Shown here: positions 1 to 64,000 of the stretch, one piece after another
Layout of the letters: each line of letters opens with the position of its first letter
Position numbering within the stretch: the stretch's first letter is position 1
IMG/VR virus record: IMGVR_UViG_3300025671_000004
Location: 1,865-65,864 of that record
DNA from: a virus
Taxonomy: Duplodnaviria; Caudoviricetes
Direction: 5' to 3' (one strand)
Length of the DNA stretch: 64,000 bases
Made by a program: the position numbers and the translations under genes
Notes under the pieces: generated by a model
Database searches by the model: none
The model's input: the letters and a program-made list of their open reading frames with translations, nothing else
Told to the model about the DNA's origin: nothing

Positions 1-987
1 TACCTTGGCGACAAATCCCAAGTCTGATGTGGAGGCAATGCTCAGGTCATCACCTGTTTTTTCGCTGAAAAACGTAGCACCAACGCTCAAGGCGATGTCA
101 CCCATGATTTCATGGCGCCTAAAACCGAAATCGGGCGCACTAACCACGCAAAATTTCAGTCCGTTCTTCACAACGTTCGCAGAAAGTGTGTTAATCACGT
201 TCTGAGAGCAGTCTCCTATGATCAAAAGCGGGGCGCGATTCTGAACCACCGGCTTGATGATGTTTTCAATTTGAACAATGTCGGTAACCTCCATCTCAGT
301 CACCAACACATACGCATTTTCGAGTATACACTCGTCCTTTTTGTAGTTGTTGATGAAAGATTGAGACGCCATACCGCGCTTGACGCGTATTCCACTCACA
401 ACCTTGGTGTGCGTGTTGGGCGTATCCGACTTTTCCACCGTGACTATCCCATTCTTTCCAACAGATTTGTAGACCTCGGAGATGATTTCCCCGATCTCTT
501 TGTCGTTGTTGGCAGAAATGGTGGCTATGGACTTCATGTCATCCTCGGATATCTCAGTAGACATGCTCTCGAGCTCACCAATAATCTCCTCACAAACCTT
601 GTTGATGTTCGAAACCAAGGCAGATTTGTTGTCCTCCTTGGATGTCATGGCCATGGCCTCTTTGATGATGGCCTCAGCCAACACAATTGACGTTGTGGTT
701 CCATCTCCTGCAACCAAAGCAGTCTTGTCCGCCGCTTGGCGGATGACTCTTACGGCGAGATTCTCCACCGGGTCTAAAAGTTCGATCGACTTGGCGACTG
801 TTACACCATCCTTGGTGATGGTTAGCGAAGAAGTTAGGTGAGGTGACTCGATTAGCACCGTGTTGCCACTAGGCCCTAATGTACTGCCAACGGCTTTTGA
901 GATTTTTGAAATGCCCGAGATGAGCTTTCTGCGACCCTCTTCATCGAAGAATAGGTCCTTTGGGTAATAACCTGATTGTTGATTCAT
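1..987 (-). CDS. groEL: Phage-encoded chaperonin GroEL (N-terminal 329 codons; runs off the window edge)
   Basis: Manual translation from ATG at 987: MNQQSGYYPKDLFFDEEGRRKL...STLGPSG...ITKDGVTVAKSI...AGDGTTTS, containing the Cpn60 signature motifs. Not in the ORF track because it has no stop inside the window. Confidence 0.95.
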   Translation of the reverse strand, partial: MNQQSGYYPKDLFFDEEGRRKLISGISKISKAVGSTLGPSGNTVLIESPHLTSSLTITKDGVTVAKSIELLDPVENLAVRVIRQAADKTALVAGDGTTTSIVLAEAIIKEAMAMTSKEDNKSALVSNINKVCEEIIGELESMSTEISEDDMKSIATISANNDKEIGEIISEVYKSVGKNGIVTVEKSDTPNTHTKVVSGIRVKRGMASQSFINNYKKDECILENAYVLVTEMEVTDIVQIENIIKPVVQNRAPLLIIGDCSQNVINTLSANVVKNGLKFCVVSAPDFGFRRHEIMGDIALSVGATFFSEKTGDDLSIASTSDLGFVAKV

Positions 988-1007
988 TGAATTTCGATTT
1001 GGTGAGG

Positions 1008-1038
1008 CAAATGTAATCAGAGGATTTTAAAAACCAAA
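1008..1038 (-). promoter_or_regulatory. Bacteroidetes housekeeping-type promoter for groEL
   Basis: TTTG-N19-TACATTTG on the - strand matches the -33/-7 consensus, 20 nt upstream of the ATG. Confidence 0.75.
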
Positions 1039-1051
1039 ATAAAATGTTGCT

Positions 1052-1360
1052 ATGTCGAAATGTCGAAATGGTTCGCCCCTTTTCTCTCTTATATACTTCC
1101 CCCTTTCTTTTTATTCTTTTTTTTTCCTCTATATAGCTTTTAATAATTAACAAAATTAACATAAGTATTAATAATCAATAAGTTAAGTAAAAAATAGCGT
1201 CATAAAAGAGACAGAAATTGTGTCGAAAAGAGAAAATTATGTCGAAAATAAATTGGGTTTAAAAAAGGGGATTTTTGGAGTGATAGTAATGCTATCGATA
1301 AATTTCTGAAGAATGTCGATTTTGAAATGGTATCCTGACGAATTTTTGTCGGCGATATGA
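1052..1360. other. Putative replication origin or terminus element (TGTCG repeats around a pyrimidine/AT-rich tract)
   Basis: At least 6 TGTCG(A) repeats flanking a T-rich then A-rich tract; resembles 14233-14400. Confidence 0.45.
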
Positions 1361-1501
1361 CGATTTTTTGGGAGAGATATGGGGGGATTTTGGGTTATAT
1401 ATATGATTTCACGGAAAAGCCCCCGATGTGAAAACGATCAAAAGTTGGGGTGGGGGGTGCTATTTTCTAAAAAAGGCTGCATTTTTTTGGCTTTTTTGCT
1501 G

Positions 1502-1950
1502 TAAGTGGCTGACTATCAATCAGTTATGGGTTCCAAAAGCCCATAGGTCAGCCGTTTTTCGTAACTCGTTGATAATCAAGCAGTTATGGTTTCGGTGGGT
1601 TTGGCTGTTTTATAGGTATCAAAGCCCGAAAAGTGTACAAATTTTGGACAGCAGCTAAGTTGCTGATTCTCAGAGTAATAGACAAAATTTTGCGTAACTA
1701 ATTGATTCTCAGCACTTTACTAAGTGCTTGGTAATCAATCACTTACAACTTTCAAGCCCTAATTTCAAACCCAATTTCGCCGAAAATCACGATTTTTCAA
1801 TCGCTGTAACTTGTTGATTTTTAGGACATTACGCCGCCCACTTGATGCCGTTGGAAGGAAAAGTGTAGACTATTTTGGACATGTTTGTCTACTATATTGG
1901 ACAAAATTTAGGTCATGCCAAAACGTAACTCGCTGATTATCAAGCAGTTA
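1502..1950. repeat. Array of seven 25-bp quasi-palindromes TAAST-N3-TGATWNTCA-N4-TTA containing IHF consensus WATCAANNNNTTR
   Basis: Copies start at 1502, 1562, 1656, 1695, 1721, 1807 and 1926; related copies lie near 1167 and 11511. Confidence 0.8.
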
Positions 1951-1955
1951 GCTTT

Positions 1956-1972
1956 TTGGCATGTCGCTTGCT
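1956..1972 (+). promoter_or_regulatory. sigma54 (-24/-12)-type promoter upstream of the early region
   Basis: TTGGCATGTCGCTTGCT has exact GG-N10-GC spacing, directly after an IHF-consensus site. Confidence 0.6.
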
Positions 1973-2072
1973 ATACATTACATGTCGCAGGATGCCTATT
2001 ATTGGTAACGGCGACTCGGAAAGGTTGCCCGATACGCAACCACTAATATAAACAAACCAAATTTATTTTATC

Positions 2073-2651
2073 ATGTCAAATTCAAATGCAAAGGTTGCGA
2101 ATGGCGCAACCAAACCAAAAACCAAAACAATTAAGCTTGAAAGCAATGAACGCGCTGTAGTCAATGCCATAAAAAATGGCATGCGCTCACTTGAAACCCA
2201 CTCTATTAATGGTCTTGAGAAAGCCGTAAACATTGGGCGCGAGTTCCTAAAATTGCGTCAATTTTGGAATGACAGATTAAGCTCGCTGTATCGTGAGCAG
2301 GGTGTTAATTGGAAACAATTCGTCTCAACCACCATTGGTAAGGACTATACATGGCTTACTAGGTTGGCGAATTGCGCCAAAATTAAGGACAGCGATGCGT
2401 CCGTTTACGAAGGGTTTCTATCAGATGCTAAAGTATTGGGCTTCCCGGTCACGCCGGAAGGGTTGATAGCTTTCGCTAATGGCAAGGATGGAAGTAAGGG
2501 CAACAAAGGTAAAACACCACCGGCGGACGTCATCCGTTTCAATGGCCTTGAGGCTAAGTTCAAGGACGGCAAGTTCGAAATAGTCAAGGGCGACCGCAAG
2601 AAGGTCGAAGCCCTTGTAAAATACTTGCAAGGCGAATTGAAGAATATGTAA
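2073..2651 (+). CDS. First early protein, basic, DUF3102-like helical region (possible nucleic-acid binder)
   Basis: 192-aa ORF with an A-rich leader; AVNIGREFLKLR...WKQFV pattern; followed by a terminator. Confidence 0.75.
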   Translation: MSNSNAKVANGATKPKTKTIKLESNERAVVNAIKNGMRSLETHSINGLEKAVNIGREFLKLRQFWNDRLSSLYREQGVNWKQFVSTTIGKDYTWLTRLANCAKIKDSDASVYEGFLSDAKVLGFPVTPEGLIAFANGKDGSKGNKGKTPPADVIRFNGLEAKFKDGKFEIVKGDRKKVEALVKYLQGELKNM

Positions 2652-2658
2652 TTCTTTT

Positions 2659-2688
2659 GAGGCGGGCTTCGGCTCGCCTCTTTTTTTT
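2659..2688 (+). terminator. Intrinsic terminator after the first early gene
   Basis: GAGGCGGGC-TTCG-GCTCGCCTC followed by T8. Confidence 0.9.
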
Positions 2689-2732
2689 CGTTCACACTCA
2701 TCACACTCATCATGTGCCGAGCTGAACGCTTT

Positions 2733-2793
2733 TTGCTGTTTTGGAAAGGTTGCGCGGACGCAACCATGTGCGGTTCGATTCCGCAGCAGCAAC
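2733..2793 (+). ncRNA. D-armless tRNA-like element 1
   Basis: Acceptor TTGCTGT/GCAGCAA, T-arm TGCGG-TTCGATT-CCGCA, middle arm is the GGTTGCG/CGCAACC hairpin. Confidence 0.6.
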
Positions 2794-2794
2794 T

Positions 2795-3016
2795 ATGGAA
2801 ACTTTAAATAAAATTCAAGCCGCATTCAACGTGTGGCACAACGGAGGTCTGCAGACCTCATCGTTTTACTCTGCGAGCGAAGATGAGGCTCGCATGGACG
2901 CGTTCATCGAGCGCTCAGAAGAGCAGCTCGAAACCAATTCGAGTTTCACCTTACTCACGTTCACCGATGAGGATGAGGCGTGGGAAGAGTGGTGTATTTA
3001 TAATGAACAATCTTAA
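2795..3016 (+). CDS. Acidic hypothetical early protein
   Basis: ATG at 2795 (METLNK...) immediately after the tRNA-like element. Confidence 0.65.
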   Translation: METLNKIQAAFNVWHNGGLQTSSFYSASEDEARMDAFIERSEEQLETNSSFTLLTFTDEDEAWEEWCIYNEQS

Positions 3017-3051
3017 CAGGTTGCGTAGACGCAACCATAAACCAAAAACAT

Positions 3052-3420
3052 ATGAAAATAAAAGTATTCTATGAATTATTCGAGCGCATTGAATCGGTGT
3101 TCGATGAGCGCGGTAACGTTAAAAGTCGCAAAGCATGCACCAAACGTGTGCTTGGTAACAAGATTGATACCACCATTAAAAATGATGGTATTCATGGAAA
3201 GAACTTAATCCTGCATGAGTATATCGGGTCTGAGTTGACTGAAGTATCAATGCCGCACCACAAAGCGGTCAGCTTAGTTGATGAGCTGTCGAAGTATTAC
3301 TTAGGGAAGGTAGCCCACCAAAATGGTGTGGAATGGAATGAAATGCTCTTTGAGAAATACCTTCATTACAGGAGCGTGTACGGAGAATTATTAGGACTTA
3401 AAAAACCACAGGTTGCGTAG
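3052..3420 (+). CDS. Hypothetical early protein flanked by 31-bp direct repeats
   Basis: 122-aa ORF with an A-rich leader. Confidence 0.7.
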   Translation: MKIKVFYELFERIESVFDERGNVKSRKACTKRVLGNKIDTTIKNDGIHGKNLILHEYIGSELTEVSMPHHKAVSLVDELSKYYLGKVAHQNGVEWNEMLFEKYLHYRSVYGELLGLKKPQVA

Positions 3421-3449
3421 ACGCAACCATAAACCAAATAATAAAAAAA

Positions 3450-3659
3450 ATGAAAAAATCAATCATTGGACTCTTGGAAGTCCTCGCAATCTACATGGCA
3501 TCTATCATATTGATAAATGCCTTTTTTATGCTACTGAGAATACTAGTATTCTTCACACTCAGCATCGAGTGGGCGGATTCTTTAGGGCTCGCAATCTTCG
3601 GGTTTTGTGTGAGCATAGTAGGAGGGTTTATCGTACTACATATTAGATATGATGAATGA
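3450..3659 (+). CDS. Small membrane protein (2 TM)
   Basis: 69 aa with two hydrophobic stretches. Confidence 0.65.
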   Translation: MKKSIIGLLEVLAIYMASIILINAFFMLLRILVFFTLSIEWADSLGLAIFGFCVSIVGGFIVLHIRYDE

Positions 3660-3918
3660 GCATTTCTCAGCTATCCGCAGGAAGTATAGTACTGCGGATA
3701 CGCGCACTTTTCGAGCCATGACCACCAAGTGGTTGAACTCGATGGAAAGTATTGACGTGAAGTCGTTGGACATTATCATGTACGACCGCAGACTCAGAGG
3801 TCTGTATAAAGTGTACCTTCAAGATGACGGCGATTACCACCTCACCAAAAGGTTGCGAAACGGCGCAACCATAAAACGTTGGAAAGTAAAAAGAAAGCAA
3901 TGGAACACAGAAAGTTAA
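3649..3918 (+). CDS. Hypothetical protein
   Basis: Coupled ORF in the early operon. Confidence 0.6.
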   Translation: MMNEHFSAIRRKYSTADTRTFRAMTTKWLNSMESIDVKSLDIIMYDRRLRGLYKVYLQDDGDYHLTKRLRNGATIKRWKVKRKQWNTES

Positions 3919-4094
3919 CGCGCGAAAGAATGGACGACCACCATGCGTGGTTGTACCAAGGTGCGATATCCGAAGAGGAGGCGAGAATGCTTCAGATCGA
4001 AAGCGGATACCACCCGAATGGATATGGTTTCTTTGAGTTCAAGTTGAACGCAGATGGAACCACAAGTTGGAAGTGTTGGGATTCATGCGATTGA
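3900..4094 (+). CDS. Hypothetical protein
   Basis: ATG at 3900; GYHPNGYG...WKCWDSCD. Confidence 0.65.
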   Translation: MEHRKLTRERMDDHHAWLYQGAISEEEARMLQIESGYHPNGYGFFEFKLNADGTTSWKCWDSCD

Positions 4095-4095
4095 T

Positions 4096-4380
4096 ATGGT
4101 GAAGTTCAAGATATACCAAGTTGGCGACCAAATAATGGTCGAGAAACCAACTGCAGGCGAGCCATGCGTATTCATGAGCAAAATGAACCTATTTGAGATG
4201 TTTGTATCCGTATCTGATACGTTCGAGGTCGTCATAGACTCATACACCCATTTATACATGGGCGAGTTCAAGTGCGATGTAAAGCCAAACAAGAGACGTT
4301 GGATGTTTAGGATACTCAGTTGGACAGAACAGATTATTGCTTACCAAAACCAAAAGAGATATGAGATACCGAGTAATTAA
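4096..4380 (+). CDS. Hypothetical protein
   Basis: ATG 1 nt after the previous stop. Confidence 0.6.
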   Translation: MVKFKIYQVGDQIMVEKPTAGEPCVFMSKMNLFEMFVSVSDTFEVVIDSYTHLYMGEFKCDVKPNKRRWMFRILSWTEQIIAYQNQKRYEIPSN

Positions 4381-4672
4381 ATCAACCATTGATGAGTCGT
4401 TCGACATCATCACAGAGAATGGCGGAGTGGCGTACTTCCACTACGCTGACGACAATTTCGTCACAAAGTACTTCACGAGAGGTCTTAGTGACTGCACTAA
4501 TTCAGACTATGTATGGGACGAACTATCCGAGGGTAAAATTTACACCAAGGATTGGGAGGGCACACCGACCTTTGACGAGGTGGTCAAAGATGCTTTGGGA
4601 TGGCTTGTCTTCCCCGAACCCGAGACATGGGAGCATGACGAGAATTTATGGACTGAGATTTTCCCTAAGTAA
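4361..4672 (+). CDS. Acidic hypothetical protein
   Basis: ATG at 4361; packed in the operon. Confidence 0.65.
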   Translation: MRYRVIKSTIDESFDIITENGGVAYFHYADDNFVTKYFTRGLSDCTNSDYVWDELSEGKIYTKDWEGTPTFDEVVKDALGWLVFPEPETWEHDENLWTEIFPK

Positions 4673-4711
4673 AACAAGGTTGCGAAATCGCAACCATAAA
4701 AATCAAATCAA

Positions 4712-5029
4712 ATGAAAAAAATGTCATTCGCTAGAGTGAAGTCCCTCCAAAAGTTGGCAGGGTACTCAGAGATGCAAGACTTAATCGACAGCGGTCTTGC
4801 ATGGAAATTAGAAGGGTCTGTCGGTCGTTCGGCTATGGACTGCCTAAGGTCGGGAGCATGCATGCTTCCGCTGCAGGTTCACTATGATGCCTATGGTAAT
4901 CGAATACCATCGAGGCATGAAATTGTTCCGGGAAGCACAGGTTCATTCAAGCTATCCCAACAATTTTGGGAAGAGAACGAAGACCTTGCATGGGCTGACC
5001 TATATGAAGAAGAGGAGGAACACGCATGA
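4712..5029 (+). CDS. Hypothetical protein
   Basis: 105 aa; LIDSGLAWKLEGSVGRSAM and DAYGNRIPSR motifs of a recurring phage family. Confidence 0.75.
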   Translation: MKKMSFARVKSLQKLAGYSEMQDLIDSGLAWKLEGSVGRSAMDCLRSGACMLPLQVHYDAYGNRIPSRHEIVPGSTGSFKLSQQFWEENEDLAWADLYEEEEEHA

Positions 5030-5265
5030 GTAAACGACCTATCTACAAGATTGCAGATGAAATATCTGCGAAATGGCCAAAACCATACTTTGGTGCTGAG
5101 CCATACTTAAGAGCAATGCGATACGTTTCGGCACCCGAAGATAGATTCGGGCATGACAATGGACGAACGTTAGCTATATACTTCCTTGCCAATGCGCAAA
5201 GTTTTAGGGGAAATGATGCCCGAAGATTGAAAGCAGAGCTGAAGTCTGTCTGCGACATTAAATAG
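5026..5265 (+). CDS. Hypothetical protein
   Basis: ATGA overlap; YFGAEPYL...YFLANA...RG..ARRLKAELK pattern of a recurring phage family. Confidence 0.75.
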   Translation: MSKRPIYKIADEISAKWPKPYFGAEPYLRAMRYVSAPEDRFGHDNGRTLAIYFLANAQSFRGNDARRLKAELKSVCDIK

Positions 5266-5271
5266 ACTTCA

Positions 5272-5354
5272 TTCCGGTAATGGTTGGGCGCGTATTAAAA
5301 TCAGTAACGCGAAAGAGATGCTTGCCCATGGGTTCGACTCCCATGCCGGAGCCA
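5272..5354 (+). ncRNA. D-armless tRNA-like element 2
   Basis: Acceptor TTCCGGT/GCCGGAG, T-arm ATGGG-TTCGACT-CCCAT, middle arm closed by GGGC/GCCC; fills an intergenic gap. Confidence 0.6.
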
Positions 5355-5371
5355 TTTTTAAAAACAAAACA

Positions 5372-5665
5372 ATGAGAAAAATTACACAACAAGCAATCGA
5401 TGCCTTCAATGGTAACAAGCCATTCAAGAGCGGAAACACAGAAATCGAGGTTGCCTCAAGGGCAACCATCATGAAGCTATTCGGTAACGAAATAGCTTTC
5501 AAGTATCACGAAGACAACTCTCTATGGATAACCAATTGCGGTTGGGACTCAGCCACCACAAAGGATAGACTCAATGCCTTAGATGGGGTAAGTATCCAAC
5601 AAGCCAAAGGTAAATGGTACCTCAATGGAGAGTTATGGAACGGCAAAATCATTCAAATAAAATAA
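5372..5665 (+). CDS. Hypothetical protein
   Basis: MRKITQQ...GW..ATTKDRLNAL; A-rich leader. Confidence 0.75.
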   Translation: MRKITQQAIDAFNGNKPFKSGNTEIEVASRATIMKLFGNEIAFKYHEDNSLWITNCGWDSATTKDRLNALDGVSIQQAKGKWYLNGELWNGKIIQIK

Positions 5666-5666
5666 T

Positions 5667-6023
5667 ATGAAAAAGCAATTAGAGCGTTTGATTCACCTAT
5701 CGGAACACTACTGCGAAGTGACTAGGTTGTTACTCGATGGTAGGGATGGTCACCTTTCCGTTACAAGTTCGGCAAAACAGCTCATGACCACAAGGGATAC
5801 ATTGACCGATATCCCTATCGAGTCTACAACGAGGATAACTGTTTATCAAGATGTTAACTGTCGAGATAGAACAGGATTCTGTGTTGAGTTTGATGACATT
5901 GAGGTAAGGTTCTTTGGGCGTAAAGCCGAAGTTACCACGACCATTCTCAGCGAGAGAGAGTACTCGGAGATATCTGCAGAAGCATTAAGAGTTCTTAAAG
6001 CCTTAAAGAAATGGACAAAGTAA
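5667..6023 (+). CDS. Hypothetical protein
   Basis: Operon-packed ORF. Confidence 0.65.
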   Translation: MKKQLERLIHLSEHYCEVTRLLLDGRDGHLSVTSSAKQLMTTRDTLTDIPIESTTRITVYQDVNCRDRTGFCVEFDDIEVRFFGRKAEVTTTILSEREYSEISAEALRVLKALKKWTK

Positions 6024-6250
6024 TCACACTCATAGAGCCCTCTGTAGGTTGCGCGTTCGCAACCATAAAGCAACGCAGGTTTTACTTAGCCACGCTGATG
6101 TCTATGTATGTACACCTATCATCGATCTTCGAAGGGTTTCGATCCTTCCATGTAGATGGTGGTGGCAAGATTAGGAATGGGTGTAGGCTTGTGGTTAGGA
6201 CAAAGGGCGGCGAAATTACGTTGTATGTTTCAATAACAGACTTGCTATGA
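6011..6250 (+). CDS. Hypothetical protein
   Basis: Overlaps both neighbours; contains a hairpin copy. Confidence 0.55.
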   Translation: MDKVITLIEPSVGCAFATIKQRRFYLATLMSMYVHLSSIFEGFRSFHVDGGGKIRNGCRLVVRTKGGEITLYVSITDLL

Positions 6251-6732
6251 GTACACCTAGATACTATATCATTTGGATCGAAGGTCTTAACGTTAGAAGT
6301 GGAGAGAAGATACTCTCCATTTCTGACGATGGTATTGAGTATACCACCTCCATGAGTCGGGCATTGCGAGTCAAACCTCGTGACCTCTTAGACTTTGTCG
6401 AGAGAATCAGACCATTCGTTTCTGAATGGGCTATCAAGTCTCCTTCAACCTATGTGCCAACCGAGTACGCAAAGAAGGGCACGATATGGATGTTGAATGG
6501 GCCTCGAACGAGGATAAGTAATAAACCTCCAAAAAGGAATCCATTCGGTCTCGCAGCTCTCGATGTAAACAAGTGGACGTACTATGGGTGCGTGATAGAA
6601 TTGAGGGAAGACAACCCCGATCCGGATGAACGATACATGGTCACAAAGAATGGCGTCCTTGTTGGCTATGGTAGATTTTTTGAGAACGCCAAAAGTATAT
6701 GCAGGCAATTTGCAAATTATAAACACCAATAA
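6247..6732 (+). CDS. Two-domain hypothetical protein; C-terminal domain resembles 19329..19541
   Basis: ATGA overlap; W.Y.GC.I motif. Confidence 0.65.
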   Translation: MSTPRYYIIWIEGLNVRSGEKILSISDDGIEYTTSMSRALRVKPRDLLDFVERIRPFVSEWAIKSPSTYVPTEYAKKGTIWMLNGPRTRISNKPPKRNPFGLAALDVNKWTYYGCVIELREDNPDPDERYMVTKNGVLVGYGRFFENAKSICRQFANYKHQ

Positions 6733-6742
6733 AAAAAACAAA

Positions 6743-7069
6743 ATGAAAAAGACATTCACATTTATTTCCATGTCAACAGATGCAGAGTGGGATAGCATCG
6801 ACTTTGACACAGTCATTGTAGACATGAACAAGCAAGACGAAGATGCGATCAAGTTGGCTAGGAAGTTCGCCATGAACAATGCCATTGTATCGCTAAATGT
6901 TAAGTGTACCTCCGGTGTAGAGTACATGGAAGATAGAGAGGAAGCGCATCCGGAGTGGCCACATGATGGGTTCGAGTACTTGATACTCAAGGATTCAATC
7001 TTTCTGTATGCAGAGAATTCGTACAACCCAAGCAGTAATATAGAACTTATGTTGGAGGATGACTTATGA
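6743..7069 (+). CDS. Acidic hypothetical protein
   Basis: ATG at 6743 after an A-rich leader. Confidence 0.7.
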   Translation: MKKTFTFISMSTDAEWDSIDFDTVIVDMNKQDEDAIKLARKFAMNNAIVSLNVKCTSGVEYMEDREEAHPEWPHDGFEYLILKDSIFLYAENSYNPSSNIELMLEDDL

Positions 7070-7388
7070 TAAATACGATATGGATATAATAGAATCAAAC
7101 AAAGTAATCGCCAAGTTCTTAGGCTACAATGTAGTAGATAAGCCAAAGGTAGTAAACGGAGAAAACTTCTTTGAGTATTTTGACGAAGAGAAAGGGTACA
7201 GCATATGTGGTACATCTCTAAAGTTTCATTACTCATGGAATCACCTCATGCCGGTCATTGCGAGGTTGACCTCGCTCGTCCCAATTGAAATATCGCAGGG
7301 CATCACACCCTTCATGCTTCTTGACAATATCGGTAGAGTGCATGCAGAGGTGGTTGAAATAATTCAATGGTACAACCAAAATAAATAA
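7059..7388 (+). CDS. SWxxLMPV-motif phage protein, paralog 1
   Basis: ESNKVIAKF...FHYSWNHLMPV...IIQWYNQ. Confidence 0.75.
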   Translation: MTYDKYDMDIIESNKVIAKFLGYNVVDKPKVVNGENFFEYFDEEKGYSICGTSLKFHYSWNHLMPVIARLTSLVPIEISQGITPFMLLDNIGRVHAEVVEIIQWYNQNK

Positions 7389-7390
7389 TC

Positions 7391-7681
7391 ATGAACACAA
7401 CAGAATCAAACAGACTCATAGCTGAGTTTATGGCAGGTGGAGACAGTCTCTACCTGCAGAGAGACTACATCACAGAGCAGTACTACCCTTTCGACTCCAA
7501 GGAATTAGCGTTCCATATCTCATGGGATTGGCTAATGCCGGTGGTAGAAAGAGTATCGTCAATGATTTACGGTGGAACGGTGTACGATTTACGAGGGGCG
7601 CTACTTAATGCAGACATCGATCGTGTGTACAAAGAGCTTGTAGAGATAATTGAATGGTATAACCAAAAGCAAACATCATGA
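7391..7681 (+). CDS. SWxxLMPV-motif phage protein, paralog 2
   Basis: ESNRLIAEF...FHISWDWLMPV...IIEWYNQ. Confidence 0.75.
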   Translation: MNTTESNRLIAEFMAGGDSLYLQRDYITEQYYPFDSKELAFHISWDWLMPVVERVSSMIYGGTVYDLRGALLNADIDRVYKELVEIIEWYNQKQTS

Positions 7682-7920
7682 ACAAGTGGGAATTAGAAAT
7701 GGCCGGTGGTGACGAGAATATACTCGTCAGACAAATCAATGGCCGAATAACAAAAGCAAGGTACAAGCTCATCAATAGATGGGCGCGAAGGAATAGTGTT
7801 CGATCGGAGTATTGTGGGTGCCCGCACGACTGCTGTGGGTGCCATGTGCGGACTTGGGTAGATGTAGAGTTTACCAAGAGTGGAGCTACACTAACGATGA
7901 CAGAGTGCTTTAATTACTAA
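7678..7920 (+). CDS. Cys-rich small protein, probably metal-binding
   Basis: CGCPHDCCGC motif. Confidence 0.7.
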   Translation: MNKWELEMAGGDENILVRQINGRITKARYKLINRWARRNSVRSEYCGCPHDCCGCHVRTWVDVEFTKSGATLTMTECFNY

Positions 7921-7929
7921 TATAGACCT

Positions 7930-8163
7930 ATGATAAAGATTGAAAACCAAGCATCGCTGAGTTGGTACACTAGCGATGTACGAGCAGCAGTAGACTTCCT
8001 GCCGAAAGAAAAGCAGAAGAAGTTTTACCAAATTGTAGGTGAGTCTGACAGGGACTTGCGTACCTATTTTGAATGCCTACTTGAAGACAGGCAGGACATT
8101 ATCATTCAGTTTATTAACGATCAGATTGCAGACGCAGTCAACCAAACAATAGAATCAATATGA
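7930..8163 (+). CDS. Hypothetical protein
   Basis: Operon-packed ORF. Confidence 0.65.
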   Translation: MIKIENQASLSWYTSDVRAAVDFLPKEKQKKFYQIVGESDRDLRTYFECLLEDRQDIIIQFINDQIADAVNQTIESI

Positions 8164-8345
8164 CAACTTGTTATCCAATCTACGAAGTGGTAAACATCCA
8201 CACCGGTGAAACAGAAAGGGAATTCGAATACGAGATAGATGCCATTGACTGCATAAACTTCGAATTCTCATGGGAGACCCATCATGTTTCATACTATATC
8301 CCATATGATATACTCATGTCGGGTAATTTGAACACCGCTAATTAA
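8160..8345 (+). CDS. Hypothetical protein
   Basis: ATGA overlap. Confidence 0.6.
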   Translation: MTTCYPIYEVVNIHTGETEREFEYEIDAIDCINFEFSWETHHVSYYIPYDILMSGNLNTAN

Positions 8346-8351
8346 AACAAT

Positions 8352-8630
8352 ATGAAAAAGCTATACATTACATTAATCGAGAGGGACAACGGTGAATGTC
8401 CTAACATTGGAACCATAACAGGTTGCGACAACGCAACCATAACCCGCAATGCCTTCAAGGCTTTAGAGTCCCACTTTGATGCAGAGGTGACCGGAATACG
8501 CATACAGGACGGAATGAAGTTTAAGGATGCGGAGAATAGCCCTCCATTAGATGCGACAGTTTCGCTGAATATCGATGGGGATGTGAGTCTTCATGAAATT
8601 GAAATACATCAAACATGGCTTTATGAGTAA
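8352..8630 (+). CDS. Hypothetical protein
   Basis: 92-aa ORF containing the last hairpin copy. Confidence 0.65.
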   Translation: MKKLYITLIERDNGECPNIGTITGCDNATITRNAFKALESHFDAEVTGIRIQDGMKFKDAENSPPLDATVSLNIDGDVSLHEIEIHQTWLYE

Positions 8631-8868
8631 GAAAAAACAATTCACACCTCTAGAATATGAGGTAATCAAGATCATTGGATATGGTGACGAGTTTGCCGCG
8701 TCATTTAACGACATCATGGCTGAGTTCACAGGGTCACCAACCCAACTAAAGGGTGTGTTGTCATCCCTATTCCAAAAGGATGCAATAACACAAGGCGAGT
8801 ATCCGGGTGGAATCACATCATACCACCTAACAGAAACGATCACATCATACCTTGTTAGCAAAACTTAA
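8623..8868 (+). CDS. Small winged-helix-like protein; C-terminus apparently altered by an insertion
   Basis: TPLEYEVIKII...QLKGVLSSLFQK helix pattern. Confidence 0.6.
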   Translation: MSKKKQFTPLEYEVIKIIGYGDEFAASFNDIMAEFTGSPTQLKGVLSSLFQKDAITQGEYPGGITSYHLTETITSYLVSKT

Positions 8869-9093
8869 TTATTATGAACGAAAAGATATATTTCCAACCT
8901 GACTTCAGAAACGATGACACTTTAATTACCCCTGACGGAGTTGAATTATGGAGTTACTATGTGTATGCTAATTTTGATAATGCACGAAAGGATTTCCCTG
9001 ACAGGCAAATAATTGCATATAAAGGTGATGATATAGAAAACCCATACTTTATTGATGGTGATGGTAACTACTAATTGTTGCTAACAGAAACGA
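8827..9093 (+). mobile_element. Inserted single-gene cassette
   Basis: 13-bp direct repeat CTAACAGAAACGA (8827-8839, 9081-9093) and inverted GTTAGCAA/TTGCTAAC around an AT-rich ORF. Confidence 0.65.
8874..9074 (+). CDS. Cassette-borne hypothetical protein
   Basis: 66 aa, visibly more AT-rich than its neighbours. Confidence 0.7.
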   Translation: MNEKIYFQPDFRNDDTLITPDGVELWSYYVYANFDNARKDFPDRQIIAYKGDDIENPYFIDGDGNY

Positions 9094-9112
9094 CTATTAA
9101 AATACAAGCAAT

Positions 9113-9457
9113 ATGAAAATCGAAATTGAATTAACAGAAGAAAGATTAGAGGACATAGTGTATGGCCTCTTCATCACCGCTTGGGAGGGAGGCTCCTCCT
9201 ATTGGGCGGAAGTAAGCGAACCAAATGGGGCAGAGAAAACTCTACTCAAAATGAAGAACGATGGCTATGTGCTGAAGGTGACCCCAATTGATGATGATCC
9301 GGTAGAGGTGACGTATGACGACCTAGTGCATGGCATTGTCCTGTTGGCTAGGGATTTTACTGACTCATACCATGATGTCATCAACGAGTATGACGATGCA
9401 GAGACTGCAGACATTTGGTTTCAGTTGGCAGTATTAGGCGATCTAGTGTATGGATGA
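9113..9457 (+). CDS. Acidic hypothetical protein
   Basis: EGGSSYWA...DAETAD..FQLAVLGDLVYG, a recurring phage family pattern. Confidence 0.8.
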   Translation: MKIEIELTEERLEDIVYGLFITAWEGGSSYWAEVSEPNGAEKTLLKMKNDGYVLKVTPIDDDPVEVTYDDLVHGIVLLARDFTDSYHDVINEYDDAETADIWFQLAVLGDLVYG

Positions 9458-9935
9458 GATAACCACATATCGATGCGATACGATCGCAGTAGTCAAACCT
9501 GTTGGATACGAAGAGGCGGCTATTTGGATCATGCAAAACATCAAGCCAATCTACACAGGCGATGGTCCGAACCTGTACAAGCCGGAATGGATTCCTAACG
9601 CCCCCAACTATGTGAACAAGTTCACGGAGTGGGTTTGGAATAAATACGGAGGCCCCGACCTTATGATGTTCACAAAGCATAGCGAGCTTGAATACGTTGA
9701 AAGGATCTATGCGGGCAACTACCACATTGAATGGAATCCCTTAACCGGGGAGGCAAGTATCATATCACGGCAGACTACCGAGACGGTTCAGTTGATACCG
9801 AAGTACACCAACAAGAGTAAGAAACTCAAGATGGTGATCAAGCATTTTGGTGACAAGCTAATGAACGATACCGAGTTAAAGTTTATGAACCTAAACAAAA
9901 CAGACATAATAAGTATCAAACAAATTTTATCGTAA
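9450..9935 (+). CDS. Hypothetical protein
   Basis: 161-aa coupled ORF. Confidence 0.65.
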   Translation: MDEITTYRCDTIAVVKPVGYEEAAIWIMQNIKPIYTGDGPNLYKPEWIPNAPNYVNKFTEWVWNKYGGPDLMMFTKHSELEYVERIYAGNYHIEWNPLTGEASIISRQTTETVQLIPKYTNKSKKLKMVIKHFGDKLMNDTELKFMNLNKTDIISIKQILS

Positions 9936-10639
9936 TGTACACACGACCAAAACATCTACTAAGCAAGGGCACGACCAATGCCAAGACAGCTAAGAATTCA
10001 TTGGAGTCATATATTTTGTATATGGCTCCTCACGCAACCAACGACAGCGGTGTCAACCTATGTCCATCATCGTCCGCAGGGTGCAGGGCTGCATGCCTAT
10101 ACTCATCCGGCCGGGGTAGGTTCACCAATGTTCAGCAATCTAGGATCAACAAGTCCAACTACTATGTCGAGGATCGATTCCTATTCCTAGAACAACTACA
10201 TGGTGAGCTACAAAAGCTACAAGAGCGAGCCGCAAAATTGGGCACCAAGATTGCCATCAGACTAAATGGCACGACAGATCTCCCGCTATACAAGATGCTC
10301 AAAGCAGACAAGAGGGGTTGGGACAACTTAGTGTTCTATGACTACACCAAGATAGCTGCCAAAGCTGTGAAGTATGCAAGAAGCGAACACTATATTGTCA
10401 CATTCTCTAGGAGCGAGGATCCTAGGAATCAGCATGACTGCATCAACGTATTGGAGGCCGGTGGCAATGTAGCCATGGTGTTTTCAACAGACAAGTTCCC
10501 CGATAAATATATGGAATATCCTGTTGTTGATGGGGATCAGTCAGACATTATGATGTTGTACAACAGAGGTGTTATCTTGGGCCTCAAAGCCAAGGGTGAT
10601 GCCAAGAAAGATAAGTCGGGATTTGTAATTCAACTGTAA
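9935..10639 (+). CDS. Phage Gp88-family protein (radical-SAM-like Cys motif)
   Basis: CPxxSxGCxxxC, RLNGTTD, FYDYTK, DGD.SD and GLKAKG motifs. Confidence 0.8.
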   Translation: MYTRPKHLLSKGTTNAKTAKNSLESYILYMAPHATNDSGVNLCPSSSAGCRAACLYSSGRGRFTNVQQSRINKSNYYVEDRFLFLEQLHGELQKLQERAAKLGTKIAIRLNGTTDLPLYKMLKADKRGWDNLVFYDYTKIAAKAVKYARSEHYIVTFSRSEDPRNQHDCINVLEAGGNVAMVFSTDKFPDKYMEYPVVDGDQSDIMMLYNRGVILGLKAKGDAKKDKSGFVIQL

Positions 10640-11136
10640 TGAAAGAAGTAGAAGTAGAACAACTCACAGAGAGTTTAATCAGCAAGCACGATCTAGATGA
10701 TTGGAGCTTTCGCCTAGGCAATACAAGAAGAGCTATTGGGCGATGTATTCATCGCAAGAAGCTCATTGAGATAAGCCGGCATTACATACCACTCTTGTCA
10801 GATGACGAAGTCAAGGATATTATCTTGCATGAGATTGCGCATGCTATTGCAGGGTACAATGCGGGGCACGGACCAAAATGGAAGAAGGTCGCCAAGATGA
10901 TTGGGGCAGACCCAACAAGGTGCGCGGACATTCCGCCGGAACGAACTCCACATGGCAGATACATGTTGGAGTGCGCGAACCATGGCTTGCTTGGTTATAA
11001 TCACAGACTAAGCCAAAAGGCAAAGGATGCGTATAATAGAGGATCATGTCACTATCTTTGTAAGAAGTGCAAGACACCGGTCATTATCACAGACCTAGTC
11101 ACAGGAAGGAAATATGAATCAAAAAGATCATTATAG
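10639..11136 (+). CDS. SprT-like zinc metalloprotease
   Basis: GRC, HEIAH, GHGPKWK and C-terminal Zn-ribbon CKKC. Confidence 0.88.
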   Translation: MKEVEVEQLTESLISKHDLDDWSFRLGNTRRAIGRCIHRKKLIEISRHYIPLLSDDEVKDIILHEIAHAIAGYNAGHGPKWKKVAKMIGADPTRCADIPPERTPHGRYMLECANHGLLGYNHRLSQKAKDAYNRGSCHYLCKKCKTPVIITDLVTGRKYESKRSL

Positions 11137-11407
11137 GATATCAATAGACAGCGTACAGCATTGGCGAGTCATGCTCTCTGACGAATACAGAACAGGTAAG
11201 GTTTTCGCATTATTCACTTCACTAAAGAAGGAAGATGTTCGAATACCAAGGTATGTGATGGAGCATTACAACTACGCGTTCTATGGTGTTGATGACGAAA
11301 AGCTTTGGAACCTAATAAGAACAGGCAAGACTGTCAACACAGACGATGGAGATATGATAGTAGTGGCCATAGAAAAGATACCCGGAGATCCTATGATTCT
11401 CAATTAA
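11114..11407 (+). CDS. Hypothetical protein
   Basis: Last ORF before the terminator. Confidence 0.6.
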   Translation: MNQKDHYRISIDSVQHWRVMLSDEYRTGKVFALFTSLKKEDVRIPRYVMEHYNYAFYGVDDEKLWNLIRTGKTVNTDDGDMIVVAIEKIPGDPMILN

Positions 11408-11468
11408 GATATACCCTGCGGATGCATGCAGGGAAGTTTGGTTTGTCATTATTGTTTTGTTACTGTTG

Positions 11469-11500
11469 ACCCGGTGGTGCATCACGCCGGGTTTTCTTTT
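11469..11500 (+). terminator. Intrinsic terminator ending the early operon
   Basis: ACCCGG...CCGGGT followed by TTTCTTTT. Confidence 0.75.
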
Positions 11501-11577
11501 AGAAAAAATGTAACGATTTGATTTTCAATAAGTTAAACAATATTTAGGACAACGTTCTCATTTTCAGTAGTTTTTTA

Positions 11578-11585
11578 TATATTTG
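11578..11585 (+). promoter_or_regulatory. Bacteroidetes -7 promoter element for the replication block
   Basis: TATATTTG 9 nt upstream of ATG 11595; an IHF-type palindrome lies at 11511-11535. Confidence 0.65.
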
Positions 11586-11594
11586 CAAACGGTT

Positions 11595-11909
11595 ATGATA
11601 GTGTTAAACGATTTAGTAGACACCATATGTGATGAGCTATTCATCACGCGTGAAGAATTCTTCTCAGCCTCAAAAAAGAAGGAGTGTCACACAGCGAGGC
11701 AATTTTTATTTTACATACTCTACGATGAGATCGGCTTATCCTCAAGTTTCATTCAGAAGTACATGGTGATGAATTCGAGGGATATAGCAAGATCTACAAT
11801 CATCGATGGAGTTAAATCAATGAGTCAGAAGATTGACTCGAACCCTTTATACGCATCTAAATTAAATCAAATAAAATCTAGTTATGAACAAAGAAAAATC
11901 AATTTATGA
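11595..11909 (+). CDS. DnaA C-terminal-like HTH protein
   Basis: SKKKE..TARQFLFY...RSTIIDG resembles Bac_DnaA_C. Confidence 0.7.
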   Translation: MIVLNDLVDTICDELFITREEFFSASKKKECHTARQFLFYILYDEIGLSSSFIQKYMVMNSRDIARSTIIDGVKSMSQKIDSNPLYASKLNQIKSSYEQRKINL

Positions 11910-12498
11910 GGTTCTGTCTAGCGTAGACGTATCCTCGAAGATCGAAAAGAAAGGCGATGGTCGCTACTCTTCCAACTACATGTCTTGGGGTCATGCTTGG
12001 AATGAGCTTAAGAAGTTATTCCCGGAGGCCAAGCGAAACGTGTACGAGGATCCCAACACCGGTCTCATTTACTTCTCTGATGGGCGCTATGGCTATGTCA
12101 AAGTTGGTATTGAGATTAATGGTATCGAGATGATTGACTACCTGCCTATCATGGACAATCGGAACAACTCAATACCTGTTGAGAAGATTACATCCTTTGA
12201 TGTCAACAAGACAATTCAGAGATCTACCACCAAGGCGATAGCCATGCATGGGTTGGGCATTAGCTTGTGGTTAAAGGAGGAAGAGCCTTCAGACGAGGAC
12301 TCTAAATCAGCAAAGCCCGCAGGTAAAAAGCTTATCACACTCAACGTAGGGGATGAGAATTGGTCAAGAGTACTCAAATATGTTGAGGCCAACAACCACC
12401 TTTCTCTTGAAGAGATCATCTCCAACCTCAAGAGCAAGTACACGGTTTCCGCAGGCGTCAAGAAGGAGATCAAGTCAAACTTAGAATCTAACGGTTAA
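11884..12498 (+). CDS. sak: Sak (Rad52-like, DUF1071) single-strand annealing protein
   Basis: YMSWGHAW, LPIMD.RN and VNKTIQR...KAIAMHGLG motifs. Confidence 0.88.
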   Translation: MNKEKSIYEVLSSVDVSSKIEKKGDGRYSSNYMSWGHAWNELKKLFPEAKRNVYEDPNTGLIYFSDGRYGYVKVGIEINGIEMIDYLPIMDNRNNSIPVEKITSFDVNKTIQRSTTKAIAMHGLGISLWLKEEEPSDEDSKSAKPAGKKLITLNVGDENWSRVLKYVEANNHLSLEEIISNLKSKYTVSAGVKKEIKSNLESNG

Positions 12499-12503
12499 TT
12501 CAT

Positions 12504-13244
12504 ATGGGGAGTGTCAGTAAAGACTTAGATTTATTGCGCAACGACCTTGAGTACTATCATGGTATTGGTAGGAAATACCTAAGCAACTCAGACATTAACG
12601 TGTTGCTAAAGGATCCACGTCAGTACGGTGTACCTAGGCCGGATGATTTAAACTTGGCCATGGGGAGGTATATTCACACCTCCCTATTAGAGCCACACAA
12701 GGTTCAAGACATACTTACGATTGATGTTTCAAGTAGAAACACCAAAATCTACAAGGACTTCTTGAAGGCTGAGAACTTAGACTTTGTCATGCTTAAGAGC
12801 GAGCGTGATAAGTGCGATAGCATTATCAAGGCTGTGACATCAAACGTTCGATTCTTCGACATCATATACGAGGATGGCAACATGTATGAGGAGCCGGGCA
12901 TAAAGGAGATCCATGGATACAAATTCAAGGGTAAGGCAGATATCATTACGAGCTCACACATCTTGGATGTTAAGACCACGTCAGATATCAATAAGTTTAG
13001 GTCATCAGCCTACGCTTATGGCTACAACAGCCAATGCTTTCTGTACCAAGAAATATTTGGTAAGCCAATGAAGTTCTTGGTCGTTGACAAGTTTACGTTG
13101 CAGTTGGGTATATTTACACCCACATCTGCATTCGTTTCTAGCGGCGAAGAAAGAGTCAAGAGGGGCGTTGAGCTATATGAGAAGTATTTCGGACTTAATC
13201 CAATAAGCGATGTCAAGGATCACTACATTGAGGAATATCTTTAA
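12504..13244 (+). CDS. PD-(D/E)XK exonuclease (DUF3799/RecE-like)
   Basis: YLSNS, G..IH..LLEP, KGKADI, DVKTT and Y..Q..LY motifs. Confidence 0.85.
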   Translation: MGSVSKDLDLLRNDLEYYHGIGRKYLSNSDINVLLKDPRQYGVPRPDDLNLAMGRYIHTSLLEPHKVQDILTIDVSSRNTKIYKDFLKAENLDFVMLKSERDKCDSIIKAVTSNVRFFDIIYEDGNMYEEPGIKEIHGYKFKGKADIITSSHILDVKTTSDINKFRSSAYAYGYNSQCFLYQEIFGKPMKFLVVDKFTLQLGIFTPTSAFVSSGEERVKRGVELYEKYFGLNPISDVKDHYIEEYL

Positions 13245-13362
13245 GAGAAACAGATACCTCACGATTAAAGTACCAATGATTGTCAACTCTCCAATAACGA
13301 AGTCTGAGATCATTGAGCAAACAAGCAATTATTTACAACAAAAAATAACCATCAAATTATGA
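13228..13362 (+). CDS. Possible small ORF (44 aa, TTG start)
   Basis: An open frame fills the gap and ends in an ATGA overlap with the next gene. Confidence 0.35.
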   Translation: MRNIFKRNRYLTIKVPMIVNSPITKSEIIEQTSNYLQQKITIKL

Positions 13363-13634
13363 GCAAAGAAAAAGTATTTGCAAACGGAATGATAGTTAAG
13401 GTGCGCGAGGATGCGCCCGAGTGGGCTATCTGTAAACTGTCAATCAAAGTTGAAGACTTCGTTGAGTTCTTAAAAGAGAACGAAGACAAGGGTTGGGTAA
13501 ACTTGGATGTGAATGTCGGAAGAACAGGCAATGCGTATGCCTCTCTTGACGATTGGAAACCATCGAATGATGGAGGAAAGAAGACTTCACAGAAAAAGGT
13601 TGAAGATGACTCAGAGGACGATGTTCCATTCTGA
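13359..13634 (+). CDS. Putative single-stranded DNA-binding protein
   Basis: Acidic tail ending DDVPF; follows Sak and the exonuclease. Confidence 0.7.
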   Translation: MSKEKVFANGMIVKVREDAPEWAICKLSIKVEDFVEFLKENEDKGWVNLDVNVGRTGNAYASLDDWKPSNDGGKKTSQKKVEDDSEDDVPF

Positions 13635-13652
13635 CGATTCACAATGAATCAT

Positions 13653-13677
13653 AAAAGGGCCGTTCTGCGGCCCTTTT
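13653..13677. terminator. Bidirectional intrinsic terminator
   Basis: AAAAGGGCCG-TTCTG-CGGCCCTTTT. Confidence 0.75.
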
Positions 13678-13702
13678 GTATCTTAAATGAAACATACCTA
13701 CG

Positions 13703-13918
13703 ATGACACAGAGAAAGTTAAACACAGAGCCTCTGAGTGGGCAAAAAACAAATCCTGACAATCATCTCACTATAGCCAATAAAGAATATGAAATTGATTT
13801 GTATAAAAAAGCCATCAAAGATATCGATGAAAAGATATCTAGATTGGAGGACGACAAAACGTTTTTGAATCGGGTTATCGGCAGGTTAGAAAATGAAATC
13901 AAAAGTTTAAAATCATGA
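13703..13918 (+). CDS. Small coiled-coil protein
   Basis: Heptad pattern. Confidence 0.6.
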   Translation: MTQRKLNTEPLSGQKTNPDNHLTIANKEYEIDLYKKAIKDIDEKISRLEDDKTFLNRVIGRLENEIKSLKS

Positions 13919-14232
13919 AAGAAGAAAACATTATCAAATCGACTACAGAGAAGAAAGTTCTAAGAGAGTCAAAGAAATTCCTTAGGTGTACAATCGGCAG
14001 CATGACCGACCTAAGAAGAAAGCTTCAAGGCATATTGGTTGGTGTCTATACCAACAACAATGTCGAGTTCTATGTCATATTTGTGCCGAAAGGTATGATG
14101 ATTAATGGCAGAAATTTGAAGTACTTCAGAAGGTACCCAAATGACGTTCAATCCACCGGAGAGATTAGTGATAGCAGGGCTTACATCGAAGGATACAAGT
14201 TCGAAGATATGGTTGAAGAAGTATGGGAATGA
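13915..14232 (+). CDS. Hypothetical protein
   Basis: ATGA overlap. Confidence 0.6.
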   Translation: MKEENIIKSTTEKKVLRESKKFLRCTIGSMTDLRRKLQGILVGVYTNNNVEFYVIFVPKGMMINGRNLKYFRRYPNDVQSTGEISDSRAYIEGYKFEDMVEEVWE

Positions 14233-14400
14233 CGAAAATGTCGGAAATAACAGTCCTACTTCTCTCTGTATACACTATCTCTTTTCTTTATTATTTATTT
14301 TTTTTATATACATGTAATAAAAATAAACATAAAAAGAATAGTCCTTATGAATGAGCAACTTAGTTAAAACAAAGCGACATTAAATCGACATGAGCATGAC
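14233..14400. other. Putative replication origin
   Basis: TGTCG...AT-rich tract...CGACA repeats directly upstream of the primase-helicase. Confidence 0.5.
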
Positions 14401-16807
14401 ATACAATGTGACGATATTCAAGGATATCAAGGATACTAGCACTCCATTCTACCGATCGGTAGGCGTTGTGTTGGGTAGGATAAGGGATGGCGCATCAAAA
14501 GACCTTGTCAAAAAAATTCGCGCTGAAAAGAGGAAGGCTGAGAGGCAAGAGTTGAAGAAGAGCCTTCCATCCATTTGCTTCAGCGGCAAGTTCTCTCGAA
14601 GAGAAGACTCTGCGCTTGTTGAGCACAGCGGGTTGATTTGCCTAGACTTTGATGGGTATCACAAGTCTAAGGACTTGCTTCAAGACAAGGAGCGCATGTG
14701 TAACAGCCCATACGTTTACTCGGTTTTCATTAGTCCATCGGGTTCGGGACTTAAGGTCTTGGTTAAAATTCCAAGAGATCCCGAGAACCACAAGAACTAC
14801 TTCAATAGTTTGCGTGATCACTTTGACTCACCTTACTTCGATAGCACATCTAAGAATGTGAGTAGGGTGTGTTACGAGAGCTACGATCCGTTGATTTATG
14901 TCAATGAGAACTCATCTGTTTGGTCAGAGATATCTGAGCCCGAATACACCGAGGTCGACAAGAGTATAGATCAACCAACCATCCCAATCACGGATGAAAA
15001 TAAGATTGTCGAGATTTTGGTCAAGTGGTGGTCAAAGAAGTACCCAATGGAGGTTGGTGTCAGGAATAATAACGCGTTCGTATTGGCCATGGCCATGAAT
15101 GAATTTGGTATCAACAGATCTCTCGCTGAGTATGTTCTGAATCAGTACGCTACGCAAGATTTTTCCCTTGAGGAGATAAAGAGGACCATTGATTCCGCCT
15201 ACTCCAAGACCGACAAATGGGCCACCAAGTATTACGAAGACCAAGATACTATCAACAATGTTAAGGCTCAGCTAAAGCGAGGGACTAGCAGGAAGGACGT
15301 TAAAGCAAACTTGGTGACATCGGGGATCCGTACTGATATAGCAGAGGCTGTTGTTTCTAGGGTTGAGGAGGATAGTGAGAATGGTGTGTTTTGGACCAAG
15401 AACGATAAGGGTAAAGTTCAGATAGACCACATCATGTTCAAGTCTTTCTTGGAGGATAATGGCTTTTACAAGTACTGCCCGGAGGGAGGAAAGAACTACG
15501 TCTTCGTTAAGGTCACCAACAACTTGGTTGACCATACCTCAGAGAAGGAGATCAAGGACTTCGTGCTAAACCATTTACTTGAGTTGGATGATGTTACGGT
15601 GTACAACTACTTCGCTGATCAGACGCGATTCTTTAGGGAGGAGTTCTTGTCATTGCTATCCACGATTGACATCTACTTCATTGGTGATACCAAGTATGCA
15701 TCATACTTGTACTACCGCAACTGCGCTGTGCAGGTGACTAAGGATGACATCAAGATTATGGATTACATGGATTTGGGTGGATATGTTTGGAAGGATCATG
15801 TGATCAATAGGAGCTTTTCTGTTACACTATCCATTGATTGCGACTACTCTCGATTCATTGAGAATGTTTGTAATCATGAGTTGGAGAGGATAAAATCCAT
15901 GCGTAGCACTATTGGGTTCCTGTTACATGGGTATAAAAACCTATCGTACTGCCCGGCCGTAATATTGAATGATGAGGTTATTTCCGACAACCCCGAAGGT
16001 GGTACAGGTAAGGGAATCTTCATCAACGCCATATCACAGATGAAGAAGTTGGTTGTGATTGATGGTAAGTCTTTCACGTTCGAGCGATCGTTCGCATATC
16101 AATTGGTTTCTGCCGATACGCAGGTGTTATGCTTTGATGACGTCAAAAAGCACTTCGACTTTGAGCGTTTGTTTAGCGTAGTGACCGAGGGCTTGACGCT
16201 AGAGAAGAAGAATAAGGATGCCATCAAGATACCATTTGAGAAATCCCCGAAGGTGGCCATAACAACCAACTACGCTATACGAGGCGCCGGTAATTCATTC
16301 GCTAGAAGGAAGTGGGAGCTAGAGTTTCATCAACACTACCGTAAGCACTTCACTCCGTTGGATGAATTTGGGCGACTGATGTTTGGAGATTGGGATGATG
16401 AAGAGTGGGCGATGTTCGACAACTACATGATCTCGTGCCTTCAGATGTACATGTCAAAAGGATTGGTTGAGAGCAAGTTTGTTAACCTCAAGATACGTCA
16501 GCTTAGTGCTGAGACTACGCACGACTTTATTGAGTGGTGTGGGTTGATAGATTCAAACGAGGAGAACTCTATGCTTGCACCCGATAGGAAGGTCTACAAG
16601 CAGGACTTGTATGATTCGTTCATATCGGAGTATCCCGATTATGGGCCTAAGTCTAAGATGACAATCAGTCGTACGAAGTTCTATCGGTGGCTCCACAGCT
16701 ACTCAGTTTATCGATATGGTATTCAACCCGATGAAGGTAGAGATGTGCGCGGTAGATGGATAATTTTCCTATCTGAGAGACCAAATGAAGAAGTGATTGA
16801 TATATGA
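14390..16807 (+). CDS. Primase-helicase (BT4734/VirE-N-like primase, PriCT, D5-like SF3 helicase)
   Basis: HSGLICLDFD, FISPSG.GLK, R.CYESYDP, G.RNN, Walker A GGTGKG and ITTN motifs. Confidence 0.9.
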   Translation: MSMTYNVTIFKDIKDTSTPFYRSVGVVLGRIRDGASKDLVKKIRAEKRKAERQELKKSLPSICFSGKFSRREDSALVEHSGLICLDFDGYHKSKDLLQDKERMCNSPYVYSVFISPSGSGLKVLVKIPRDPENHKNYFNSLRDHFDSPYFDSTSKNVSRVCYESYDPLIYVNENSSVWSEISEPEYTEVDKSIDQPTIPITDENKIVEILVKWWSKKYPMEVGVRNNNAFVLAMAMNEFGINRSLAEYVLNQYATQDFSLEEIKRTIDSAYSKTDKWATKYYEDQDTINNVKAQLKRGTSRKDVKANLVTSGIRTDIAEAVVSRVEEDSENGVFWTKNDKGKVQIDHIMFKSFLEDNGFYKYCPEGGKNYVFVKVTNNLVDHTSEKEIKDFVLNHLLELDDVTVYNYFADQTRFFREEFLSLLSTIDIYFIGDTKYASYLYYRNCAVQVTKDDIKIMDYMDLGGYVWKDHVINRSFSVTLSIDCDYSRFIENVCNHELERIKSMRSTIGFLLHGYKNLSYCPAVILNDEVISDNPEGGTGKGIFINAISQMKKLVVIDGKSFTFERSFAYQLVSADTQVLCFDDVKKHFDFERLFSVVTEGLTLEKKNKDAIKIPFEKSPKVAITTNYAIRGAGNSFARRKWELEFHQHYRKHFTPLDEFGRLMFGDWDDEEWAMFDNYMISCLQMYMSKGLVESKFVNLKIRQLSAETTHDFIEWCGLIDSNEENSMLAPDRKVYKQDLYDSFISEYPDYGPKSKMTISRTKFYRWLHSYSVYRYGIQPDEGRDVRGRWIIFLSERPNEEVIDI

Positions 16808-18270
16808 GTAATGACGTTATAGATCGAACATCGGGATATACTGATGACATGATGGTAGAGCAGCTCAGAATTATGAGAGATGTCATGTCAAAAAAAGTGT
16901 CTATAAAGGTTGGTCGAGGACGATCATCTAAGGTGATAGAAAAGTATAAGTACGCAGATGCTGATGACCTTATACCAAAGATTGAAAAAAGTATTGAGTA
17001 TTACGAAAACATGGGGAGAAACAGAAGTAAGATAACGCTAAGAGATTATCAAGAAGAGATAGCCACCAAGGCGTCTCACATAATGGAGGAATCGGGTTTC
17101 GTCTATCTATCGATGGAGGTTAGAACCGGGAAAACGCTGACATCACTTAGGTTGGCGGAAATACTTGGGTGCAGGAAGGTTGTCTTCTTGACTAAGAAGA
17201 AAGCTATATCAAGCATAGAGGAGGACTATGAAAAATTGAATCCCGACTTTGACTTGATAGTCTCCAACTACGAGAGCATGCACAAGTTGAATGTTGATGA
17301 GTGTGACCTTTTTATATTGGACGAGGCCCACACATTAGGGGCCTTCCCAAAGCCAAGCCTTCGCGCAAAGCAATGTAAGGCTTTTATCGAGAGGTTTCAT
17401 TGTGGCGTGGTTCTTTTGTCGGGTACGCCGACACCCGAATCTTATTCACAGATGTATCATCAAGTGTATGGTATACCGGGCAATCCCTTTGAAGAGTGCA
17501 AAAACTTCTACCGGTTCTGTGACGAGTATGTGAACGTCAAGCAGAAGAAGGTGAACTCGATGTACATCAAGGATTATTCGGGTGGAACTGAGAAGATCAT
17601 ATATGAGATGGAGCCATACACCATATCATGGTCACAGAAGGAATCGGGCTTTTCGGTTAAAACGGTGGAGCATGTGCTTAGGGTTGAGATGCCAAAGCAA
17701 ATAGAATCCATGATAAAGAGATTGAAAAGAGATCTGATTATAGAGGGCAAGGAGGAGGTTATATTGGCGGACACAGGTGTCAAACTTATGAGTAAGGTTC
17801 ATCAAATGTGTTCCGGAACTGTTAAATTTGAGAGCGGTAAATCAATGGTCTTGGACACGTTTAAGGCTGATTTTATTAAAGACTACTTCAAGGGAAAGAA
17901 AATAGGCGTGTTCTACAAGTTTAAGGAGGAATGGAATGCTCTGCGTCAAGTATTTGGAAAAGAATACTTGACAGATAGCTTGGATGTGTTCAACAACACA
18001 GATTGTCAGGTTATAGCCTTACAAATTCAGTCGGGTCGTGAGGGTATAACCTTACAAAAAGCTGATGCGCTTGTGTATTACAATATTGATTTTTCCGCCA
18101 CAAGCTATTGGCAGTCAAGGGATCGAATGACAACCAAGGAAAGAGAGCGCAATGATGTGTATTGGGTCTTCTCTGAAGGTGGCATAGAGGATGATGTGTA
18201 CAAGGCTGTTATGGATAAGAAAGACTACACGAAAAAACATTTTGAAAAAGGATTATTAAGTAGATTATGA
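16804..18270 (+). CDS. SNF2-like superfamily 2 helicase
   Basis: LRDYQ, RTGKT, LDEAH, LSGTP, SGREGITL and QSRDR motifs. Confidence 0.88.
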   Translation: MSNDVIDRTSGYTDDMMVEQLRIMRDVMSKKVSIKVGRGRSSKVIEKYKYADADDLIPKIEKSIEYYENMGRNRSKITLRDYQEEIATKASHIMEESGFVYLSMEVRTGKTLTSLRLAEILGCRKVVFLTKKKAISSIEEDYEKLNPDFDLIVSNYESMHKLNVDECDLFILDEAHTLGAFPKPSLRAKQCKAFIERFHCGVVLLSGTPTPESYSQMYHQVYGIPGNPFEECKNFYRFCDEYVNVKQKKVNSMYIKDYSGGTEKIIYEMEPYTISWSQKESGFSVKTVEHVLRVEMPKQIESMIKRLKRDLIIEGKEEVILADTGVKLMSKVHQMCSGTVKFESGKSMVLDTFKADFIKDYFKGKKIGVFYKFKEEWNALRQVFGKEYLTDSLDVFNNTDCQVIALQIQSGREGITLQKADALVYYNIDFSATSYWQSRDRMTTKERERNDVYWVFSEGGIEDDVYKAVMDKKDYTKKHFEKGLLSRL

Positions 18271-18533
18271 AAACACAAAAGACAGATTATTTCGGTGTAT
18301 CAGAGGTTAAGAACCCTAGCTCAAAGTGGGCTAATAAGAGATACCAAGGGTCATTTTACAACCAAAAAACAGGTCGTCACTCATTCAAGTATTTTGACAA
18401 TATGAGGGATGCGGCCAAATGGGTTGATCTTCAGTTGATACGAGTTGGAAAGGATCCGGTGAACGTATTAATCAGATTGAATGGGGAAAGAGCAACAGAT
18501 ACAGGCAAAGAAGATCAAGGAGCTAGAATCTAA
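18267..18533 (+). CDS. AP2-like DNA-binding protein
   Basis: YFGVS...KYFD..RDAAK.VD pattern. Confidence 0.6.
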   Translation: MKTQKTDYFGVSEVKNPSSKWANKRYQGSFYNQKTGRHSFKYFDNMRDAAKWVDLQLIRVGKDPVNVLIRLNGERATDTGKEDQGARI

Positions 18534-18735
18534 AGGGTACTACGTTCTAAAAATTATCAAATCAAACAAGAATGGTATACCTGACTTGTTGGCTATACCA
18601 AAGGGGAGCGATGTGGAGTTTTATGAAATCAAAGCACCCGGAGGAAGGCTTAGCAAGCTGCAGGAGTATAGATTAAAAGAACTTACCGAGCATGGCGTAA
18701 AAGCTGATGTTTACTCGGGCGAAAAATCAAAATAA
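18481..18735 (+). CDS. VRR-NUC nuclease (Holliday-junction resolvase-like)
   Basis: EQQIQ, GIPDL and EIKAPGGRLSKLQ motifs. Confidence 0.88.
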   Translation: MGKEQQIQAKKIKELESKGYYVLKIIKSNKNGIPDLLAIPKGSDVEFYEIKAPGGRLSKLQEYRLKELTEHGVKADVYSGEKSK

Positions 18736-18736
18736 T

Positions 18737-19306
18737 ATGAATCCAATTTTATCAAAATCAAACAAGCTAAAAGAAGTTGTGTTTACGGTTACCGGGCACA
18801 GCGTTGATTGTAAATCTAGAAAGCACGACCATGTGTTCTCTAGGATGATCTACTCAAAAATACTCAACGAACATGGCTTGGGCCCTTCTGCTATATGCAG
18901 GACATTAAACAAAGATCACTCAACTATTATTCACTACTTAGACGAGTTCGGCCCGCTATGCATATCGAAACCATATGTAAGAGAGTGGTACAATTCGGCT
19001 AGGTCAATGTTCAACTTTTCATCAAGCAATTTGGCTACCATAAGCAGGTCTGAGATGATACAAAATTACTTGAAGGTAGTGAGCTCGGTTGCTGAGGTGA
19101 GGAATGTATTAAAGTCTTTTAGAGATCAAATACCCGATGAGGTTGCAGATGAATTTTTGAGAGCCATATCAATGTCAGAAGGGTTGGTGTCAAACGGTGA
19201 GGGCGAGATAAGAGTTGGTTGTTGTAAAAATTGCGGCAGCAAGAATATTAATGATTCGATAAAGGGGAGTCTTTTTTGCTTTTCATGCGGAGAGAAACTT
19301 GCTTAG
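18737..19306 (+). CDS. DnaA C-terminal-like HTH protein with C-terminal Zn ribbon
   Basis: SRK..HV.SR...LNKDHSTIIHY and CKNCG...CFSCG. Confidence 0.75.
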   Translation: MNPILSKSNKLKEVVFTVTGHSVDCKSRKHDHVFSRMIYSKILNEHGLGPSAICRTLNKDHSTIIHYLDEFGPLCISKPYVREWYNSARSMFNFSSSNLATISRSEMIQNYLKVVSSVAEVRNVLKSFRDQIPDEVADEFLRAISMSEGLVSNGEGEIRVGCCKNCGSKNINDSIKGSLFCFSCGEKLA

Positions 19307-19328
19307 TAGGGAGCTAAAAATTAATAAA

Positions 19329-19541
19329 ATGGCAGTAGAAAAACCGAGACAAATAGAATGTGATGAGTGGCTTTATAAAGGTTGCTTTATCCAAGAATCA
19401 GAACACCCACAACTTATTGGCAAGTACGAAGTATTTAAAAATGATGAACTACAAACCCACGTTGGCAGATGCTATACGTTTACCGAAGCAAAAAGACTTT
19501 GTGAAGAGAATGAATGCTTTGAAAATGCACTTGAATTTTAA
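19329..19541 (+). CDS. Small cassette-like hypothetical protein
   Basis: AT-rich ORF whose stop is followed within 4 nt by GCCTAAC. Confidence 0.7.
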   Translation: MAVEKPRQIECDEWLYKGCFIQESEHPQLIGKYEVFKNDELQTHVGRCYTFTEAKRLCEENECFENALEF

Positions 19542-19544
19542 TGT

Positions 19545-19870
19545 GCCTAACGGTGTGGCTATGTGTAGTGCCGTAAATCGAGGACTAAACTTTAAAATAT
19601 TACAGAACTATGAACGAAGCAAAAAACATTCATAAACCCAATAAAAAAGCATGGAGTATAGCCTTTGTTATGTGGCGTTATTTTAAGTGGGTATTAATAC
19701 CTGCATGGCTTATTTTATGTGTAAACTTTGGTGCTTTTTTAGGTAAGTACCTTTGGCTGATAATGACATACTTTGGTATAGAAGATAACTTTGTGAGATT
19801 TATGGATTGGTTGATTTGGTTTTAATGCCACATAACAAGCGTATAGCAGCCGTTTTAATAGCTGTTATAC
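19545..19870 (+). mobile_element. attC-like sites bounding a gene cassette
   Basis: GCCTAAC...GGCTAT/ATAGCC...GTTATGTGGC (19667-19676) and its perfect complement GCCACATAAC (19827-19836), followed by a second stem. Confidence 0.65.
19610..19825 (+). CDS. Small membrane protein starting inside the attC-like site
   Basis: 71 aa, hydrophobic; stop 1 nt before GCCACATAAC. Confidence 0.6.
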   Translation: MNEAKNIHKPNKKAWSIAFVMWRYFKWVLIPAWLILCVNFGAFLGKYLWLIMTYFGIEDNFVRFMDWLIWF

Positions 19871-20033
19871 CCGATAAGGTATAATAATGGTATATCATAC
19901 CCGAGCGGGTATAAAAGTTACTCAAACACGGTTCTATGTGCTATTAGCTGAACCATTTATCCACCATTAACAGCAGATATAGCCGATAATGATGGATATG
20001 TCATACACTAAGTATGAAGTAAAGAATAATAAC

Positions 20034-20447
20034 ATGAAAAGATTTGAAACCAAAGAGGATTTAGATCGGGAGATAAAAGCGATACAGAAGTATTGCTCAA
20101 TGTTCGGATGTTCGTATGAGAAGTTAGGTATCAATGATATAGATTTCAAGCTAATGTCGGGTATGGATGTTATTGGGTATGTAGAGGTTAAGGGCCGGCT
20201 ATCCTATCTGAGGAATGCGTACCCTCTACCAATAGCAATGAGAAAGCTCGTCAAGCTTTGCGACAAGATGCTAAACCCTATTGTCATTTGGGCCTGCGAT
20301 GATGGCATTATTTATGGCGACCCTAGAGAACTTAAGGGGATCGCCAAGTTTTCCGGAAGGAAAAAGCAGAGAGAAGGATCTTTCCACGATAGAGAGATGA
20401 TGGTCTACTTTGATAGACAGAGTGGCCTAAAGTATTTGAGGTATTAA
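20034..20447 (+). CDS. PD-(D/E)XK-like nuclease
   Basis: DIDF...YVEVKGR motif. Confidence 0.7.
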   Translation: MKRFETKEDLDREIKAIQKYCSMFGCSYEKLGINDIDFKLMSGMDVIGYVEVKGRLSYLRNAYPLPIAMRKLVKLCDKMLNPIVIWACDDGIIYGDPRELKGIAKFSGRKKQREGSFHDREMMVYFDRQSGLKYLRY

Positions 20448-20461
20448 TAAAACACACTATT

Positions 20462-20767
20462 ATGATTGCATACAAATTAGTAAGAAAAATGAAAGATGGT
20501 AGCTATGCTCCATTGTTTATCAACAAGAAAAGCAGAATCCCTGTCGGTGAATGGCTAGATGCCGAAGAACACAAGACCAAGGGGTTCGCGGTTAGAAAAG
20601 GTTGGCATTGCACATTGAAACCATACGCCCCTCACCTTTCGGAAAAAGGAAGGGTGTGGGTTGAGGTTGAAATTGATGACACAGAGCTTTACGATCGCCC
20701 CGAGTCACAGGGTGGCACATGGGTATTGGCTCAAAAGATGAAGGTTGTGGGTGAGATCAGTATTTGA
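20462..20767 (+). CDS. Conserved hypothetical protein
   Basis: AYKL...PLFIN...GFAVRKGWHC...QGGTWVLA; last + strand gene. Confidence 0.75.
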   Translation: MIAYKLVRKMKDGSYAPLFINKKSRIPVGEWLDAEEHKTKGFAVRKGWHCTLKPYAPHLSEKGRVWVEVEIDDTELYDRPESQGGTWVLAQKMKVVGEISI

Positions 20768-20778
20768 TCTCACCACAA

Positions 20779-23700
20779 TTAATCTTTCTTAGATCGATCC
20801 ATTCGTCTTTCCATCTCCTTGACTCTTCCCGATGGCGAGTCTTTTCCATACAATCTTTCGTATAGGTCCGGATACTCCTCCTTGAGTTTGCTCTTGGGCA
20901 TTGTTGGATTCTTCTTCTCCTTAATGATGTCTTTGTAGATCATGGTGTTCATAATCATTCTAACATCTGCGTAGAATGGAACGTATCCAAGGTTCCCCGC
21001 CATCTCAATGACAGCTCGGTAATTCTCTAATTCATCCCTCTTGATTGCGTCAATCTCTACCTTTTCCTTTTCGACTAGTTGCTTTCCTGCAAACTCCATT
21101 GTTCTCAAAATTGGAGACATTGGCCCCATGATATTCATCATGATATCCATCATCATATTCCTTCTAGGATCGGGCTGAATAGGAACAATTGTATACGCGA
21201 TCTTATCTTCATACGCATCGTAATCACCATCCCTAAGCATATCTAGATACTTCATGTTAATGTACTCGACATTCATATTGATGAAGGTCTTGGCTATGTT
21301 ACCAAAGTCTCTTCCTAATATCAAGCCCGATACACCCGATACCACGGCGCGACCGAAGTCTAATGTAGTATACTCGTCATCATCTCCCGATATTAATGAT
21401 CTAAGCGCTCCGGAAAGATACTGAGTCAAGGCAGAGTAGATCACCATACGAGTTGCTACTGCGGTCATGATTGCGGCACCTTGTCTAGGTGTTATGTCAC
21501 CCCTTCCGATTGCTGCGTACATGCCATATCGGAATGAGTTGAACTCATACACAAGGAATCGCGTCATGTAGTTGTTGAATATGTGAAGTATCTGAGAGAA
21601 TGCCGATCCATTGATTGGTCTACTTTTCGCCGCAGAAAGAAATGGATTGTCAGATGCACCTAATAGCACAGATTTTTTGTCGGCCATTTTTCTAGCCGCA
21701 TCCAATGCATCTTGGTTTTCTGAGATGTACTCTTGATCGTTGTTCTTGATCTTTTCAAAGTCTATATCCTTTCCCGATTGTTTCTTAAACTCCTTGGCTA
21801 GGGCCCCAAACCAAAATGGTCTCATGATAGCTTGGTCGGGGGTGGTGATCATTTTGTCTGCGATCACCTCTGATGCATCTCGAATAGACCCAAGACCAAC
21901 GCCTCTCACTTTGAATGACCCAATTTGCTGAGCCTTATTGAGGATGTCATTCTTGGCTCTCGACCTATTAACGCTTCCTGCATCATCTTTCAATGTGCCA
22001 TCAATCATCCTCCCTGTAAGTGTACCTTGTGGGTATATCCTAGACAACTGAACAGATCCAACGTTTTCCGCTATGGCGACACCATCAGGGCTAGAATATA
22101 TCGATGCGTACTTCATGCCCGAGAAAAAGGATTTCGAATCAACCAACATAGCAAAAGCCGCGTTTGATAAAAATTCAGATATTGCTCGTGTTGACTTGGC
22201 TAGGACTGCTCTGTATCCCCACTTTGAAAGATATGAAGTAACGTCATCCATGAATGTTGTTTCATGCGTTGATGACATCAGCACACTCTCTACGGCAGAT
22301 TTGTGAGCCATTTTTATAACATCGAAGAGTTTCTCTTTCTCGGCCTTCTGCTTCCTCTTCTCCTCTATCCTTTTTTCTATGAGCTCCTTATCTTCTTTCG
22401 ATGCAGATTCTAGTTGGCTGTTCAAGTCTTCCAACTCTTTTGCAAACTTCTTCTTTATTTCATTTTCCGTGTTTCTTATCGTTCTATAAGATGTCCTCAC
22501 AGGCTCAGTCATATAGTAGTCCATGAACACATCTCTAGCTGCCGTAGACACAGACTTAAATGCGTCAAAGTCAATCGGATTAACCTGCCCTGTTCTCTCC
22601 TTTATGATGCCTGTTCTTGTCGATGGATTCATCGCATTCATGGCGTTTTGGGATTGAGTTAACTGTACACCGCTTGCGCTTGGGTCGACAATTACTGACA
22701 GGTGGTTGTAGGCATTCAATGGCTTCATGCCCTCTCCATGAACAACTAAACCAAGATGGGTGGCCAATGGGAGCAGGGATTGATTTATCTTCTCGATTGA
22801 TCTTATGGCATTTCGCTCTGCCCTGTTTAATGAGTTCTCTATTTTTTGAAGATCGATTTGACCGTTTGTAGAAAAGTCCTTCCTTATCCTCTTCAGAATC
22901 TCCGCATCCTTCTTAGTGTAATCTCCTTTTTCTGCTTCTGCATACTCGATTGTTGCGTCCAAAAACTTTATTGCGGGATTTACCTTGCTATTACCGGGGT
23001 TGTTTTCAAATTCCTTCTGAATTAGGTACGCGGTCATCTTGTACTTGGATTCGGTCACACTATTGTGATTGTAGGAAAAAGCCTCGTACAGCTTTTTGTC
23101 CAATCCCGACAAGGTCTCCAACACCTTCTTGTTCTCTGTCTTGAATCTACTGTGACCTATTGCGGTATTTTCAAATAGGGTGTTGTATATGGTCGGTGTT
23201 TTGAAGTCTCCAAAAACTTGATCTATAAAGTATAGTGGAGTTCTTTCGGCCATCACCGTATACTTATTCTTACCTTTAGAGAACAAAGCTTTAGCGCTCG
23301 CAATAACCCTGCTTATGAGCAATGGCTTTGCATTCATTACCGATTCCGCCAACTCTATTGTAGCTCTTCTAGACTCGATCCTCTCAACCAATACTTGTGT
23401 TACGTTGTGAGCGTACCCATTATTGGCATTGTCTACTACCTTTTGAAGTTTCTTTAGGTCGGATGGCGACATTTTCATCATGGCCTCGGTATCCTCTATC
23501 AGTTTTTTCAATCTTCTGAGTAGGGCCTCTTCAGCTTTTGGCAAACCTTCGGGTATACTAAGCTTGAGGGACATGATGTCACTTATTATACTCCTACGCT
23601 CTGCGTCAAGCTCTTGATCTGTCATGGTGTCTGAGACCTCATTTGATAGTATGGATAGCTTCAGTCGCACCATCATATCTCTTTCTTCGATGGTAATTAT

Positions 23701-26700
23701 ACCATCGTTCACCATCTTATCGAGCGTCTTCTCGTACATCAATTTACCATCAGAAGACATCACTTTGTCAGAGTAATCTTCAAACGCCATCTGAAGGTCC
23801 ACAACTCGTGCATTTTCTGCATCAACTGCATCCATCACCGTGGTTACTCGGTCAACCAACTCTCTAGCCTCTCCAAGATCCAACACGGCTGCACTCGTTC
23901 CCAACTCCTCTACTATCGAGATGTACTCATCCATGACAGATGGTGGGATGGATTTCTCAGAGATTGAAAGCATTTTGTCAACCAATGCATTGTATCCAAA
24001 GAGGCTTCCTAACTTCTTCTTGATGTTGTCCTTGGCCTTTTTACGCATCACTTTAAGCTTTGCAGACCTATCCTTGTACTCTTCGTTCTTTACAACGTTG
24101 GATACAAAGTCAGCAAACGCTCTTATGGATGCGTCAGATGCAGGATTGACTCGGCTAAATCTTTTGAGGATTTTACCCGCTTGGCGCATTGTCAACTTCT
24201 TCTCCTTCACCAATTCGTAAACCTCTTTTGCCAACCTTTGTTGAACGGCCAACACAGCTCTGATACCACGGCCTTGAGTTCTTATCTGAGAAGAAAGGGC
24301 TTGTTTCGCTGATATGGTTATGTTCTCGACATCAAATGTTTGACCCAATATGGTGCTTGCCTTTGGTGACTTCCTAATTGAATACCCATGATTCATCGTA
24401 GTAAGCATCACAGCCCTATTCCTAGTAATATCGTCTGCCTTTTTGTAGAAATCGCTAGCCTCCAATATCTCTATGGCCTTTGCAAGTATATCTCGTTTCT
24501 TGGCACCCTCATCAGCCATGGTGTTGTAGTTTTTCTTGATGCGACTTGCTACAGCTTTGTAGCCTTCTTTCTTCGACATCTCTTTCTCTAACTCCTCTTT
24601 CTTTCTCTGCTGTCTAACAACATTCATGCTTGACTTGGGGGGTTCTGCACCAATCATCTTATTCTCAAACTCGGTTGCCCTACGACTTGCCAAGCGATCG
24701 AATTCAGCTTTGCTCATGTATATCTTATCCTCTTCAGCAACATCCTCTGTTTCGGAAAGAGCTAAGTTGTCGAGTTCCCTTTGACTTAGGTTCATCCTTC
24801 TTCGAACGTTGTTGGCATCAACTTCACCCGCAAAACTTTTGTAAACATCATGCAGCATGCTCCGTGCCGTCTTCGGCCCCATTATGGTGTATATCTTTGC
24901 TAAGTTTCTCTGCTCTTCATAGTTCAGATACCTTAATGCAGCCAACTTGTTTCCTCCCCAAGGCATGTCCTCTATGTATTGTATGGCATGTTGGATTTCA
25001 TGCAACATTGTTCCTTTTAGGGTATCCTCAAAATCAGAAAGGCGTGAAAATACCTTTCTCATGTCCGTGGATATCTTCTTGGGGGTTCCCGCATAATCTT
25101 TCGCCCTTCTCTCATTTCCTTGTACCAAGATTTTAATCATATCGTCAATGGCGCCATTGACATCATTATCGGGACTCGAGTTTTTTATAATGAAGTCCAT
25201 TGTTTCTCTCTCTAGCCTTCTCATAAGAGGGCTGTCGGGGATTTTTGAACCTTTTTTAGCGAATGCTAAATGCTCTGAGACCCTAGCGATATACTCTCTC
25301 ACAGCTAGTGGAAAACTGTCATAGACTCTCTGTACTACGTTCGCAGAAATTATACTACTCCTGAGGGCTTTGAAGTTTTCCTCACCATCGGTTTCTTGTG
25401 TTGGAACCACGACCGTAATCAATTGGGTGTCAGTCCTTCCGACCGGAGTGCTATACTCCCCTGCAAACATGCTGTATATGCCCGAATCCCCTCTCCCTGT
25501 TTCGCTAATCATTAGTTTGAATGGAATGTTCTTTATGGAAGGATAGTGCTTGAATAGCTCGGGGTGATCTATTACATCCCCCACAGTCAGATCCTTCTTG
25601 CTCATAGCTATAACATCTTCAACATCCTGCCAAGATCTAACATCTAATTTAATCCTAGCATCACGGTCACTTATTTCAAACATCCACTCAGAATTAGCGG
25701 CTTTGTAAAAGCTAGTCAACGCTTTGATCTTCTTAGCGGACTCACCGGCGGCATCCATCTCCATGGCTTTGCGCTTCTTGTCTGCTAACTCTGTAGACAG
25801 GTTTGCATTCTTGGAGCCAATGTACTTTCTAACCCTGTTCTCAGACTCCATCTCTTCTTCTGTTCTGAGTTCAAGCGGGGTGTTAGACTTGGCGTACTCA
25901 ATCCTCTCCTCGATTTCTTGTATCTTCCTGTTGACTTCTTGCCTTTTATTTGATGGAAGTCCTTTTCTAGATTTTTTAAGGTCATCAATCAATGTGTTTA
26001 AGGCGGATATGTATGCATCTAAAGTTACCTTTGGCTTTTCTTTTGCAGGCGCCTTTGGCTTTTCTTTTGCAGGTGCCTTTGGCTTTTCTTTTGTACTTGG
26101 TTTAGTTGGTGTTTCTTTTTTCTGAGCTAATGAAACGTTAGCTATTGCATCTGTAAAATTCTTAAATCTTCTCTTAGGCGTCCCTGTTGGTGAGTCAGAG
26201 ATAACAAAACCAATAGGAGATCCGTCAGTCAAGACAGATTCGCTCCTGTCTATAATAAAACCACTACCGGATGGCGATGTGTATGACCAAACCGATTCCC
26301 CTTTTCTGTTTTTACTTTCTTGTTTTATTTCTGCATCTCCAAACTTCTCAACTTGTCCTACTTTTTCTTCGGTTTCAGTTTTTGGAATCTCAGCTTTCGT
26401 CTCCTTTGGCGTAGGCTTTTTCTTCGCTGCAGGCTTTTTCTTCGCTGCAGGCTTTTTGACGGCGGGTTTTTTGGCAGCGGGCTCTTTGACGGCGGGTTTT
26501 TTGGCAGCGGGCTCTTTCTTTACGGATGGCTCTGCCCCCATCATTGTTCCGCCTAATAAAGGACCAAAAGCTTTAGAGCTTATTCTACCATCAAGAAAAT
26601 CCTTTTGAACAACTCTATCTTTCGGATCCCCTTCCCTCATTACAAACCTCTGAACTATTTCCCCATCGGCATTCTTGTAGTAGATCACATTTACGCCATT

Positions 26701-29700
26701 AGCTAAAAATAAATTATCCGACTCAAATACGGCCAATACCTCAACCGCCCCTTCGGGAGTTTCATACTCAGCCTCTTCAGCAGTCTCTACTTCTTCAGCA
26801 GTCTCAACTTCCTCGTAAGCCTTCATGACTTCCTCCGTGAGAGCAGCTATGTCTTCCTCTAATGACTTGTACTCCTCTGTTCCCGGAACCATATCAGAGA
26901 TATCATCCTTCGCCATCTGAAGAGCCTCCTCTGCATCCATGGCATCATAGTCATCTATAATCTCTTGGATGTCTCTTTTTTGCTTGGTCGGTACTTGCTT
27001 GGTCGGTTCCTTCTTGGTCGGTTCTTGCTTGGTCGGTTCCTTCTTGGTGGGCTCTACCTTTTTAGGCTCGGGCTGAGGTTTGCGCTTAACAGGCGTTTCT
27101 TGCGCTTTTTTTATAATCAGTTCCGCTTTTCGTGGATTAAACTTACCATCCTCTCTACTTTTTTCGTTAATCTCTTGTAGCCTCCGCTTTATTGTGTTTA
27201 CATCTATATCTTCATTCTCGTCAAAAGCCAATGATATAGAATAGAATCCACGCCTACGAACAAAATCTTCATGCCTACCTTCAATTAAAGAAATTATTCT
27301 CTTGCCGTTCTCAACTCTTGTGCTAAATACAACCTTGCCATAAGGAACCTTACCCCTTATATCTCCTGTACCTAGTCCTCTCGCAAAGTTTGTCACTCGC
27401 TTACCAACCAATCGCTGAAATCCTTGAAACGTTCCCTCTATGGTTACTTCGGATTGTGGTAATATCGTTTGCTCCTTCTTGGCAGGTTCTTTCTTGGCAG
27501 GTTCCTTCTTCTTTGTAGCCTCCTTCTTTGGCTCGGTCTTCTTCTCAGCCTTCTTTGGCTCGGCTTTCTTAGGCAACCTAGTCATGGTCGCTCTTTTTTC
27601 ATCCCTTACAAATCCAAATTTTTCATAGAAGGCCCTAAGTTTTTGAGGGGTGTCAAATCCCTCCACTTTCTCCATTCCTGTTATTAGATTTGCGGTTAAT
27701 TTAAGGGTTACGTTATTCTTGTCCGCATACTCCGTGACGATCTTCATTATAGCGGAACCATTACCTGCTCTTTGACCTCTTTTTTCGCTTACGACTTCAT
27801 CTATTTTTACAGTATTGTCATCAATAAATCTAAGTGTTACTCTTCCAAGCAGATTTCCATCAGCATCAGTTGCCGCATATCCTCCCTGAATATCATCAAA
27901 TGGGAAAACCTTATTCATATCTTCGAAGAATTGATCGCTATTTGTATTAGCCTTCTTCTCTTCTTTCTTGGGTTCTTCCTTCTTGGGTTCAGCTTTTTTG
28001 GTAGGCTTTTCCTTAGTTTGTCTGTAGTATTCGTCAAAATACTTCAATTCAGACTCAGCCTCCTCTTTGGTCATATCAAGTAGTGTGCTTGCATTGGTGT
28101 TTGGAGCAACTGAGTTACCTATTCGAACACCATAATCAAGCGCATTCTCAAGATACCCTGTGTCTGCTTTTTCTTGTAATGCAGCTCTGTATTGCTCCGG
28201 AGTAGACTCAATAATAGCATCGAAAAACTCATGGTAGATGAAAGTATTCTTTGCCGAGGCTCGCTCTCTTTCTTTTTTGTTTTTAGGTCTAGCAGGCTCA
28301 GCCTTCTTCTCTTCTTTCTTGGGTTCGGCCTTCTTGGTCGGTTCCTTCTTGGCGGGTTCTTCTTCTAATGCTTTTAATTTTGCATCATATTCGGCGTTGA
28401 TTTGCCTATCCCTTATTTTAGATGCTTCTTTATTTTCATTTATAAAAGCCTCTTTACCTTTTTGAAAACTTCCCGGGGTCATCAACAAACTTCTTGTGCC
28501 CATAGAAGTAGCTCCATCATCATAAGGGTTAATGCCAATCCATTCTTCAGCGGCCTCTATTAATTCATCTCTTGTTTTAGCAGATTTAACCCTATCAAGA
28601 GGTTTATTTAATTCCTCTTGTCTTTCTCTTTCTATATCAGCTTTTTTAGCTTCTATATCGACCTCGGCTTTTTTCTTTGTCGGTTCCTTCTTGGCGGGCT
28701 CTTCCTTCTTAGGCTCAGCCTTCTTCTCTTCTTTCTTGGGTTCAGCCTCTTCAGCCCGGAACTCTGCCTTAGGTTTAGAAACTAAACTCTCAACTGTCTT
28801 TACAAGCTCAGGATTAGTTCCATCTGTTTTTGCCTTATGATAAGATTCAGATATTGATTTTGCTTTATTGTTGTAATACTTGAAAAAATCTTCTCTTGTT
28901 AAACTATCTACTTTTCCACCTATTGCATTCCAAAAACCTTGTGAATCATCATCATAATAAATAACATCTACATCTTTATTACTATTAAATATAGATGCAA
29001 TAGCCATACTGCCTTCTCCTATAGCACCTGATTTATCAGAAGTTCGTTCTCCTTTATTCCTTTCTATGCTTAAAACTTCAACCTCTCCTGCATCATTAAT
29101 CTCATAAGATATTCTACCATTACGCCCAAAGTCAGCCGTTATAAGTGTAAAGCCTTCATTTTTTTGTGCTTCTGCTTCTGTAACATTAGACAATATGTTA
29201 ATTGTCTTCAAAGCATTTGTAGTTGTTTCTACATTAGCCTCCTCTGTTGTGGCCTCCTTCTTCTTTAGTTCAGCCAATTCTTCATCATATTTGGCGTTGA
29301 TTTTTTTTAAAACTTCTTCCGGTGTCTCACCTGTTATTCTTTCGACTGTAGGCTTTCCATCCGGATCCGTCTTATTGGAAACGTATAATCCACCAAACTT
29401 TTTATCGCGACCGATTATACTTCCCAATTCATTAAGGCTATAACTTCTCCTTGCCTCTATGTCCTCTTCCTTGGTCTTCTCTGTTGTGGTCTCCTTCTTC
29501 GGTCTTCCTCGCTTCTTTTTAGGTTCTGCTTTCTTTATCTCCTCCTGCACTTTCTCGAAGAACCCTTCTAGTGATTCACCTCTTGCCATGGTATCGGAGA
29601 TCGTAATCATGAAGTCCACGATATTCTTTGGCGTGGCTGTACTTAGGAATACAGGTGCGCCAAGAATGCGCTCTGCGTACCTGTTGATGAGGTCTCGTAT

Positions 29701-32700
29701 CTGATTGATAAGAGTTCTCTCTTTATTTGTCAGCCTTTGGAGGTTGCCCATCTCCCTTGTCAGAAGGGCACCGAACTGAGCTAAGAACTCTTCTGCGGCA
29801 ATATCGTCTCCGTATTGGTTTGTAAACTCCTGTAGCTCTCTGAGTAAGTCGTCATATCCGTTGTCCTTTAAGATCTTTTTTATCTCTCCCCGGAACTTCT
29901 TAAACAAAGTTTGATTGTCTCCAAACGCCTTCAGAAGTATACCATGCCATACTTCGTGAGGCATCGTTGTTTGGTCGGCGTACTCCTCGTTAATGAGGAT
30001 GGCCTTTACTTCGTTGGTCTTCGCATCTATGACAATGAAACCACCTTCATTTCCTTGCGCTCGCAAGTTGGTGCCGCGCATTGTGTTCTTAACCAACTCA
30101 TTGATGGCGTCTATGTTTTTTAGTGTTACTATGGTTGCATTCGGGAATATAGTCTTGGCAGATTTTATAACGTTGTCGAGTATGGTCTCATCTGACATCA
30201 CCGAGAACTTCCTTCGCTCAAGTTTTCTTGGTCTCTTGGCCTTCTCCTCTTCGCGAATGTCATCAACAGTCATTTCAAACAGCTCTACCAATGCATCATC
30301 AGAAGATATCTCCTTCTCCCTTTCACTCAGCTCTTCGTTGTTGTACATTTTGGCAGCTATCCGCATGATGGTCTGATCGGAAACGTCCCCATCTTCTTTG
30401 TATGCGCGGTAATCCTCGTCAGATATTGGATCTACTTCTTTGGCTTCTTGTTCACCTTCTCCGGTAGTGACTTCAGATTCTGCTTGTACTTCTTTACCCA
30501 TTTCTTCGCCACCTTTGGGTGTTTGGCGAACATCAGTCTCATCTGACTCTTGCTTTTGAATGGCATCTTGTTTTTGTTTTTGTTGTTCTGCTTTTATCTC
30601 TGCGCCGGTCATGTAGTATGAATACTTTTTCGGCGTTTTAGATGTCTTTTTCTCACCAACAGGAACACCTAATATGGACTCCCTGTACTCAATGGTCTTG
30701 TCACCAACCTCTTTAACTCGGTCTCTATACTGCTCGGGGACTTGATCTATGTCGTCAGCAAACATGAGCACCTGCTCATTGTCTCTGATAGATGCTATAG
30801 CTCTGTTAAGCTTAGCTCTGTCACTTCTTCTCTCTGCGGCCTGTGATATCCTTGTAATCTTGTCATTTATTTGCTGTATCCTTTTATTCTGAGCATCGGT
30901 TTTTTTAACACCTAATGACGCAGCTTCCTCTTCTATTGATTCTCGCTCCATAAGAAGATTGAATACCCTTCTTCTTTGCTGCTCATTCATTTTCGTTTGA
31001 GGAATAGCCTTAGCCAATTCCCTCATCTTCTCTAATACTGCAATTTGAGTATTTTGCTCATTCTCTGTTATGGATCCCGCTTTCCTTTGGTTTACCACCT
31101 GTCTTTTAAGAGACTCGAAGGTTTTGTCATCCATGAGAGCCTTCTCTATTACAGAGTACTTGGTGGATGAAAATACATTAGCACCAAGCAGAGTGCCACC
31201 TGTTGATGCTATAAATCCACCCGCAGCTCCCAATACCACATTTTCAAAGAATTGATTTACATCAAATCTGTCATCCAATCTATCTGTATTGCTGATTGCA
31301 TTACTCAATGCCTTTACCCCTACACCAACAGCATATTCAGCACCTTCAGATATACCTTCTTCTACAGACTCCTTAAGCATCCCTATACCTATTTTTTTGA
31401 GAGAAAACTCAACGGCCTTGTCCATCATTTTGTCCTTGATGACATTCTTTACGCCCTTCTCCTTGATATAGTCCACGACATGTCTTCTAGCAGCAGAAGT
31501 CATCATCCTCTTTCCTATTTTGCCCGGAACGAAAACAGCTAGTGGTGTTGTGATTGTCGAGTATGCCATGGCCAACTCTTGAGCTTCAATGTGGTCTAGA
31601 CCCTGCCCTCTGAGGTCTTCGTACATTTCGTCAGCCATCATTGTTGCTGTAACGCCCCACATTGCAGCGGGACCACCAACAGCCGTTGATCCAACTTGTA
31701 AAGCTAATTGACCTACCGTATTACCAATGAATGCTGCTTTTTTATCAGTTAGATCCGTTCTAGTTTGAGCAAGCTCCGAAACCTTGGCCGCGCCTTTTAC
31801 GAACTTCTCAATTTGTTCAGTCTTTATTGGTGCGATAAATTCATCGTAAAACTCAAGATCTTGACCTCCAAAAATCATATCCGCAATGTAGAGAGACCCT
31901 CTCCTAGCCTTGTGTTCAGCTAATGCAGCCATCGACACTACTTGTGCAACGTAGCTAGGTGTTTTAGCTAGAAACGCGTTGTAGAAATCTTCTAAGCCTG
32001 TAACTATTGGGTTACTTAGGTCGCTTTCCGTTAGAAGGCTCAGCGATTCCAATGCATTTTCCCTTTCTGCAAATTCCTTCTTTGATTTCCCTAAAGATTC
32101 GTTGTAATCACTCTTGAGCTTTTCTATGTTTGAGGTTATCTCATTGAACTGCTCTTTGTTGTTGTTTAGCTTTGCGTCATTGAGTCCGTATTTTGTCGCC
32201 CAATCAACATACTCATCCAACTCCCTCTTCTTCTCTGAAACCTCTTTGTATATGACTTCGTTCCTCTTCTTTGTGCTACTTGCTATAGATCTTAAGAGGC
32301 TTTTTGATAATTGTTGACGCTCATTGTCTGTTGCGTACTCAGATATAGCCGTTGTTACATCGGAGTCAACTAAAGAGAAGTCAACACCAACCATAACTCT
32401 TTCACCATCTTCCCCCCAATCATAAATAATGGCTTCCTGCGGGATCTGATCCATAATTTCTTGAGGAAGATTATCATAAGGATTGAACCTTTGAATTTTC
32501 TGAGTTTCCTCTTCATATGTACCAAAACCTCCTTTGTATCTAGGGATATCCGTTCTATCTTGGGTAGGGGCTTCGGGGGCTTTTGTTATGCCGCGATCGG
32601 GTGCCGGTCGTTGAATCTTCTCATCCGCGAACTCTTCTTCCCCAACGCCCAATTTTGCCAAAGACTCCAATGTGACTTCGGGCTCTTTTTCTTTTTCTTT

Positions 32701-33054
32701 TGGCTTTCCAACAGACTCTTTCTGCGGTAAAGGTGATTCGCCAACAGAAGATTTTTTTGGTGATACTGATTCTTCTTTTTTTTTAATAATACCACCATTC
32801 ACGAGGGCGTTGAATTTTTCGTCACCATACCTATCCCTAAGAACTTTCTCGGATATCTCTGTATCCTTGAAAATCCAAGACGGTCCGCCATCGGTTGCCG
32901 TTTCGGGTGCAGTTGATGGAGCGATTGCGCCAACCTCTGTGTACTCCTTTATGATACCATTATCAATAAGCTTTTGGAGTTTCTCACCACCATATCTTGA
33001 CAGGAGATCCACCTCGTTGATCACCTTTCCTTTGTATGTATATTTTTTAGGCAT
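20779..33054 (-). CDS. Giant polyvalent ejected virion protein (two HExxH metallopeptidase domains, LPD23-like domain, GNAT domains, K/E/P-rich linkers)
   Basis: 4091-aa ORF at the end of the virion block; PHEVWH...EEFLA; WMFEISD...IDHPELFKHYP...HEIQHAIQ...GEVDA; RAGNGSAIM...FYEKFGF. Confidence 0.85.
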   Translation of the reverse strand: MPKKYTYKGKVINEVDLLSRYGGEKLQKLIDNGIIKEYTEVGAIAPSTAPETATDGGPSWIFKDTEISEKVLRDRYGDEKFNALVNGGIIKKKEESVSPKKSSVGESPLPQKESVGKPKEKEKEPEVTLESLAKLGVGEEEFADEKIQRPAPDRGITKAPEAPTQDRTDIPRYKGGFGTYEEETQKIQRFNPYDNLPQEIMDQIPQEAIIYDWGEDGERVMVGVDFSLVDSDVTTAISEYATDNERQQLSKSLLRSIASSTKKRNEVIYKEVSEKKRELDEYVDWATKYGLNDAKLNNNKEQFNEITSNIEKLKSDYNESLGKSKKEFAERENALESLSLLTESDLSNPIVTGLEDFYNAFLAKTPSYVAQVVSMAALAEHKARRGSLYIADMIFGGQDLEFYDEFIAPIKTEQIEKFVKGAAKVSELAQTRTDLTDKKAAFIGNTVGQLALQVGSTAVGGPAAMWGVTATMMADEMYEDLRGQGLDHIEAQELAMAYSTITTPLAVFVPGKIGKRMMTSAARRHVVDYIKEKGVKNVIKDKMMDKAVEFSLKKIGIGMLKESVEEGISEGAEYAVGVGVKALSNAISNTDRLDDRFDVNQFFENVVLGAAGGFIASTGGTLLGANVFSSTKYSVIEKALMDDKTFESLKRQVVNQRKAGSITENEQNTQIAVLEKMRELAKAIPQTKMNEQQRRRVFNLLMERESIEEEAASLGVKKTDAQNKRIQQINDKITRISQAAERRSDRAKLNRAIASIRDNEQVLMFADDIDQVPEQYRDRVKEVGDKTIEYRESILGVPVGEKKTSKTPKKYSYYMTGAEIKAEQQKQKQDAIQKQESDETDVRQTPKGGEEMGKEVQAESEVTTGEGEQEAKEVDPISDEDYRAYKEDGDVSDQTIMRIAAKMYNNEELSEREKEISSDDALVELFEMTVDDIREEEKAKRPRKLERRKFSVMSDETILDNVIKSAKTIFPNATIVTLKNIDAINELVKNTMRGTNLRAQGNEGGFIVIDAKTNEVKAILINEEYADQTTMPHEVWHGILLKAFGDNQTLFKKFRGEIKKILKDNGYDDLLRELQEFTNQYGDDIAAEEFLAQFGALLTREMGNLQRLTNKERTLINQIRDLINRYAERILGAPVFLSTATPKNIVDFMITISDTMARGESLEGFFEKVQEEIKKAEPKKKRGRPKKETTTEKTKEEDIEARRSYSLNELGSIIGRDKKFGGLYVSNKTDPDGKPTVERITGETPEEVLKKINAKYDEELAELKKKEATTEEANVETTTNALKTINILSNVTEAEAQKNEGFTLITADFGRNGRISYEINDAGEVEVLSIERNKGERTSDKSGAIGEGSMAIASIFNSNKDVDVIYYDDDSQGFWNAIGGKVDSLTREDFFKYYNNKAKSISESYHKAKTDGTNPELVKTVESLVSKPKAEFRAEEAEPKKEEKKAEPKKEEPAKKEPTKKKAEVDIEAKKADIERERQEELNKPLDRVKSAKTRDELIEAAEEWIGINPYDDGATSMGTRSLLMTPGSFQKGKEAFINENKEASKIRDRQINAEYDAKLKALEEEPAKKEPTKKAEPKKEEKKAEPARPKNKKERERASAKNTFIYHEFFDAIIESTPEQYRAALQEKADTGYLENALDYGVRIGNSVAPNTNASTLLDMTKEEAESELKYFDEYYRQTKEKPTKKAEPKKEEPKKEEKKANTNSDQFFEDMNKVFPFDDIQGGYAATDADGNLLGRVTLRFIDDNTVKIDEVVSEKRGQRAGNGSAIMKIVTEYADKNNVTLKLTANLITGMEKVEGFDTPQKLRAFYEKFGFVRDEKRATMTRLPKKAEPKKAEKKTEPKKEATKKKEPAKKEPAKKEQTILPQSEVTIEGTFQGFQRLVGKRVTNFARGLGTGDIRGKVPYGKVVFSTRVENGKRIISLIEGRHEDFVRRRGFYSISLAFDENEDIDVNTIKRRLQEINEKSREDGKFNPRKAELIIKKAQETPVKRKPQPEPKKVEPTKKEPTKQEPTKKEPTKQVPTKQKRDIQEIIDDYDAMDAEEALQMAKDDISDMVPGTEEYKSLEEDIAALTEEVMKAYEEVETAEEVETAEEAEYETPEGAVEVLAVFESDNLFLANGVNVIYYKNADGEIVQRFVMREGDPKDRVVQKDFLDGRISSKAFGPLLGGTMMGAEPSVKKEPAAKKPAVKEPAAKKPAVKKPAAKKKPAAKKKPTPKETKAEIPKTETEEKVGQVEKFGDAEIKQESKNRKGESVWSYTSPSGSGFIIDRSESVLTDGSPIGFVISDSPTGTPKRRFKNFTDAIANVSLAQKKETPTKPSTKEKPKAPAKEKPKAPAKEKPKVTLDAYISALNTLIDDLKKSRKGLPSNKRQEVNRKIQEIEERIEYAKSNTPLELRTEEEMESENRVRKYIGSKNANLSTELADKKRKAMEMDAAGESAKKIKALTSFYKAANSEWMFEISDRDARIKLDVRSWQDVEDVIAMSKKDLTVGDVIDHPELFKHYPSIKNIPFKLMISETGRGDSGIYSMFAGEYSTPVGRTDTQLITVVVPTQETDGEENFKALRSSIISANVVQRVYDSFPLAVREYIARVSEHLAFAKKGSKIPDSPLMRRLERETMDFIIKNSSPDNDVNGAIDDMIKILVQGNERRAKDYAGTPKKISTDMRKVFSRLSDFEDTLKGTMLHEIQHAIQYIEDMPWGGNKLAALRYLNYEEQRNLAKIYTIMGPKTARSMLHDVYKSFAGEVDANNVRRRMNLSQRELDNLALSETEDVAEEDKIYMSKAEFDRLASRRATEFENKMIGAEPPKSSMNVVRQQRKKEELEKEMSKKEGYKAVASRIKKNYNTMADEGAKKRDILAKAIEILEASDFYKKADDITRNRAVMLTTMNHGYSIRKSPKASTILGQTFDVENITISAKQALSSQIRTQGRGIRAVLAVQQRLAKEVYELVKEKKLTMRQAGKILKRFSRVNPASDASIRAFADFVSNVVKNEEYKDRSAKLKVMRKKAKDNIKKKLGSLFGYNALVDKMLSISEKSIPPSVMDEYISIVEELGTSAAVLDLGEARELVDRVTTVMDAVDAENARVVDLQMAFEDYSDKVMSSDGKLMYEKTLDKMVNDGIITIEERDMMVRLKLSILSNEVSDTMTDQELDAERRSIISDIMSLKLSIPEGLPKAEEALLRRLKKLIEDTEAMMKMSPSDLKKLQKVVDNANNGYAHNVTQVLVERIESRRATIELAESVMNAKPLLISRVIASAKALFSKGKNKYTVMAERTPLYFIDQVFGDFKTPTIYNTLFENTAIGHSRFKTENKKVLETLSGLDKKLYEAFSYNHNSVTESKYKMTAYLIQKEFENNPGNSKVNPAIKFLDATIEYAEAEKGDYTKKDAEILKRIRKDFSTNGQIDLQKIENSLNRAERNAIRSIEKINQSLLPLATHLGLVVHGEGMKPLNAYNHLSVIVDPSASGVQLTQSQNAMNAMNPSTRTGIIKERTGQVNPIDFDAFKSVSTAARDVFMDYYMTEPVRTSYRTIRNTENEIKKKFAKELEDLNSQLESASKEDKELIEKRIEEKRKQKAEKEKLFDVIKMAHKSAVESVLMSSTHETTFMDDVTSYLSKWGYRAVLAKSTRAISEFLSNAAFAMLVDSKSFFSGMKYASIYSSPDGVAIAENVGSVQLSRIYPQGTLTGRMIDGTLKDDAGSVNRSRAKNDILNKAQQIGSFKVRGVGLGSIRDASEVIADKMITTPDQAIMRPFWFGALAKEFKKQSGKDIDFEKIKNNDQEYISENQDALDAARKMADKKSVLLGASDNPFLSAAKSRPINGSAFSQILHIFNNYMTRFLVYEFNSFRYGMYAAIGRGDITPRQGAAIMTAVATRMVIYSALTQYLSGALRSLISGDDDEYTTLDFGRAVVSGVSGLILGRDFGNIAKTFINMNVEYINMKYLDMLRDGDYDAYEDKIAYTIVPIQPDPRRNMMMDIMMNIMGPMSPILRTMEFAGKQLVEKEKVEIDAIKRDELENYRAVIEMAGNLGYVPFYADVRMIMNTMIYKDIIKEKKNPTMPKSKLKEEYPDLYERLYGKDSPSGRVKEMERRMDRSKKD

Positions 33055-33057
33055 ATG

Positions 33058-34620
33058 TTATTGTTCTGCTACAATTTCGTCAAGTTCATCAAATATATCA
33101 CCGTCCGAACCACCGCCTTGTTGTGCGCCGGTATCCAAGTCCCTAATTGAATTAAGACCTAGTCCTGTCACAATATCATTTGTAGACAGGTATGTTGACA
33201 TATAGGCTGCCAATCCATTCAGATTTTCGCGCATTTCCTCTTGAACACTTTCATATTCCGGAAGAACCTTACCCGCGTTCTGTTTGTCGGAAGATGGGTA
33301 GTATTTCAATCTACGCGTTGGAACGGTATATCCCGCACCACCTGCACCAAGTGGGACTACAACAATTTTATCTCCGTCTTTTTTGAAGTCAAAGTATGAC
33401 GCATATCCACCCAATGCTGTCTGAAGTTGAGGGATACTTACCGATGGATCTCTGTCAATCATTTGAGGAGATAATTGGGCCTTCATCTGCTCAGTTACCA
33501 CACCCCTACCTTTTGAAGTTAGAGCGTCAATGTATGCCTCGCGCTCTTTGTCTGTCATTTCACCATAACTCTTAGTGGTGGTAGGTGGTGTTTTTGTAGT
33601 ACGGCCACCCGAGTAGTTGTACTTAGGTATAGAATCCTTCTTAATGCTTCGATCTAGCATTGTTCTAAACCTTTCCCTCATCGCGTCTTCGGCCTCCTTC
33701 TTCTGATCAGGGTCAATCTTCGGAACAGGGTTTCCGTTCGGATCATACCCAACCAATATCTTCTTCTTATCCTTCTTAGCCTCTTCCGGGTCCCAAGTGA
33801 ATGAGTACCCCAAAGCATTATAAAGAATATCAGAGGCATTGTATGGATTGGATAGCATGCTTTCAATAAAAAGCTTCTCAGATTTCTCGAAATCCTCTTT
33901 TTCCATGACATCCTCCACGGTTTCAAAGTAGCCTCCCGAAATCTGCTTGATTATTTCCTTTCCAAGTCTATCTGCGCCACTACTCAGCACGGCATCAAAA
34001 TCATATTTGTCGTACTCAGTCTTCAATATGTTGTTCATCACGTTCATAGGCATGATGTTACCCGGAGATGTATCTACCTCCATCTCGCCTGTTTTTTCGT
34101 TCTTCTTGAACTTGGCGACACCAACTTGACTGTTGAGAGGGTTGACGTATACGCGCATGTTTTTGAAATCGGTGTAACCTTCAACACCCTCCATCAAGAA
34201 GGATTCAAAACCCATGCTTTTATTATTAATACTCCTCTCTAGCTTTTTTGAGTACAGCTCATTGTAACCTTTAAACGCATTTATAACACCATCGGCACCA
34301 TCGAATAGTTTCTGACGGCGACTCGTGTAATCTTGAATGGTTATATCCCCTGCGTTGAGAAGTTTATTCAGCATCAACATGCCTTGAGAAAGCTGATTTG
34401 ATGCATTCATTATCGCTTGATTAGCATCTACGTCATCTCCTAACTCGATAGAGGAAACCTTCTGCACATAATCATCAGATGACTTTCTAAGTTCAGCTTT
34501 TTGCTTCTCCCTTGCAGAGGCTTCATCCTTTATGGATTTTGATACGGAATCAGTTACAGAGGACCAATCTATAAGTCGGTCAAGATCCCTTTCTTTCCAA
34601 CCGAAAAAACTATTAGCCAT
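33058..34620 (-). CDS. Putative internal virion (ejection) protein
   Basis: 520 aa, helical, located between the small core protein and the giant protein. Confidence 0.65.
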   Translation of the reverse strand: MANSFFGWKERDLDRLIDWSSVTDSVSKSIKDEASAREKQKAELRKSSDDYVQKVSSIELGDDVDANQAIMNASNQLSQGMLMLNKLLNAGDITIQDYTSRRQKLFDGADGVINAFKGYNELYSKKLERSINNKSMGFESFLMEGVEGYTDFKNMRVYVNPLNSQVGVAKFKKNEKTGEMEVDTSPGNIMPMNVMNNILKTEYDKYDFDAVLSSGADRLGKEIIKQISGGYFETVEDVMEKEDFEKSEKLFIESMLSNPYNASDILYNALGYSFTWDPEEAKKDKKKILVGYDPNGNPVPKIDPDQKKEAEDAMRERFRTMLDRSIKKDSIPKYNYSGGRTTKTPPTTTKSYGEMTDKEREAYIDALTSKGRGVVTEQMKAQLSPQMIDRDPSVSIPQLQTALGGYASYFDFKKDGDKIVVVPLGAGGAGYTVPTRRLKYYPSSDKQNAGKVLPEYESVQEEMRENLNGLAAYMSTYLSTNDIVTGLGLNSIRDLDTGAQQGGGSDGDIFDELDEIVAEQ

Positions 34621-35230
34621 TGTTGTGTTGTTCGTTTATTGTGTTGGTCTTACTAGATGAATCCTCCTCAGGTAGATTGTAGTTTGTTGGTATAAGCCCC
34701 AACATGTCCTGTGCTGCGCCACCCATCTGTTTTAGCATTTGATTCATGTATACGTTGTACGCATTCTCCCTATATGCAGCAGCCTCTTGAGCCCCCATCG
34801 CTTCAATCTGATTGATCCTAGACCTAGCCGCTGCTAATCTAGATTCCTCCGTGGCGGCAACTTGATTTAGTCGCTGCATCTCAGCAGCCATGTCAGCCCT
34901 AGTTCTTCTTTGAGCCTCTTGAGCTTGTCTCTGAATAAGAGGTATAGATCCGATACCCCTATCCGATTCTCTAGCAGCCTCAATGGCTTGAGCGGCAGAC
35001 TGTATCATGGCTTCACGCTCCAAGTCGTATGGCTCCATGGCTATAGAAAGTCCTGCCATATAATTGGTGCTTAACTCACCCCTTGCTTGAGCTATTGCTT
35101 TTGCGGCTGAGGCCTGCGCCTCCCGCATAAGTCTTTGCTGTTCTGATGCCTGTTTGAAAGACATGCCTGCGCCTATTGCTTTTACGGCGGCAGACCCTAT
35201 TGCTGCGATTGCGGCTGTTTCTAATCCCAT
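34613..35230 (-). CDS. Putative internal virion (pilot-like) protein
   Basis: Ala/Gly-rich N-terminus and Ala/Gln-rich coiled coil. Confidence 0.7.
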   Translation of the reverse strand: MGLETAAIAAIGSAAVKAIGAGMSFKQASEQQRLMREAQASAAKAIAQARGELSTNYMAGLSIAMEPYDLEREAMIQSAAQAIEAARESDRGIGSIPLIQRQAQEAQRRTRADMAAEMQRLNQVAATEESRLAAARSRINQIEAMGAQEAAAYRENAYNVYMNQMLKQMGGAAQDMLGLIPTNYNLPEEDSSSKTNTINEQHNNG

Positions 35231-35634
35231 GATTTTATCAATTCTTGTGTTGAACTACCTCTCAAGAATCCTTCCCTCTCCAACCTACCATTAAGAACTC
35301 TTGAGTTTGATGCGAAATAACATGCTTTGTATCCCCTTGCAAAAGCCTCTCTTTCCAAGTTCTTAATCAGCATTGAAAAGGCTTGACTTCTATTTGGTTT
35401 CTTCCTGTAGTGTTTGTTTGATACCACCCAATTTATCCAACAGATTTTTGAATTGGTGTCATATATGTATCCCGCACATACAGGTGTTTCTCCGTCAAAA
35501 ACTATCATACCACCCACTCCGTTTTCGGGCAAAATATCTCTAGATGGAGGAGTAATCCAACCCCAAGAATTCCACCATGGCGTAAGAATAAGGTCGTAAT
35601 CTTTATACTCTAAGGGAATGCACACCATGCTCAT
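35221..35634 (-). CDS. GNAT-fold protein of the podovirus tail/core module
   Basis: PVCAGYIY.TNS..CWI.WVVSN...EGF; a TATCTTTG -7 element lies at 35640-35647. Confidence 0.65.
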   Translation of the reverse strand: MSMVCIPLEYKDYDLILTPWWNSWGWITPPSRDILPENGVGGMIVFDGETPVCAGYIYDTNSKICWINWVVSNKHYRKKPNRSQAFSMLIKNLEREAFARGYKACYFASNSRVLNGRLEREGFLRGSSTQELIKSWD

Positions 35635-35652
35635 TGTCACAAAGATACCTAA

Positions 35653-36456
35653 TTATGGGTAACTATTCATAACGTCTGTTTCAACTGAAAATAATTCAAC
35701 TTTTGACGTAGATGAGTTCTCCATGGTGAACACCATGTAGTGACCTAATATTGATGCGTTTTCTATATTTCCCGACTTGACAAACAAAAAGAATTCAACA
35801 TTGCTAGGGATTGGTGTGGTTGATGGGATTGTGGTATTTATTCGTACCCTGTTGATACCATTTGGTATGTCTACCTCTACATTCGTAACAACGCCACATA
35901 GAACAGGCGTTCCGAGTGAGTTGAAGTACATGTAGTCACCAACACTTATGATCGAACCTACACTAACATATGTGAACTGACCCGAATCGAAATTGATTAT
36001 GGTATCCGTGGGCACAGCCGTGTTCACCGATGTGCTGTTTGCTATACCAACGGCAATTCTGAGTTGATAGTCTGACAGGTTTGAAGGGACATCCGAAGAA
36101 TTCCTTATGAACGAAAACCAAACACCTTCTTTTTTCTCAAAAAACACAGATGATATCTCCCCGGTAGAACTGATATCTGTCTCCATGGTCATATCCCATG
36201 AGTCCGTAGAGTGTAAACCCATAGCCTTGTAAAGCTTGTTCGCGGTAGGCATTTCATTGAATACACTAGTCATTTTTGACGAAAATTGTGTACCGTAGTA
36301 TTCATTTCTGACAGGATTCACATTGTGTCTGTACAAGTTTCCACCCTTGAAAGTGTACATGTACTGATTCAAGTTCACGATCGCTTCGGGCTCGTATGAA
36401 TAGAACGATGGCCAACCATCTGTTATGGTGCTGTATGTAAGTGTATATGACTCCAT
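35653..36456 (-). CDS. Tail stabilisation/nozzle C-terminal-like protein
   Basis: GWPSFYSYEPE...YTFKGG.LYRHN and FEKKEG.WF..I motifs. Confidence 0.7.
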   Translation of the reverse strand: MESYTLTYSTITDGWPSFYSYEPEAIVNLNQYMYTFKGGNLYRHNVNPVRNEYYGTQFSSKMTSVFNEMPTANKLYKAMGLHSTDSWDMTMETDISSTGEISSVFFEKKEGVWFSFIRNSSDVPSNLSDYQLRIAVGIANSTSVNTAVPTDTIINFDSGQFTYVSVGSIISVGDYMYFNSLGTPVLCGVVTNVEVDIPNGINRVRINTTIPSTTPIPSNVEFFLFVKSGNIENASILGHYMVFTMENSSTSKVELFSVETDVMNSYP

Positions 36457-37415
36457 TATGGGCAATTTGCTATACCTGTTATCACTCCGTTCGCATCCAC
36501 GATTATCACCTTCTTAGTTGGCGTCAAATCCAACTTGTAATCTCCTGCAGGAACCTTTGTTTCGCCATACTCGTCCAAGAATATGAAGTCGTACAAAGAT
36601 GGGTCGCCAAAGCTAGATCCGTCAACAGGAGCATTGTAGAACGTGTTTGGGTATGTTGAAGATGCACAAGTACCACCAACATCAGATGCGTCAAATCCTG
36701 TTAGTTTCACCGGGCACCTAACCTCGATATCCCACTCGGATATTTCGCAACAAGCCAAAACGCTAACTGTTACGGATGGGTAGTACACGTTTGTTCTTGG
36801 TATCACCATTAAGCACGACCCGGGCGAAACGCCTGACGACAAACTAACCATGCTAGTTGTTATGCCTAAGGACTCTAGGGCGCCCTCTAAGACGAAACCA
36901 ATGTTATCCTTGTAGAAGTACCTATCGTACTGACGAGATGATGTGTTTACGGATAGGTTTGGGCAGTATTCGGGAGAGGCCCCTGTGGACTCGGCATCAT
37001 TACCTATGATGGTGTATGTCGTTGGTCCTGCACTACTCCCATGGAAACCATCAACAGGGGATGTAAGTTTGTTGTATGAGTTTCCCCCATATGACGCTTT
37101 TATCCCATTCGCCACATTGTTTGGGTTGAAGAATATCAACACCGCACCTGTATACAAACTAGGGTCATTCCCTAGTCCAACAGTCATATTGTATATCCCT
37201 CTAAACACAGATGTGGATACAGAGAAAATACACTCTTGACTAAGTGTATCGCAGGGGGCAACAGCGGCCAAAACACCGCCCACTTGCCTCCTTACGACTC
37301 CATTGAATGAATACCATCCATCGGGTGCCGGAGTGGTTAAAGTAGAGTCGGTGTAGACCGCATATGCCAATGCGAAATCGGGATTGTCTATGTAAAATGT
37401 TCCTTGTGTTGCCAT
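36456..37415 (-). CDS. Putative tail structural protein
   Basis: 319 aa, beta-rich with several Cys, TAATG-coupled. Confidence 0.65.
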   Translation of the reverse strand: MATQGTFYIDNPDFALAYAVYTDSTLTTPAPDGWYSFNGVVRRQVGGVLAAVAPCDTLSQECIFSVSTSVFRGIYNMTVGLGNDPSLYTGAVLIFFNPNNVANGIKASYGGNSYNKLTSPVDGFHGSSAGPTTYTIIGNDAESTGASPEYCPNLSVNTSSRQYDRYFYKDNIGFVLEGALESLGITTSMVSLSSGVSPGSCLMVIPRTNVYYPSVTVSVLACCEISEWDIEVRCPVKLTGFDASDVGGTCASSTYPNTFYNAPVDGSSFGDPSLYDFIFLDEYGETKVPAGDYKLDLTPTKKVIIVDANGVITGIANCP

Positions 37416-40400
37416 TATGGACAGTCGCAGCTAGTTAAAGTTATTGTCAGACCCGCATCAATTGATGAGAGGGATTTTATACAGTAGCTCGTAGTTTGGC
37501 CGGATATAAGCGTAAATGTCTGAGCAATGTCGTCACAATCTACGAATGCAATATTGAGTGATCCGGCCGTAGGGTTGCTTACTTCATAATACCCGCAAAC
37601 ATCGTCACAACTTTCAACAAACGCAACACCCGATATCTCGGCTGTAGCAACGCCTCCAACATCCAATGCAGTAACCTCAAACACGCATTCGGGGTCAAAT
37701 GCGAGGAGCTTCACAAACTCGCCAAGGTTTACACCGAATGCTCTCGGTACAACCCTAGTTTCAACAACACCATCCTCGCGGCATTGCGTTACTTCAATAA
37801 GCTCGGTGCCTTGACATCCAAAGCATGCATCCTCGTCATCGGTCAAACTCTGACATAGCGTTATTTGATAGTCACGAACATAGTCGTATATGAGGTACAG
37901 GTAGTGGTCATTTGTTGACGGCATTGTGAATGACGCCTTGAATTCGGGGTCACTACCTGTTATTGGTGTAGCGGCAGATGAAGCAGCCAACAGAGCGGCT
38001 ATTCCGCCGGGTGTGTTCGAGTAAAGCGTATTTGATCTTAGATATCTGAATCCATCTCTCGATGCGTCAAAGATAAGGTCATCCCCATCTTGAACGATCT
38101 TCTTAGATATCATTGAAACAACGGCTCCATCTGCAGGTATGTATCCTCCACCTTGTGGTCCCGAGAACCACTCGAACTGAGAAACGACATACGCGGTCGT
38201 GCCTAGAGCCATCTGCACTTGCGTGGAATGTAATGGAGAGATAAATGACCCATCAGTCCACCTGTATTGGTTGTGTATCTTTTGATTGAATACGGCCGAG
38301 CTAGATAGCGTCACTTGGATGATGTTAATCTCTTGAGCTTCGGGACATCTAACTGTTAAAATGATATTTGTTTCCCCGGACACAGCCGACACCGTAATGT
38401 CTGCAGATGTGATACCAACAACACCTTTCGGGAAGTTAAGTGACCCCGAAGTACTTACAGGACCACTAGAGTAGTTGGTGCCATTGTAGTTCACCGTTAT
38501 ATTCACAGACCCTGTGGTGCTCACGATGTTATAATCAACATAAGAGTCACCAACAGTTTCTCCCAAATCAATGCAATCAGAGTATGATGTAGATTCGTCA
38601 ACGGTTACTCCTTTCGTGAATCCACATGGTTCACACTCATCTTCTACAGGTATTACCTTGTCGGAAATGTGCAGAACGTATTCATCGTTATATGGATCGT
38701 ATCCGCCAAGCTTGAATGTACCCGAATTGCTTATGAAGGTGTCTCTAAACCAAGAGTCCATTAACCCTGTGATATCTCTTAGGGATTCATTTGGCACCCC
38801 TCCACCTGTAAGCATTATAACGGCACTTCTTTTTTCATCAGTAAACCAACGCAATGCCCCATACTTGGCGTAAGACTCGGGATTGTTGCTTATGCCATAC
38901 TCTTCCTTTCTAGCTATCTGAGTTCCCAATACCTCGGGAACGGATGTGACCGCTCCTCCGCCGACAGCATCGGACAAGAGGTTCTTGTTTACTAGAACAT
39001 ACGAAATCATATCCTCTTGAAGAACCAAGATGTTGGTATCCATTCCATCCAATACTTGAACAGGTCCGAACGAGTCCTCTAAATCCTTGAAGTTTAGCAA
39101 GCTTGCATTGAACTCATTTAACTTATTAACATTGGTCTCATCGTTGTATATTCCGCTGTACGTTATATCAGCATACCTATGGGCCTGCCCATACTCTTGG
39201 GCAGCAACGCTAGTGACTCTATTGCCCAAAAGCATTGACTTACCAATAATGGAATCCTGTATTTTGTAACTCTCAGCGCCGTTTCCAAAACTATAGCAGT
39301 TGAAAAAAGCCGTATCTATGATCGCAGGAACTCCTGTGCTTACATTCTGATCTTGAACGTTTCCTAGGTGGTTTCCTCCGGATATTTCATAAGAATCTGA
39401 TGACTCATACCAAACATCGGGTAAGGCATCCTTTGGTTCTGTTTCGAATATCAGATCTGCAAAACTATCTCTGTACACAACAATATTCAGCCTTACAACT
39501 GACTCCTTCTTACGATAACACGCCCTCATACCAATAGCACACAAATACCTCTTACTCGCCCTAGTTGGACAGTCGTCATCGTCAACAAACCTTAAAAAGA
39601 TACTCTCATTATCCCCCTGTGGTAGCACGGATTTAATATCATCGCAACCCGCACCCAAGGATGACATTGATATAACCGTTGGGTCATAATCTATCACTAC
39701 AGGAGAGCCTCCACAAAACGATGAAGAATCAAGTGCGCTAGATATAAGTGACGCAATACCCTCTGAATCAAACCAAGATTTAAAGTCTGAGTAATCCCTC
39801 TTTGCGGTGGCCGTTATATTTGAAACACCCGACTTAGTGTTGCAAGACCACGAACAACCTCTCCCCTCTCGGTCTGCGTTTACGCTAATCGAAATAGTCG
39901 CGCCTTCGGGTATTGAATAATCTATCCATGGGTCTGTTGCTGATGTGGCATTTGGATCCTCAACTTGAACCTCATATCTCACAACAGGCCAATCATCACC
40001 TTGGACTGAGTCTGTTTTTTGGCCGTAATATATCCTCTGACGACTTTGGCCGGAGACAGAAAAGTCATTTGAAGGTATCTTCATGTAAGTACCCTCAGTT
40101 GCTGATGGTATAAAGCCCGCAGTTTTTACGGATTTTTCTAAAACAGAAACCTCCACATACCTATTTAGTGGCCCCGAAGTGTCAGCTTTTACTATCAGCT
40201 TGTCGCCCTCTTCAACCTTCCTTATGTTCTCCCCCTCTAATTTAACCCAACAGAATGCATCCACCTCAAAGAATGCAGCAGAGTATATCGTGTTATATGT
40301 TTCCTTTTCGGGCTTTATAGCAAACTTATAGTGTGACGCAAAAGCGGGTGGCCTCTGCTGAGATGGTATTGTTACACGAATTCGATTTCTTGTAACAGAT

Positions 40401-42202
40401 CCTTCTGCACCAACAAAAACATTGTTGTCAGGGCTAGTAATAACGGTAGTGGATCTGCCGAATTCATCCATGTAAATTATACCAACCTCATACCCCATAC
40501 TGCTATGCAGGCTAGTCGCGATTGCTATTGGGCGATACACCGCATTTACCGATGTTGGTGCCAAGTACTCATACGCATAATTTGATCCACCATCATCATA
40601 TCTCATTGCAGGGAATTGAAACCCTATCTCATTGCTAGATGTTGACGACAGTACCCTTATAGGTTCTGATGAGAAGTTTATACCGCTCGAAGACTTGTCT
40701 AGTGCATTCAAGCTAAAGTCAAATGCACAATTGTATTCATCTGTTTCAGTAAAACCGGAACATGAATTCGCTACAGTTTGAATATTCGCAGCAGTACCTA
40801 TGGTTTCTAAGAACTCAGCACTAGTTGCTAAGTCGTACACACTAGTGTAATCTCTCGGTAGGATATATGTAAGTGAGAAGATTATACCATTGTTTGTGGC
40901 TGTTGGATTGGGTATTCCCGATGTAGTAAAAGAGTCATGAGAAAGAACCACCTCAAAAGATACTCCGGCACCTTTAATAAGACTAAGCCCGCTTAGATCG
41001 AAATAAACAATACCATCTGTTACCGTCTTCGGTGTGTCTATTGTATATGTGGCGTCATCTAGTCTTGACGAAATAGATTCTTCATCTATTTCAGTTGAAA
41101 TAAGAGATATGTCAAATTCTGACCTCAACTTGTATCCCGATGAATCAACCAAATCAAAGCCCTCAACGTAATTACCGTACATCAATCGATTGTCCATTAT
41201 CGTTTGAGCCTTCGCCTTTATCGGAACATTGTCGTACAACCTTGATATCTCTTGTATTGGGAGAACGGTAAGAGACTTGCTATTGTTGAAAACATACTTG
41301 TAATCCGTATTATCAACAAGACCTAGATTGCTCTTGTCTAGCTTGTCGATCACATTTATTGTGCCCGACTCCATGTCCTTAAACAGGATGTCTATACCAA
41401 CCACCAAGCGGCTTCCCGAATTGTAAGTTATTTCGCACGAGTTTATCGAGTTAATCATGCCGGTATTGAGACCTGTAACGAGGTCTACGTTAAACGCCCC
41501 CGGCACGAACGCCGGCTCAGAGAATTGTGATGTCGCAGAATACTCTCCATCTGCATATCTATACCGATACGCAAAGCAAATGAACTTCTCACTCAGATAC
41601 CTATTCCCCGAACCCGATGTCAAGTTTTTTATAGACGGAGACCCAATTGGTGGCCTTTTTATCACCAACAAATCCTCATCGGTTATTGTATCAACGTAAT
41701 TGATGATGATCTTGGCCGGCTTACCATAACTTCTCTTAACGTTAATGCAGCGAGGCTGATTAAGGTTGTCGGTCCAAAGCAAGAAATCGTCAAGTATGTT
41801 TACCCCTGTAATAAAGTAATTAGGGTCAAAATTCAGTACAGAAACGGAGATGACATGGTACGAAATAGATCCATCGGTAGTATCATATGAAACTACCAAA
41901 TCAAGCGGATTATTGCCTAGTGTATTCCAATCGGGGTCATGCACAAACCAAAATATCCGATTGGTCTCAGACTCAGCCGTAGCCCCAATACATACAGCGC
42001 TAGGACTAAGAGGTATACCATCGTAAGAAAGGGTCGTCAACTTTAAGTTACCCAAGGTATTCTCAACAGCCCCAATCTCAGACTCCTCCGTGGCCCCTGT
42101 TCTAACATTAAGAGCGTCAACGTACTCTCCATTTGGTATAAGCCTCTCATCGACAGACTTATTCATTCTGCCTTTTATAAAATGTCTACCGTTCTTGGCC
42201 AT
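37415..42202 (-). CDS. Large tail stabilisation/nozzle protein
   Basis: 1595 aa; GRMNKSVDERL...EY.DALN, WTDN.NQPR.IN and EEYGISNNPES motifs. Confidence 0.8.
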   Translation of the reverse strand: MAKNGRHFIKGRMNKSVDERLIPNGEYVDALNVRTGATEESEIGAVENTLGNLKLTTLSYDGIPLSPSAVCIGATAESETNRIFWFVHDPDWNTLGNNPLDLVVSYDTTDGSISYHVISVSVLNFDPNYFITGVNILDDFLLWTDNLNQPRCINVKRSYGKPAKIIINYVDTITDEDLLVIKRPPIGSPSIKNLTSGSGNRYLSEKFICFAYRYRYADGEYSATSQFSEPAFVPGAFNVDLVTGLNTGMINSINSCEITYNSGSRLVVGIDILFKDMESGTINVIDKLDKSNLGLVDNTDYKYVFNNSKSLTVLPIQEISRLYDNVPIKAKAQTIMDNRLMYGNYVEGFDLVDSSGYKLRSEFDISLISTEIDEESISSRLDDATYTIDTPKTVTDGIVYFDLSGLSLIKGAGVSFEVVLSHDSFTTSGIPNPTATNNGIIFSLTYILPRDYTSVYDLATSAEFLETIGTAANIQTVANSCSGFTETDEYNCAFDFSLNALDKSSSGINFSSEPIRVLSSTSSNEIGFQFPAMRYDDGGSNYAYEYLAPTSVNAVYRPIAIATSLHSSMGYEVGIIYMDEFGRSTTVITSPDNNVFVGAEGSVTRNRIRVTIPSQQRPPAFASHYKFAIKPEKETYNTIYSAAFFEVDAFCWVKLEGENIRKVEEGDKLIVKADTSGPLNRYVEVSVLEKSVKTAGFIPSATEGTYMKIPSNDFSVSGQSRQRIYYGQKTDSVQGDDWPVVRYEVQVEDPNATSATDPWIDYSIPEGATISISVNADREGRGCSWSCNTKSGVSNITATAKRDYSDFKSWFDSEGIASLISSALDSSSFCGGSPVVIDYDPTVISMSSLGAGCDDIKSVLPQGDNESIFLRFVDDDDCPTRASKRYLCAIGMRACYRKKESVVRLNIVVYRDSFADLIFETEPKDALPDVWYESSDSYEISGGNHLGNVQDQNVSTGVPAIIDTAFFNCYSFGNGAESYKIQDSIIGKSMLLGNRVTSVAAQEYGQAHRYADITYSGIYNDETNVNKLNEFNASLLNFKDLEDSFGPVQVLDGMDTNILVLQEDMISYVLVNKNLLSDAVGGGAVTSVPEVLGTQIARKEEYGISNNPESYAKYGALRWFTDEKRSAVIMLTGGGVPNESLRDITGLMDSWFRDTFISNSGTFKLGGYDPYNDEYVLHISDKVIPVEDECEPCGFTKGVTVDESTSYSDCIDLGETVGDSYVDYNIVSTTGSVNITVNYNGTNYSSGPVSTSGSLNFPKGVVGITSADITVSAVSGETNIILTVRCPEAQEINIIQVTLSSSAVFNQKIHNQYRWTDGSFISPLHSTQVQMALGTTAYVVSQFEWFSGPQGGGYIPADGAVVSMISKKIVQDGDDLIFDASRDGFRYLRSNTLYSNTPGGIAALLAASSAATPITGSDPEFKASFTMPSTNDHYLYLIYDYVRDYQITLCQSLTDDEDACFGCQGTELIEVTQCREDGVVETRVVPRAFGVNLGEFVKLLAFDPECVFEVTALDVGGVATAEISGVAFVESCDDVCGYYEVSNPTAGSLNIAFVDCDDIAQTFTLISGQTTSYCIKSLSSIDAGLTITLTSCDCP

Positions 42203-43125
42203 TATTTAATCCAATTGCTTTGACCTCTCAATGGCATCAATAGTCTGCCCGGATGCATTCTGCTGAGCCTTATCTTGGCGTTATTCAACAATGCTTTCGC
42301 TTTCTTCCTCTTTCTGTTCACGATATACTCTTGAACATTCAGCTTGCTGTCTAACATCTCCTTCTCAATATACGCATACACATACGCTTCAAAAAGCTTG
42401 TTGACCATGATCTGCGACTCCTGCCCATTCTCCATGCCATCGGAAATGTACTCTAAAACACATTGCTCACCTTGCATGCGCGAGTCAAAGTTTATGACAC
42501 CCGATCTTTTGTCAACCCTAAAAGTTGGATTAACATTAGCAGTAGACGCATCGATACCAAAATCACCGCCGACCTCATATCTGAAATACCATTCCCCATC
42601 GATGAACCACCCCAAATATCCGTTGTATGGACTATTCGGGTTGATGTATGGAGTCAGTAGTTTTCCATCTAATCTATCCAAGTCCAATTCAGAAAATCTA
42701 GGATTCACAACGTTTCCGTTTGAGTCATAGATAAATCCGCCGGAACTATCTTGGAGGTACGTCTTTGCCGTATTCACTTGGGTGTTTTCGTTCAGCGGAA
42801 GTAAGGCACCATTCTTATACAGCGATATCCTAACCCAAGACACAAAGTCCGGTGGAAGTACGAATATCAAATTGTCAGAAACCTCCAACTGAAGGCTCTT
42901 GATTTCTTTTAAGGCATCGTAATTCAGCTCCTGTATGGCTCTCTTCGCGTGAAATATAATCTTGTACCTTGGCTCATTGTTGATGAGCGAATGGTCTCCA
43001 TGATACATCAGCAAGAAGTTGTTGACTATGTCAGACAGACTAACATACTGATATGATCCCCAATTCTCATCAGTAGGGACCACACCTTCGTTTTCATAGT
43101 ACTTGTATTGATTTATGTATGCCAT
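42202..43125 (-). CDS. Tail ring/adaptor protein
   Basis: HAKRAIQEL.YD, LPPDFV.WVRIS and LEYISDG; position after the capsid genes. Confidence 0.7.
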   Translation of the reverse strand: MAYINQYKYYENEGVVPTDENWGSYQYVSLSDIVNNFLLMYHGDHSLINNEPRYKIIFHAKRAIQELNYDALKEIKSLQLEVSDNLIFVLPPDFVSWVRISLYKNGALLPLNENTQVNTAKTYLQDSSGGFIYDSNGNVVNPRFSELDLDRLDGKLLTPYINPNSPYNGYLGWFIDGEWYFRYEVGGDFGIDASTANVNPTFRVDKRSGVINFDSRMQGEQCVLEYISDGMENGQESQIMVNKLFEAYVYAYIEKEMLDSKLNVQEYIVNRKRKKAKALLNNAKIRLSRMHPGRLLMPLRGQSNWIK

Positions 43126-43856
43126 TACATGCCTTGATTATCTTCTAATTCTTCCCTTTTTGCAAAGCTATAAACATCATTCTCTCTGATAGATATGCCT
43201 GCATATTGGAGTATTTTAACCACCAATCTTATCTCATCCTCAATAGGTAGCTCTATATCTTGATAGTCTACGGCAGATTGGTTAAATATCGGAGCTCCTG
43301 CAACAATCGTGTAAGTCCACTTTGGGTCTTTCGGATACCTGACATAGGTACACTTCACTAAGCCATTTTGGTTTATATCAGACGGATACATAGCCACCCT
43401 CCCTCCTTCTTGAGTATAGTATGGCCAAACCAATGTGGGAGATGTCAATGGGCTTGCAAGCAAGGTTCTTATCTTGCTAAGCTCAACTCTTTCAGCGTAA
43501 GACAAAAATGCTCCCGAAGAGTTAAAAACAGACATAGACCTAATGTAATAATAGTCATCACCTGTTGTGGCTAAAGATGGTAAAAAATATTTGTTGTCTA
43601 CATCCCTAGTAAGAGTCACCTCTTCTCTCGTGAATACACCAATTGCCTCTGCAGCCATCTTTGACATGTTCCCTATATCCGACCCGGACTTCCTTGTGTT
43701 TTCGTCCGTAATGGCCTTATTATAGTTTCGAAAGTATGACTCAAAGATATCTAATTGAGCCTGCTTGGCGAAGAGGTTGAAGTCTTCCGGTGATACATAC
43801 CCAAAGTTATTTTTATTGAGTATTGCTAGTACTGTGGTTCGGATGGAATTTATCAT
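43125..43856 (-). CDS. Tail ring/adaptor protein
   Basis: NKNN.GY.SP.DFNLFAKQAQ...Y.RYPKDPKW; a -7 element lies at 43872-43879. Confidence 0.7.
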   Translation of the reverse strand: MINSIRTTVLAILNKNNFGYVSPEDFNLFAKQAQLDIFESYFRNYNKAITDENTRKSGSDIGNMSKMAAEAIGVFTREEVTLTRDVDNKYFLPSLATTGDDYYYIRSMSVFNSSGAFLSYAERVELSKIRTLLASPLTSPTLVWPYYTQEGGRVAMYPSDINQNGLVKCTYVRYPKDPKWTYTIVAGAPIFNQSAVDYQDIELPIEDEIRLVVKILQYAGISIRENDVYSFAKREELEDNQGM

Positions 43857-43880
43857 CTCATGATCTTATTACAAAGATAT

Positions 43881-43916
43881 AAAAAAAAGAGGCACCTCAT
43901 AAAGAAGTGCCCCTTT
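43881..43916 (-). terminator. Intrinsic terminator
   Basis: GGCAC/GTGCC stem followed by T8 on the - strand. Confidence 0.6.
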
Positions 43917-43941
43917 AAGGGAGTGGTTATGTGGGTTGGTG

Positions 43942-44226
43942 TTAGGCGATTGTAACTCCACTTACTGCGTATGGCAAGCTTGCAATTTGATATGCAGCTC
44001 TGTTCCAAACGGTTTGAAGTGCAGCAATAACGGCACTTTGAATGGCATCTCTCTGAGTTCTATCACTAGCTCCCGCATTTGTTGCGTGGGTGATGGTGAC
44101 TACTTTACCTCCGCCATAAGTGATTGTAACGGTGGTTGTTGATGCTTGCTTGATAAGCTTGATGTCTGTGGCAGAAACCAATTGGTCTTGCTGCCCTGTT
44201 ACCGGGATTGATAAGAATTTTTCCAT
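43942..44226 (-). CDS. Small structural protein (possible capsid decoration)
   Basis: 94 aa, Thr/Ala/Val-rich, with its own -7 element (44254-44261) and terminator. Confidence 0.65.
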   Translation of the reverse strand: MEKFLSIPVTGQQDQLVSATDIKLIKQASTTTVTITYGGGKVVTITHATNAGASDRTQRDAIQSAVIAALQTVWNRAAYQIASLPYAVSGVTIA

Positions 44227-44279
44227 GATCTATAAAGTCTATGTTTTAAAATTCAAATATACTGATTCCCAAGTAATTA

Positions 44280-45041
44280 TCAAACAAGATATTCATCCAA
44301 AGCCGCCATAACTTCTATACCGTTGTCGGTCAAGAAGTAATCAGCACAAGCCTCGTATGGTGTTTTCCCATTAGGGACATCCAACATTTTCTTTTTGTTT
44401 GATGGGAGATTAAACCAAACCTCTTTATCGTTCTTTCGCAATGAAAGAATTTGTTGCTCAAAATACTTCATCACCTCTCCTCCAAGGTTTAATTCGGGGT
44501 CAGATAAAGCAGAAAGGAACATTTCGGGCTCGTTTCTAGCGAACAGCCTAATATCTCTCTTCAATTCTGCTGAAGTCATCTTTGTTGGGTTTAAACCAAG
44601 GTAAGATCTAGCGATAGCCTCCATTTGCTCCAAGGATATGCTTTTAGCCTGTATGATAGCCTCGGCCTCCATATCCAATCTATCCACCTCCTCTTGAGCG
44701 TCCTTCTCCTCATCAACCTCGACAAATATCTTATCTCGGTCGGGAGTGAGGTGTAAAAACCATTGAAGAGCTGTGTTCTGTTTGTCAACGTAAAGCATGC
44801 CATCCTCAAAGATTATTGGCTCCAAAATAACATTGGCATCCTGTTCGTCTTGAAATGGTGTGGGTTGGTTTCGCGCATACCTTAAAGGTCTCTGCGTCTT
44901 TGTTTCTTCGTCAAAGTAGAGCAAACGCTTTCTGTTTGTATCCCTACTAGACATTATGAAAGATAATGGTGATGCACCGTTTTTAAGGCGATAGGTGCGG
45001 TCCTTTAATTCCAATGGGAATTTACTGATTGACTTACTCAT
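44280..45041 (-). CDS. Conserved protein downstream of the capsid gene
   Basis: LRYARNQ.TPF.DEQ...IIFEDG.L and SAELKRD motifs. Confidence 0.75.
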   Translation of the reverse strand: MSKSISKFPLELKDRTYRLKNGASPLSFIMSSRDTNRKRLLYFDEETKTQRPLRYARNQPTPFQDEQDANVILEPIIFEDGMLYVDKQNTALQWFLHLTPDRDKIFVEVDEEKDAQEEVDRLDMEAEAIIQAKSISLEQMEAIARSYLGLNPTKMTSAELKRDIRLFARNEPEMFLSALSDPELNLGGEVMKYFEQQILSLRKNDKEVWFNLPSNKKKMLDVPNGKTPYEACADYFLTDNGIEVMAALDEYLV

Positions 45042-45064
45042 TTTAATCGATTGAATTTGATGAT

Positions 45065-45095
45065 AAAAAAAAGGGGAGGGATTTAACCTCCCCTT
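45065..45095 (-). terminator. Intrinsic terminator after the major capsid gene
   Basis: AAGGGGAGG/CCTCCCCTT stem with a T-tract. Confidence 0.8.
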
Positions 45096-45113
45096 CCAAA
45101 ACTACTATTAAGA

Positions 45114-46541
45114 CTACTGCTTGAAAATGAAGAAGTTGTTAGCTCCCAATGTACAGATAGCTCTTTCTGACAAGAAACTGATTTCCATCTTGTCAATATT
45201 GCTTGTGGTAGCTCCGCCTGCTCCACCTGTGATCCAAGTCTTGTACCGGCGATCCTCAGTTTGAGATTTGCGGTAGCGAACGTGGAGGAATGGACGCTTG
45301 GCGTTCTTACCCATTACTTCATCGTAAACGCTCTTAGTTCCTGCGGGAACCAATACTCCGTTAACAGCACCCGAAGCGAGGTCACCTCTCATTGTTGGGT
45401 CGTTGAGGTACTTCCAATCTGACTTGTAGAAGTCGTAACCTCTACGGAATCCTGTGAAACCAAGATTCAAAGCCATTGTCTCATCGTTGTCGAAAAGACC
45501 ATAAGAAGAACCACCCGCACCATAGCTGTTCTGAGCTGCGAGCATGTCATCAATGTCGAAAGAGAATTGTCTGTTCAAGAACAGAACGTTCTCCTCGATA
45601 GCACCCTGCTTGTCGAGACGTCCAACAACGGTGTCAAAGTCTGAAAGCGTATTTGGATTACCACCTGACCAAAGGTTTCCACGACTCTCTACTGTGTAGA
45701 AGAAACCGGGAGTACCCTTGTAGTTGGCACCCAAAGCACCCGAACCCGCTGCTGCAGGAACTGCTTCGATCATTGATGTTTCGAGGTAGTCATCAAAGCG
45801 GAGACGAGTCTCGCTAGATGCCTTCATGTACCAAAGGTATCCTGTGGCACCATTCTCTGTGGTAACTTCTACCCATCCAATCTGAGCCATGTCAGAACCA
45901 CTAACTTCATAGGTGTCCTTCAAGATGATTGGGTTGGTTTCGAAGATCTCATCATCCGGCTCAAGAGACCCTACCATTCCGGCAGTTCCTTTATTGAACT
46001 CAGAACCATAAATGAACACAGTACATGGAGTACCGGCAGCGAACGCCTGTCCACCACCTTCGTAGTACGCGATTCTGAATTGGTTTGCAAGCAAACCCGG
46101 TGCACCTACTTCCGTAATGATACCTTTGTTGGATCCGGAACCATTGTTCGCTGAAATAACAACAGTTTGGCCAACTCGAAAAGCGATAGTACCGGTGGTC
46201 AAACCAATAGAAGCTCTGTTCGGAACCAAAGTGTCGTTAACCGTAATAATCGCCGTGGTTGCTAATGGAGCACCCGCAGAAGTACAGTTCGTGTACTTGA
46301 TGTGGAGTCGACCTTGCTCTGACCATTTGATCAAATCTGATGTGCTCGGAATCTCAGCACCAACCATTCGCATGAATGATGAGATGCTTCGATTTCCATA
46401 ACGTTCAAACTCCTTCTCATAAGTATCGGGAAGATACTGATTCAAGAAGTTGAAGTTAGTGATGTAATTTGTTGAAACTGCGACCTGCTGAGCACTAGGC
46501 TGTATCGCATAGGTTGGTGATACTGATATTGAACCTGCCAT
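45114..46541 (-). CDS. Major capsid protein
   Basis: 475 aa after scaffold and portal; QYLPDTYEKEFERYGNR, WSEQGRLH and RPFLHVRYR; strongly biased codons. Confidence 0.88.
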   Translation of the reverse strand: MAGSISVSPTYAIQPSAQQVAVSTNYITNFNFLNQYLPDTYEKEFERYGNRSISSFMRMVGAEIPSTSDLIKWSEQGRLHIKYTNCTSAGAPLATTAIITVNDTLVPNRASIGLTTGTIAFRVGQTVVISANNGSGSNKGIITEVGAPGLLANQFRIAYYEGGGQAFAAGTPCTVFIYGSEFNKGTAGMVGSLEPDDEIFETNPIILKDTYEVSGSDMAQIGWVEVTTENGATGYLWYMKASSETRLRFDDYLETSMIEAVPAAAGSGALGANYKGTPGFFYTVESRGNLWSGGNPNTLSDFDTVVGRLDKQGAIEENVLFLNRQFSFDIDDMLAAQNSYGAGGSSYGLFDNDETMALNLGFTGFRRGYDFYKSDWKYLNDPTMRGDLASGAVNGVLVPAGTKSVYDEVMGKNAKRPFLHVRYRKSQTEDRRYKTWITGGAGGATTSNIDKMEISFLSERAICTLGANNFFIFKQ

Positions 46542-46574
46542 TTTCTTTTTTCTTAAGGGTTATAAAATATAAAA

Positions 46575-47699
46575 CTACTTGCGGACTCTTATTTTAAGTC
46601 TATCCGGATTGTCTCCGCTTGTCACCGGCTTGACTCTGAAATCACCCTTTGAAGTTGACCCTGTTGGTTTTGATCTTTCGCTCATGGAGATGTTTTTTGT
46701 GCTCTTATCGTAATCTTCGATGGCACTTGCAACTCCCTGCTCAAAGAAAAACTGCGCGAACTTCTCGGGGTTCATTCCTACAGAAAGCGCTTTGTGATAG
46801 CCATACGCATCCTTAATCGTTCCATCCTGTTCGAGGAACTTAGAGATCATGTTCATAGGGCTAGAGTTTGCCTTTTTCAAGTCCTCGGAGGATCCGGGCT
46901 TGTAAGAAAAACTCTTTTCTTCTCCGTTTAGACTCACCTTAAAATCAAAACCTTTGAAATCAGATGAGAATACTTTGTCCATTTCCTGTGTGAACTTTTC
47001 TCTCTTTCTTTGAATGTCGCTCTGACTTTCAACCGCATTCTGCTTTTGCTTTCTAAACTCCTCGAATTCAGCCTTCTCTTCATCGGAAAGTCCTAACACG
47101 CTTGACTCAAGCGGTGCGGAATATTTTTCCTTCTGAGAATTAAACCATTTCTTGGCTTTAGAAACCATATCTTTCTTAGCTACTTTGGCTTTCTTGATGT
47201 CCATTTCATCATCAAGATCTTCGTCAAACGAAAAGCTAGATAAAACAGTATCAATGTCATCTTCATCGTATTCGGGATTCTGAGACGAGATGTACTCACG
47301 CAAAAGAACATCTTCACCCATAGAGTTAACATCCTTCTGAACTTTGTAGAAGTCCTCAAGACCTCTACCTGTTTCCTTCTTAAAGTCTAAGAACTTTTGA
47401 ACATCCTCAGGGATGTCGCTCTTTACACTTTTCGGATTAATGATGCTATCTATGGACTCAGCCTTGTAGCCATACTTATCTTCAAAGAACGATAAGACAT
47501 CCGCTTCGGACATCTTAATTAGACCTTCGCTTTCGCCTTCATTTTCTACCACAGTAGACGAACTTTCGGATCCATCCGAATCGTCATCTTTTGTAATATT
47601 TTCGTCATTTTCATTAGAAACGGAGTTTATAACCTCCTCTTCCAATTCGCTAACGCTTTTCTCGGGCATTGACCCTATGTCTCTAACTTTTATTTCCAT
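46575..47699 (-). CDS. Capsid scaffolding protein
   Basis: Acidic, helical; between portal and capsid; -7 element at 47718-47725. Confidence 0.75.
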   Translation of the reverse strand: MEIKVRDIGSMPEKSVSELEEEVINSVSNENDENITKDDDSDGSESSSTVVENEGESEGLIKMSEADVLSFFEDKYGYKAESIDSIINPKSVKSDIPEDVQKFLDFKKETGRGLEDFYKVQKDVNSMGEDVLLREYISSQNPEYDEDDIDTVLSSFSFDEDLDDEMDIKKAKVAKKDMVSKAKKWFNSQKEKYSAPLESSVLGLSDEEKAEFEEFRKQKQNAVESQSDIQRKREKFTQEMDKVFSSDFKGFDFKVSLNGEEKSFSYKPGSSEDLKKANSSPMNMISKFLEQDGTIKDAYGYHKALSVGMNPEKFAQFFFEQGVASAIEDYDKSTKNISMSERSKPTGSTSKGDFRVKPVTSGDNPDRLKIRVRK

Positions 47700-47748
47700 T
47701 TGATTAGATTATTTTAACAAAGATAGTAATTTATTGAATACCAATACT

Positions 47749-50193
47749 TTATCTAGGTTCGAACTCCTCAAAGCTAAACCCATCCAAAGAATCCTCGTTT
47801 GACTCGAAATTTATCGGCGGAAGATCGTTCTTGCGCTGATTTATCAATTCTGACTGATTGCTGCTTTGAAGTTTAATCCTGTCATCCTTTCTATTCTCCT
47901 TCATTTCATCCCTCTTCAGCATTCCATCAGTTTCAATTCCTTTGAGTTTCATGTTGTACATAAACTCTTCCTGCATCAATCTAAGCTTCATCTCAGCCTC
48001 AAACTGCATGGTTTTTCTTGCTTCTTCCCCTTCTACCATTTTGACTTGAGCCTTTACTGACGCTTCATGCTCAGCCTTCACCTTGGCGGCTTGCATGGCT
48101 ATCATTTGAGATCTCTCGTTTGTCTGAGCCCTCATGGCCTCCATCTGCATTTGAGCCTTCTGATCTGCCTCCTGCTTCTTCTTGCGCTTAACCTTCAGTA
48201 GTTGGTTCGCCAACTTGATGTTCTGTATCTCTCTGACGTCTATGGCATCCTCCAAGTTGATATCACCCTTGGATAAGGCTACATTGATGTTATCCTCCAA
48301 TTTGGCTTTCTGCTCTTCATCCGGGGATACTTGAATGTGTATACCAAAGTCATGCAAATACAACTCCTTTATTTCGTTCAGTATCGAGACATTGTACTTA
48401 CCAATCTTATTGGCAAACGATTCAGAAAAGTCTGCGTACTTTAGAATGTCGGAAACCCTCAAAGAAATAGCCTCAGAAAGTGTTCTGTAGATATACAAGC
48501 CACCTTCAAGTATATGCCTAGTAGCTGTATTCGAGTTTAGTGCAGCAAGCTTCTGAAGACCAACCAAAGCTCTAGGGTCGGGATCTGAACCATCTCTAGC
48601 CTCGTTAAGACCGGTCACAGTTCGAATCATGTCCAAGTAGTGGTTGTAGTTACCTATAAGCATTTGAGTCTTGGAAGCTCCCGAGTTCTTACTAAGCTCT
48701 TGAACAGGCACCCGACCATGGTTAAACTCACCTTCAGATGTATAACTTCTACCAACAACAGAACCTGTTTGGAAGTACAGCTTGAGAGCATCTTCGGGAG
48801 TGTAAGCTTGTCCTTCACCCAAATCAACCTCGCTTATACCATCAGCGTCAATAAAAACACCATCCGGCGTAACGCGAGATATTACCTGCTGCAATTTAAG
48901 GTGCGTCATTTGAATGAGGTCGGCGAAAGGAATCATCCTTCTCACCAAAGATTCGATCACACCCTTGTACATTCTCGGGGCTACGGCCACATAATTTGAC
49001 AGCGCGTACTGAGATGTTGACTTTGGTCTGACCATATTTTTAGCGGGCTCCCACTTCAAAATGATATTAGTACCCATCACCATCACACCCTCATACCACA
49101 TATCGATGGTCTTCTCTATCTTTCTGAACCTTCCCTCCTCCATCATCTCTTCGGGAGGATTAAAGGTATCATCCTTCTTCTTAATCCTCTTTGCCCCACC
49201 TTCTAACATCTTCTCCTTGTAAACAACCTTTCTTGTACTCTTGTAATTGTAGTACATGATTGTTACCGTGTCGCGCATAAAGATGTCATCATCATAGTAG
49301 CTCGATACGCTATGGAAGTCATACCAATCTTGAGAGTACTTCGATATTTCATCGATATCCTCCTTAGTCAGATCGGGTTTTATCTTATAGAGCTCCGTTA
49401 CAGGAATCCTCTTTATTTCACCCCAATAAAAGCAATCTCTAAAGTGTGGGTCTTCTGTGTAGCTGTACACAACATTTGCGGGATCCACATACGACAACCT
49501 AACGCCATCGCCGGGTAAGAATTCGTGCTTTGCAATACCTATGCCTAAGGTAACGATATCGTAATCTACACGCTTTCTGATGTCTTGGTAATGATTCTCC
49601 TCGAATACGGTAGAGATCGCCTCTTCTTCAGCAATTTCTATAGCCGGCTTATACTTGAGCTGCATAAACAACGACAGCTCCTCGTCATTTTCGGGGAGAT
49701 CATCGGGATCCATGACAAATGGATTGACCCCTGTAGAAGATTGTATTTTCTCAAGTATTGGTTTTGCCACCATTTGAGCTTCAACCATATCTTGATACTT
49801 ACTCCTTTTAGCCTGCGACATAGCATCCTGTGCGTATGCCATAGGTTTAAACAGCCTGTCGGACATTCCGTTGACAACGATATCAACAAACTTCGGTATG
49901 ATTGGCACCGGAGTCCAATCCAAGTTCATATAGCTTAGATCGCCATCAAAAGCCAACTCTCTCTTATACTTTGCAACACTCTGCTCGCCCCTAGCGTAGA
50001 GTCTGAGCTTGTGAAAACTATCCCATTGGGAGTAAAATCGAGCAATGCTATTTCCCTCACCTCGGTAGAACCATTCATGCTGAATAGCTTGACCAATTTT
50101 AAGGCCATACTCCTCGGTGTCTTTTACCGAATCGGGAACCCCTTGACTAGGAAAGTCAATGGATGGCATAGATAACTTCTTTTCGCTAATCAT
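47749..50193 (-). CDS. Portal protein
   Basis: 814 aa; LYARGEQ, DWTPVPIIPKFVDIVVNG and TGLNEARDG; follows the terminase. Confidence 0.88.
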   Translation of the reverse strand: MISEKKLSMPSIDFPSQGVPDSVKDTEEYGLKIGQAIQHEWFYRGEGNSIARFYSQWDSFHKLRLYARGEQSVAKYKRELAFDGDLSYMNLDWTPVPIIPKFVDIVVNGMSDRLFKPMAYAQDAMSQAKRSKYQDMVEAQMVAKPILEKIQSSTGVNPFVMDPDDLPENDEELSLFMQLKYKPAIEIAEEEAISTVFEENHYQDIRKRVDYDIVTLGIGIAKHEFLPGDGVRLSYVDPANVVYSYTEDPHFRDCFYWGEIKRIPVTELYKIKPDLTKEDIDEISKYSQDWYDFHSVSSYYDDDIFMRDTVTIMYYNYKSTRKVVYKEKMLEGGAKRIKKKDDTFNPPEEMMEEGRFRKIEKTIDMWYEGVMVMGTNIILKWEPAKNMVRPKSTSQYALSNYVAVAPRMYKGVIESLVRRMIPFADLIQMTHLKLQQVISRVTPDGVFIDADGISEVDLGEGQAYTPEDALKLYFQTGSVVGRSYTSEGEFNHGRVPVQELSKNSGASKTQMLIGNYNHYLDMIRTVTGLNEARDGSDPDPRALVGLQKLAALNSNTATRHILEGGLYIYRTLSEAISLRVSDILKYADFSESFANKIGKYNVSILNEIKELYLHDFGIHIQVSPDEEQKAKLEDNINVALSKGDINLEDAIDVREIQNIKLANQLLKVKRKKKQEADQKAQMQMEAMRAQTNERSQMIAMQAAKVKAEHEASVKAQVKMVEGEEARKTMQFEAEMKLRLMQEEFMYNMKLKGIETDGMLKRDEMKENRKDDRIKLQSSNQSELINQRKNDLPPINFESNEDSLDGFSFEEFEPR

Positions 50194-52463
50194 AGAATTA
50201 TTTCGCTACTTCCTCCCGAATTGTCATATCTCGCAAATTTAACACTTATCTTCGACTGTTTCACTTCGGGTGTGTAAATGTGTTTATTACATGCCATGAT
50301 AGCTAGACCCGAGCTAATGGATGCGTCAAATTTTGTACGATTAGATATATTGAATTTGGCCCAATTGTGTAGTGTTCTGTTAAATGGCATAAAGCCTATT
50401 TCGTCAGGCTCTCTATATGTGCCCTCGGTATCGTAACCAACATACTTCTCAATGTAAGACTCGATGGCAGATGCGTGAGCTTGCTTGACATCCTCAGAAG
50501 AGTTTGGTATTCCTCCCAATTCTTTCTCCGTCTTGGAAAGCTTCGACTTGTGCCGATCGGGCCTATCTATAGAGAAACCCCTATACCCCCTGTTTTTTAT
50601 GTGGTACAAAAGTCTAGGTTTATTATTTTCCACTAAGATAGGCATTCCGTAGAAAACTATCGCCATCAAGACATCTTCAAAAAATGTCTCGGCCGTATCG
50701 GGCCTAGCCACATACTCCAAGAAAAATTGGTTGACAGGAGCGTCCTCCATGTGGAATTTTGTCAACCCATGAAGAGCTCCATTTGACGCCCCACCACCCA
50801 CGGTTCCCGATATGTCGTAAGAATCACAACCGAATGCACCCAAGTAATCGTTTCCGGGATATTTGACACCATTTCTGACAGAAACATTGTTTTGTAAATG
50901 CCTAGGTGGCACCCAACTTATAAAGAACCTACCCCTGTTGTCGGGGGTGAAAATGACCTCACTATCCCTTACACCATCCTTCCAATGAAACGAACCACGA
51001 GTGACATGATGTTCGCTTATCATCGCATCATTGTAGTCGATCTGCTCGTATATCTTGGTGAGGTTAAATATGGACTCCTTGCTTTCATCCCTAAATGCGT
51101 GAGATTCAGATCTAGGATACTGCCTGTAAAATTCATTCAAAGCATCCGGATCACTCTTCAATGAATCCGCCTCATCTTCCCAATAGTCTATGGCACCCTT
51201 TGATATCATCTCTCCATCTATACCCTCTACAGGCTTCTTTGGAGTTCTCATCACAGGCATACCGTACCTATCTATAAAGCCCTCCATATTCCACTCCATG
51301 GGTATGAAAAGCCGATACATCCCGCTTTTTGTTTGGCCGTTCTTGTTTCTTAATTGAGGATCTGAGTCATTGTACATGGTTTTGTAGTTTTCACCACCTT
51401 TATCCAAAGCATTCGATGTTGAACCCATCATGCACTTCCCAATAATCCTACTACCCAATCGTAAACAAGTCTTTGTTACGCGCCAATTGTTCAGTATGTT
51501 ATTAGGTTTTATCCACTTCCCGCTTTCATCGTGCACTAATAGGAGTAGCTTTTCACCGTCATAAGAGTTCTCGTCTGTATTCCTCCAATCAATCGTGGTG
51601 TTCAGACCTTCATCGTCATTGTAATCAGTACCATACATATTGGATTTAGTCATCCTAGACGCGGGAACGCGATACGCCAATTCTGTTTTCGGCCTGTCCA
51701 TACCATCCATCACCGGCTTGAAAAAGAATGGATACTTCGTATTGATTGGAACAATCTTATTGGTGAACATCTTCTTTGCGTCCGGACCTGTTTTTGAAAG
51801 AAGACCTATTCTAGCGTCACTAGCTATCGTTCCAATATTCACGGATTCAGCAGATGCCATAAAAGAGAACCCCGAACGTCTTATCTTCAGATAATTCAAA
51901 CCATAGCATCGATTGTCAGCTTTGCATGCCTCCCAATAAATGAAGAAAACCCTATTAGCCTCACGAAAATCCGGAAATCCAACATCTATTGAAGACCATT
52001 GTAGGTACATGTAGTGAGAGCCGGTGATATACGTTTCAACACCATTGTTCATAAACCAAAAGCCGTACTCCCTCCTATCAAACTCCTCCTCTATGTAATC
52101 TATCCACTTCGTCTTGAAAGCATCGGGCATTTCATTCCATTGAGCCATTGTTTTGACCTTGGACAAATCCTTTGGCATATCAAACCTCTCCCAATATTGC
52201 TTTGACTTGATAGGAGACCTTTCGTAAGCTTTGTCATTTGATCTAGGTAGCGCTATTTTCAAGCCATTGATTTCGTATACCTCGCCTATCTGACCATCCT
52301 TTGATATTACTACAACATCATACTTTTCATTGTAACCATATTTCCAACTACCCGCTATGTTTGCGGTGGTCTTTACGCTTTTTGGAATATGATTCTTAAG
52401 ATGTACTATTAGATCGCTTCGACCTTCTTTCTGCGAATCCTGTCTTACTGTTGACTGACTCAT
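50190..52463 (-). CDS. terL: Terminase large subunit
   Basis: KIRRSGFS (Walker A-like), LLVHDESGK (Walker B), MGST, GCDSYD, VENN and C-terminal FD nuclease motifs. Confidence 0.92.
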   Translation of the reverse strand: MSQSTVRQDSQKEGRSDLIVHLKNHIPKSVKTTANIAGSWKYGYNEKYDVVVISKDGQIGEVYEINGLKIALPRSNDKAYERSPIKSKQYWERFDMPKDLSKVKTMAQWNEMPDAFKTKWIDYIEEEFDRREYGFWFMNNGVETYITGSHYMYLQWSSIDVGFPDFREANRVFFIYWEACKADNRCYGLNYLKIRRSGFSFMASAESVNIGTIASDARIGLLSKTGPDAKKMFTNKIVPINTKYPFFFKPVMDGMDRPKTELAYRVPASRMTKSNMYGTDYNDDEGLNTTIDWRNTDENSYDGEKLLLLVHDESGKWIKPNNILNNWRVTKTCLRLGSRIIGKCMMGSTSNALDKGGENYKTMYNDSDPQLRNKNGQTKSGMYRLFIPMEWNMEGFIDRYGMPVMRTPKKPVEGIDGEMISKGAIDYWEDEADSLKSDPDALNEFYRQYPRSESHAFRDESKESIFNLTKIYEQIDYNDAMISEHHVTRGSFHWKDGVRDSEVIFTPDNRGRFFISWVPPRHLQNNVSVRNGVKYPGNDYLGAFGCDSYDISGTVGGGASNGALHGLTKFHMEDAPVNQFFLEYVARPDTAETFFEDVLMAIVFYGMPILVENNKPRLLYHIKNRGYRGFSIDRPDRHKSKLSKTEKELGGIPNSSEDVKQAHASAIESYIEKYVGYDTEGTYREPDEIGFMPFNRTLHNWAKFNISNRTKFDASISSGLAIMACNKHIYTPEVKQSKISVKFARYDNSGGSSEIIL

Positions 52464-52722
52464 CTATACCTTTCTCAATTAGGTCCAAATTATCCCTTTC
52501 TTTCTCTATTCTGTCCAATATTTCGAACGCATCGAATATTGCAGCTTTTTTTGTTGCGGCGGCATTTTTTAGCCTATCTGCAGCCAATGCAGGGGACTCT
52601 CCATCAACCTCCTCCTTCGGCTTTATTATCTTCTCCTTAGCGACCCTTATAAGCTCCTCAACAGCCTCTTCACCCGCCTTAATTATCCTTCTCCTAAACT
52701 CTATGCTCTTACTCTCGCTCAT
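52396..52722 (-). CDS. terS: Terminase small subunit (putative)
   Basis: ADRLKNAAATKK.AIFDAFEIL; directly upstream of terL. Confidence 0.65.
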   Translation of the reverse strand: MSESKSIEFRRRIIKAGEEAVEELIRVAKEKIIKPKEEVDGESPALAADRLKNAAATKKAAIFDAFEILDRIEKERDNLDLIEKGIDESVNSKTGFAERRSKRSNSTS

Positions 52723-53287
52723 CCATGTTTATGGTTATCTGATGATCAAAAACCCGATACATCACCTTGTCGTTTATTTTGAATTCATACTCGCTGTCGG
52801 GGGTGAACACAATGGTATCCCCTTTCTTCACATTAAGAGATGACAAGTAGTCATTAGGGTACTCCATTCTTCCAAAAAGAGGCTCATATCGACCCGGCTT
52901 GGATAGTATTGACTTTTTCTTTTCGATAGGACTCACAAAGCAGAACCTATCTCTCGACTTCCAATCTTTGCCATCGTGATACATAAAAAACTGATCAGAG
53001 TCAACAAAGAAGAGACCATCTCTCAGGAAACTCCTGCCGCTCTTTCTTCGACCTTTCATATCGTTGTAGTACTTGAACACATTGTGATGAACTACAAGAA
53101 TGTCTCCGGGCCTTATGGGTCCCGAATAATTGATGGGAGTACTTATTACTTTCGCAAACCTGTTTGATGCTTTATGGTCTTCTTCAGATACACTAGTCAG
53201 CAAGTTTGTGCCCCCAATGTTCAGTATATTGCTATACCTCCTACCATCAACAGGCTCAACTATGTAAAAGTGCGGTGATCTCATCAA
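52709..53287 (-). CDS. GroES-like co-chaperonin with two tandem domains
   Basis: AKVISTP...IRPGDILVVHH and VKKGDTIVF...E..INDKVMYRV, both GroES-like barrels. Confidence 0.65.
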   Translation of the reverse strand: MMRSPHFYIVEPVDGRRYSNILNIGGTNLLTSVSEEDHKASNRFAKVISTPINYSGPIRPGDILVVHHNVFKYYNDMKGRRKSGRSFLRDGLFFVDSDQFFMYHDGKDWKSRDRFCFVSPIEKKKSILSKPGRYEPLFGRMEYPNDYLSSLNVKKGDTIVFTPDSEYEFKINDKVMYRVFDHQITINMDERE

Positions 53288-53502
53288 AAGGATAAATCAA
53301 ACTCAATATGTATTGGAACCATTGGACTGAACGTTTTCCAAAGCCTAACCTCACCGGAATCATTGATTGCATGAATCTCGATAGACCCATCAGCAATTTT
53401 TCTGATATTGTGAATGGTATTTCCTCCGCCAATGGGTCCACCAATGACGAAATTCATACCGACCTTATAATCGGGCCCTATGGTTACCTTCCTTATGATC
53501 AT
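53284..53502 (-). CDS. Conserved small protein
   Basis: IRKVTIG.DYK..M...WKTF...P..IEFDL. Confidence 0.7.
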   Translation of the reverse strand: MIIRKVTIGPDYKVGMNFVIGGPIGGGNTIHNIRKIADGSIEIHAINDSGEVRLWKTFSPMVPIHIEFDLSF

Positions 53503-53924
53503 GTAGATGCTATAACATACCAAGCTGCACCATCAGAGTGCAATGTGACACACTTATACTGAGTCGTCAGAACCAAAGTATTAGAGCCGTTTATCAGCTC
53601 AGCTCCATTAGCTTGAATAGTCACGTTGTGAGAAGATCCAAGTTTCATAACCTTCAGTACCCTTTTTTGGCTAGATGCCACAGCAGGTAAGTCGATGGTA
53701 ACAGCACTACCTATACTACCATCATCGACATACAGCAACCTGTCTGAAGCGATAACAGCGTAAGAATTCGATCCCACACTAGTAAACGACAGTCTCTTTG
53801 ATGAAAACTCCGATATGGACTCCGAGCTATAGTTCTGAGTCTTGTTCGAATTGTCCTTCTGACTTCCCAAGAGCATGCTGCTCTCGTCAAATTGGACTTC
53901 TGCGTATGTTGATATCTTAGTCAT
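53499..53924 (-). CDS. Short tail-fibre-like structural protein
   Basis: VTIDLPA...NVTI...E.ING...SDGAAWY pattern. Confidence 0.65.
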   Translation of the reverse strand: MTKISTYAEVQFDESSMLLGSQKDNSNKTQNYSSESISEFSSKRLSFTSVGSNSYAVIASDRLLYVDDGSIGSAVTIDLPAVASSQKRVLKVMKLGSSHNVTIQANGAELINGSNTLVLTTQYKCVTLHSDGAAWYVIAST

Positions 53925-53928
53925 TTCT

Positions 53929-54189
53929 TTATTTGTCTACGGCGTGAGTTACCTCGCCGGTACTCATATTTACAACGGAGTCTTCTCCGTATTTTTCTTT
54001 CAAGCTTTTTTCCAAGCTAGCGAATTGCCTCCTAAGGTTGTCCATCTCAAGCAGTCTTCCGTGCTTCTCAACTTCCAACGAGCCAATCTCAACTTTCAAT
54101 GCCTCGAATCTGTTCATTAAAGACCTAGCCAAGTCAAGGGTCTCTTTGTCAAGCATTCTAGCTGACTTTAATTCTTTCTTTTTAGCCAT
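53929..54189 (-). CDS. Small coiled-coil protein
   Basis: LKEKYG..V.NMSTGE; -7 element at 54211-54218. Confidence 0.7.
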   Translation of the reverse strand: MAKKKELKSARMLDKETLDLARSLMNRFEALKVEIGSLEVEKHGRLLEMDNLRRQFASLEKSLKEKYGEDSVVNMSTGEVTHAVDK

Positions 54190-54226
54190 TTGATTATAGT
54201 TTATTTTTTACAAATATAGCGAATCG

Positions 54227-54772
54227 CTAAAAAATACTTCTGCCAAACATTTTCCCAAGACCAATCAGCACAAGGGCAAGAAGCAGAACCGGTATTACGG
54301 CGAACAAAACAGCCTTCCAAATAGGTACAGAGTTCCTCATTCTTTTTTCGAGCTTCTTTATCTCTTTATCCTTCATAACTATTACACTAGACATGGAGTC
54401 TATAACTATTACGTCAAGCGGGTCTCTTATCCATTTTGTTTCATGAATAACCAAGGTGTCCGGAGATGGGATCTCATCAATAGACAGGATGGAATCAGTT
54501 ATGCGTATGACAATCTTATCGTTTTTGGTGCTGATGTAGTTTATCACGCTGTCAACAGGAAAGTGAGTTATCCTTCTAGGTTTAAGAACTACATTGACCA
54601 TAGTTGAATCCTTTCTCCAAGATGGATGTCTTTTCAATATTCTCTCAATCTTCTTGGAATCCCTTAAAGCAATACGCTCGGGAGAACATGATGACATGGT
54701 GGCTACAAACAATATGATCAAAGCCAAAAATGCGTAGTACGCGTAAATTGGAGCCAATCTTCTTCTAGCCAT
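54227..54772 (-). CDS. Putative unimolecular spanin
   Basis: N-terminal signal with lipobox-like MSSC and a C-terminal TM helix, next to the lysin candidate. Confidence 0.6.
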   Translation of the reverse strand: MARRRLAPIYAYYAFLALIILFVATMSSCSPERIALRDSKKIERILKRHPSWRKDSTMVNVVLKPRRITHFPVDSVINYISTKNDKIVIRITDSILSIDEIPSPDTLVIHETKWIRDPLDVIVIDSMSSVIVMKDKEIKKLEKRMRNSVPIWKAVLFAVIPVLLLALVLIGLGKMFGRSIF

Positions 54773-55211
54773 GCTGCGGTTTGTTTTCTACGATTAATGT
54801 AACCTCTTCGCCGGAATCTATAGCCGCCTTTATTTTTTGAGTAAGCTCCTTTTCTGCGGTATCTTGAATAACATCCTTTGACGGCCTGTTATATGCAACC
54901 AATGGGCACCCCGCCGTACCCTTGTGCGTGTTACCGCCATGGATGCGTATGCCAACAAATGATATACCCGCATTGGATAGAGTCACCTTGTCGGGCCTGT
55001 TATAAACTATTGGCATCAGCCTCTTGAATCTAGGGCTCATGGTTACATCAACGCTGTACTCTCCGGCCGGTATCGCTGTATGCGCCTTAACCTTTATCCC
55101 TTCAGCCCTTACGGTATCCTCCAATGTGTAGCAAAACCTCTCATCATCAATGAACAAATCACCGATGGTGGTGTCTTTTGTGTACTCGCTTCTTACGATC
55201 TTAATCTTCAT
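54765..55211 (-). CDS. DUF5675-family protein (putative endolysin)
   Basis: TIG.L, CYTLED, AIPAGEY and IRIHGGN....AGC.LV motifs. Confidence 0.8.
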   Translation of the reverse strand: MKIKIVRSEYTKDTTIGDLFIDDERFCYTLEDTVRAEGIKVKAHTAIPAGEYSVDVTMSPRFKRLMPIVYNRPDKVTLSNAGISFVGIRIHGGNTHKGTAGCPLVAYNRPSKDVIQDTAEKELTQKIKAAIDSGEEVTLIVENKPQHG

Positions 55212-55653
55212 AGTATACTTCGTATTTTTTAAGGTACAAAATTACATGTAAATCAAATGACTTGGCATGAACCACATAATTACCCCAAACCTCGAATTTA
55301 TCGTGAGCGTAACCAAGTGATACAGGAATCTGATATCCTACACTTTTATTGTAACTTCTGAGCCAAAAAGGACTTATGGAAAATCTATTTACGGAAAGAA
55401 CCTGCTGAATATAAAAATGATCCCCACCACCAAACACATCCCAAGCATATCCCACCCTAGGCCCAAATTTAAACTCAACACCTTTTTTTGACCTCTCTGT
55501 AAATACTTGGCTGTACTCAATGTATGGAGTTAATCCATCTTTGGATGCCTTTAATCCGGGAGATATAAATGATTGACATGAAAGTTTTACAGGAAAAACA
55601 ATAGCTAAACAAATAAGAATCGCATATTTAGCAACCGCCATTATTCGACCCAT
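55201..55653 (-). CDS. Secreted, probably outer-membrane beta-barrel protein in the lysis cassette
   Basis: Signal peptide followed by amphipathic aromatic-rich beta strands. Confidence 0.55.
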   Translation of the reverse strand: MGRIMAVAKYAILICLAIVFPVKLSCQSFISPGLKASKDGLTPYIEYSQVFTERSKKGVEFKFGPRVGYAWDVFGGGDHFYIQQVLSVNRFSISPFWLRSYNKSVGYQIPVSLGYAHDKFEVWGNYVVHAKSFDLHVILYLKKYEVYYED

Positions 55654-56122
55654 TCTTATTCAAAAAACGCATCACCCTCTTAACGATTCCCCTAAGACGA
55701 TCATGTAGCTGTATAATCAACTCGCTTATCGCGTCATACTCTTTCATTCTTTTTCCTGTTCTTATGGTGTACCAATGCCTAAGGCCACTCATAACGTCAT
55801 TAATTGACATAACAACAAAGAATGATGTCAATGATATTGAGCTACTAATCCCCGCAAACTTTAGTAGTATTGATATACATATGATCAGCACCAAACCCAT
55901 AAGTTTTGCCAAGAAGCCAATAAGGCCCTTTTGGCTATCAAACTCCCTTGTCTTAATAGCCGCCAATACGCCTAAAACGTAATCAGCCATAAAGGAAAAT
56001 CCAAGTACCAACAACAAGGTTGGCTGAACACCCGAATTTGACAAAATCAATGAGATCCAAGAAAAGAAAACGTATATGAGTGGTGCGTTATTCTTGAGCC
56101 AAATGATGTTCTGTTCGTTCAT
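55628..56122 (-). CDS. Holin (phage holin 4 family-like)
   Basis: 3-4 TM segments; DY..G..AA.K...DS.KG..G..AK motif. Confidence 0.75.
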   Translation of the reverse strand: MNEQNIIWLKNNAPLIYVFFSWISLILSNSGVQPTLLLVLGFSFMADYVLGVLAAIKTREFDSQKGLIGFLAKLMGLVLIICISILLKFAGISSSISLTSFFVVMSINDVMSGLRHWYTIRTGKRMKEYDAISELIIQLHDRLRGIVKRVMRFLNKNGSNNGGC

Positions 56123-56135
56123 TTTGTGATGTGTG

Positions 56136-58487
56136 TTATAATCCGTATCTCGATTTAGTAGAGTCAAACAAACTCGTAATGTCTACCTGTGATAGCGCTC
56201 TACGATATATTTGCACTTGAGCGATGTTAATGTTATTGTTTCTATTTGGTGGTTCAGAGAACTGTGGATACGCACCTAAATAAGTCACATTATTCAGAAA
56301 AGCCACAGTACCCGAACCTGCCGTTATTGAATTCTCTAAAACCCCATCAACATAAATACTCCATTTATTGCCACTCTTAACTCCTACAACGTGGTGCCAA
56401 TCTCCATAATTGAACTTATCAGTTGTAGCAACATTAGCAGTTACACTACTGCTCTCCCTTCCACCAAAATTAAAATTAAAGGGTTCGGCTCCGGATGAAT
56501 TAGCTAAAAACCATCCATTATTGGAACTTGTATTAAAATAACGATTGACTATCGCACCATTACCGCTATTTGAAATAGGCTTAACCCAAGCACATACAGT
56601 CAAATCATATATCCCTGTCAACTCTGATATTGTTCCAAGGTCACCATAATCATCCACTCCATCAAAGACTAAACCACCTCCATCTCCGCTATCGTAGCCA
56701 ACACCATTTACCAAAGTTCCATCAAGGTTGTTTTCACTCAAATCGAACCATGTGGTGCCTGTACCCGGATAGCTGCTACTATTTCCCGCATCCAAGTACA
56801 GTAGATAGTCATCGGGCAACTGAGTTTTCAAGACAGTAAAGTTGTCAATTCTAAACTGCTCGATTCTACCATTGTTATTCCCCCACGCTACATATATCCC
56901 ATGCTTGGTATTTGATTGTAGGGTAGTTTCAGTCCAAGTGTGAAGCAAGTTGTTGTTCAAATAAGCCTCACAACTAGAACCGCTTAACTTCACTTTGAAC
57001 GCACCAACCATAGATGATGCGCTTTGTGACAACAATGTAGTGACAACACCGGACACCTTCTTTTGAACATAAAAATTCTGAATACCACTTACACTTCTAT
57101 TCAATTGAATAGCCATGTAATTATTGATATCAGAATACCTAAAAACAATACCTAGACCTATGCCATTCAACGATGTATTACTAGTGCTATTTAACCTAAT
57201 CTCTGCATCGCTTTCATTTGTTTCTATGGTCCAACCTAAAACCCCATCCGCTCCTTGCAACCAATCAAACCAACCTTGATTAGATGTACGCTTTAATTCT
57301 ACATTTGGGTTTTTATTATTGTAATCCCAAATGAACTTTGTCCATGTAGCGCCGGCCATTGTTCCACCATACAAAGTGGACACAATAGTACCGTCAGCTC
57401 CGGTAAACGGTTCGTATGCAATTAGATTAGGGTTGACATTCTGAACAGCAAAGGCATTAGCAAACGTGCCGCCTGTATTAGTTTTTAATGTCCATGTATT
57501 ACCACCATTTGTTGACTGCCAATAGGTATTTAAACCTTGCTGTCCAAAGAATAAATTAACGCCTGTTGGGTCACATCCATTTCCTTGATAAACTGCAAAT
57601 CTCCCTGTATGGCCGGCCGGAGTGATATTACTCCATGTCTGCCCATTGTCAGTACTTTTGTATAATCTACCTGTGTTTGCCGCTCCGTTATCAAGCATTA
57701 GATATAGCTTGGACCCATCATCACTTCCGCACATTTTTGAGTAAGTAAATGTATAGCCGGCGTCAACGGTGTACGAAGACCAATTCTGCCCCATATCATC
57801 GCTATAATAAATAGCAGTACCACTTACTGCGGGGCACAAGAAAATCCTATTGGGACTAGACAAAGTATACACGGTATCGGGCTTTGCCCAAAAATATCTC
57901 GCATCAATAGACGGAGTTGATGGCTGCGCATATAATGTTCGAGCCGAAGGATTTACAAGAGCAACGGTATTACCCGAAGTTGGAAACGCCAACAACGTTC
58001 CATCATGGTTCATCCATTGTAACCTTGTAATCCCTGCAAGGCTTGGTGGGACGTATTCAGCCCATGTCGATCCACCATCGTAGGTCCATGCCCATCTTGA
58101 TGTTGGATTAGATCTCATTCCTGTCGCAACCAACCCATTACCTGCAACAGCGCCACCAAACCAATAACCGCCAACTGCTGAATTAAAATACTCCCAAGTG
58201 TTGCCACCATCTTTTGAGTACATCACCTCGGGACTTGCTGAAGACGATGAATTCACGGTGGCCACCATGAAGTATGGAACATCTTGCGATATCTGCAATT
58301 CAACAGGACCTGCTCCACTAAAAGAAAAAACCTCAGAAGAGAGTAAGGTGAAAGTGTCCGTATCAAAGTCGTACTTCCAAACCCCTTCAGAGCTACTTGT
58401 GGCTTCAATAATTATAGCAAATGACCCGGGCGTAGGTGTAACCCCGCCGGAGATCTGCTGTAATATGCCGTGCAAAGACTTTATCAT
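56136..58487 (-). CDS. Receptor-binding protein: Asp-box (BNR) beta-propeller, lectin-like middle domain, C-terminal LamG domain
   Basis: Five S/T-x-D/N-x-G-x-x-W boxes; LDAGN..SYPG.GT.W.DLS...WHHVV...IYVDG...YRRALS. Confidence 0.85.
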   Translation of the reverse strand: MIKSLHGILQQISGGVTPTPGSFAIIIEATSSSEGVWKYDFDTDTFTLLSSEVFSFSGAGPVELQISQDVPYFMVATVNSSSSASPEVMYSKDGGNTWEYFNSAVGGYWFGGAVAGNGLVATGMRSNPTSRWAWTYDGGSTWAEYVPPSLAGITRLQWMNHDGTLLAFPTSGNTVALVNPSARTLYAQPSTPSIDARYFWAKPDTVYTLSSPNRIFLCPAVSGTAIYYSDDMGQNWSSYTVDAGYTFTYSKMCGSDDGSKLYLMLDNGAANTGRLYKSTDNGQTWSNITPAGHTGRFAVYQGNGCDPTGVNLFFGQQGLNTYWQSTNGGNTWTLKTNTGGTFANAFAVQNVNPNLIAYEPFTGADGTIVSTLYGGTMAGATWTKFIWDYNNKNPNVELKRTSNQGWFDWLQGADGVLGWTIETNESDAEIRLNSTSNTSLNGIGLGIVFRYSDINNYMAIQLNRSVSGIQNFYVQKKVSGVVTTLLSQSASSMVGAFKVKLSGSSCEAYLNNNLLHTWTETTLQSNTKHGIYVAWGNNNGRIEQFRIDNFTVLKTQLPDDYLLYLDAGNSSSYPGTGTTWFDLSENNLDGTLVNGVGYDSGDGGGLVFDGVDDYGDLGTISELTGIYDLTVCAWVKPISNSGNGAIVNRYFNTSSNNGWFLANSSGAEPFNFNFGGRESSSVTANVATTDKFNYGDWHHVVGVKSGNKWSIYVDGVLENSITAGSGTVAFLNNVTYLGAYPQFSEPPNRNNNINIAQVQIYRRALSQVDITSLFDSTKSRYGL

Positions 58488-58816
58488 GCCGTCAAGTCAC
58501 CAAAGAGGTACCACTCATTAGCGCCGATTTTTACCAATGTAGCGGCCGAGTATTGAGACGCGATCTTTGTATTAGTATCCTTACTTCGTATTGTAACGCC
58601 GCTACCTGCAGCAATCTCAGTTTGGCCGGCGCCATACTGAGCTATAACGATTTGAACATTATTCTCGAAGCCAACAGAAGAGTCGGGTGGAACAGTAACT
58701 ATGTTTGCCACAGCAACATTCATGTTAATGAGATTGCCTGCGTCACCTCTCTCGATAGTGTAGTTTGCCGTTTGGGTGTTTACACCTATTTCTGAACCCG
58801 GATATACTGTACTCAT
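58484..58816 (-). CDS. Small tail-associated protein
   Basis: QYGAGQ..I..GSGVT...W.LFGDL motif typical of fibre C-termini. Confidence 0.7.
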   Translation of the reverse strand: MSTVYPGSEIGVNTQTANYTIERGDAGNLINMNVAVANIVTVPPDSSVGFENNVQIVIAQYGAGQTEIAAGSGVTIRSKDTNTKIASQYSAATLVKIGANEWYLFGDLTA

Positions 58817-58829
58817 GATCTAATTTTTC

Positions 58830-59144
58830 TTAAAACTCAGTCTTATCGATCACACAAGTACCAATACCTGTCACTTTCTCGATCTCGTCAATACACTTGT
58901 TGTGAAAATCCTCAGCTAAGGACTCTCCCCAAAACTGAGAATTAGTCAGTTCCATAACAACCGAAGCCGGAAGTTTGGCCATATTCAACTGACGATTTCC
59001 ATCAAGATAATCTTGCTTACTCTTGTAGTATCTAAGACTTGCGAAGGTAGAGCCAATCATGTGTTGATCTACGAAAACCCATGGATTTTGAACATCAAAT
59101 CCATCTTGAGTTTTAACTGTGCTATTAATAATCTGTATTGCCAT
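58830..59144 (-). CDS. Putative tail-fibre chaperone
   Basis: Small ORF directly after a fibre gene. Confidence 0.55.
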   Translation of the reverse strand: MAIQIINSTVKTQDGFDVQNPWVFVDQHMIGSTFASLRYYKSKQDYLDGNRQLNMAKLPASVVMELTNSQFWGESLAEDFHNKCIDEIEKVTGIGTCVIDKTEF

Positions 59145-59150
59145 GACTTA

Positions 59151-60557
59151 TTATGTTGCTGCTATTTCTAAAAACTCCAAAGAGCCAAATGCTATTAAAT
59201 CTATTGTACCCACTCCAACTGTTGGAGGTGTTACTGAAATAATCAAGTTGGATGTACCTGCGCCTATGGACACCGACACGGTAGACGAGGATAAGGATGA
59301 GTCACCGAAAGATGAAACAATTAACGGCGACCCTAAAATAGAAACGGTTGTACCTACAATCTTCACCGCAAACTCTAATTGCCAACACATGGCGTCACCG
59401 GGCGATATTACCGCCGCACCATCACCTGTCTTAGATTGTATGGCAAGTTTTGCGTGTACGTTCCAAATACCAACATATGCTGCATTTGTTGGAACTACAG
59501 GATAAACAGACCCTGTTGTGTACAAGTCTATTGAACCGGTAGAGTATGTCGCATTCCTGTTCTTAATGCGTATGCTTGACGTTTGGAATCCGTTTGAGTA
59601 TCCAAATGAATCTTGATTATAGTTGTTTGCTTTCCCAAAAATACCTCCGGCTCTACCTGCCTCTGCATAAACAGCATTATTCTGACCACCGGTAACATGA
59701 CCAAAACTCGCCCCACTCTGTACGACATTGAATTGCCCTCCCGATATGGAAGACGCATCTGCACCTGTTTCTATGCTATTTCCATTACCACCACCAATAA
59801 AACTCAAAGGTGAACGAGCCGCATTCCCATCACCACCACCAACAATAGACCTACTGCCATTAGCAACATTATCTAATCCACCACCAACGTGTGAACGGTC
59901 TCCACCTGCCGCATTCCCATCGCCACCACAAACCGATGCATAATTTGATGCCGCTACATTTTGATAACCACCGGCAACAACCGCGCTAATCGCATACGCA
60001 CCATTCTGTTGTCCACCTGCAACGGTTGCGTGGTTTGCCCATGCGTAATTATCCTGCCCGCCACCAACAGTCGCAGCATTAGAGTCAGCACTATTGAACA
60101 CACCGCCCAATATTGATGAGTAAAGACCACTTGCAACATTAACCGTACCCCCGCCGACTACCGAATAGTTTCCGCTTGCTCTATTATCCCGACCTCCGGA
60201 TAAAACAGAATAATCTCCGCTTGCAACTTGAATATTCGAGGCTCTATCTTTTTGCCAATCCGTAGCCACAAATCCTCTTGCGTTACCACCTGCAGATGTA
60301 CCATCGGGAATATGAGCGACAGTAGCACCTCCGTTCTTAGCAACAAGTGCAGCGTTTACGTTCGTTCCGACACCCTTGGCGGACCAAGAAGCCGTATCTT
60401 GAGTAGTCGCTGTATACGCCTCATCCCAATTGACAATCAATGCAGATTTGAGGTTTGAGTACGATATGCGGACATTATTGACTCCATCGTACCCTACCAA
60501 AAAACCTGTAGGGAATGAAGATACTGATGAAAAATCTGAAAACTTAAATACTGCCAT
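59151..60557 (-). CDS. Tail fibre with 15-aa GG..N.A beta-roll repeats
   Basis: About 12 repeats of the form S.V.GG..N.A. Confidence 0.8.
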   Translation of the reverse strand: MAVFKFSDFSSVSSFPTGFLVGYDGVNNVRISYSNLKSALIVNWDEAYTATTQDTASWSAKGVGTNVNAALVAKNGGATVAHIPDGTSAGGNARGFVATDWQKDRASNIQVASGDYSVLSGGRDNRASGNYSVVGGGTVNVASGLYSSILGGVFNSADSNAATVGGGQDNYAWANHATVAGGQQNGAYAISAVVAGGYQNVAASNYASVCGGDGNAAGGDRSHVGGGLDNVANGSRSIVGGGDGNAARSPLSFIGGGNGNSIETGADASSISGGQFNVVQSGASFGHVTGGQNNAVYAEAGRAGGIFGKANNYNQDSFGYSNGFQTSSIRIKNRNATYSTGSIDLYTTGSVYPVVPTNAAYVGIWNVHAKLAIQSKTGDGAAVISPGDAMCWQLEFAVKIVGTTVSILGSPLIVSSFGDSSLSSSTVSVSIGAGTSNLIISVTPPTVGVGTIDLIAFGSLEFLEIAAT

Positions 60558-60703
60558 TATTCGATAATCATATAGTCAGAGGTGGAACCTTCCATAACAA
60601 GATACTCGCCGGTTTCCTTGACGATGTAAGATCCTCCGGGAGGAGGCCCCGAACCAATAGTTGGCTTAAGGAAATTCCCTATGGCGTTCATTGACTCTAC
60701 CAT
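60557..60703 (-). CDS. Small structural protein (48 aa)
   Basis: MVESMNAIGNF...YLVME...YMIIE, TAATG-coupled to the fibre gene; below the ORF-track cutoff. Confidence 0.6.
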   Translation of the reverse strand: MVESMNAIGNFLKPTIGSGPPPGGSYIVKETGEYLVMEGSTSDYMIIE

Positions 60704-60951
60704 AGCGCGAGAATATCCGCTGCTGCCGTACCTGTTGAAAAAACTTTAACTACTTGAACAGGGAGGAACCCTCCTGTGAAGTTTACAAATGTAACGTCAT
60801 CCAATCCTGCTGTAAGAACCCTTAAGTTTCCTCCTGTTCCTACATAGAGGGTGCAACCATAATTAACTCCACCGCCAACATTTGGTATGTTTACGGTATC
60901 ACTTGGTACGACCGCTGCCGCTCTAGATGTCTGTAATTTTTGATATGCCAT
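60697..60951 (-). CDS. Small virion protein
   Basis: AAAV.PSD...LYVGTGG.L.V...FLPVQV..V.STGT.A..ILAL. Confidence 0.75.
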   Translation of the reverse strand: MAYQKLQTSRAAAVVPSDTVNIPNVGGGVNYGCTLYVGTGGNLRVLTAGLDDVTFVNFTGGFLPVQVVKVFSTGTAAADILALW

Positions 60952-60953
60952 GG

Positions 60954-61109
60954 TTATTTTTTGTAAGGAAACATCCGGTTAAGCGCTTGCTTTCTTTTCG
61001 AGCAACCGCAATCCTTTTTAAGAACGCGAGAAACACCACCAACGACAGATTTTATCCCTGTCCTTGTGGTTATCTTTTCAACTGTATCTCCAAGGCCCTT
61101 TGACTCCAT
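60954..61109 (-). CDS. Small GLGDT...DCGC protein (51 aa)
   Basis: MESKGLGDTVEKIT..TGIK...DCGC..RK..LN; -7 element at 61114-61121. Confidence 0.7.
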   Translation of the reverse strand: MESKGLGDTVEKITTRTGIKSVVGGVSRVLKKDCGCSKRKQALNRMFPYKK

Positions 61110-61127
61110 ACTACAAATATAGCGAAA

Positions 61128-61241
61128 TCAATACTTTTTTCTTCCGCCCATTTTCTTCATGGATCCCTTCTTCATAGATCCCTTCTTCATGGTAGAACAA
61201 CCCTTCTTCATGGGTCCGCCTTTCATAGATGATTTTTTCAT
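61128..61241 (-). CDS. 37-aa basic MKKG-repeat peptide
   Basis: MKKSSMKGGPMKKGCSTMKKGSMKKGSMKKMGGRKKY; own -7 element at 61275-61282. Confidence 0.6.
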   Translation of the reverse strand: MKKSSMKGGPMKKGCSTMKKGSMKKGSMKKMGGRKKY

Positions 61242-61288
61242 GGTATTGGTTTTAGTGGTTAAAAAATTTCTTTACAAATATACGACAT

Positions 61289-61888
61289 CTAAGAACCTAA
61301 TTGTGTCCTCTGTACAAAGAATATCACATCCCAAATACGAGAAACACCACCTACAGATGTTATAAATAACTGAGCTCCATTAGAAACAAAGTCCGCATCC
61401 GTGTAGTATTGGTAAAGCCTATGGAAATTATCCTCAGTATTATTACCCTTGAAATATCCCAATGACTCACTTACCCTGTCATAACCACTAGGACCCGACA
61501 TAGATATCTGTAAGTGTGTTTGATTTGCGTTATCCGCCTCAGCTTTAAACACCACCGTTAGCAGATACACATCATTCACCCTTGTTGACACAAGCTTTTT
61601 TGTACTTGTATCGTAAAAATCAGCTAAAGAAGGCTGACTTTTATAGGTGGAAGCCCCATTGTTTGGAATAAGGACCGGATTACCATCGGTGAGCGTAAGC
61701 TTGGACGATGGTGTATATTGGCCATCATCATACCTACACCAACCTAAATTCGCCGCTTGGAAATACGCAATGATATCCTCAATGGTATAAGCCTCTGCAT
61801 ATGAATTGAGTAACGCAGATTTCTTGTCTTGTGTTGGAACGGATGGATCCACTCCGTGAAACTTAGTGCCGGGAGGTATAAGTGTCAT
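61289..61888 (-). CDS. Structural protein, paralog A
   Basis: N-terminal IP.GTKF.GV domain shared with 61913..62536. Confidence 0.7.
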   Translation of the reverse strand: MTLIPPGTKFHGVDPSVPTQDKKSALLNSYAEAYTIEDIIAYFQAANLGWCRYDDGQYTPSSKLTLTDGNPVLIPNNGASTYKSQPSLADFYDTSTKKLVSTRVNDVYLLTVVFKAEADNANQTHLQISMSGPSGYDRVSESLGYFKGNNTEDNFHRLYQYYTDADFVSNGAQLFITSVGGVSRIWDVIFFVQRTQLGS

Positions 61889-61912
61889 GCCTTGCTAATT
61901 CTTATCAAAAAA

Positions 61913-62536
61913 CTATACTGTATAAACCCTTTTTAATCTGTAGCTAACTACCATAAGTTGAAACAAGTTAATAGTTGCTAGTGACTGTTGCTCCAAGTAT
62001 ATGCTTGGAATAAAATCCCTCCCCACCTTGTCTTGAGGAACACTTATAATGAAATTAACAACAGCATTGTAAAGTGGAGCATTACTGCTATTTCTTTGGA
62101 TAGCTATAGTTGATTCGTCCATACCCGAAAGAATGGTCCCATAATTAAGACCGCCTGTGAAACCGATTTTAAAAGTAAGAGGAACAACGGTTCCTCCGCT
62201 ACTAAGCTGAGGTCTAAAACTAAATATTCCGGTTACCTCATAAACACCTGCTTGCTTTATATTGAACCTTGATAGAGTACCCTCCTTTGGTCCAAACATT
62301 TCTCCACAATAAGATTCATCAACACCATTTGTTGTGGTTAATTCTACAGGAGTGCTATCCAAGTTTGTTATGTACGTTGGACCAAAGACATAAAACTCTT
62401 GAGCGGATATTGAAGACCCAAAATCGTCAAGAGTATACGCACCAACTGAATCGTTGAGCAACTTTGATCTCTTTTCATTTGTGGGAACATCAGGTGCTAC
62501 ACCTCTGAATTTCGTCCCCTTTGGTATTGATGTCAT
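61913..62536 (-). CDS. Structural protein, paralog B
   Basis: Same N-terminal domain, different beta-rich C-terminus. Confidence 0.7.
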   Translation of the reverse strand: MTSIPKGTKFRGVAPDVPTNEKRSKLLNDSVGAYTLDDFGSSISAQEFYVFGPTYITNLDSTPVELTTTNGVDESYCGEMFGPKEGTLSRFNIKQAGVYEVTGIFSFRPQLSSGGTVVPLTFKIGFTGGLNYGTILSGMDESTIAIQRNSSNAPLYNAVVNFIISVPQDKVGRDFIPSIYLEQQSLATINLFQLMVVSYRLKRVYTV

Positions 62537-62871
62537 GCCTTGCTAATTCTTTTACCCATACCAACTCTTCTCTTCTCAGCCTTCTTTTTACGAAGTTGGC
62601 TCGAGCTCATTTCAGACTTGGTCTTTGGGGTTTTTGATGAAACTCTTTTCGATGGGCGACAATACTCATTCTTTCCTCCGGCGCCGCACGGCTTTCCGGT
62701 TCGGGTGTCAACCCACTTTTCTTTCTCCCACCTCTTCAGAGAGGTACCCTTACTCGTCTTGCGAACAGACCCGGAAGCCTTTCTGCACTTAGCAATGGCT
62801 TGAGAGGCTCTCGCTGATGGGAAAATCTTGTACGATGCCTTTACCTTCCTATAACAAGCGTCCTTTGGCAT
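62533..62871 (-). CDS. Small basic conserved phage protein
   Basis: KDACY.KVK...PSA.AS...LKRW.KEKWVD...YCRPSKRVS.KTPKT. Confidence 0.75.
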   Translation of the reverse strand: MPKDACYRKVKASYKIFPSARASQAIAKCRKASGSVRKTSKGTSLKRWEKEKWVDTRTGKPCGAGGKNEYCRPSKRVSSKTPKTKSEMSSSQLRKKKAEKRRVGMGKRISKA

Positions 62872-62874
62872 CCT

Positions 62875-63069
62875 TTACTTTCTTTTTGAGCGAGATCTCC
62901 TCTCGGTCTTCTTGATCATCCGATTCTCAACTTTAGCTGCTCTACCTAAAAGGCGGTCAGCTTTTCTGTTTCTACCTTCGTCAACGGCTTTTGAGCCTTT
63001 TGACACAAGCTTTGACTCGCGCTTTTGGAGTCTCTTGATACCATTTTTTGCAGGTGATTTCTTTTTCAT
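62875..63069 (-). CDS. Small Lys/Arg-rich protein
   Basis: MKKKSPAK...RRSRSKRK. Confidence 0.6.
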   Translation of the reverse strand: MKKKSPAKNGIKRLQKRESKLVSKGSKAVDEGRNRKADRLLGRAAKVENRMIKKTERRSRSKRK

Positions 63070-63073
63070 GCTT

Positions 63074-63376
63074 TTAATATTTACCTCTCCTTCCTTTAGG
63101 AGAACTTTGCGTTGACCCACCCTTGCCGGCCCAAAGATTCTTACACGCCCAATACCTAGCTGTCAGCTTACTCTTTGCGGTCCCGCACTTGTGCCGGGCC
63201 TTGAAAGACTTCCTAGCTGCAGCAGAATAATTGTGGCCATAACCCTCTGCACCGAAGTGTATGATTTTCTCGGTTCCGCCCTCACAGGCTTTAACCATTC
63301 GCTTCTTCCCCGGCCGAGTGCTTGGCCGTGGGGAATTGCACTTCATCTTGGATTTATCTACCCTTTTTCCTGCCAT
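63074..63376 (-). CDS. Small basic conserved phage protein
   Basis: IHFGA.G...RKSFKARHKC...ARYWAC..LW. Confidence 0.75.
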   Translation of the reverse strand: MAGKRVDKSKMKCNSPRPSTRPGKKRMVKACEGGTEKIIHFGAEGYGHNYSAAARKSFKARHKCGTAKSKLTARYWACKNLWAGKGGSTQSSPKGRRGKY

Positions 63377-63647
63377 TTGATTTACCTCTTGCCCGGCGGT
63401 CACCGGCTGAATCAGACTTTGAACCACGATTTAAACTCTGTGGTTTCATAACAATCCCCCTCTTTGTATGAGAGGCGTCTTTTTTGTCGCCATTCCCATA
63501 GGTTCCCCTCTCTCTATTAATTTGATTCAATTCAGCCCTCCTCTTCAATTCAGACTTCCTCTTGTTGTACTTTCGCTGATACTCCAATCGCTTTGCTCGC
63601 GCCTTGGGGTTCTTCTTGTAGTATTCAGAGGTTTTAGAAGGCATCAC
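63354..63647 (-). CDS. Basic HNH-like protein
   Basis: GD.KD.SH...NRG; -7 element at 63659-63666. Confidence 0.65.
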   Translation of the reverse strand: MMPSKTSEYYKKNPKARAKRLEYQRKYNKRKSELKRRAELNQINRERGTYGNGDKKDASHTKRGIVMKPQSLNRGSKSDSAGDRRARGKSNGRKKGR

Positions 63648-63672
63648 TTAGATTTGTACAAATTTAATCAAT

Positions 63673-63933
63673 TTAATCAGAAACATAATCACGAACCTCT
63701 TCGGCTGTCATGGTGTGGATGTACAAGGGTGTCCCCTCGCCCAAATATGCTCCAAAGACATTGAAGTCAAGGAACTCAATAGCCTCATCCATCTCCCAAC
63801 CATGCTTATCGCAAAGATTCTTGATCATCAACTCAATGCTGTAAACGACACGAGGTACTCCTCCTCCTTGGGTATCAAGACCAATAACCGCATCGTCAAA
63901 GCCGTCTGCTGTGTATGTATTTGTATCTGACAT
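63673..63933 (-). CDS. Conserved acidic phage protein
   Basis: ADGFDDAVIG...VVYS...EA.EF..FN..GAY.GE.TP; -7 element at 63948-63955. Confidence 0.75.
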   Translation of the reverse strand: MSDTNTYTADGFDDAVIGLDTQGGGVPRVVYSIELMIKNLCDKHGWEMDEAIEFLDFNVFGAYLGEGTPLYIHTMTAEEVRDYVSD

Positions 63934-64000
63934 TTGGTAAGTTTGCACAAACTTAATCAATTATGAATGAAAACGAAAAGCCGCTTGCAAAACGCGAGCA

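What the first reader, a model, noticed from the sequence alone, without database searches (positions are those of the whole stretch)
2023..8438. Ten co-oriented GGTTGCS-N4-6-SGCAACC hairpins punctuate the early region: candidate new regulatory system
Seen: ten copies at 2023, 2093, 2748, 3019, 3411, 3851, 4678, 5449, 6047 and 8421. Each is preceded by A and followed by A (usually ATAA), so all face the direction of early transcription. I noticed none in the other 55 kb. The loop varies in sequence and length (4-6 nt), and the copy at 5449 has a compensatory inner pair (GGTTGCC/GGCAACC), which favours a single-stranded stem-loop over a fixed-spacing operator. Copies occur between genes and inside ORFs in different reading frames (KVANGATK, KRLRNGATIK, VGCAFATIK, TGCDNATIT), so selection acts on the nucleic acid. 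Inference: boxB/nut-like antitermination sites, RNA processing or protein-binding sites, or N4-style hairpin promoters used during DNA entry.
Basis: partly seen in the sequence, partly recalled or inferred. Interest (0 to 1): 0.88.

Follow-up and report, generated by a model that had tools for sequence, protein, structure and literature searches.

The report
Conserved hairpins punctuating phage early genes
A freshwater Bacteroidota-type phage carries ten copies of one short hairpin only among its early genes, most likely an RNA signal that marks or protects the ends of early messages, at the places where sister phages carry hairpins joined to self-cleaving ribozymes.

Summary
Exactly ten GGTTGCS-N4-6-SGCAACC hairpins lie at the stated coordinates. 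There are none elsewhere in the 65.9-kb genome and none in shuffles. All ten share an asymmetric flank: A before, A after, ATAA after in 6 of 10.

The phage is a podophage of the Flavobacterium/Cellulophaga phage group. No RNA polymerase or sigma factor was detected.

The exact motif is absent from relatives. Sister phages instead carry their own lineage-specific hairpins (GTGTCT-N4-AGACAC, GTCTCT-N4-AGAGAC) in the same early positions. These are often extended by copy-specific pairs rich in G-U on the sense strand, and are followed at once by a type III hammerhead ribozyme or a tRNA-like minihelix.

In variant strains the stems of two G000 hairpins are unchanged while the loops mutate.

Best reading, at about 0.4: a sense-strand RNA element that punctuates the early polycistronic transcript as an end-protecting or processing mark, read by an unknown lineage-specific factor. 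N4-style promoters, boxB and a dsDNA operator are less likely. I class it as a new variant of a known kind, of moderate to high interest.

The parts
2023..2041 (+). Hairpin copy 1: GGTTGC stem of 6 bp with C.C at the 7th pair. It lies 31 nt upstream of the ATG of the first early gene.
   Evidence: In variant strains the stems are unchanged and 1 nt is inserted in the loop. It is not the MFE fold.
2093..2111 (+). Hairpin copy 2, inside codons 7-13 of the first early gene (KVANGAT), with a 5-nt loop.
   Evidence: The stem codons are invariant and the loop codons changed in homologues P0002 and P0003.
2748..2765 (+). Hairpin copy 3. It forms the long arm of a tRNA-like minihelix.
   Evidence: In variant strains 3 of 4 loop bases are changed and the stems are unchanged.
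3019..3036 (+). Hairpin copy 4. It is intergenic, 2 nt after a stop codon and 15 nt before the next ATG.
   Evidence: It is the only structure in its 58-nt context, z -4.1.
3411..3428 (+). Hairpin copy 5. The stop codon TAG of ORF 3052..3420 lies in its loop, and it is 21 nt before the next ATG. It is identical to copy 4 over 29 nt.
3851..3870 (+). Hairpin copy 6, with a 6-nt loop. It lies in the 3' end of ORF 3649..3918, 29 nt before ATG 3900.
4678..4695 (+). Hairpin copy 7. It is intergenic, 5 nt after a stop and 16 nt before an ATG, and is followed by the leader AAATCAAATCAAATG.
5449..5467 (+). Hairpin copy 8, with the swapped inner pair C-G. It lies inside gene 5372..5665 (phrog_554) at codons 26-32.
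6047..6064 (+). Hairpin copy 9. It lies 23 nt after the stop of 5667..6023, and is either inside ORF 6011..6250 or 33 nt before its in-frame ATG 6098.
8421..8438 (+). Hairpin copy 10, inside ORF 8352..8630 at codons 24-29.
2733..2792 (+). tRNA-like minihelix: a 7-bp acceptor-like stem and a T arm with loop TTCGATT, no D arm, with hairpin copy 3 as its middle arm.
   Evidence: Fold and own finder. Not called by ARAGORN or Rfam.
5272..5351 (+). Second tRNA-like element: a 7-bp acceptor-like stem, a long arm and a T arm, followed at once by GCCA (5352-5355). It lies between genes 5026..5265 and 5372..5665.
   Evidence: Fold and own finder. Not called by ARAGORN or Rfam.
2659..2688 (+). Canonical intrinsic terminator (9-bp stem, T8) after the first early gene. 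It shows what a + strand terminator looks like in this phage.
11468..11499 (+). Canonical intrinsic terminator at the end of the block of small early genes.
2073..2651 (+). First early gene (192 aa), lineage-specific, with hairpins on both sides of its start codon.

Best explanation
The ten hairpins act as RNA, on the sense strand of the early transcripts. They punctuate a long polycistronic early message. Each is a stable 7-bp stem-loop set in otherwise unstructured A-rich sequence, usually just after a stop codon and 15-33 nt before the next start codon.

I infer that the hairpin marks and protects the 3' end of the upstream message unit, the 5' end of the next one, or both, after cleavage in the adjacent single-stranded A/U-rich flank. 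I also infer that its invariant stem and AUAA flank are read by a factor specific to this phage lineage, either a protein nuclease or an RNA-binding protein.

Shown:
- The motif, its restriction to the early region and its co-orientation.
- Selection on the stem but not on the loop.
- Analogous lineage-specific hairpins in sister phages, joined to hammerhead ribozymes or tRNA-like minihelices and carrying sense-strand wobble pairs.

Inferred:
- That the G000 hairpin does the same job without a ribozyme.
- That cleavage occurs next to it.
- That a specific reader exists.
For: 1. The motif is real, is found only among the early genes, and is strand-asymmetric.

2. The stem is under selection and the loop is not.
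- In the related strain of runs X21 and X23, hairpins 2023 and 2748 keep all stem bases. The loops take 1 insertion and 3 substitutions, and the flanks carry many changes.
- In homologues of the first early protein at 60-63% identity, the stem codons are invariant inside a variable N-terminus and the loop codons differ.
- Copy 5449 occupies an indel-prone loop of phrog_554.

3. Relatives have counterparts at the same positions.
- 11 of 80 loci fetched through the neighbouring chaperonin have 3 or more copies of an analogous conserved hairpin in the early region. GTGTCT is in 9, GTCTCT in 1 and GTGTAC in 1. Three whole genomes have 7-11 copies.
- Of 74 copies in loci with 3 or more, 33 start within 25 nt of an upstream ORF stop. 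20 lie under 40 nt, and 17 lie 60-99 nt, from the next ORF's ATG.

4. In relatives the hairpin is transcribed.
- 17 of 22 hammerhead ribozymes found by my own finder are preceded by a strong hairpin ending within 5 nt, and 13 of these have the GTGTC-type core.
- Rfam RF00008 gives 7 sub-threshold hits in 4 loci, at 35.6-46.7 bits and E from 1.8e-7 to 6e-4.
- The copy-specific extensions of the stems hold 88 Watson-Crick, 27 G-U and only 6 A-C pairs in the sense orientation.
- The 42 nt upstream of the ribozymes fold better in sense than in antisense, at -14.2 against -12.3 kcal/mol, p 0.036.

5. tRNA-like minihelices occupy the same kind of site in G000 (2 of them, one holding hairpin 2748) and in relatives.

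6. No phage RNA polymerase, sigma factor or Y1 transposase was found.

7. The motif is not a host repeat. There are 7 single hits in 185,579 species genomes, which is chance level.

8. Multiple hammerheads flanking phage genes have been read as processing of long phage transcripts (PMC3088659, passages read).
Against: - There are no RNA data for this phage; no listed run is RNA.
- G000 has no ribozyme next to its hairpins, so cleavage there is pure inference.
- Three to five copies lie inside ORFs (2093, 5449, 8421, perhaps 3851 and 6047), where cutting would destroy the message.
- Sequence-specific reading of a short A-form stem by a protein is uncommon, and no candidate reader was found. The first early protein has no family or fold match.
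- The wobble-pair evidence comes from relatives with a different motif. The G000 stems are perfect and carry no such signal.
- A strong terminator after the first gene means that downstream genes need read-through or another promoter, and I could not locate one.
- The strain table was cut after 40 rows, so only 2 of the 10 hairpins could be checked.
Confidence: 0.4

Rival explanations
1. The hairpin is an RNA operator for temporal control. A middle or late phage protein (or an early one acting on its own message) binds or cuts it to shut off translation of early genes or destroy their messages. This would resemble T4 RegA or RegB in logic, or the coat-protein operator of RNA phages.
For: - The motif is found only in early genes.
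- Two copies bracket the start codon of the first early gene, at -50..-32 and +21..+39.
- The clearly internal copies sit within the first 100 nt of their ORFs, at 2093, 5449 and 8421.
- The sequence of the stem is conserved, as expected for a specific binder.
Against: - In relatives the same kind of hairpin also precedes ribozymes and tRNA-like elements, where translation is not at issue.
- In GTGTCT-type phages the hairpin also occurs in late regions, at the tip of terminator-like stems.
- The loops are not conserved, whereas known operators of this kind are read largely through loop or bulge bases (established knowledge, recalled).
- No RNA-binding protein was identified.
Confidence: 0.2
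2. The hairpins are early promoters, as a DNA hairpin or a duplex, for a polymerase or specificity factor that sequence searches cannot recognise, for example a domain of the 4091-aa injected polyvalent protein. The conserved A after the stem would be near the start site.
For: - Ten co-oriented copies lie 15-33 nt upstream of start codons in 6-7 cases.
- A is invariant at +1 and ATAA is common.
- There is no TAnnTTTG box on the + strand in window 1-8968. I expect about 3.8 from the shuffle mean, though the A-rich, T-poor + strand lowers that figure.
- A 4091-aa virion-type protein of unknown function is encoded.
Against: - No T7-like or two-barrel polymerase signature was found. PF00940 gave nothing, but its control did not ring, so that search is inconclusive. 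There is no DFDxD-type motif in the giant protein. It has no PDB sequence match to a polymerase. Its atlas neighbours are polyvalent-protein (LPD) clusters.
- No sigma domains were found.
- In relatives the hairpin's upstream flank pairs with its downstream flank through sense-strand G-U pairs, and a ribozyme follows within 0-6 nt. The hairpin is therefore inside the transcript there.
- In G000 a start after hairpin 2748 would leave out the 5' strand of the tRNA-like acceptor stem.
- TAnnTTTG is not significantly enriched genome-wide, at 65 against 54 +/- 7.5. The strict two-box consensus occurs about as often as I estimate for chance.
Confidence: 0.15
3. The element is mainly a recombination linker or a selfish palindrome, in the manner of T4-type PeSLs or bacterial REPs. 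Short identical palindromes between ORFan cassettes would promote cassette exchange by the phage's Sak annealing protein and exonuclease. Any hairpin effect on RNA would be secondary.
For: - The hairpins lie among ORFans. 18 of 28 early proteins have no relative among the 97 stored loci of relatives, which hold 80 chaperonin-anchored loci, 4 sister genomes and one GenBank record.
- The variant strain has replaced segments at 2114-2505, 2801-3450 and 7685-8397, whose borders lie 3-36 nt from hairpins.
- Copies 3019 and 3411 are identical over 29 nt, loop included.
- The phage encodes a Sak annealing protein and PDDEXK nucleases.
- PeSLs are described as doing this (PMC2839356 passages, PMC4122927 abstract).
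Against: - Only 14-18 nt of identity is available, whereas PeSL conservation spans about 100 bp.
- Loops diverge while stems stay fixed, which points to selection on the stem and not to homogenisation.
- The replacement borders do not fall inside the hairpins.
- There is no Y1 transposase and no copies in host-type genomes.
- No host-type promoter accompanies the stem-loop, although that is a defining part of a PeSL.
Confidence: 0.1
4. The element is a double-stranded DNA operator: an inverted repeat bound by a dimeric phage regulator that represses or activates early transcription.
For: - It has perfect inverted-repeat half-sites.
- Sister genome G002 has an array of 3 copies of TTAGTGTC-N5-GACACTAA 35-59 nt apart in its control region, plus a fourth related palindrome about 20 nt further on. 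This looks like an operator array, and it shares the GTGTC/GACAC half-site with the hairpins of other relatives.
Against: - The spacing between half-sites varies by 2 bp (4, 5 or 6 nt), which a rigid dimer would not tolerate.
- The flanks are consistently asymmetric.
- The G000 control region has a different 25-nt palindrome family, in 4 copies.
- Copies lie inside ORFs far from any promoter.
Confidence: 0.07

Closest known systems
Hammerhead ribozymes flanking genes in phage and prophage transcripts (Perreault et al. 2011, PMC3088659; passages read)
   Same: Both put small RNA modules between individual genes of a phage transcription unit, and both are read as cutting a long transcript into gene-length messages. 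Sister phages of this genome carry type III hammerheads at exactly the sites where G000 has its hairpin.
   Different: G000 has no hammerhead. Its element is an 18-20 nt hairpin with no catalytic core. The conserved hairpin that precedes the ribozymes in relatives does not appear in the passages I read.
PeSL promoter-early stem-loops of T4-type phages (PMC2839356 passages, PMC4122927 abstract)
   Same: Both are repeated stem-loop elements between small ORFan genes of the early, plastic part of a phage genome, and both are associated with cassette replacement between close strains.
   Different: A PeSL is a composite of a sigma-70-type promoter and a terminator stem-loop, conserved over about 100 bp. 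Here there is no host-type promoter box beside the hairpin, no U tract on the + strand, and only the 14 stem bases and 2-5 flank bases are conserved.
RNase III processing hairpins between the early genes of phage T7 (established knowledge, recalled)
   Same: Both are intercistronic stem-loops in a polycistronic early transcript that would leave a protective 3' hairpin on the upstream message.
   Different: T7 sites are long, irregular duplexes of about 20 bp or more without a shared sequence. Here the stem is 7 bp, too short for RNase III, and its sequence is invariant.
Bacterial REP elements and their RAYT transposases (established knowledge, recalled)
   Same: Both are short palindromes with conserved stems and freer loops, placed just after stop codons inside operons. 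REPs are known to protect upstream mRNA from 3' exonucleases.
   Different: No Y1 transposase is present in the phage. There is no excess of the motif in 185,579 species genomes. There are ten copies in one 6.4-kb region only.
N4 virion RNA polymerase hairpin promoters (PMC4496689 seen only in a search listing; details recalled)
   Same: Both involve short GC-rich hairpins with conserved stems upstream of early genes near one genome end, in a phage that encodes a giant virion protein.
   Different: No polymerase domain was detected. The loops are 4-6 nt and unconserved, not 3 nt with a conserved purine. There are ten copies spread over 6.4 kb, some inside ORFs. In relatives the wobble pairs favour the non-template strand.

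Membership tests
N4-type hairpin promoter | The phage encodes a virion-packaged T7-like RNA polymerase. | tested here: inconclusive
   PF00940 was not found, but its control rang nowhere. The giant protein has no polymerase match in Pfam, PDB sequences or the atlas. A very divergent enzyme cannot be excluded.
N4-type hairpin promoter | A 5-7 bp stem with a 3-nt loop carrying a conserved purine (recalled definition). | tested here: not met
   The loops are 4, 5 or 6 nt and no loop position is conserved.
N4-type hairpin promoter | The hairpin forms on the template strand (recalled definition). | tested here: inconclusive
   The G000 stems are perfect and give no strand signal. In relatives the stem extensions hold 27 G-U against 6 A-C pairs on the sense strand, which speaks against the template strand there.
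lambda-type nut site (boxB) | A stem-loop whose conserved loop is read by an N-type peptide, with boxA nearby, at one or two sites per operon (recalled definition). | tested here: not met
   There are ten sites, the loops are variable, and there is no conserved element beside the hairpin except A/ATAA.
PeSL (promoter-early stem-loop) | A host sigma-type early promoter joined to the stem-loop. | tested here: not met
   There is no TAnnTTTG on the + strand in window 1-8968, and no conserved upstream positions beyond -3.
PeSL (promoter-early stem-loop) | It flanks ORFan cassettes that are exchanged between close strains. | tested here: inconclusive
   The variant strain has replaced segments 2114-2505, 2801-3450 and 7685-8397, with borders 3-36 nt from hairpins. 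This is one comparison only, and its table was cut.
Intrinsic terminator | A GC-rich hairpin followed by a U tract on the transcribed strand. | tested here: not met
   None of the ten copies was flagged on the + strand. 5 of the ten were flagged on the - strand, with weak T runs. True + strand terminators exist at 2659 and 11468.
REP/RAYT system | An associated Y1 (HUH) transposase and many genomic copies. | tested here: not met
   PF01797 is absent, with a working control. There are 7 single hits in species genomes.
Hammerhead ribozyme (type III) | A CUGANGA..GAAA core with three stems. | tested here: not met
   There is no RF00008 match at E up to 10 in the whole genome, none at E up to 5 in 900-12000, and none with my own finder. 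It is present in relatives.
RNase III processing site | About two turns of duplex RNA (recalled definition). | tested here: not met
   The stems are 7 bp and the flanking A.A pair does not extend them.

The most novel reading that the evidence does not exclude
The hairpin is the address of a dedicated, lineage-specific hairpin-reading protein, either an endoribonuclease or an RNA-binding protein encoded among the ORFan early genes or delivered with the virion. This protein would do by protein what sister phages do with hammerhead ribozymes or tRNA-like minihelices. Together these would form an interchangeable 'punctuation code' for early messages in a widespread clade of Bacteroidota phages, with stem sequence and reader co-evolving (GGTTGCG, GTGTCT, GTCTCT and others).
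Probability: 0.25. Interest if true: 0.8.

Novelty: new variant of a known kind. Interest (0 to 1): 0.6.

Why it matters
Why phages place self-cleaving ribozymes between genes is still an open question. This clade offers a natural comparison. The same intergenic position is filled by a conserved hairpin alone (this genome and locus L239), by a hairpin plus a hammerhead, or by a tRNA-like minihelix.

If the hairpin is read by a specific factor, it would be a compact, portable RNA tag. It would also open a view onto post-transcriptional control in Bacteroidota, where translation start signals and RNA decay are poorly known. The clade has cultured members (Flavobacterium and Cellulophaga phages), so the question can be tested at the bench.

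Tried and rejected
- **Close relatives with the same motif.** None were found. I also searched with the first early protein (none) and with the covariance model over 97 loci of relatives (none).
- **Megablast** of the first 12 kb against GenBank phages gave no match.
- **Expression data.** No RNA holder was listed, so nothing can be said on expression.
- **Strain comparison**. The table of differences was cut at 40 of 364 rows, so 8 of 10 hairpins could not be checked. Parts without cover are not evidence.
- **Polymerase and sigma hunt.** All negative or uninformative: (control silent). One search gave one DFDTD in a tail-fibre-like protein, which I judged irrelevant.
- **First early protein.** No Pfam or PHROG family and only 2 homologues. 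The AlphaFold model has pLDDT 70, with no PDB fold match at E up to 0.001.
- **Host-type promoters.** The single box TAnnTTTG is not enriched. The strict two-box consensus is found 8 times, about what I estimate for chance. Near-consensus candidates upstream of the first gene are unproven.
- **Sigma-54 and ECF-like readings of the motif.** Considered by eye and dropped, because the spacing varies.
- **CRISPR-repeat mimicry.** Considered and not tested.
- **tRNA genes and Rfam families in the window.** None.
- **Literature.** No paper in the held library contains the hairpin sequences in a phage context (two unrelated hits). None was found on hairpins or promoters in Cellulophaga or Flavobacterium phages. 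Supplements were not asked for, so supplementary tables of PMC3088659 may list phage hammerheads of this clade that I did not see.

Full report
**What the window is**

The window is bases 1865-65864 of a 65,864-bp virus record with direct terminal repeats. Its portal and large terminase match PHROG families of tailed phages. The terminase is 45% identical to those of Flavobacterium 'elemo' podophages and matches those of Cellulophaga, Tenacibaculum and Maribacter phages below 60% identity. It is about 70% identical to an uncultured freshwater phage (MW202828.1) and to many IMG/VR contigs. DNA runs that hold the sequence are freshwater or aquatic metagenomes.

Genes run rightward from 2073 to about 20.7 kb, as small ORFans followed by a replication and recombination module: a GP88-family protein, SprT, two DnaA-C HTH proteins, the Sak annealing protein, PDDEXK nucleases, a primase-helicase, an SNF2 helicase and VRR-NUC. 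Genes run leftward from 64 kb to 20.8 kb, and include a 4091-aa protein. That protein has an LPD23 hit and weak GNAT hits, all below Pfam's curated cut-offs, and its atlas neighbours are polyvalent-protein clusters. A chaperonin gene reads leftward from 987. Window 988-2072 is a non-coding control region with its own 25-nt palindrome family in 4 copies.

- The pattern occurs 10 times, at the stated places, and never in 100 shuffles.
- The whole genome has no further copy.
- Relaxing to 3 mismatches and loops of 3-8 adds only chance-level hits, 6 against 7.1 in shuffles.
- A covariance model of the ten copies finds only those ten in 1.5 Mb. It scores them about 10-21 bits higher on the + strand, because the flanks are asymmetric.
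- A precedes and follows every copy. ATAA follows 6 of 10, and nothing further upstream is conserved.
- Loops are 4 nt (6 copies), 5 nt (3) or 6 nt (1), with no conserved base.
- Copy 5449 has the inner pair swapped, and copy 2023 has a C.C mismatch there.
- Nine of ten copies are the minimum-energy fold in a 58-60 nt context. The clearly intergenic copies 3019, 3411 and 4678 are the only structure in unstructured A-rich surroundings, z about -4.

**Where the copies sit**

- Five are plainly outside ORFs:
  - 2023 is upstream of the first gene.
  - 2748 is inside a tRNA-like element.
  - 3019 is 2 nt after a stop.
  - 3411 has a stop codon in its loop.
  - 4678 is 5 nt after a stop.
- Two are ambiguous: 3851 is in the last codons of one ORF, 29 nt before the next ATG, and 6047 is 23 nt after a stop.
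- Three are inside ORFs: 2093, 5449 and 8421.
- Where a start codon follows, it lies 15-33 nt downstream.

**Selection acts on the stem**

Contigs of runs X21 and X23 carry a strain roughly 90-97% identical. Around hairpins 2023 and 2748 the flanks show many substitutions and indels. The 14 stem bases of each are unchanged. One base is inserted in the first loop, and 3 of 4 bases differ in the second. Only the first 40 of 364 difference rows were shown, so the other eight hairpins are unchecked.

The first early protein has just two homologues in 5.8 billion clusters, at 60-63% identity. In their variable N-termini the residues encoded by the stem (K-V-A and A-T) are invariant, while the two encoded by the loop differ.

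Copy 5449 lies in gene 5372..5665, a full-length member of phrog_554. It sits exactly where seven homologues differ most and four of them have a 4-residue gap.

**Relatives**

The exact motif is absent from five related virus records, from IMG/VR, metagenome and species-genome scans beyond single chance hits, and from 97 loci of relatives. It is therefore not a host repeat, and it is specific to this lineage.

I fetched 80 loci through the chaperonin that lies beside the early region. In 13 of them one 6-bp stem recurs 3 or more times, and 11 of these are analogous early-region hairpins: GTGTCT-N4-AGACAC in 9, GTCTCT-N4-AGAGAC in L239 and GTGTAC in L223. The other two are a tandem repeat and a control-region cluster. 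Three whole sister genomes have 7-11 GTGTCT copies. A fourth, G002, has only a control-region array.

In L239, four of the six copies are followed, like those of G000, by an A-rich leader and an ATG within the 32 nt shown. Across 74 copies, 33 begin within 25 nt of an upstream stop. The next ATG is either under 40 nt away (20 copies) or 60-99 nt away (17 copies).

**Hammerhead ribozymes follow the hairpins in relatives**

The 60-99 nt class is explained by what lies in between. Reading the sequences showed the core CUGAUGA...GAAAC of a type III hammerhead ribozyme directly after the hairpin.

- Rfam RF00008 matches seven such sites in four loci, at 35.6-46.7 bits (gathering score 48.5) and E from 1.8e-7 to 6e-4.
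- A finder of my own, requiring the core and three stems, gives 23 hits in 18 of 86 sources and none in G000. One hit, in MW202828, looks spurious. All 17 hits in chaperonin-anchored loci are on the early-sense strand.
- In 17 of the 22 credible cases a strong hairpin ends within 5 nt of the ribozyme, and in 13 of these it has the GTGTC-type core.

**In relatives the hairpin is RNA on the sense strand**

The conserved core is lengthened by flanking pairs that differ from copy to copy. In the sense orientation these hold 88 Watson-Crick, 27 G-U and 6 A-C pairs. The 42 nt before the ribozymes fold better in sense than in antisense, at -14.2 against -12.3 kcal/mol, Wilcoxon p 0.036. In relatives the hairpin is therefore part of the transcript and forms in the sense RNA. 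After ribozyme cleavage it would sit a few nucleotides from the new 3' end of the upstream fragment.

**tRNA-like minihelices**

At one site in L276 a tRNA-like minihelix replaces the ribozyme. 41-nt minihelices (acceptor stem plus T arm) occur on the early-sense strand of L251, L281 and L299.

G000 has two such elements. One, at 2733-2792, has hairpin 2748 as its middle arm. The other, at 5272-5351, is followed at once by GCCA. Neither is called a tRNA by ARAGORN or Rfam. Such structures are classical substrates of RNase P and RNase Z (established knowledge, not tested here).

**Interpretation**

The clade uses several interchangeable RNA modules between its early genes. G000 and L239 use the hairpin alone. 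The best-supported reading is that the G000 hairpins are sense-strand RNA elements that punctuate the early transcript. They would give message units a stable end structure, and probably serve as the address for a factor that cuts or binds beside them.

The invariant stem, the free loop and the lineage-specific sequence argue for a specific reader that co-evolves with the motif. Its identity is unknown: almost all early genes are ORFans, and the first early protein has no family or fold match. That multiple hammerheads flanking phage genes imply processing of long transcripts was proposed by Perreault et al. 2011 (PMC3088659, passages read). The conserved hairpin partner does not appear in the passages I read.

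**What speaks against this reading**

- There is no RNA evidence for this phage.
- No ribozyme lies beside the G000 hairpins.
- Three to five copies are inside ORFs.
- Reading a short RNA stem by its sequence is unusual.
- A strong terminator follows the first gene, and I could not place a promoter after it.
- The wobble-pair argument is borrowed from relatives with another motif.

**Rivals**

1. *An RNA operator for shut-off of early genes.* This fits the early-only distribution and the pair of copies bracketing the first start codon. It fits less well with hairpins before ribozymes and tRNA-like elements in relatives.
2. *A promoter for an unrecognised polymerase.* This fits the spacing to start codons, the invariant A, and the lack of a TAnnTTTG box on the + strand up to 8968. 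However, no polymerase or sigma was found, and in relatives the hairpin is inside the transcript.
3. *A PeSL- or REP-like recombination linker.* The variant strain has cassette replacements with borders near hairpins, and copies 3019 and 3411 are identical over 29 nt. But the shared sequence is very short, the loops diverge while the stems do not, and there is no transposase.
4. *A duplex DNA operator.* This is disfavoured by the variable spacing and the asymmetric flanks.

**Comparison and novelty**

The element works most like the intercistronic stem-loops of phage early operons, namely T7 RNase III sites and the stem-loop half of PeSLs, and like REP hairpins. It meets the defining features of none of them (see the membership table).

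The following appear to be undescribed in the library I could search:
- its sequence-invariant short stem;
- its restriction to the early genes;
- its lineage-specific counterparts;
- their coupling to hammerheads and tRNA-like minihelices in a common clade of aquatic Bacteroidota-type phages.

I class it as a new variant of a known kind, with interest 0.6.

Noticed in passing
L300 4491-4545, 6300-6355, 7053-7107 (- strand); L240 7170-7224; L301 7115-7169 and 4184-4239; L257 4453-4508: Type III hammerhead ribozymes lie between early genes of sister phages. They score just under Rfam's gathering score (35.6-46.7 bits against 48.5), and each sits directly after a conserved hairpin. My own finder gives 23 hits in 18 of 86 sources.
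   Followed up: yes
window 2733-2792 and 5272-5351 (+): Two tRNA-like elements have a 7-bp acceptor-like stem and a consensus T arm but no D arm. The second is followed at once by GCCA (5352-5355). Neither is called by ARAGORN or Rfam. They are possible RNase P/Z processing signals. 41-nt minihelices of the same kind are in L251, L281 and L299.
   Followed up: partly
L301 256-364 (-); also L270, L283, L289, L300: tRNA-like genes on the early-sense strand carry long insertions. The L301 one has 30 nt in the anticodon loop by Rfam, and others total 87-140 nt. These are possibly intron-bearing or decoy tRNAs.
   Followed up: no
window 1502-1526, 1562-1586, 1721-1745, 1926-1950: Four copies of a 25-nt imperfect palindrome (TAACTCGTTGATAATCAAGCAGTTA type) lie in the non-coding region between the chaperonin and the first early gene. 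They look like operators or iterons and are unrelated to the hairpin motif.
   Followed up: no
window 1045-1250: Several direct repeats of ATGTCGAAA-type words lie in the same control region.
   Followed up: no
window 20779-33054 (-): A 4091-aa ORF has sub-threshold LPD23 and GNAT hits, and its atlas neighbours are polyvalent-protein (LPD) clusters. It is probably an injected polyvalent protein. No polymerase signature was found.
   Followed up: partly
window 1-987 (-) and upstream in the genome: The phage encodes a GroEL-type chaperonin. The 329-aa N-terminal part in the window hits Cpn60_TCP1. It is conserved at 51-60% identity in the 80 best loci kept, out of 594 that matched.
   Followed up: partly
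window 4696-4714; also relatives' loci L300, L301, L276, G001, G004: The leader AAATCAAATCAA(A)ATG recurs in front of unrelated early genes in several phages of the clade, and AAACC/AACCA words are common in the leaders. It may be a shared translation-start context.
   Followed up: no
window 2114-2505, 2801-3450, 7685-8397: In the related strain of run X21 these segments are replaced by other sequence of 381, 715 and 37 nt (the last an outright deletion of 711 nt). This shows cassette turnover in the early region.
   Followed up: partly
G003 36766, G004 31705, G001 330: In GTGTCT-type sister genomes the conserved core also sits at the tip of longer stems followed by T runs outside the early cluster. 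There the same core caps terminator-like hairpins.
   Followed up: no
window 2058-2065 (- strand): A full Bacteroidetes-type promoter consensus (TTG-N17-TAAATTTG) points leftward between hairpins 1 and 2 and would read through hairpin 1 in antisense. The consensus occurs about as often as chance in this window, so its meaning is open.
   Followed up: partly

What the first reader, a model, noticed from the sequence alone, without database searches (positions are those of the whole stretch)
2733..2797. 61-nt D-armless tRNA mimic whose anticodon arm is the repeat hairpin, ending 1 nt before a start codon
Seen: 7-bp acceptor TTGCTGT/GCAGCAA, an unpaired TTTGGAAA loop with the D-loop GG, the GGTTGCG-CGGA-CGCAACC arm, a 3-nt linker, and a canonical T-arm TGCGG-TTCGATT-CCGCA, then C, T and the ATG at 2795. 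Known: this geometry resembles the tmRNA tRNA-like domain and t-elements cleaved by RNase P/RNase Z. Inference: a host-RNase processing signal that releases a small RNA and an almost leaderless mRNA, or a decoy for tRNA-targeting defence nucleases. It ties the hairpin family to an RNA-level function.
Basis: partly seen in the sequence, partly recalled or inferred. Interest (0 to 1): 0.8.

Follow-up and report, generated by a model that had tools for sequence, protein, structure and literature searches.

The report
Phage tRNA look-alikes without anticodons
This freshwater phage carries two cut-down tRNA look-alikes between its early genes, which most likely tell the host's tRNA-trimming enzymes where to cut the phage's messenger RNA, although nothing has been tested.

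Summary
At 2733-2793 a 7-pair acceptor stem and a textbook T arm enclose one copy of the phage's repeat hairpin, and the element ends 1 nt before ATG 2795.

It is not chance. A strict acceptor-plus-T-arm descriptor finds 2 sites in the 65.9-kb genome against 0.0027 per shuffle. In 692 kb of unrelated DNA it hits only true tRNAs.

Neither passes ARAGORN or Rfam tRNA or tmRNA tests.

The closest GenBank relative carries two more look-alikes whose anticodon arm is swollen or deleted. Three related haplotypes in other metagenomes show no listed change in the first element except all four hairpin-loop bases.

Best reading, about 0.5: tRNA-derived "top-half" mimics that act as RNase P/RNase Z cutting or stabilising signals in early transcripts, like plant mitochondrial t-elements. 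Main rival, about 0.27: decaying tRNA genes.

The link to the hairpin family is not supported: only 1 of 10 hairpins is embedded this way. No RNA data exist.

The parts
2659..2690 (+). Intrinsic terminator after gene 2073-2651 (9-pair G+C-rich stem, 8 T). It lies 43 nt upstream of element 1.
   Evidence: several Rfam sRNA models match only this terminator
2733..2739 (+). Element 1 (E1): acceptor 5' strand TTGCTGT
2740..2747 (+). E1: unpaired joiner TTTGGAAA holding a GG, in the place of the D arm
2748..2765 (+). E1: central arm, which is one copy of the repeat hairpin GGTTGCG-N4-CGCAACC. A 4-nt loop cannot be an anticodon loop.
   Evidence: all four loop bases differ in the relatives
2769..2785 (+). 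E1: T arm TGCGG-TTCGATT-CCGCA. It fits the GGTTCRANYCC motif used to find plant t-elements.
   Evidence: T arm alone matches a tmRNA-clan model, 10.2 bits, E 0.72; motif from PMC1920247
2786..2793 (+). E1: acceptor 3' strand GCAGCAA plus discriminator C. No CCA is encoded.
2795..3016 (+). ORF of 73 aa that opens 1 nt after E1. It has no homologue, so the start codon is unverified.
5272..5352 (+). Element 2 (E2, new here), 81 nt. Parts: acceptor TTCCGGT (5272-5278) with GCCGGAG (5345-5351), including 2 T.G pairs; joiner with GG; long irregular central arm; T arm ATGGG-TTCGACT-CCCAT (5328-5344); discriminator C at 5352.
   Evidence: T arm matches tmRNA RF00023 at 11.2 bits, E 0.0064
5372..5665 (+). 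Gene after E2, reached through a 19-nt A-rich leader. The start at ATG 5372 is confirmed: Pfam Kyano_Gp96 aligns residues 1-70 to profile positions 1-70.
2023..8438 (+). Span of the hairpin family (6-bp core GGTTGC...GCAACC, loops of 4-7 nt). There are 10 copies, all on the + strand, starting at 2023, 2093, 2748, 3019, 3411, 3851, 4678, 5449, 6047 and 8421. Only the copy at 2748 lies in a tRNA-like frame.
   Evidence: 10 found, 0.01 expected

Best explanation
E1 (2733-2793) and E2 (5272-5352) are tRNA-derived 'top-half' mimics. They keep the coaxial acceptor/T-arm helix and the T loop, perhaps docked on the GG of the joiner, and they have lost the D arm and any anticodon loop.

They are transcribed as part of the rightward early transcripts of an Elemovirus-like podophage, whose host is probably Flavobacterium or another Bacteroidota. 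There they are taken for pre-tRNAs by the host's tRNA-end enzymes. RNase P would cut at 2732/2733 and 5271/5272. RNase Z, or an exonuclease route, would cut after the discriminator at 2793 and 5352.

The cuts would split the early RNA, release a small stable RNA, and give the downstream message a defined 5' end. For gene 2795 that end has a 1-nt leader; for gene 5372 it has a 19-nt A-rich leader.

In E1 the centre is filled by the phage's own repeat hairpin, which I take to be a separate module.

Shown: the sequence anatomy, its non-random nature, its failure as a real tRNA, its intergenic position and its constancy in relatives. Inferred: transcription, folding in vivo, and every cleavage step.
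For: (1) The anatomy is exact.

(2) It is not chance. The strict descriptor gives 2 hits against 0.0027 per shuffle and no false positive in 692 kb of unrelated DNA. Both hits are on the coding strand of the early block and both are intergenic.

(3) Decay is uneven. In both elements all 24 acceptor and T-stem pairs still pair (21 Watson-Crick, 3 G.U, 0 mismatches) and both T loops read TTCGAYT. No D stem or 7-nt anticodon loop survives. This is what selection on the top half alone would give.

(4) The same pattern recurs in the nearest GenBank relative, MW202828.1. Two tandem elements have perfect T arms, and ARAGORN calls neither. Rfam tRNA scores them 47.3 and 37.2 bits, with the anticodon loop replaced by 46 nt in one and the whole anticodon arm replaced by 5 nt in the other.

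(5) Relatives from two other studies align over 2505-2801. In the X19 contig, 14 of the 16 differences listed inside the upstream ORF fall on third codon positions (my arithmetic). In E1, listed differences are confined to the four loop bases 2755-2758, and variation resumes at 2729-2732, directly 5' of the acceptor.

(6) E2 stays in the MFE of a 161-nt context. E1 has pair probabilities of 0.68-0.90 across its three helices in 240- and 400-nt contexts.

(7) Related phages place real tRNAs in the same kind of spot: tRNA-Arg 15 nt before an ATG in L007 and tRNA-Met in Elemovirus.

(8) There is precedent. Plant mitochondrial t-elements were found by the same T-arm motif, their ends coincide with mRNA ends, and one maps at +2 of a start codon (PMC1920247, passages read).
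Against: There is no RNA evidence of any kind.

No covariation exists, because the stems do not vary in the relatives. The pairing agreement between E1 and E2 is built into the descriptor that found them.

The whole intergenic block 2660-2801 is nearly constant in the relatives, not E1 alone, and its few differences sit in two 4-nt clusters. This fits a recently exchanged cassette as well as it fits selection.

One search does not list differences within about 30 nt of the ends of laid pieces. For 2772-2801 only totals are known: record 11 has none unlisted, record 12 has one, and X19 record 7 has six, shared with 2505-2534.

A strong terminator lies 43 nt upstream of E1, and no promoter was found between it and E1. 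If the repeat hairpin is a promoter, transcripts would start inside E1.

In short contexts E1 is out-competed by other folds.

Both elements begin with U and carry no encoded CCA.

The Elemovirus genome has no such element.
Confidence: 0.5

Rival explanations
1. The elements are decaying tRNA genes. Phages of this group gain and lose tRNA genes. E1, E2 and the two MW202828.1 elements would be wrecks at different stages, hit by an insertion or replacement in the middle, with no present function. E1's constancy in relatives would reflect a recently exchanged intergenic cassette.
For: Relatives carry normal tRNAs in similar places.

The four elements form a graded series of tRNA-likeness: 47.3 and 37.2 bits in MW202828.1, and below E 10 here.

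In E1 a single event, putting the repeat hairpin in place of the D and anticodon arms, could leave the acceptor and T arm intact without selection.

The block 2660-2801 is uniformly constant, with differences in two clusters and sharp borders: silent-site divergence to the left and unrelated DNA to the right.
Against: In E2 the 49-nt centre has lost every D-arm and anticodon hallmark, while 31 acceptor and T-arm positions are flawless. Even decay would not do that.

All 3 non-Watson-Crick pairs in the two elements are G.U, and none is a mismatch.

All four elements are damaged in the anticodon arm and none in the T arm.

The four changed loop bases show that E1's block has had time to change.

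Neither 3' half matches any of 185,579 species genomes or IMG/VR exactly, so they are not fresh captures.
Confidence: 0.27
2. The elements are trans-acting small RNAs. The excised or separately made top-half RNAs would act as sponges or decoys for a host factor that grips the tRNA elbow or acceptor: a tRNA-directed defence nuclease or toxin, the CCA-adding enzyme, RNase P itself or EF-Tu. Alternatively they would serve as non-decoding pseudo-tRNAs.
For: The top half is what most tRNA-handling proteins hold, and it is the part kept in all four elements.

Phage tRNAs are known counter-measures to tRNA-cutting defences (PMC12445682, abstract read).

Bacterial Y RNAs show that tRNA-like modules are used outside translation (PMC4201824, passages read).
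Against: There is no anticodon loop or stem motif for the known anticodon nucleases to recognise.

No partner gene was seen in the family scans of about 45 ORFs.

There is no own promoter or terminator around E2. It sits inside a gene string, 19 nt before a start codon.
Confidence: 0.1
3. E1 is a DNA-level cassette. It would be a promoter or operator cassette built round the repeat hairpin, recognised as DNA in the manner of the N4 hairpin promoters. The tRNA-like flanks would be an incidental tRNA scrap carried along, never present in one RNA.
For: The hairpin sits 29 nt before ATG 2795, within the 15-31 nt seen at four other copies.

The stem sequence is invariant while the loops vary, within the genome and between relatives.

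A terminator just upstream calls for a new start of transcription.

No Bacteroidota -7 box (TAnnTTTG) lies on the + strand between 1000 and 8900, although several lie before middle and late genes.

MW202828.1 has 14 copies of its own palindrome in the same block.
Against: It does not explain E2, which holds no family hairpin.

It does not explain why the acceptor strands 46 nt apart still pair.

Four or five of the 10 hairpins lie inside ORFs.

No phage RNA polymerase was detected by PHROGs, Pfam or PDB sequence search of the 4091-aa virion protein or the other ORFs scanned.
Confidence: 0.1
4. The resemblance is chance.
For: The looser descriptor gives at least 1 hit in 58 of 300 shuffles. The strict descriptor was written after seeing the element.
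Against: The strict descriptor gives 2 hits against 0.0027 expected, and 0 of 1500 shuffles reach 2. It gives no false positive in 692 kb of real DNA. Both hits lie on one strand in intergenic gaps of one 3-kb stretch.
Confidence: 0.02

Closest known systems
Plant mitochondrial t-elements (PMC1920247; abstract and passages read)
   Same: Non-canonical tRNA-like folds with a conserved T arm fitting GGTTCRANYCC and an acceptor-like closing stem. They lie between or before protein genes on the coding strand. Their ends coincide with mRNA ends, and one mapped mRNA 5' end lies at +2 of a start codon.
   Different: The setting is a phage of a bacterium, not an organelle. No transcript ends or added C/CCA are known here. 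E1 has only one central arm, and that arm is a phage repeat.
tRNA-like domain of tmRNA (Rfam RF00023 and RF01851)
   Same: The plan is the same: acceptor, a short GG-bearing joiner instead of a D arm, one long helix in place of the anticodon arm, then a T arm. The only Rfam matches of E1 and E2 are their T arms to tmRNA-clan models.
   Different: There is no mRNA-like part, no pseudoknots, no tag frame and no encoded CCA. Pair 3-70 is G-C in E1 and C-G in E2, not the G.U that I recall as the alanine identity mark. ARAGORN finds no tmRNA, and scores are far below gathering (10-11 bits against 47-70).
The two tandem tRNA look-alikes of phage MW202828.1 (record 523-630 and 637-697), unannotated in the record
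   Same: The phage group is the same (primase 69% identical, same gene order), as are the coding strand and the intact acceptor and T arms. The anticodon arm is unusable in both: a 46-nt insert in one and 5 nt in place of 17 in the other.
   Different: They keep a canonical D arm and pass Rfam's tRNA threshold. They sit at the end of the gene block before a terminator, not before a start codon. They have no sequence likeness to E1 or E2 beyond the T loop.
Bacterial Y RNAs (YrlA) with a tRNA-like module (PMC4201824; passages read)
   Same: A tRNA-like module outside translation. One member with a 7-bp acceptor is cut by RNase P and receives CCA. The family also occurs in phages.
   Different: In YrlA the RNA ends form the Ro-binding stem and the tRNA-like part is internal. 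No YrlA match to E1 or E2 at E up to 10, and no Ro60/TROVE gene among the ORFs scanned.
Non-tRNA RNase P substrates of phages, such as the C4 RNA of P1/P7 and the CI RNA of P4 (recalled; no paper read on these)
   Same: Phage RNAs matured by the host's tRNA 5'-end enzyme through an acceptor-like helix.
   Different: As I recall them, those are regulatory antisense or immunity RNAs with RCCA ends and no canonical T arm. E1 and E2 have a canonical T arm and no consistent CCA.
Hairpin promoters of coliphage N4 virion RNA polymerase (PMC4496689; passages read). This comparison concerns the hairpin family only.
   Same: A short hairpin (5-7 bp stem) with conserved stem bases, repeated before early genes, followed by an A run before the start.
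   Different: N4 hairpins have a 3-nt loop with specific purines. Here the loops are 4-7 nt and free to vary. No N4-type polymerase was detected, and several copies lie inside ORFs.

Membership tests
tRNA (Rfam RF00005 / ARAGORN) | Full cloverleaf scoring above the model threshold | tested here: not met
   ARAGORN at default settings finds 0 genes in the window. Rfam at gathering finds 0. RF00005 on the whole genome gives 0 matches at E up to 10. Both elements are called only when ARAGORN's threshold is lowered to 80%, and with poor arms.
tRNA (Rfam RF00005 / ARAGORN) | 5-bp anticodon stem with a 7-nt loop (U33, purine 37) | tested here: not met
   E1 has a 7-bp stem with a 4-nt loop. The best ARAGORN model of E2 has a mismatched stem and A at position 33.
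tRNA (Rfam RF00005 / ARAGORN) | 7-bp acceptor stem stacked on a 5-bp T stem, with a T loop reading TTCRANN | tested here: met
tmRNA | tRNA-like domain plus tag reading frame and pseudoknots, with G3.U70 and a CCA end | tested here: not met
   ARAGORN finds no tmRNA. Only the T arms match, at 10.2 and 11.2 bits against gathering scores of 70 and 47. Pair 3-70 is G-C or C-G. The G3.U70 criterion is recalled.
t-elements (tRNA-like mRNA processing signals) | T-arm motif GGTTCRANYCC within a non-canonical tRNA-like fold closed by an acceptor-like stem | tested here: met
   The motif reads GGTTCGATTCC in E1 and GGTTCGACTCC in E2. The criterion comes from PMC1920247.
t-elements (tRNA-like mRNA processing signals) | Transcript 5'/3' ends at the element borders, and non-encoded C/CCA on the excised element | not testable with these tools
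   No RNA run holds this DNA, so there are no end data.
t-elements (tRNA-like mRNA processing signals) | Cleavage by RNase P and/or RNase Z in vitro | not testable with these tools
   This needs a bench assay.
Bacterial Y RNA (YrlA) | Match to the YrlA model and a neighbouring Ro60 (TROVE) gene | tested here: not met
   There is no YrlA match to E1 or E2 at E up to 10. No TROVE domain appears in the ORFs scanned, but not every ORF was scanned.
Phage attP core (3' part of a host tRNA gene) | Exact identity of the T-arm and acceptor 3' half to a host tRNA, and an integrase gene | tested here: not met
   The 21/22-mers of both elements give 0 matches in genome contigs and viral contigs. No integrase was seen in the ORFs scanned. 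The 5' acceptor strand is also present, which an attP core would not need.
N4-type hairpin promoter (hairpin family only) | 3-nt loop with conserved purines, and an N4-like virion RNA polymerase | tested here: not met
   The loops are 4-7 nt and variable. The 4091-aa virion protein gives no polymerase match in PHROGs, Pfam or PDB sequences. A polymerase fold too remote for sequence search was not tested.

The most novel reading that the evidence does not exclude
Elemovirus-like phages of Bacteroidota make a class of anticodon-less tRNA 'top halves' as stable small RNAs that act in trans. They would soak up or mislead a host factor that holds the tRNA elbow or acceptor, such as a tRNA-directed defence enzyme or the tRNA-end machinery. 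In E1 this module is fused to the phage's own regulatory hairpin, so that a phage protein bound there decides whether the element is cut out and whether the next gene is translated from a one-base leader.
Probability: 0.1. Interest if true: 0.8.

Novelty: new variant of a known kind. Interest (0 to 1): 0.55.

Why it matters
tRNA-shaped punctuation of messenger RNA is textbook for mitochondria. My three full-text searches found no paper describing it for phage protein-coding transcripts.

Here one phage lineage shows four elements that keep exactly the part of a tRNA that RNase P, RNase Z and the CCA enzyme hold, and that lack the part that decodes. If they are cutting signals, they give a simple, testable rule for how a phage without Shine-Dalgarno-type leaders shapes its early messages.

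It would also mean that gene finders which ignore sub-threshold tRNA look-alikes miss a class of phage regulatory RNA. If instead they are wrecks, they document how phage tRNA genes die: from the anticodon arm outwards.

Earlier notes of this scan report similar top-half mimics in other phages (unchecked leads), which suggests the theme is wider than this genome.

Tried and rejected
RNA evidence: no RNA holder is listed for 2000-5000.

Relatives by early proteins: the search for related loci with the genes flanking E1 and the gene after E2 found nothing in viral contigs. blastn of 2000-4000 against phages found nothing. blastn of the two element regions gave only chance-level hits (E 0.3-4).

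Exact searches in viral contigs gave 0 matches each: 21- or 22-mers of both 3' halves and the hairpin with its ATAA flank. In genome contigs the 22-mers of both 3' halves gave 0.

The single metagenome-contig scan (hairpin, 8 nt, TTCGA) returned 110 stretches. All 114 matches read were unrelated, mostly G+C-rich bacterial DNA without the element's flanks, so that scan was wasted.

The MAFFT alignment of E1 with E2 misplaces the acceptor strands, so I built no covariance model and counted no pairs on it.

The third loose-descriptor hit (11450-11542) is an A+T-rich stretch round a terminator, with a weak T stem (3 Watson-Crick pairs). I set it aside as chance.

ARAGORN's tmRNA call at a 70% threshold on the opposite strand is spurious.

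An RNase Z family search gave nothing in the phage, and its control line does not say which control genomes pass. It says nothing about the host.

Searching for a Bacteroidota-type promoter between the terminator and E1 found no TAnnTTTG.

A homologue search for ORF 2741-3016 returned only the protein itself, so the start codon stays unverified.

Supplementary files of the papers were not opened. None bears on a claim made here.
Full report
**Setting.** The window is bases 1865-65864 of a 65,864-bp virus record with terminal repeats. The DNA occurs in freshwater and aquatic metagenomes.

The gene order is as follows:
- a leftward chaperonin gene (Cpn60, 1-987);
- a 1.1-kb repeat-rich control region;
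- a rightward block of small early genes and replication genes (2073 to about 20767);
- a leftward structural block with terminase, portal and a 4091-aa virion protein.

This is also the plan of the uncultured phage MW202828.1 (primase 68.9% identical) and of Flavobacterium phage Elemovirus.

Start codons are preceded by A-rich leaders without a Shine-Dalgarno sequence. TAnnTTTG boxes precede several middle and late genes. I recall TAnnTTTG as the -7 box of Bacteroidota promoters. A Bacteroidota host is therefore likely but not shown.

**The observation.**
- The 61 nt from 2733 to 2793 fold on their own into exactly the described three-way junction (-25.1 kcal/mol, z -2.84).
- In a 141-nt context the acceptor and T arm are displaced by other pairings.
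- In 240- and 400-nt contexts the structure returns as the MFE, with mean pair probabilities of 0.68-0.90 for its three helices.
- So thermodynamics neither proves nor excludes the fold.

**Is it a tRNA or a known RNA?** No.
- ARAGORN finds no tRNA or tmRNA in the window.
- Rfam at gathering thresholds finds nothing.
- The tRNA model finds nothing in the whole genome even at E 10.
- A permissive Rfam scan of 2640-2860 matches only the 17-nt T arm, to a tmRNA-clan model at 10.2 bits.
- With its threshold lowered to 80%, ARAGORN draws the element as a tRNA with a two-base 'anticodon'.

**Is it chance?** The exact 11-mer GGTTCGATTCC occurs once in the window.

I wrote a descriptor for the part of a tRNA that is present here: the T arm and the acceptor directly 3' of it.
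- In a loose form it hits three places, against 0.21 expected.
- In a strict form it hits two places in the genome, against 0.0027 per shuffle. Four of 1500 shuffles reach one hit and none reaches two.
- The strict form requires 5 Watson-Crick T-stem pairs closed by G-C, a TTCRANN loop, and 7 acceptor pairs with at most two G.U.
- The strict form was defined after seeing the element, which inflates its significance. As a check on real DNA it hits three places in 692,408 bases of unrelated loci. All three are genuine tRNAs by ARAGORN, which finds five tRNAs there.
- The element is therefore tRNA-related sequence, not a coincidence.

**A second element.** The other strict hit is at 5272-5352 on the same strand.
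- Its parts are: acceptor TTCCGGT/GCCGGAG; a joiner with GG; a long irregular central arm; T arm ATGGG-TTCGACT-CCCAT; and discriminator C.
- It lies in the gap between ORF 5026-5265 and the next gene.
- That gene's true start at ATG 5372 is fixed by a Pfam match (Kyano_Gp96) that aligns residue 1 to profile position 1.
- Nineteen A-rich bases separate the element from that start.
- It keeps its fold in a 161-nt context and has moderate pair probabilities in longer ones.
- Rfam again matches only its T arm (tmRNA, 11.2 bits, E 0.0064).
- It holds no copy of the repeat hairpin.

**Relatives.** Close relatives are absent from the collections I could search by sequence.

Contigs of two other studies, laid on 2400-3200, give three related haplotypes covering 2505-2801.
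- In the X19 contig (10.8 kb, depth 82), 16 differences are listed inside the upstream ORF. Fourteen of them fall on third codon positions (my arithmetic). That gene is therefore real, and the relatives are well diverged at silent sites.
- From 2660 to 2771 the listed differences are only at 2729-2730 (2729-2732 in one haplotype, which also has 2720 and 2722) and at all four hairpin-loop bases 2755-2758.
- No difference is listed in the acceptor 5' strand, the joiner, the hairpin stems, the linker or the start of the T arm.
- Caveat: the tool does not list differences within about 30 nt of the end of a laid piece. For 2772-2801 I have only totals: none unlisted in one haplotype, one in another, and up to six in X19, shared with 2505-2534.
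- Beyond 2801 the relatives carry unrelated DNA that begins with an A-rich run and a further ATG.

So E1 belongs to a conserved cassette (terminator, spacer, E1 and the ATG) that is joined to different downstream genes. This fits selection on the element. It also fits a recently exchanged regulatory cassette whose two clusters of change arose by two events. It provides no covariation.

**The same theme in the nearest named relative.** In MW202828.1 my descriptor hit record positions 523-629.
- Reading on, there are two tandem elements, at 523-630 and 637-697, followed by a terminator at the end of the rightward block.
- ARAGORN calls neither. Only with its intron option does it force the first into a poor 'tRNA-Leu with a 17-nt intron'.
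- Rfam's tRNA model scores them 47.3 and 37.2 bits (gathering 29).
- Both have perfect D and T arms; the acceptor pairs 7 of 7 in the first and 6 of 7 (one mismatch) in the second.
- The anticodon loop is replaced by 46 nt in the first. The entire anticodon arm is replaced by 5 nt in the second.
- Elemovirus has only a normal tRNA-Met and no look-alike. Another relative has a normal tRNA-Arg 15 nt before an ATG.

Thus this phage group holds normal tRNAs in some members. In others it holds four elements that all lack a usable anticodon arm and all keep the acceptor and T arm.

**What it most likely is.** The kept part is the coaxial 12-bp acceptor/T helix with the T loop. From established knowledge, recalled here, this is what RNase P, RNase Z and the CCA-adding enzyme recognise.

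Plant mitochondrial t-elements were found by the same T-arm motif and sit at mRNA ends, one at +2 of a start codon. They are the closest worked-out case (PMC1920247, passages read).

I therefore rate as most likely, at about 0.5, that E1 and E2 are cis-acting cutting or stabilising signals in early transcripts.

The uneven decay supports selection on the top half:
- 24 of 24 stem pairs are intact;
- all three non-canonical pairs are G.U;
- both T loops are canonical;
- the D and anticodon features are gone.

Against this reading stand:
- the lack of any RNA data;
- the terminator 43 nt upstream of E1;
- the absence of a recognisable promoter before E1;
- the constancy of the whole intergenic block, rather than of E1 alone.

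**Rivals.**
- Decaying tRNA genes (about 0.27). This explains the graded series and the patchy distribution, and for E1 it needs only one replacement event. It struggles with E2 and with four independent anticodon-arm lesions beside four flawless T arms.
- A trans-acting small RNA, decoy or sponge (about 0.1). This is open, but nothing points to a partner, and known tRNA-cutting defences act on anticodon loops or stems (PMC12445682, abstract read).
- A DNA-level promoter cassette round the hairpin (about 0.1). This explains E1's place and the invariant stems, but not E2 or the maintained acceptor pairing.
- Chance (about 0.02).

**The hairpin family.** With a 6-bp core there are 10 copies, all on the + strand between 2023 and 8438 (0.01 expected). 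Loops are 4-7 nt, stems are invariant, and most copies are followed by ATAAA.
- Five copies lie 15-31 nt before an ATG that opens an ORF (2023, 2748, 3019, 3411, 4678).
- Four lie inside listed ORFs (2093, 3851, 5449, 8421).
- One lies after a stop codon (6047).
- MW202828.1 has its own version: a 16-bp perfect palindrome, 14 copies, confined to the same block.
- Elemovirus has none.
- They resemble N4 hairpin promoters in form (PMC4496689, passages read). They differ in the loop, and no such polymerase was detected.

Their function is open. Only one copy is part of a tRNA-like element, so E1 does not tie the family to an RNA-level role.

**Novelty.** Full-text searches for tRNA-like processing signals in phage messages returned work on organelles, RNase P, Y RNAs and RNA viruses, but no description of such elements in phage protein-coding transcripts. 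This is a statement about those four searches only.

Earlier notes of this scan describe similar top-half mimics in other phages. These are unchecked leads.

I class the finding as a new variant of a known kind.

Noticed in passing
L119:523-697 (= MW202828.1 record 523-697, + strand): Two tandem, unannotated tRNA look-alikes before a terminator. Rfam tRNA scores them 47.3 and 37.2 bits, but the anticodon loop is replaced by 46 nt in one and the whole anticodon arm by 5 nt in the other. ARAGORN calls neither.
   Followed up: yes
window 2023-8438 (+), 10 copies; L005 7746-19155, 14 copies: A phage-specific hairpin or palindrome family confined to the early and replication block. Here it is GGTTGC(G)...(C)GCAACC with free loops of 4-7 nt. 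In MW202828.1 it is an invariant 16-bp palindrome. About half the copies lie just before start codons and the rest inside ORFs. The function is unknown: promoter, operator or RNA site.
   Followed up: partly
window 990-2075: A gene-free control region between the leftward chaperonin gene and the rightward early genes. It holds four copies of a ~25-nt imperfect palindrome (1502, 1562, 1721, 1926) and many TGTCGAAA-type words (1045-1248). The word TGTCG is also the half-site of the MW202828.1 palindrome.
   Followed up: partly
window 2766-2807 (+): The ATG that directly follows E1's hairpin opens a 13-codon frame running through the T arm and across ATG 2795. By my reading of the loose end, the relatives, despite different downstream DNA, also have an in-frame stop at the same codon. 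This may be coincidence in A+T-rich sequence.
   Followed up: no
window 5351-5354: If E2's first U.G pair is left open, the element ends in G followed by CCA, an RCCA-like 3' end. E1 has nothing like it.
   Followed up: no
window 2692-2710 and 6024-6033 (+): The 10-mer TCACACTCAT occurs twice in tandem between the terminator and E1, and again 14 nt before the hairpin at 6047. Window-wide the word is not over-represented (7 matches with one mismatch against 5.25 expected).
   Followed up: partly
window 20779-33054 (-): A 4091-aa virion protein with weak GNAT acetyltransferase (about residues 1720-1816) and LPD23 (2413-2468) matches and no polymerase match. It looks like a 'polyvalent' injected protein. 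Relatives have equivalents of 3859 and 3694 aa.
   Followed up: partly
window 1008-1015 (-), 11578-11585 (+), 33090-33097 (-), 43163-43170 (-): TAnnTTTG boxes (recalled as the Bacteroidota -7 promoter element) sit just upstream of the chaperonin gene, the recombination genes, the giant gene and a structural gene. None lies on the + strand between 1000 and 8900, so the early genes seem to be started differently.
   Followed up: partly
window 11450-11542 (+): The third hit of the loose tRNA descriptor, in the gap after ORF 11114-11407. It is an A+T-rich stretch round a strong terminator hairpin with a weak T stem. I judged it chance.
   Followed up: partly

Follow-up and report, generated by a model that had tools for sequence, protein, structure and literature searches.

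Close counterparts of the locus considered here are the clusters of attC sites that some phages carry without an integrase. The available text of Qi et al. (2023, PMC9892861) describes 17 attC clusters in phages, virulent ones included, and reports that IntI1 recombined five of six tested sites; attC clusters in integrase-less virulent phages are, on that text, already published. The same text gives RYYYAAC and GTTRRRY as the consensus of the R'' and R' boxes, and it mentions that GTTRRRY motifs occur inverted at boundaries and that the sites resemble terminators. Under the CALIN rule of IntegronFinder 2.0, as worded in the available text of PMC9024848, such a cluster consists of at least two called attC sites lying close together without intI. 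Like the phage CALINs of PMC9892861, as far as its available text goes, the present locus belongs to a lytic-type phage without an integrase and contains small accessory genes followed by AAC...GTT hairpin sites. Unlike the sites of those CALINs, which were called by IntegronFinder/HattCI, the sites described here are not scored by our attC covariance model (R1), and they differ further in having private arms of 10–16 nt, a half-site within coding sequence and one bracketed cargo gene.

The classical attC, represented by that of aadA1 on plasmid R100, has the same order of parts as the phage sites: R'' ending in AAC, spacer, stem, stem, spacer, and R' beginning with GTT. In both cases the site follows a stop codon in the direction of the gene (the box GCCTAAC fitting RYYYAAC), the sizes agree (~55 nt for the short site, ~130 nt for the long site), and the beginning of each unit can pair with the AAC box of that same unit. 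In contrast, the aadA1 control folds with z-scores of -4.7/-4.9 and bulged bases, whereas the phage sites are weaker and free of bulges. Furthermore, R'' and R' of one phage site often pair at the triplet only, neither intI nor attI is present, and the cut suggested below (AA/C on the coding strand) would place the site 5' of the gene, the inverse of the classical polarity.

A third counterpart is the PeSL of T4-type phages (available text of PMC2839356 and PMC4122927), which resembles the present elements in being an intergenic stem-loop (accompanied by a promoter in the unrelated phage contig G001) that flanks small ORFs in a hypervariable slot, and in bounding the indels and replacements between close relatives. 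In our material, a hairpin with a promoter-like repeat is seen at two of the eight repeat copies in G001, and the window has one hairpin; a scan of 19826–19990 found no promoter-like site of the G001 type. PeSLs are direct repeats used for homologous exchange, and to our knowledge they have neither gene-private inverted arms nor an AAC/GTT core. With these systems in mind, ORF 19610–19825 is tentatively read as a single, probably stranded, integron-like gene cassette that would move by a mechanism based on boxes and private stems; we put the probability of this reading at roughly 0.45.

The phage genome and its variable slot

The source is a freshwater phage whose virus record of 65,864 bp is a complete genome; the window is the whole stretch of 64,000 nt of this record that was analyzed. 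The closest named phage is an uncultured record (helicase identity 61%), and a low-stringency DNA search of the phage collection gave no match. Classification as an N4-like phage, with a 4091-aa ORF as the virion RNA polymerase, was dropped, as Pfam gave only LPD23 and weak GNAT matches. The genes of a Sak SSAP (8.6e-32) and of a DUF3799 PDDEXK exonuclease lie at 11884–13244, and this pair of an annealing protein and an exonuclease could make mosaics without a site-specific enzyme.

The features of the slot are listed in Table 1. The PDDEXK_14 nuclease at its right border has 83 relatives in IMG/VR, from which 80 loci were kept as the set of related loci. The gene at the left border has relatives at 46 of these 80 loci, and its product shows a Pfam match to Bac_DnaA_C below the cut-off (1.5e-4) together with zinc-ribbon matches. 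A contig of run X17 tracks the window to 19303 and diverges beyond this point, consistent with a border of the slot here. DnaA boxes are not enriched (16 matches versus 19 expected). Seven IMG/VR loci carry a homologue of o70 among unrelated neighbors; o70 itself has no Pfam family above the cut-off, no PHROG match and no private inverted repeat of at least 8 nt. The product of o71 is, judging from its amino acid sequence, probably a small membrane protein. Three homologues of o71 are known, each of 71 aa, 77–82% identical and with 47 invariant columns. This ORF has no Pfam or PHROG family and is absent from all 80 related loci, and no relatives were returned when IMG/VR was queried with o71 or with the DnaA-like protein. 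A search of 18000–21500 against Rfam (E up to 10) gave only two weak, unrelated matches.

Table 1. Features of the variable slot and its borders (positions in the window)
Feature	Position	Strand	Remarks
DnaA-C-like HTH and zinc-ribbon protein gene	18707..19306	+	conserved; left border of variable slot
ORF o70 (70 aa), widespread small phage gene of unknown function	19329..19541	+	69 homologous protein clusters, 64–87% identity
Conserved module TTTTAATG-TGCCTAAC-GGTGT-GGCTAT...	19534..19577	+	stop context, AAC box GCCTAAC, first half of long site
Long site	19551..19680	+	spacer, GGCTAT, ~95 nt, ATAGCC (19658–19663), TTT, then GTT and private arm
ORF o71 (71 aa), unit cargo	19610..19825	+	tryptophan-rich, hydrophobic
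Left arm TTGTTATGTGGCGTTA	19665..19680	+	GTT at 19667–19669, 57 nt after ATG; GTATAGCC-TT before GTT
Right arm TAATGCCACATAACAA	19823..19838	+	overlaps o71 stop codon; AAC box 19834–19836
Conserved short site AAC-AAGC-GTATAGCAGC-loop-GCTGTTATAC-C	19834..19871	+	without the CAT-GTTAG end present in other copies
Palindromic non-coding element (TATACCCGATAAGGTATAAT...GGTATATCATACCCGAGCGGGTATAAAA...)	19872..19957		occupies the place of the GTTAG end of other copies
PDDEXK_14 nuclease gene	19989..20447	+	conserved; right border of variable slot; Pfam 2.9e-7

Layout and recurrence of the private repeat

The preliminary description built its reading of an integron-like cassette on a set of short strings, all of which are present where it had placed them. 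The stop codon of o70 (19539–19541) is followed by the AAC box GCCTAAC (19545–19551) and by GGCTAT (19557–19562), whose partner ATAGCC is present as well. The segments GTTATGTGGCGTTA (19667–19680) and TAATGCCACATAAC (19823–19836) are complementary at 13 of 14 positions, and the inverted repeat extends to 16 nt with 15 matches, 142 nt between the arms and a G.T on the + strand as its sole mismatch. The start of o71 lies between GCCTAAC and the left arm, and its reading frame crosses that arm, as had been claimed; the ~95 nt between GGCTAT and ATAGCC hold this start and the first 19 codons. The second stem, GTATAGCAGC (19841–19850) and GCTGTTATAC (19861–19870), is followed by CCGATAAGG and does lack its GTT end. 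This stem is continuous on the + strand with one G.T pair and broken on the - strand.

Among the boxes, GCCTAAC (19545) fits the RYYYAAC/GTTRRRY consensus fully, and ACATAAC (19830) and GTTATGT (19667) are each one base off. The AAC and GTT triplets occur in every copy, but the short site of the window has no R', and the R'' and R' 7-mers of one site, read by eye, pair only at AAC/GTT in several copies. Inspection by eye gives one long site and, 143 nt from it, a short site that is truncated; intI is absent. The window holds a single, partly decayed example of the arrangement.

The repeat of the window is not significant when taken alone; its significance comes from recurrence elsewhere. No other 16-nt repeat in the window has 15 or more matches across a gap of 10–300 nt. 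Dinucleotide shuffles of the window contain an equal repeat in 14 of 60 cases (mean 0.38). The 14-mer, searched with up to two mismatches, gives 2 matches against 0.32 expected (two are reached in 3 of 100 shuffles) and has no further copy in the window, and the arms differ in every unit, a pattern that does not agree with a MITE or IS. The half-site motif is found at 13 scattered sites in the window, without an array or enrichment. Private repeats of at least 9 nt number one among the 946 distinct ORFs of the 80 related loci (0.77 expected); the lineage to which the phage belongs makes no use of this architecture. The shuffles, the scattered half-sites and the lack of enrichment among the 80 relatives would all suit an inverted repeat that arose by chance next to a conserved hairpin with no relation to it. 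This explanation is very improbable nonetheless: the same geometry surrounds unrelated genes in G001 and in the metagenome contigs L095 and L098, 'empty' units are present in L094, L098 and X17, and the tests of own against cross pairing given below disfavor chance.

In G001, four of the 60 + strand ORFs have a perfect private GTT-x/x'-AAC repeat of at least 9 nt, versus 0.07 expected from cross-pairing ORFs (left arm sought from ATG-30 to +130, right arm from stop-25 to +30). In three of these ORFs the left arm lies at ATG+56 to +67, with TATAC and 2–5 nt before it, and the right arm at stop+1 to +14; the arms of o71 (ATG+57, stop+11) have the same geometry. The hairpin of the short site was compared at eight places on six sequences, where it lies behind different genes. 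The best partner of the own AAC box reaches 13, 10, 9, 5, 10, 6, 8 and 9 matches in these copies (at least 9 in five of eight), versus a mean of 5.66 for 50 cross pairings, four of which reach at least 9. The pairing of the GTT end within ORF 19610–19825 with the AAC box behind it, which the preliminary description had singled out, is consequently a recurrent, gene-private and cassette-like feature; the start of the cassette is complementary to its own R'' box in the window (15/16), in G001 and in the hairpin set.

The hairpin itself is present once in the window and in none of 100 shuffles. Further copies occur in G001 (three) and on seven JGI metagenome contigs. A pattern search of IMG/VR returned G001 only, and two scans of 185,579 species genomes gave 0 matches, with no copy in bacterial genomes. 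Other contigs have the full form, ...AAC-AAGC-stem-loop-stem-CAT-GTTAG, of which the second stem of the window is a truncated copy. The palindromic element is also found behind the hairpin in L094, L095, L097 and L098. The counterpart of GGCTAT/ATAGCC at the same place in L098 reads by eye as GTATAT/ATATAC. In G001, GCCTAACGG with ~20 nt lies behind three consecutive genes, and stop codons fall inside the AAC boxes GCCTAAC and CACTAAC. The TATAC-GTT box occurs in all three reading frames across six ORFs, and the 14-mer ATTGGTTTTATACA encodes GFIH in one ORF of G001 but LVLY in another. The box is therefore a nucleic-acid element and not a protein motif.

Natural variants and exchange of units

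Natural variants bear on where units begin and end. The metagenome contigs L094 and L098 have the flanking gene and the hairpin in common, and L098 is longer by ~255 nt. Its extra unit consists of one long site, a 53-aa ORF and arms of its own (9/10), and is located between ...CAyAAC and the AAGC-hairpin. In four contigs, from the public runs X9, X10, X12 and X17, homology to the window ends at 19832–19834 (exactly at 19834 in three), and three different sequences lie upstream of this edge. The X17 relative matches 19958–20517 with 3 differences and one gap and has other DNA upstream of 19834; in this near-identical relative the palindromic element is replaced by 14 nt (ATGTTAGGTGCTTA). In a contig of run X17, only the module at 19534..19577 is retained (7 differences), and the DNA to either side differs from the window. 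The TTTTAATGTGCCTAAC module is also found behind a different gene in run X17, and the GCCTAAC box is therefore not gene-private. The preliminary description had made its case depend in part on homologous ORFs keeping these boundaries elsewhere; the GCCTAAC box is absent at six of the seven other loci with an o70 homologue.

As these contigs show, natural variants differ by whole units cut at AAC boxes, and their comparison favors a cut of the type AA/C on the + strand, which would put both the site and the start codon on the 5' side of the cargo. It had been argued that swapping cassettes would create chimeric proteins, a consequence that is not necessary. The variants fit an AA/C cut behind the preceding stop codon, and each unit would therefore carry its own start codon.

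A mechanism for the proposed cassette can be outlined from these features. Each unit would be closed by a private stem, formed by GTT and a segment x near the 5' side and by x' and AAC at the stop codon. Units would be joined by conserved box-hairpin sites composed of AAC, a spacer of 4–6 nt, a GTATA-type stem, a TATAC-type stem, a spacer of 3 nt and GTT. When one strand, most likely the + strand, folds on itself, an attC-shaped site may arise from the private stem together with the box stem. A recombinase, presumably a tyrosine recombinase of the host, could act on this folded strand; by exchanging strands at the AAC/GTT core, it would remove or add a whole unit. Under this scheme, the window would contain a long site (19545–19680), one cargo gene and a truncated short site (19823–19871), with the palindromic element in place of the expected GTT end.

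Much of the variation could also be produced by homologous exchange. In this case the hairpin, the GCCTAACGG module and the palindrome would be conserved regulatory or structural elements (terminators, promoters or protein-binding sites) at which co-infecting phages swap genes by homologous or homeologous recombination via Sak and the exonuclease, in the manner of PeSLs, and the private repeats would be secondary. We consider this explanation somewhat unlikely. The phage does encode the Sak SSAP and the PDDEXK exonuclease, no recombinase is found in the phage, G001 or 10 relatives, and shuffling mediated by PeSLs is published (PMC2839356, PMC4122927, in their available text). The GCCTAAC module is constant behind different genes. 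In addition, everything downstream of 19834 is conserved and non-coding, and the sharp edge at this position could simply mark the limit of a constrained element. Two of the three hairpin copies in G001 are directly followed by a copy of the promoter-like repeat. What this exchange leaves unexplained is the complementarity between the 5' and 3' ends of the same unit (4/60 versus 0.07, and the hairpin set), the constant GTT start and AAC end of the arms, and the presence of the TATAC-GTT box in coding sequence in three frames. Furthermore, reading the hairpin as a terminator is at odds with the absence of a T-run after it on either strand and with a terminator scan that was empty at 19826–19990. 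The promoter-like repeat of G001 also precedes tRNA genes, and its sequence looks sigma-70-like rather than Bacteroidota-like.

Folding of the sites and the search for a recombinase

The folding of the sites has been probed by comparison with shuffled sequences. The first of the two proposed attC sites (19545–19673) does not form an attC-like hairpin as it stands: DNA folds of 19543–19682 give z-scores of -0.23 (+ strand) and -0.31 (- strand), and 19536–19682 is no better than shuffles (z -0.39). When the long site of the window is joined in silico to the right arm, as in a circular unit, the model closes into stems of 15 and 8 bp separated by an internal loop (z -3.25; 2/200 shuffles). Three such sliced circular-junction models give closed hairpins with z-scores of -3.25, -2.78 and -3.17, versus -0.39, -1.49 and -0.29 for these sites in their array context. 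A complete short site of G001 forms an outer stem that an internal loop separates from a 13-bp stem (z -2.87 on the + strand, -1.59 on the - strand), which is the shape of the attC_aadA1 control (z -4.73/-4.87). Extrahelical bases in the L box, which set the choice of strand, are a defining feature of attC sites. The control fold shows single-base bulges, and no bulged bases were found in the phage stems, whose arms are equal in length with one G.T (or A.G) mismatch.

The preference for one strand also bears on a role in RNA, in which a long-range stem and a 3' hairpin would close each small mRNA for stability or processing and selection on the transcript would keep the pairing. The single mismatches in the private arms of o71 and of the two L098 units are all G.T on the coding strand, equivalent to G.U in RNA, as is the mismatch that the hairpin stem has in the window and in G001 copy B; the stem of G001 copy A has one G.T and additionally one A.G. 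The better fold of the + strand (z -2.87 versus -1.59) and the strong RNA fold of the intergenic stretch 19826–19990 (-41.3 kcal/mol, z -3.24, 1/200 shuffles) point in the same direction. Nevertheless, G.T is also the most tolerated mismatch in same-strand ssDNA, which leaves RNA and DNA unseparated, and if transitions are equally likely on either side, all four mismatches would be G.T about once in 16 cases. Moreover, Rfam (18000–21500, E up to 10) gives no family on this stretch, the stretch is in no RNA run (none of 24 rows is recorded as RNA), and RNA stems do not account for unit-sized insertions cut at AAC. A function in RNA as the explanation of the arms and the hairpin is thus quite improbable.

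Membership of the integron family was examined with R1, a narrow covariance model built from 7 class 1 attCs. On held-out real attCs, with dfrA27 and cmlA1 outside the training set, R1 scores 38.1, 33.7, 19.1, 15.4 and 8.4 bits and finds four of five at E ≤ 0.3. The hairpin of the window scores 8.5 bits (E 7.5, minus strand), and one real attC scores no higher (8.4 bits). With default filters and E up to 10, no matches were obtained in the window, G001 or L092–L098. A covariance search, which the preliminary description had named as a check, therefore does not raise the phage sites above noise with this narrow model of class 1 attCs.

Searches for a recombinase have likewise been negative. The lack of a tyrosine recombinase, noted at first for the window, extends to the complete 65,864-bp record, in which neither Phage_integrase (PF00589) nor Resolvase (PF00239) is matched. 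PF00589 is also absent from G001 and from all 10 genomes of related phages examined (nine have a completeness of at least 90%), no Xer-like gene was found in the phage genome, G001 or the 10 relatives, and a Pfam scan of the large ORFs of the metagenome loci gave no recombinase. The absence of PF00239 and PF00589 also counts against an invertible segment, in which a recombinase would flip 19681–19822 and turn o71 off. Known invertible segments do lie between inverted repeats of this size, and a flip would stop o71 after 23 residues. The flipped form encodes nothing, however, the contigs of four runs (contigs hide rare forms) contain no strand-changing joint, and arms elsewhere enclose from 7 nt to more than 300 nt, unlike a switch. 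An invertible switch at this locus is scarcely credible. Considering the sequence evidence as a whole, the cassette reading of the preliminary description is partly supported.

It is conceivable, if unlikely, that the locus represents a distinct phage-borne cassette system, defined by a long private stem, a 5' box-hairpin site that carries the translation start, an AA/C cut on the coding strand and an enzyme other than IntI, such as an Xer-type recombinase of the host or a pair of a structure-specific nuclease and an annealing protein. Were such a system to exist, it would shuffle small genes between aquatic phages that are not related, in this case one of 66 kb and one with a far larger genome. 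The locus also carries a warning that attC-like boxes may sit in coding sequence and escape models trained on clinical integrons. It offers a compact test case, with one cargo gene, predicted junctions (19835 joined to 19551) and variants in public metagenomes with and without units. The gain and loss of small accessory genes by phages is mostly credited to illegitimate or homologous recombination. Site-defined exchange, unit by unit, would be a specific and testable mechanism and would tie phage mosaicism to integron biology.

Genomic setting of the o71 locus

The 65,864-bp virus record, of which the window covers bases 1865-65864, carries direct terminal repeats and is rated complete. In window positions, its genes run rightward from approximately 2073 to 20767 and leftward from 20779 on, with a 4091-aa ORF first, and the locus occupies the last part of the rightward block. 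The phage also codes for a primase-like protein. No tyrosine or serine recombinase was found in the entire genome, upholding the absence of a tyrosine recombinase noted in the preliminary description and extending it to serine recombinases; none of 10 related phage genomes contains a tyrosine recombinase. A hairpin motif of the early region, AGGTTGCG-N4-CGCAACC-ATAAA, occurs mostly directly 5' of small rightward ORFs, is identical over 28 nt between two of its copies, and resembles a promoter, operator or terminator specific to the phage.

Features of the o71 locus and of other regions discussed
Feature	Position	Strand	Remark
AGGTTGCG hairpin motif	2747-8447		six copies
Sak single-strand annealing protein (8.6e-32), then DUF3799 PDDEXK exonuclease	11884-13244		phage recombination module
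Helicase	16804-18270	+
VRR-NUC	18481-18735	+
DnaA-C-like HTH/zinc-ribbon protein	18707-19306	+
o70	19329-19541	+	70 aa
Long site	19545-19680		GCCTAAC box to GTT arm
o71	19610-19825	+	71 aa
Short site	19823-19871		AAC box and hairpin, without GTT end
Non-coding DNA	between o71 and PDDEXK_14 gene		163 nt
PDDEXK_14 nuclease	19989-20447	+
101-aa ORF	20462-20767	+	matches phrog_12224 (1.7e-41), function unassigned
4091-aa ORF	20779-33054	-	weak LPD23 'large polyvalent protein' and weak GNAT matches
Tandem repeats within 4091-aa ORF	26000-29500		long; rich in lysine/glutamate/proline

Among 80 related IMG/VR loci gathered via the PDDEXK protein, the helicase is present in 70, the VRR-NUC protein in 75 and the DnaA-like protein in 46, while o70, o71 and two other small ORFs occur in none. 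Just three homologues of o71 are known, each of 71 aa (77-82% identity). The o70 protein, which has no family assignment, is widespread (69 protein clusters at 64-87% identity, on contigs of up to 168 kb) and neighbours unrelated genes in seven IMG/VR loci. In six of these seven, homology ends at the ORF ends and GCCTAAC is absent, an outcome that the preliminary description named as refuting its cassette and that applies to the boundary behind o70.

Repeats private to single genes

The strings from which an integron-like attC cassette had been proposed at 19545-19870 were all found in place. The inverted repeat around o71 extends over 16 nt, of which 15 match (19665-19680 / 19823-19838), and is the sole such repeat in the window at a gap of 10-300 nt; at least one equal repeat arises in 14 of 60 dinucleotide shuffles of the window, and the repeat is thus not, on its own, evidence of anything.

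Private arms, in which GTT-x near the 5' side of a gene pairs with x'-AAC at that gene's own stop, were sought in every ATG ORF of at least 40 aa as the best perfect repeat between -30 to +130 of the ATG and -25 to +30 of the stop, each ORF being compared with its own end and with that of every other ORF. In the window, o71 alone qualifies on the + strand (1/141 versus 0.12 expected). On the + strand of G001, a 24.7-kb piece of a far larger phage that includes one of the seven o70 loci (87% nucleotide identity to the window across o70), an own repeat of at least 9 nt is found in 4 of 60 ORFs versus 0.07 expected. Three of these share the o71 geometry, with the left arm at ATG+56-67, directly after a TATAC box, and the right arm at or just past the stop; the fourth, out-of-frame and of other geometry, is probably a chance match. 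The four proteins with private arms are mutually unrelated. Private repeats are no commoner than expected at the 80 related loci (1/946 ORFs versus 0.77 expected); the architecture therefore belongs to an imported module and not to this phage lineage.

G001 also has three copies of the window hairpin 19831-19871 (95, 92 and 84% identity), two of them complete where that of the window is not: ...AAC-AAGC-GTATAGCAGCC-GTTTTAAT-GGCTGTTATAC-CAT-GTTAG.... Three consecutive small genes of G001 have stop codons followed by GCCTAACGG and approximately 20 conserved bases. A pattern scan of JGI metagenomes located the hairpin on seven contigs (three near-copies of G001, four new contexts), and two scans of prokaryote genomes, at one genome per species, returned no copy. 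Eight hairpin copies on six sequences differ in the bases immediately before AAC, and 5 of them have a GTT-anchored upstream partner with at least 9 matches (13, 10, 9, 5, 10, 6, 8 and 9 matches over the eight copies). Fifty cross pairings of hairpin contexts average 5.66 matches; the 4 that reach at least 9 are, in our reading, mostly homologous contexts paired. A separate repeat of approximately 57 nt, in eight copies at 875-5860 of G001, precedes tRNA genes and small ORFs, reads as a putative promoter from its sequence (TTGGCT, 17 nt, TATATT), and in two copies lies directly 3' of a hairpin site.

The TATAC-GTT box falls in all three reading frames (six ORFs), and one 14-mer is translated as GFIH or as LVLY depending on the gene, indicating conservation at the nucleic-acid level. 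On the + strand, G.T accounts for each of the three single mismatches of private arms and for the hairpin-stem mismatch of the window and of G001 copy B; this strand also folds better than the - strand.

Natural variants and the AAC box

Two metagenome loci, L094 and L098, have in common a 46-aa gene upstream and, downstream, the hairpin. Between ...CAyAAC and the AAGC-hairpin, L098 has approximately 255 nt of extra DNA, comprising a long site (AAC-GGATAG-GTATAT...ATATAC-AAT-GTT) and a 53-aa ORF with its own arms (9/10). The difference is one clean event if exchange occurs between AA and C (AA/C) behind the preceding stop, and two events if between G and TT (G/TT). Under AA/C exchange every unit would take along, together with its long site, the start and opening codons of its gene, so that the chimeric proteins earlier expected from cassette swaps would not arise. 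'Empty' units also occur, with arms 20 nt apart in L094 and 7 nt apart in one contig of a public sequencing run (X17).

Circular-junction models, built for three units by in-silico slicing, close as hairpins in which an asymmetric internal loop separates the private stem (up to 15 bp) from the box stem (z -3.25, -2.78, -3.17, versus -0.39, -1.49, -0.29 for the same sites as arranged in the array). The box stems vary yet pair (GGCTAT/ATAGCC in the window, GTATAT/ATATAC in L098).

Logan contigs of four runs were compared with 18700-20700. In four contigs, one per run, homology to the window ends at 19832-19834 (exactly 19834 in three), and the DNA upstream of that point is of three kinds; one more loose end, the fifth, is at 19821. 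One contig of 1006 nt keeps 19834-19871, has 14 nt supplying the missing ATGTTAGG end in place of 19872-19957, and shows 3 differences and one gap against 19958-20517. Another tracks the window up to 19303 and then diverges, and another retains 19534-19577 alone with differing DNA on either side; the window's own arrangement is unchanged in one run (720-nt contig). These contigs indicate that the slot 19304-19833 is exchanged between very close relatives, with the AAC box as its right edge. Conserved regulatory hairpins acted on by the phage's own homologous recombination would account for the breakpoints, and the PeSL elements of T4-type phages are a known case of regulatory stem-loops driving modular shuffling (PMC2839356, PMC4122927); this explanation, the main rival, leaves the private arms unexplained and is judged less likely than our leading reading. 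That reading, held at a probability of roughly 0.45, is that o71 is one unit, now stranded, of an integron-like exchange system, flanked by a long site and a truncated short one.

The element at 19872-19957 is non-coding and palindromic, with many GGTATA/TATACC boxes; it is kept behind the hairpin in four metagenome contigs, is absent from a near-identical relative, and could be a small element, either mobile or protein-binding, that occupies the short site where its GTT end would be. Overlapping the PDDEXK start is a pair of inverted sequences, TATCCACCATTAACAGC / GCCGATAATGATGGATA (19958-19998), which in L094 forms a perfect TATCCACCATTA palindrome. A DnaA box is matched at 8/9 positions by one of its arms, near the DnaA-C-like gene, but DnaA boxes show no enrichment across the window (16 versus 19 expected).

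Relation to integron attC sites

The attC-like fold proposed for the first site was not borne out: 19543-19682 folds no better than shuffles (z -0.23 and -0.31 for the two strands), and its best fold leaves GCCTAAC unpaired with GTTATGT. The second stem (19841-19850 / 19861-19870) forms and is, alone, unremarkable (z -0.96). The attC of aadA1 from plasmid R100, used as a control, gave z -4.73/-4.87 and an R stem, spacer and L stem with bulges; a complete G001 site takes on a similar general shape but is weaker (z -2.87) and lacks bulged bases. A covariance model trained on 7 class 1 attCs scored held-out real attCs at 38.1, 33.7, 19.1 and 15.4 bits and a fifth (arr-3) at 8.4 bits. It gave 8.5 bits to the hairpin of the window (E 7.5, on the minus strand) and nothing to the other phage sites, a negative result from a narrow model. 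Two defining attC features, bulged bases and model score, were thus looked for and not found in the phage sites, and it is not established that these belong to the integron attC family. The original observation is real, and the cassette proposal drawn from it is partly right.

In the definition of IntegronFinder 2.0, a CALIN requires two or more called attC sites (PMC9024848). Clusters of attC sites without an integrase are an already published kind in phages: Qi et al. 2023 (PMC9892861) report 17, virulent phages included, with inverted GTTRRRY motifs and terminator-like features at boundaries, and IntI1 recombined 5 of the 6 phage attC sites tested there. With its long private arms, a half-site within coding sequence and a polarity that appears inverse, the o71 system is a variant, and not a plain member, of this published phage kind.
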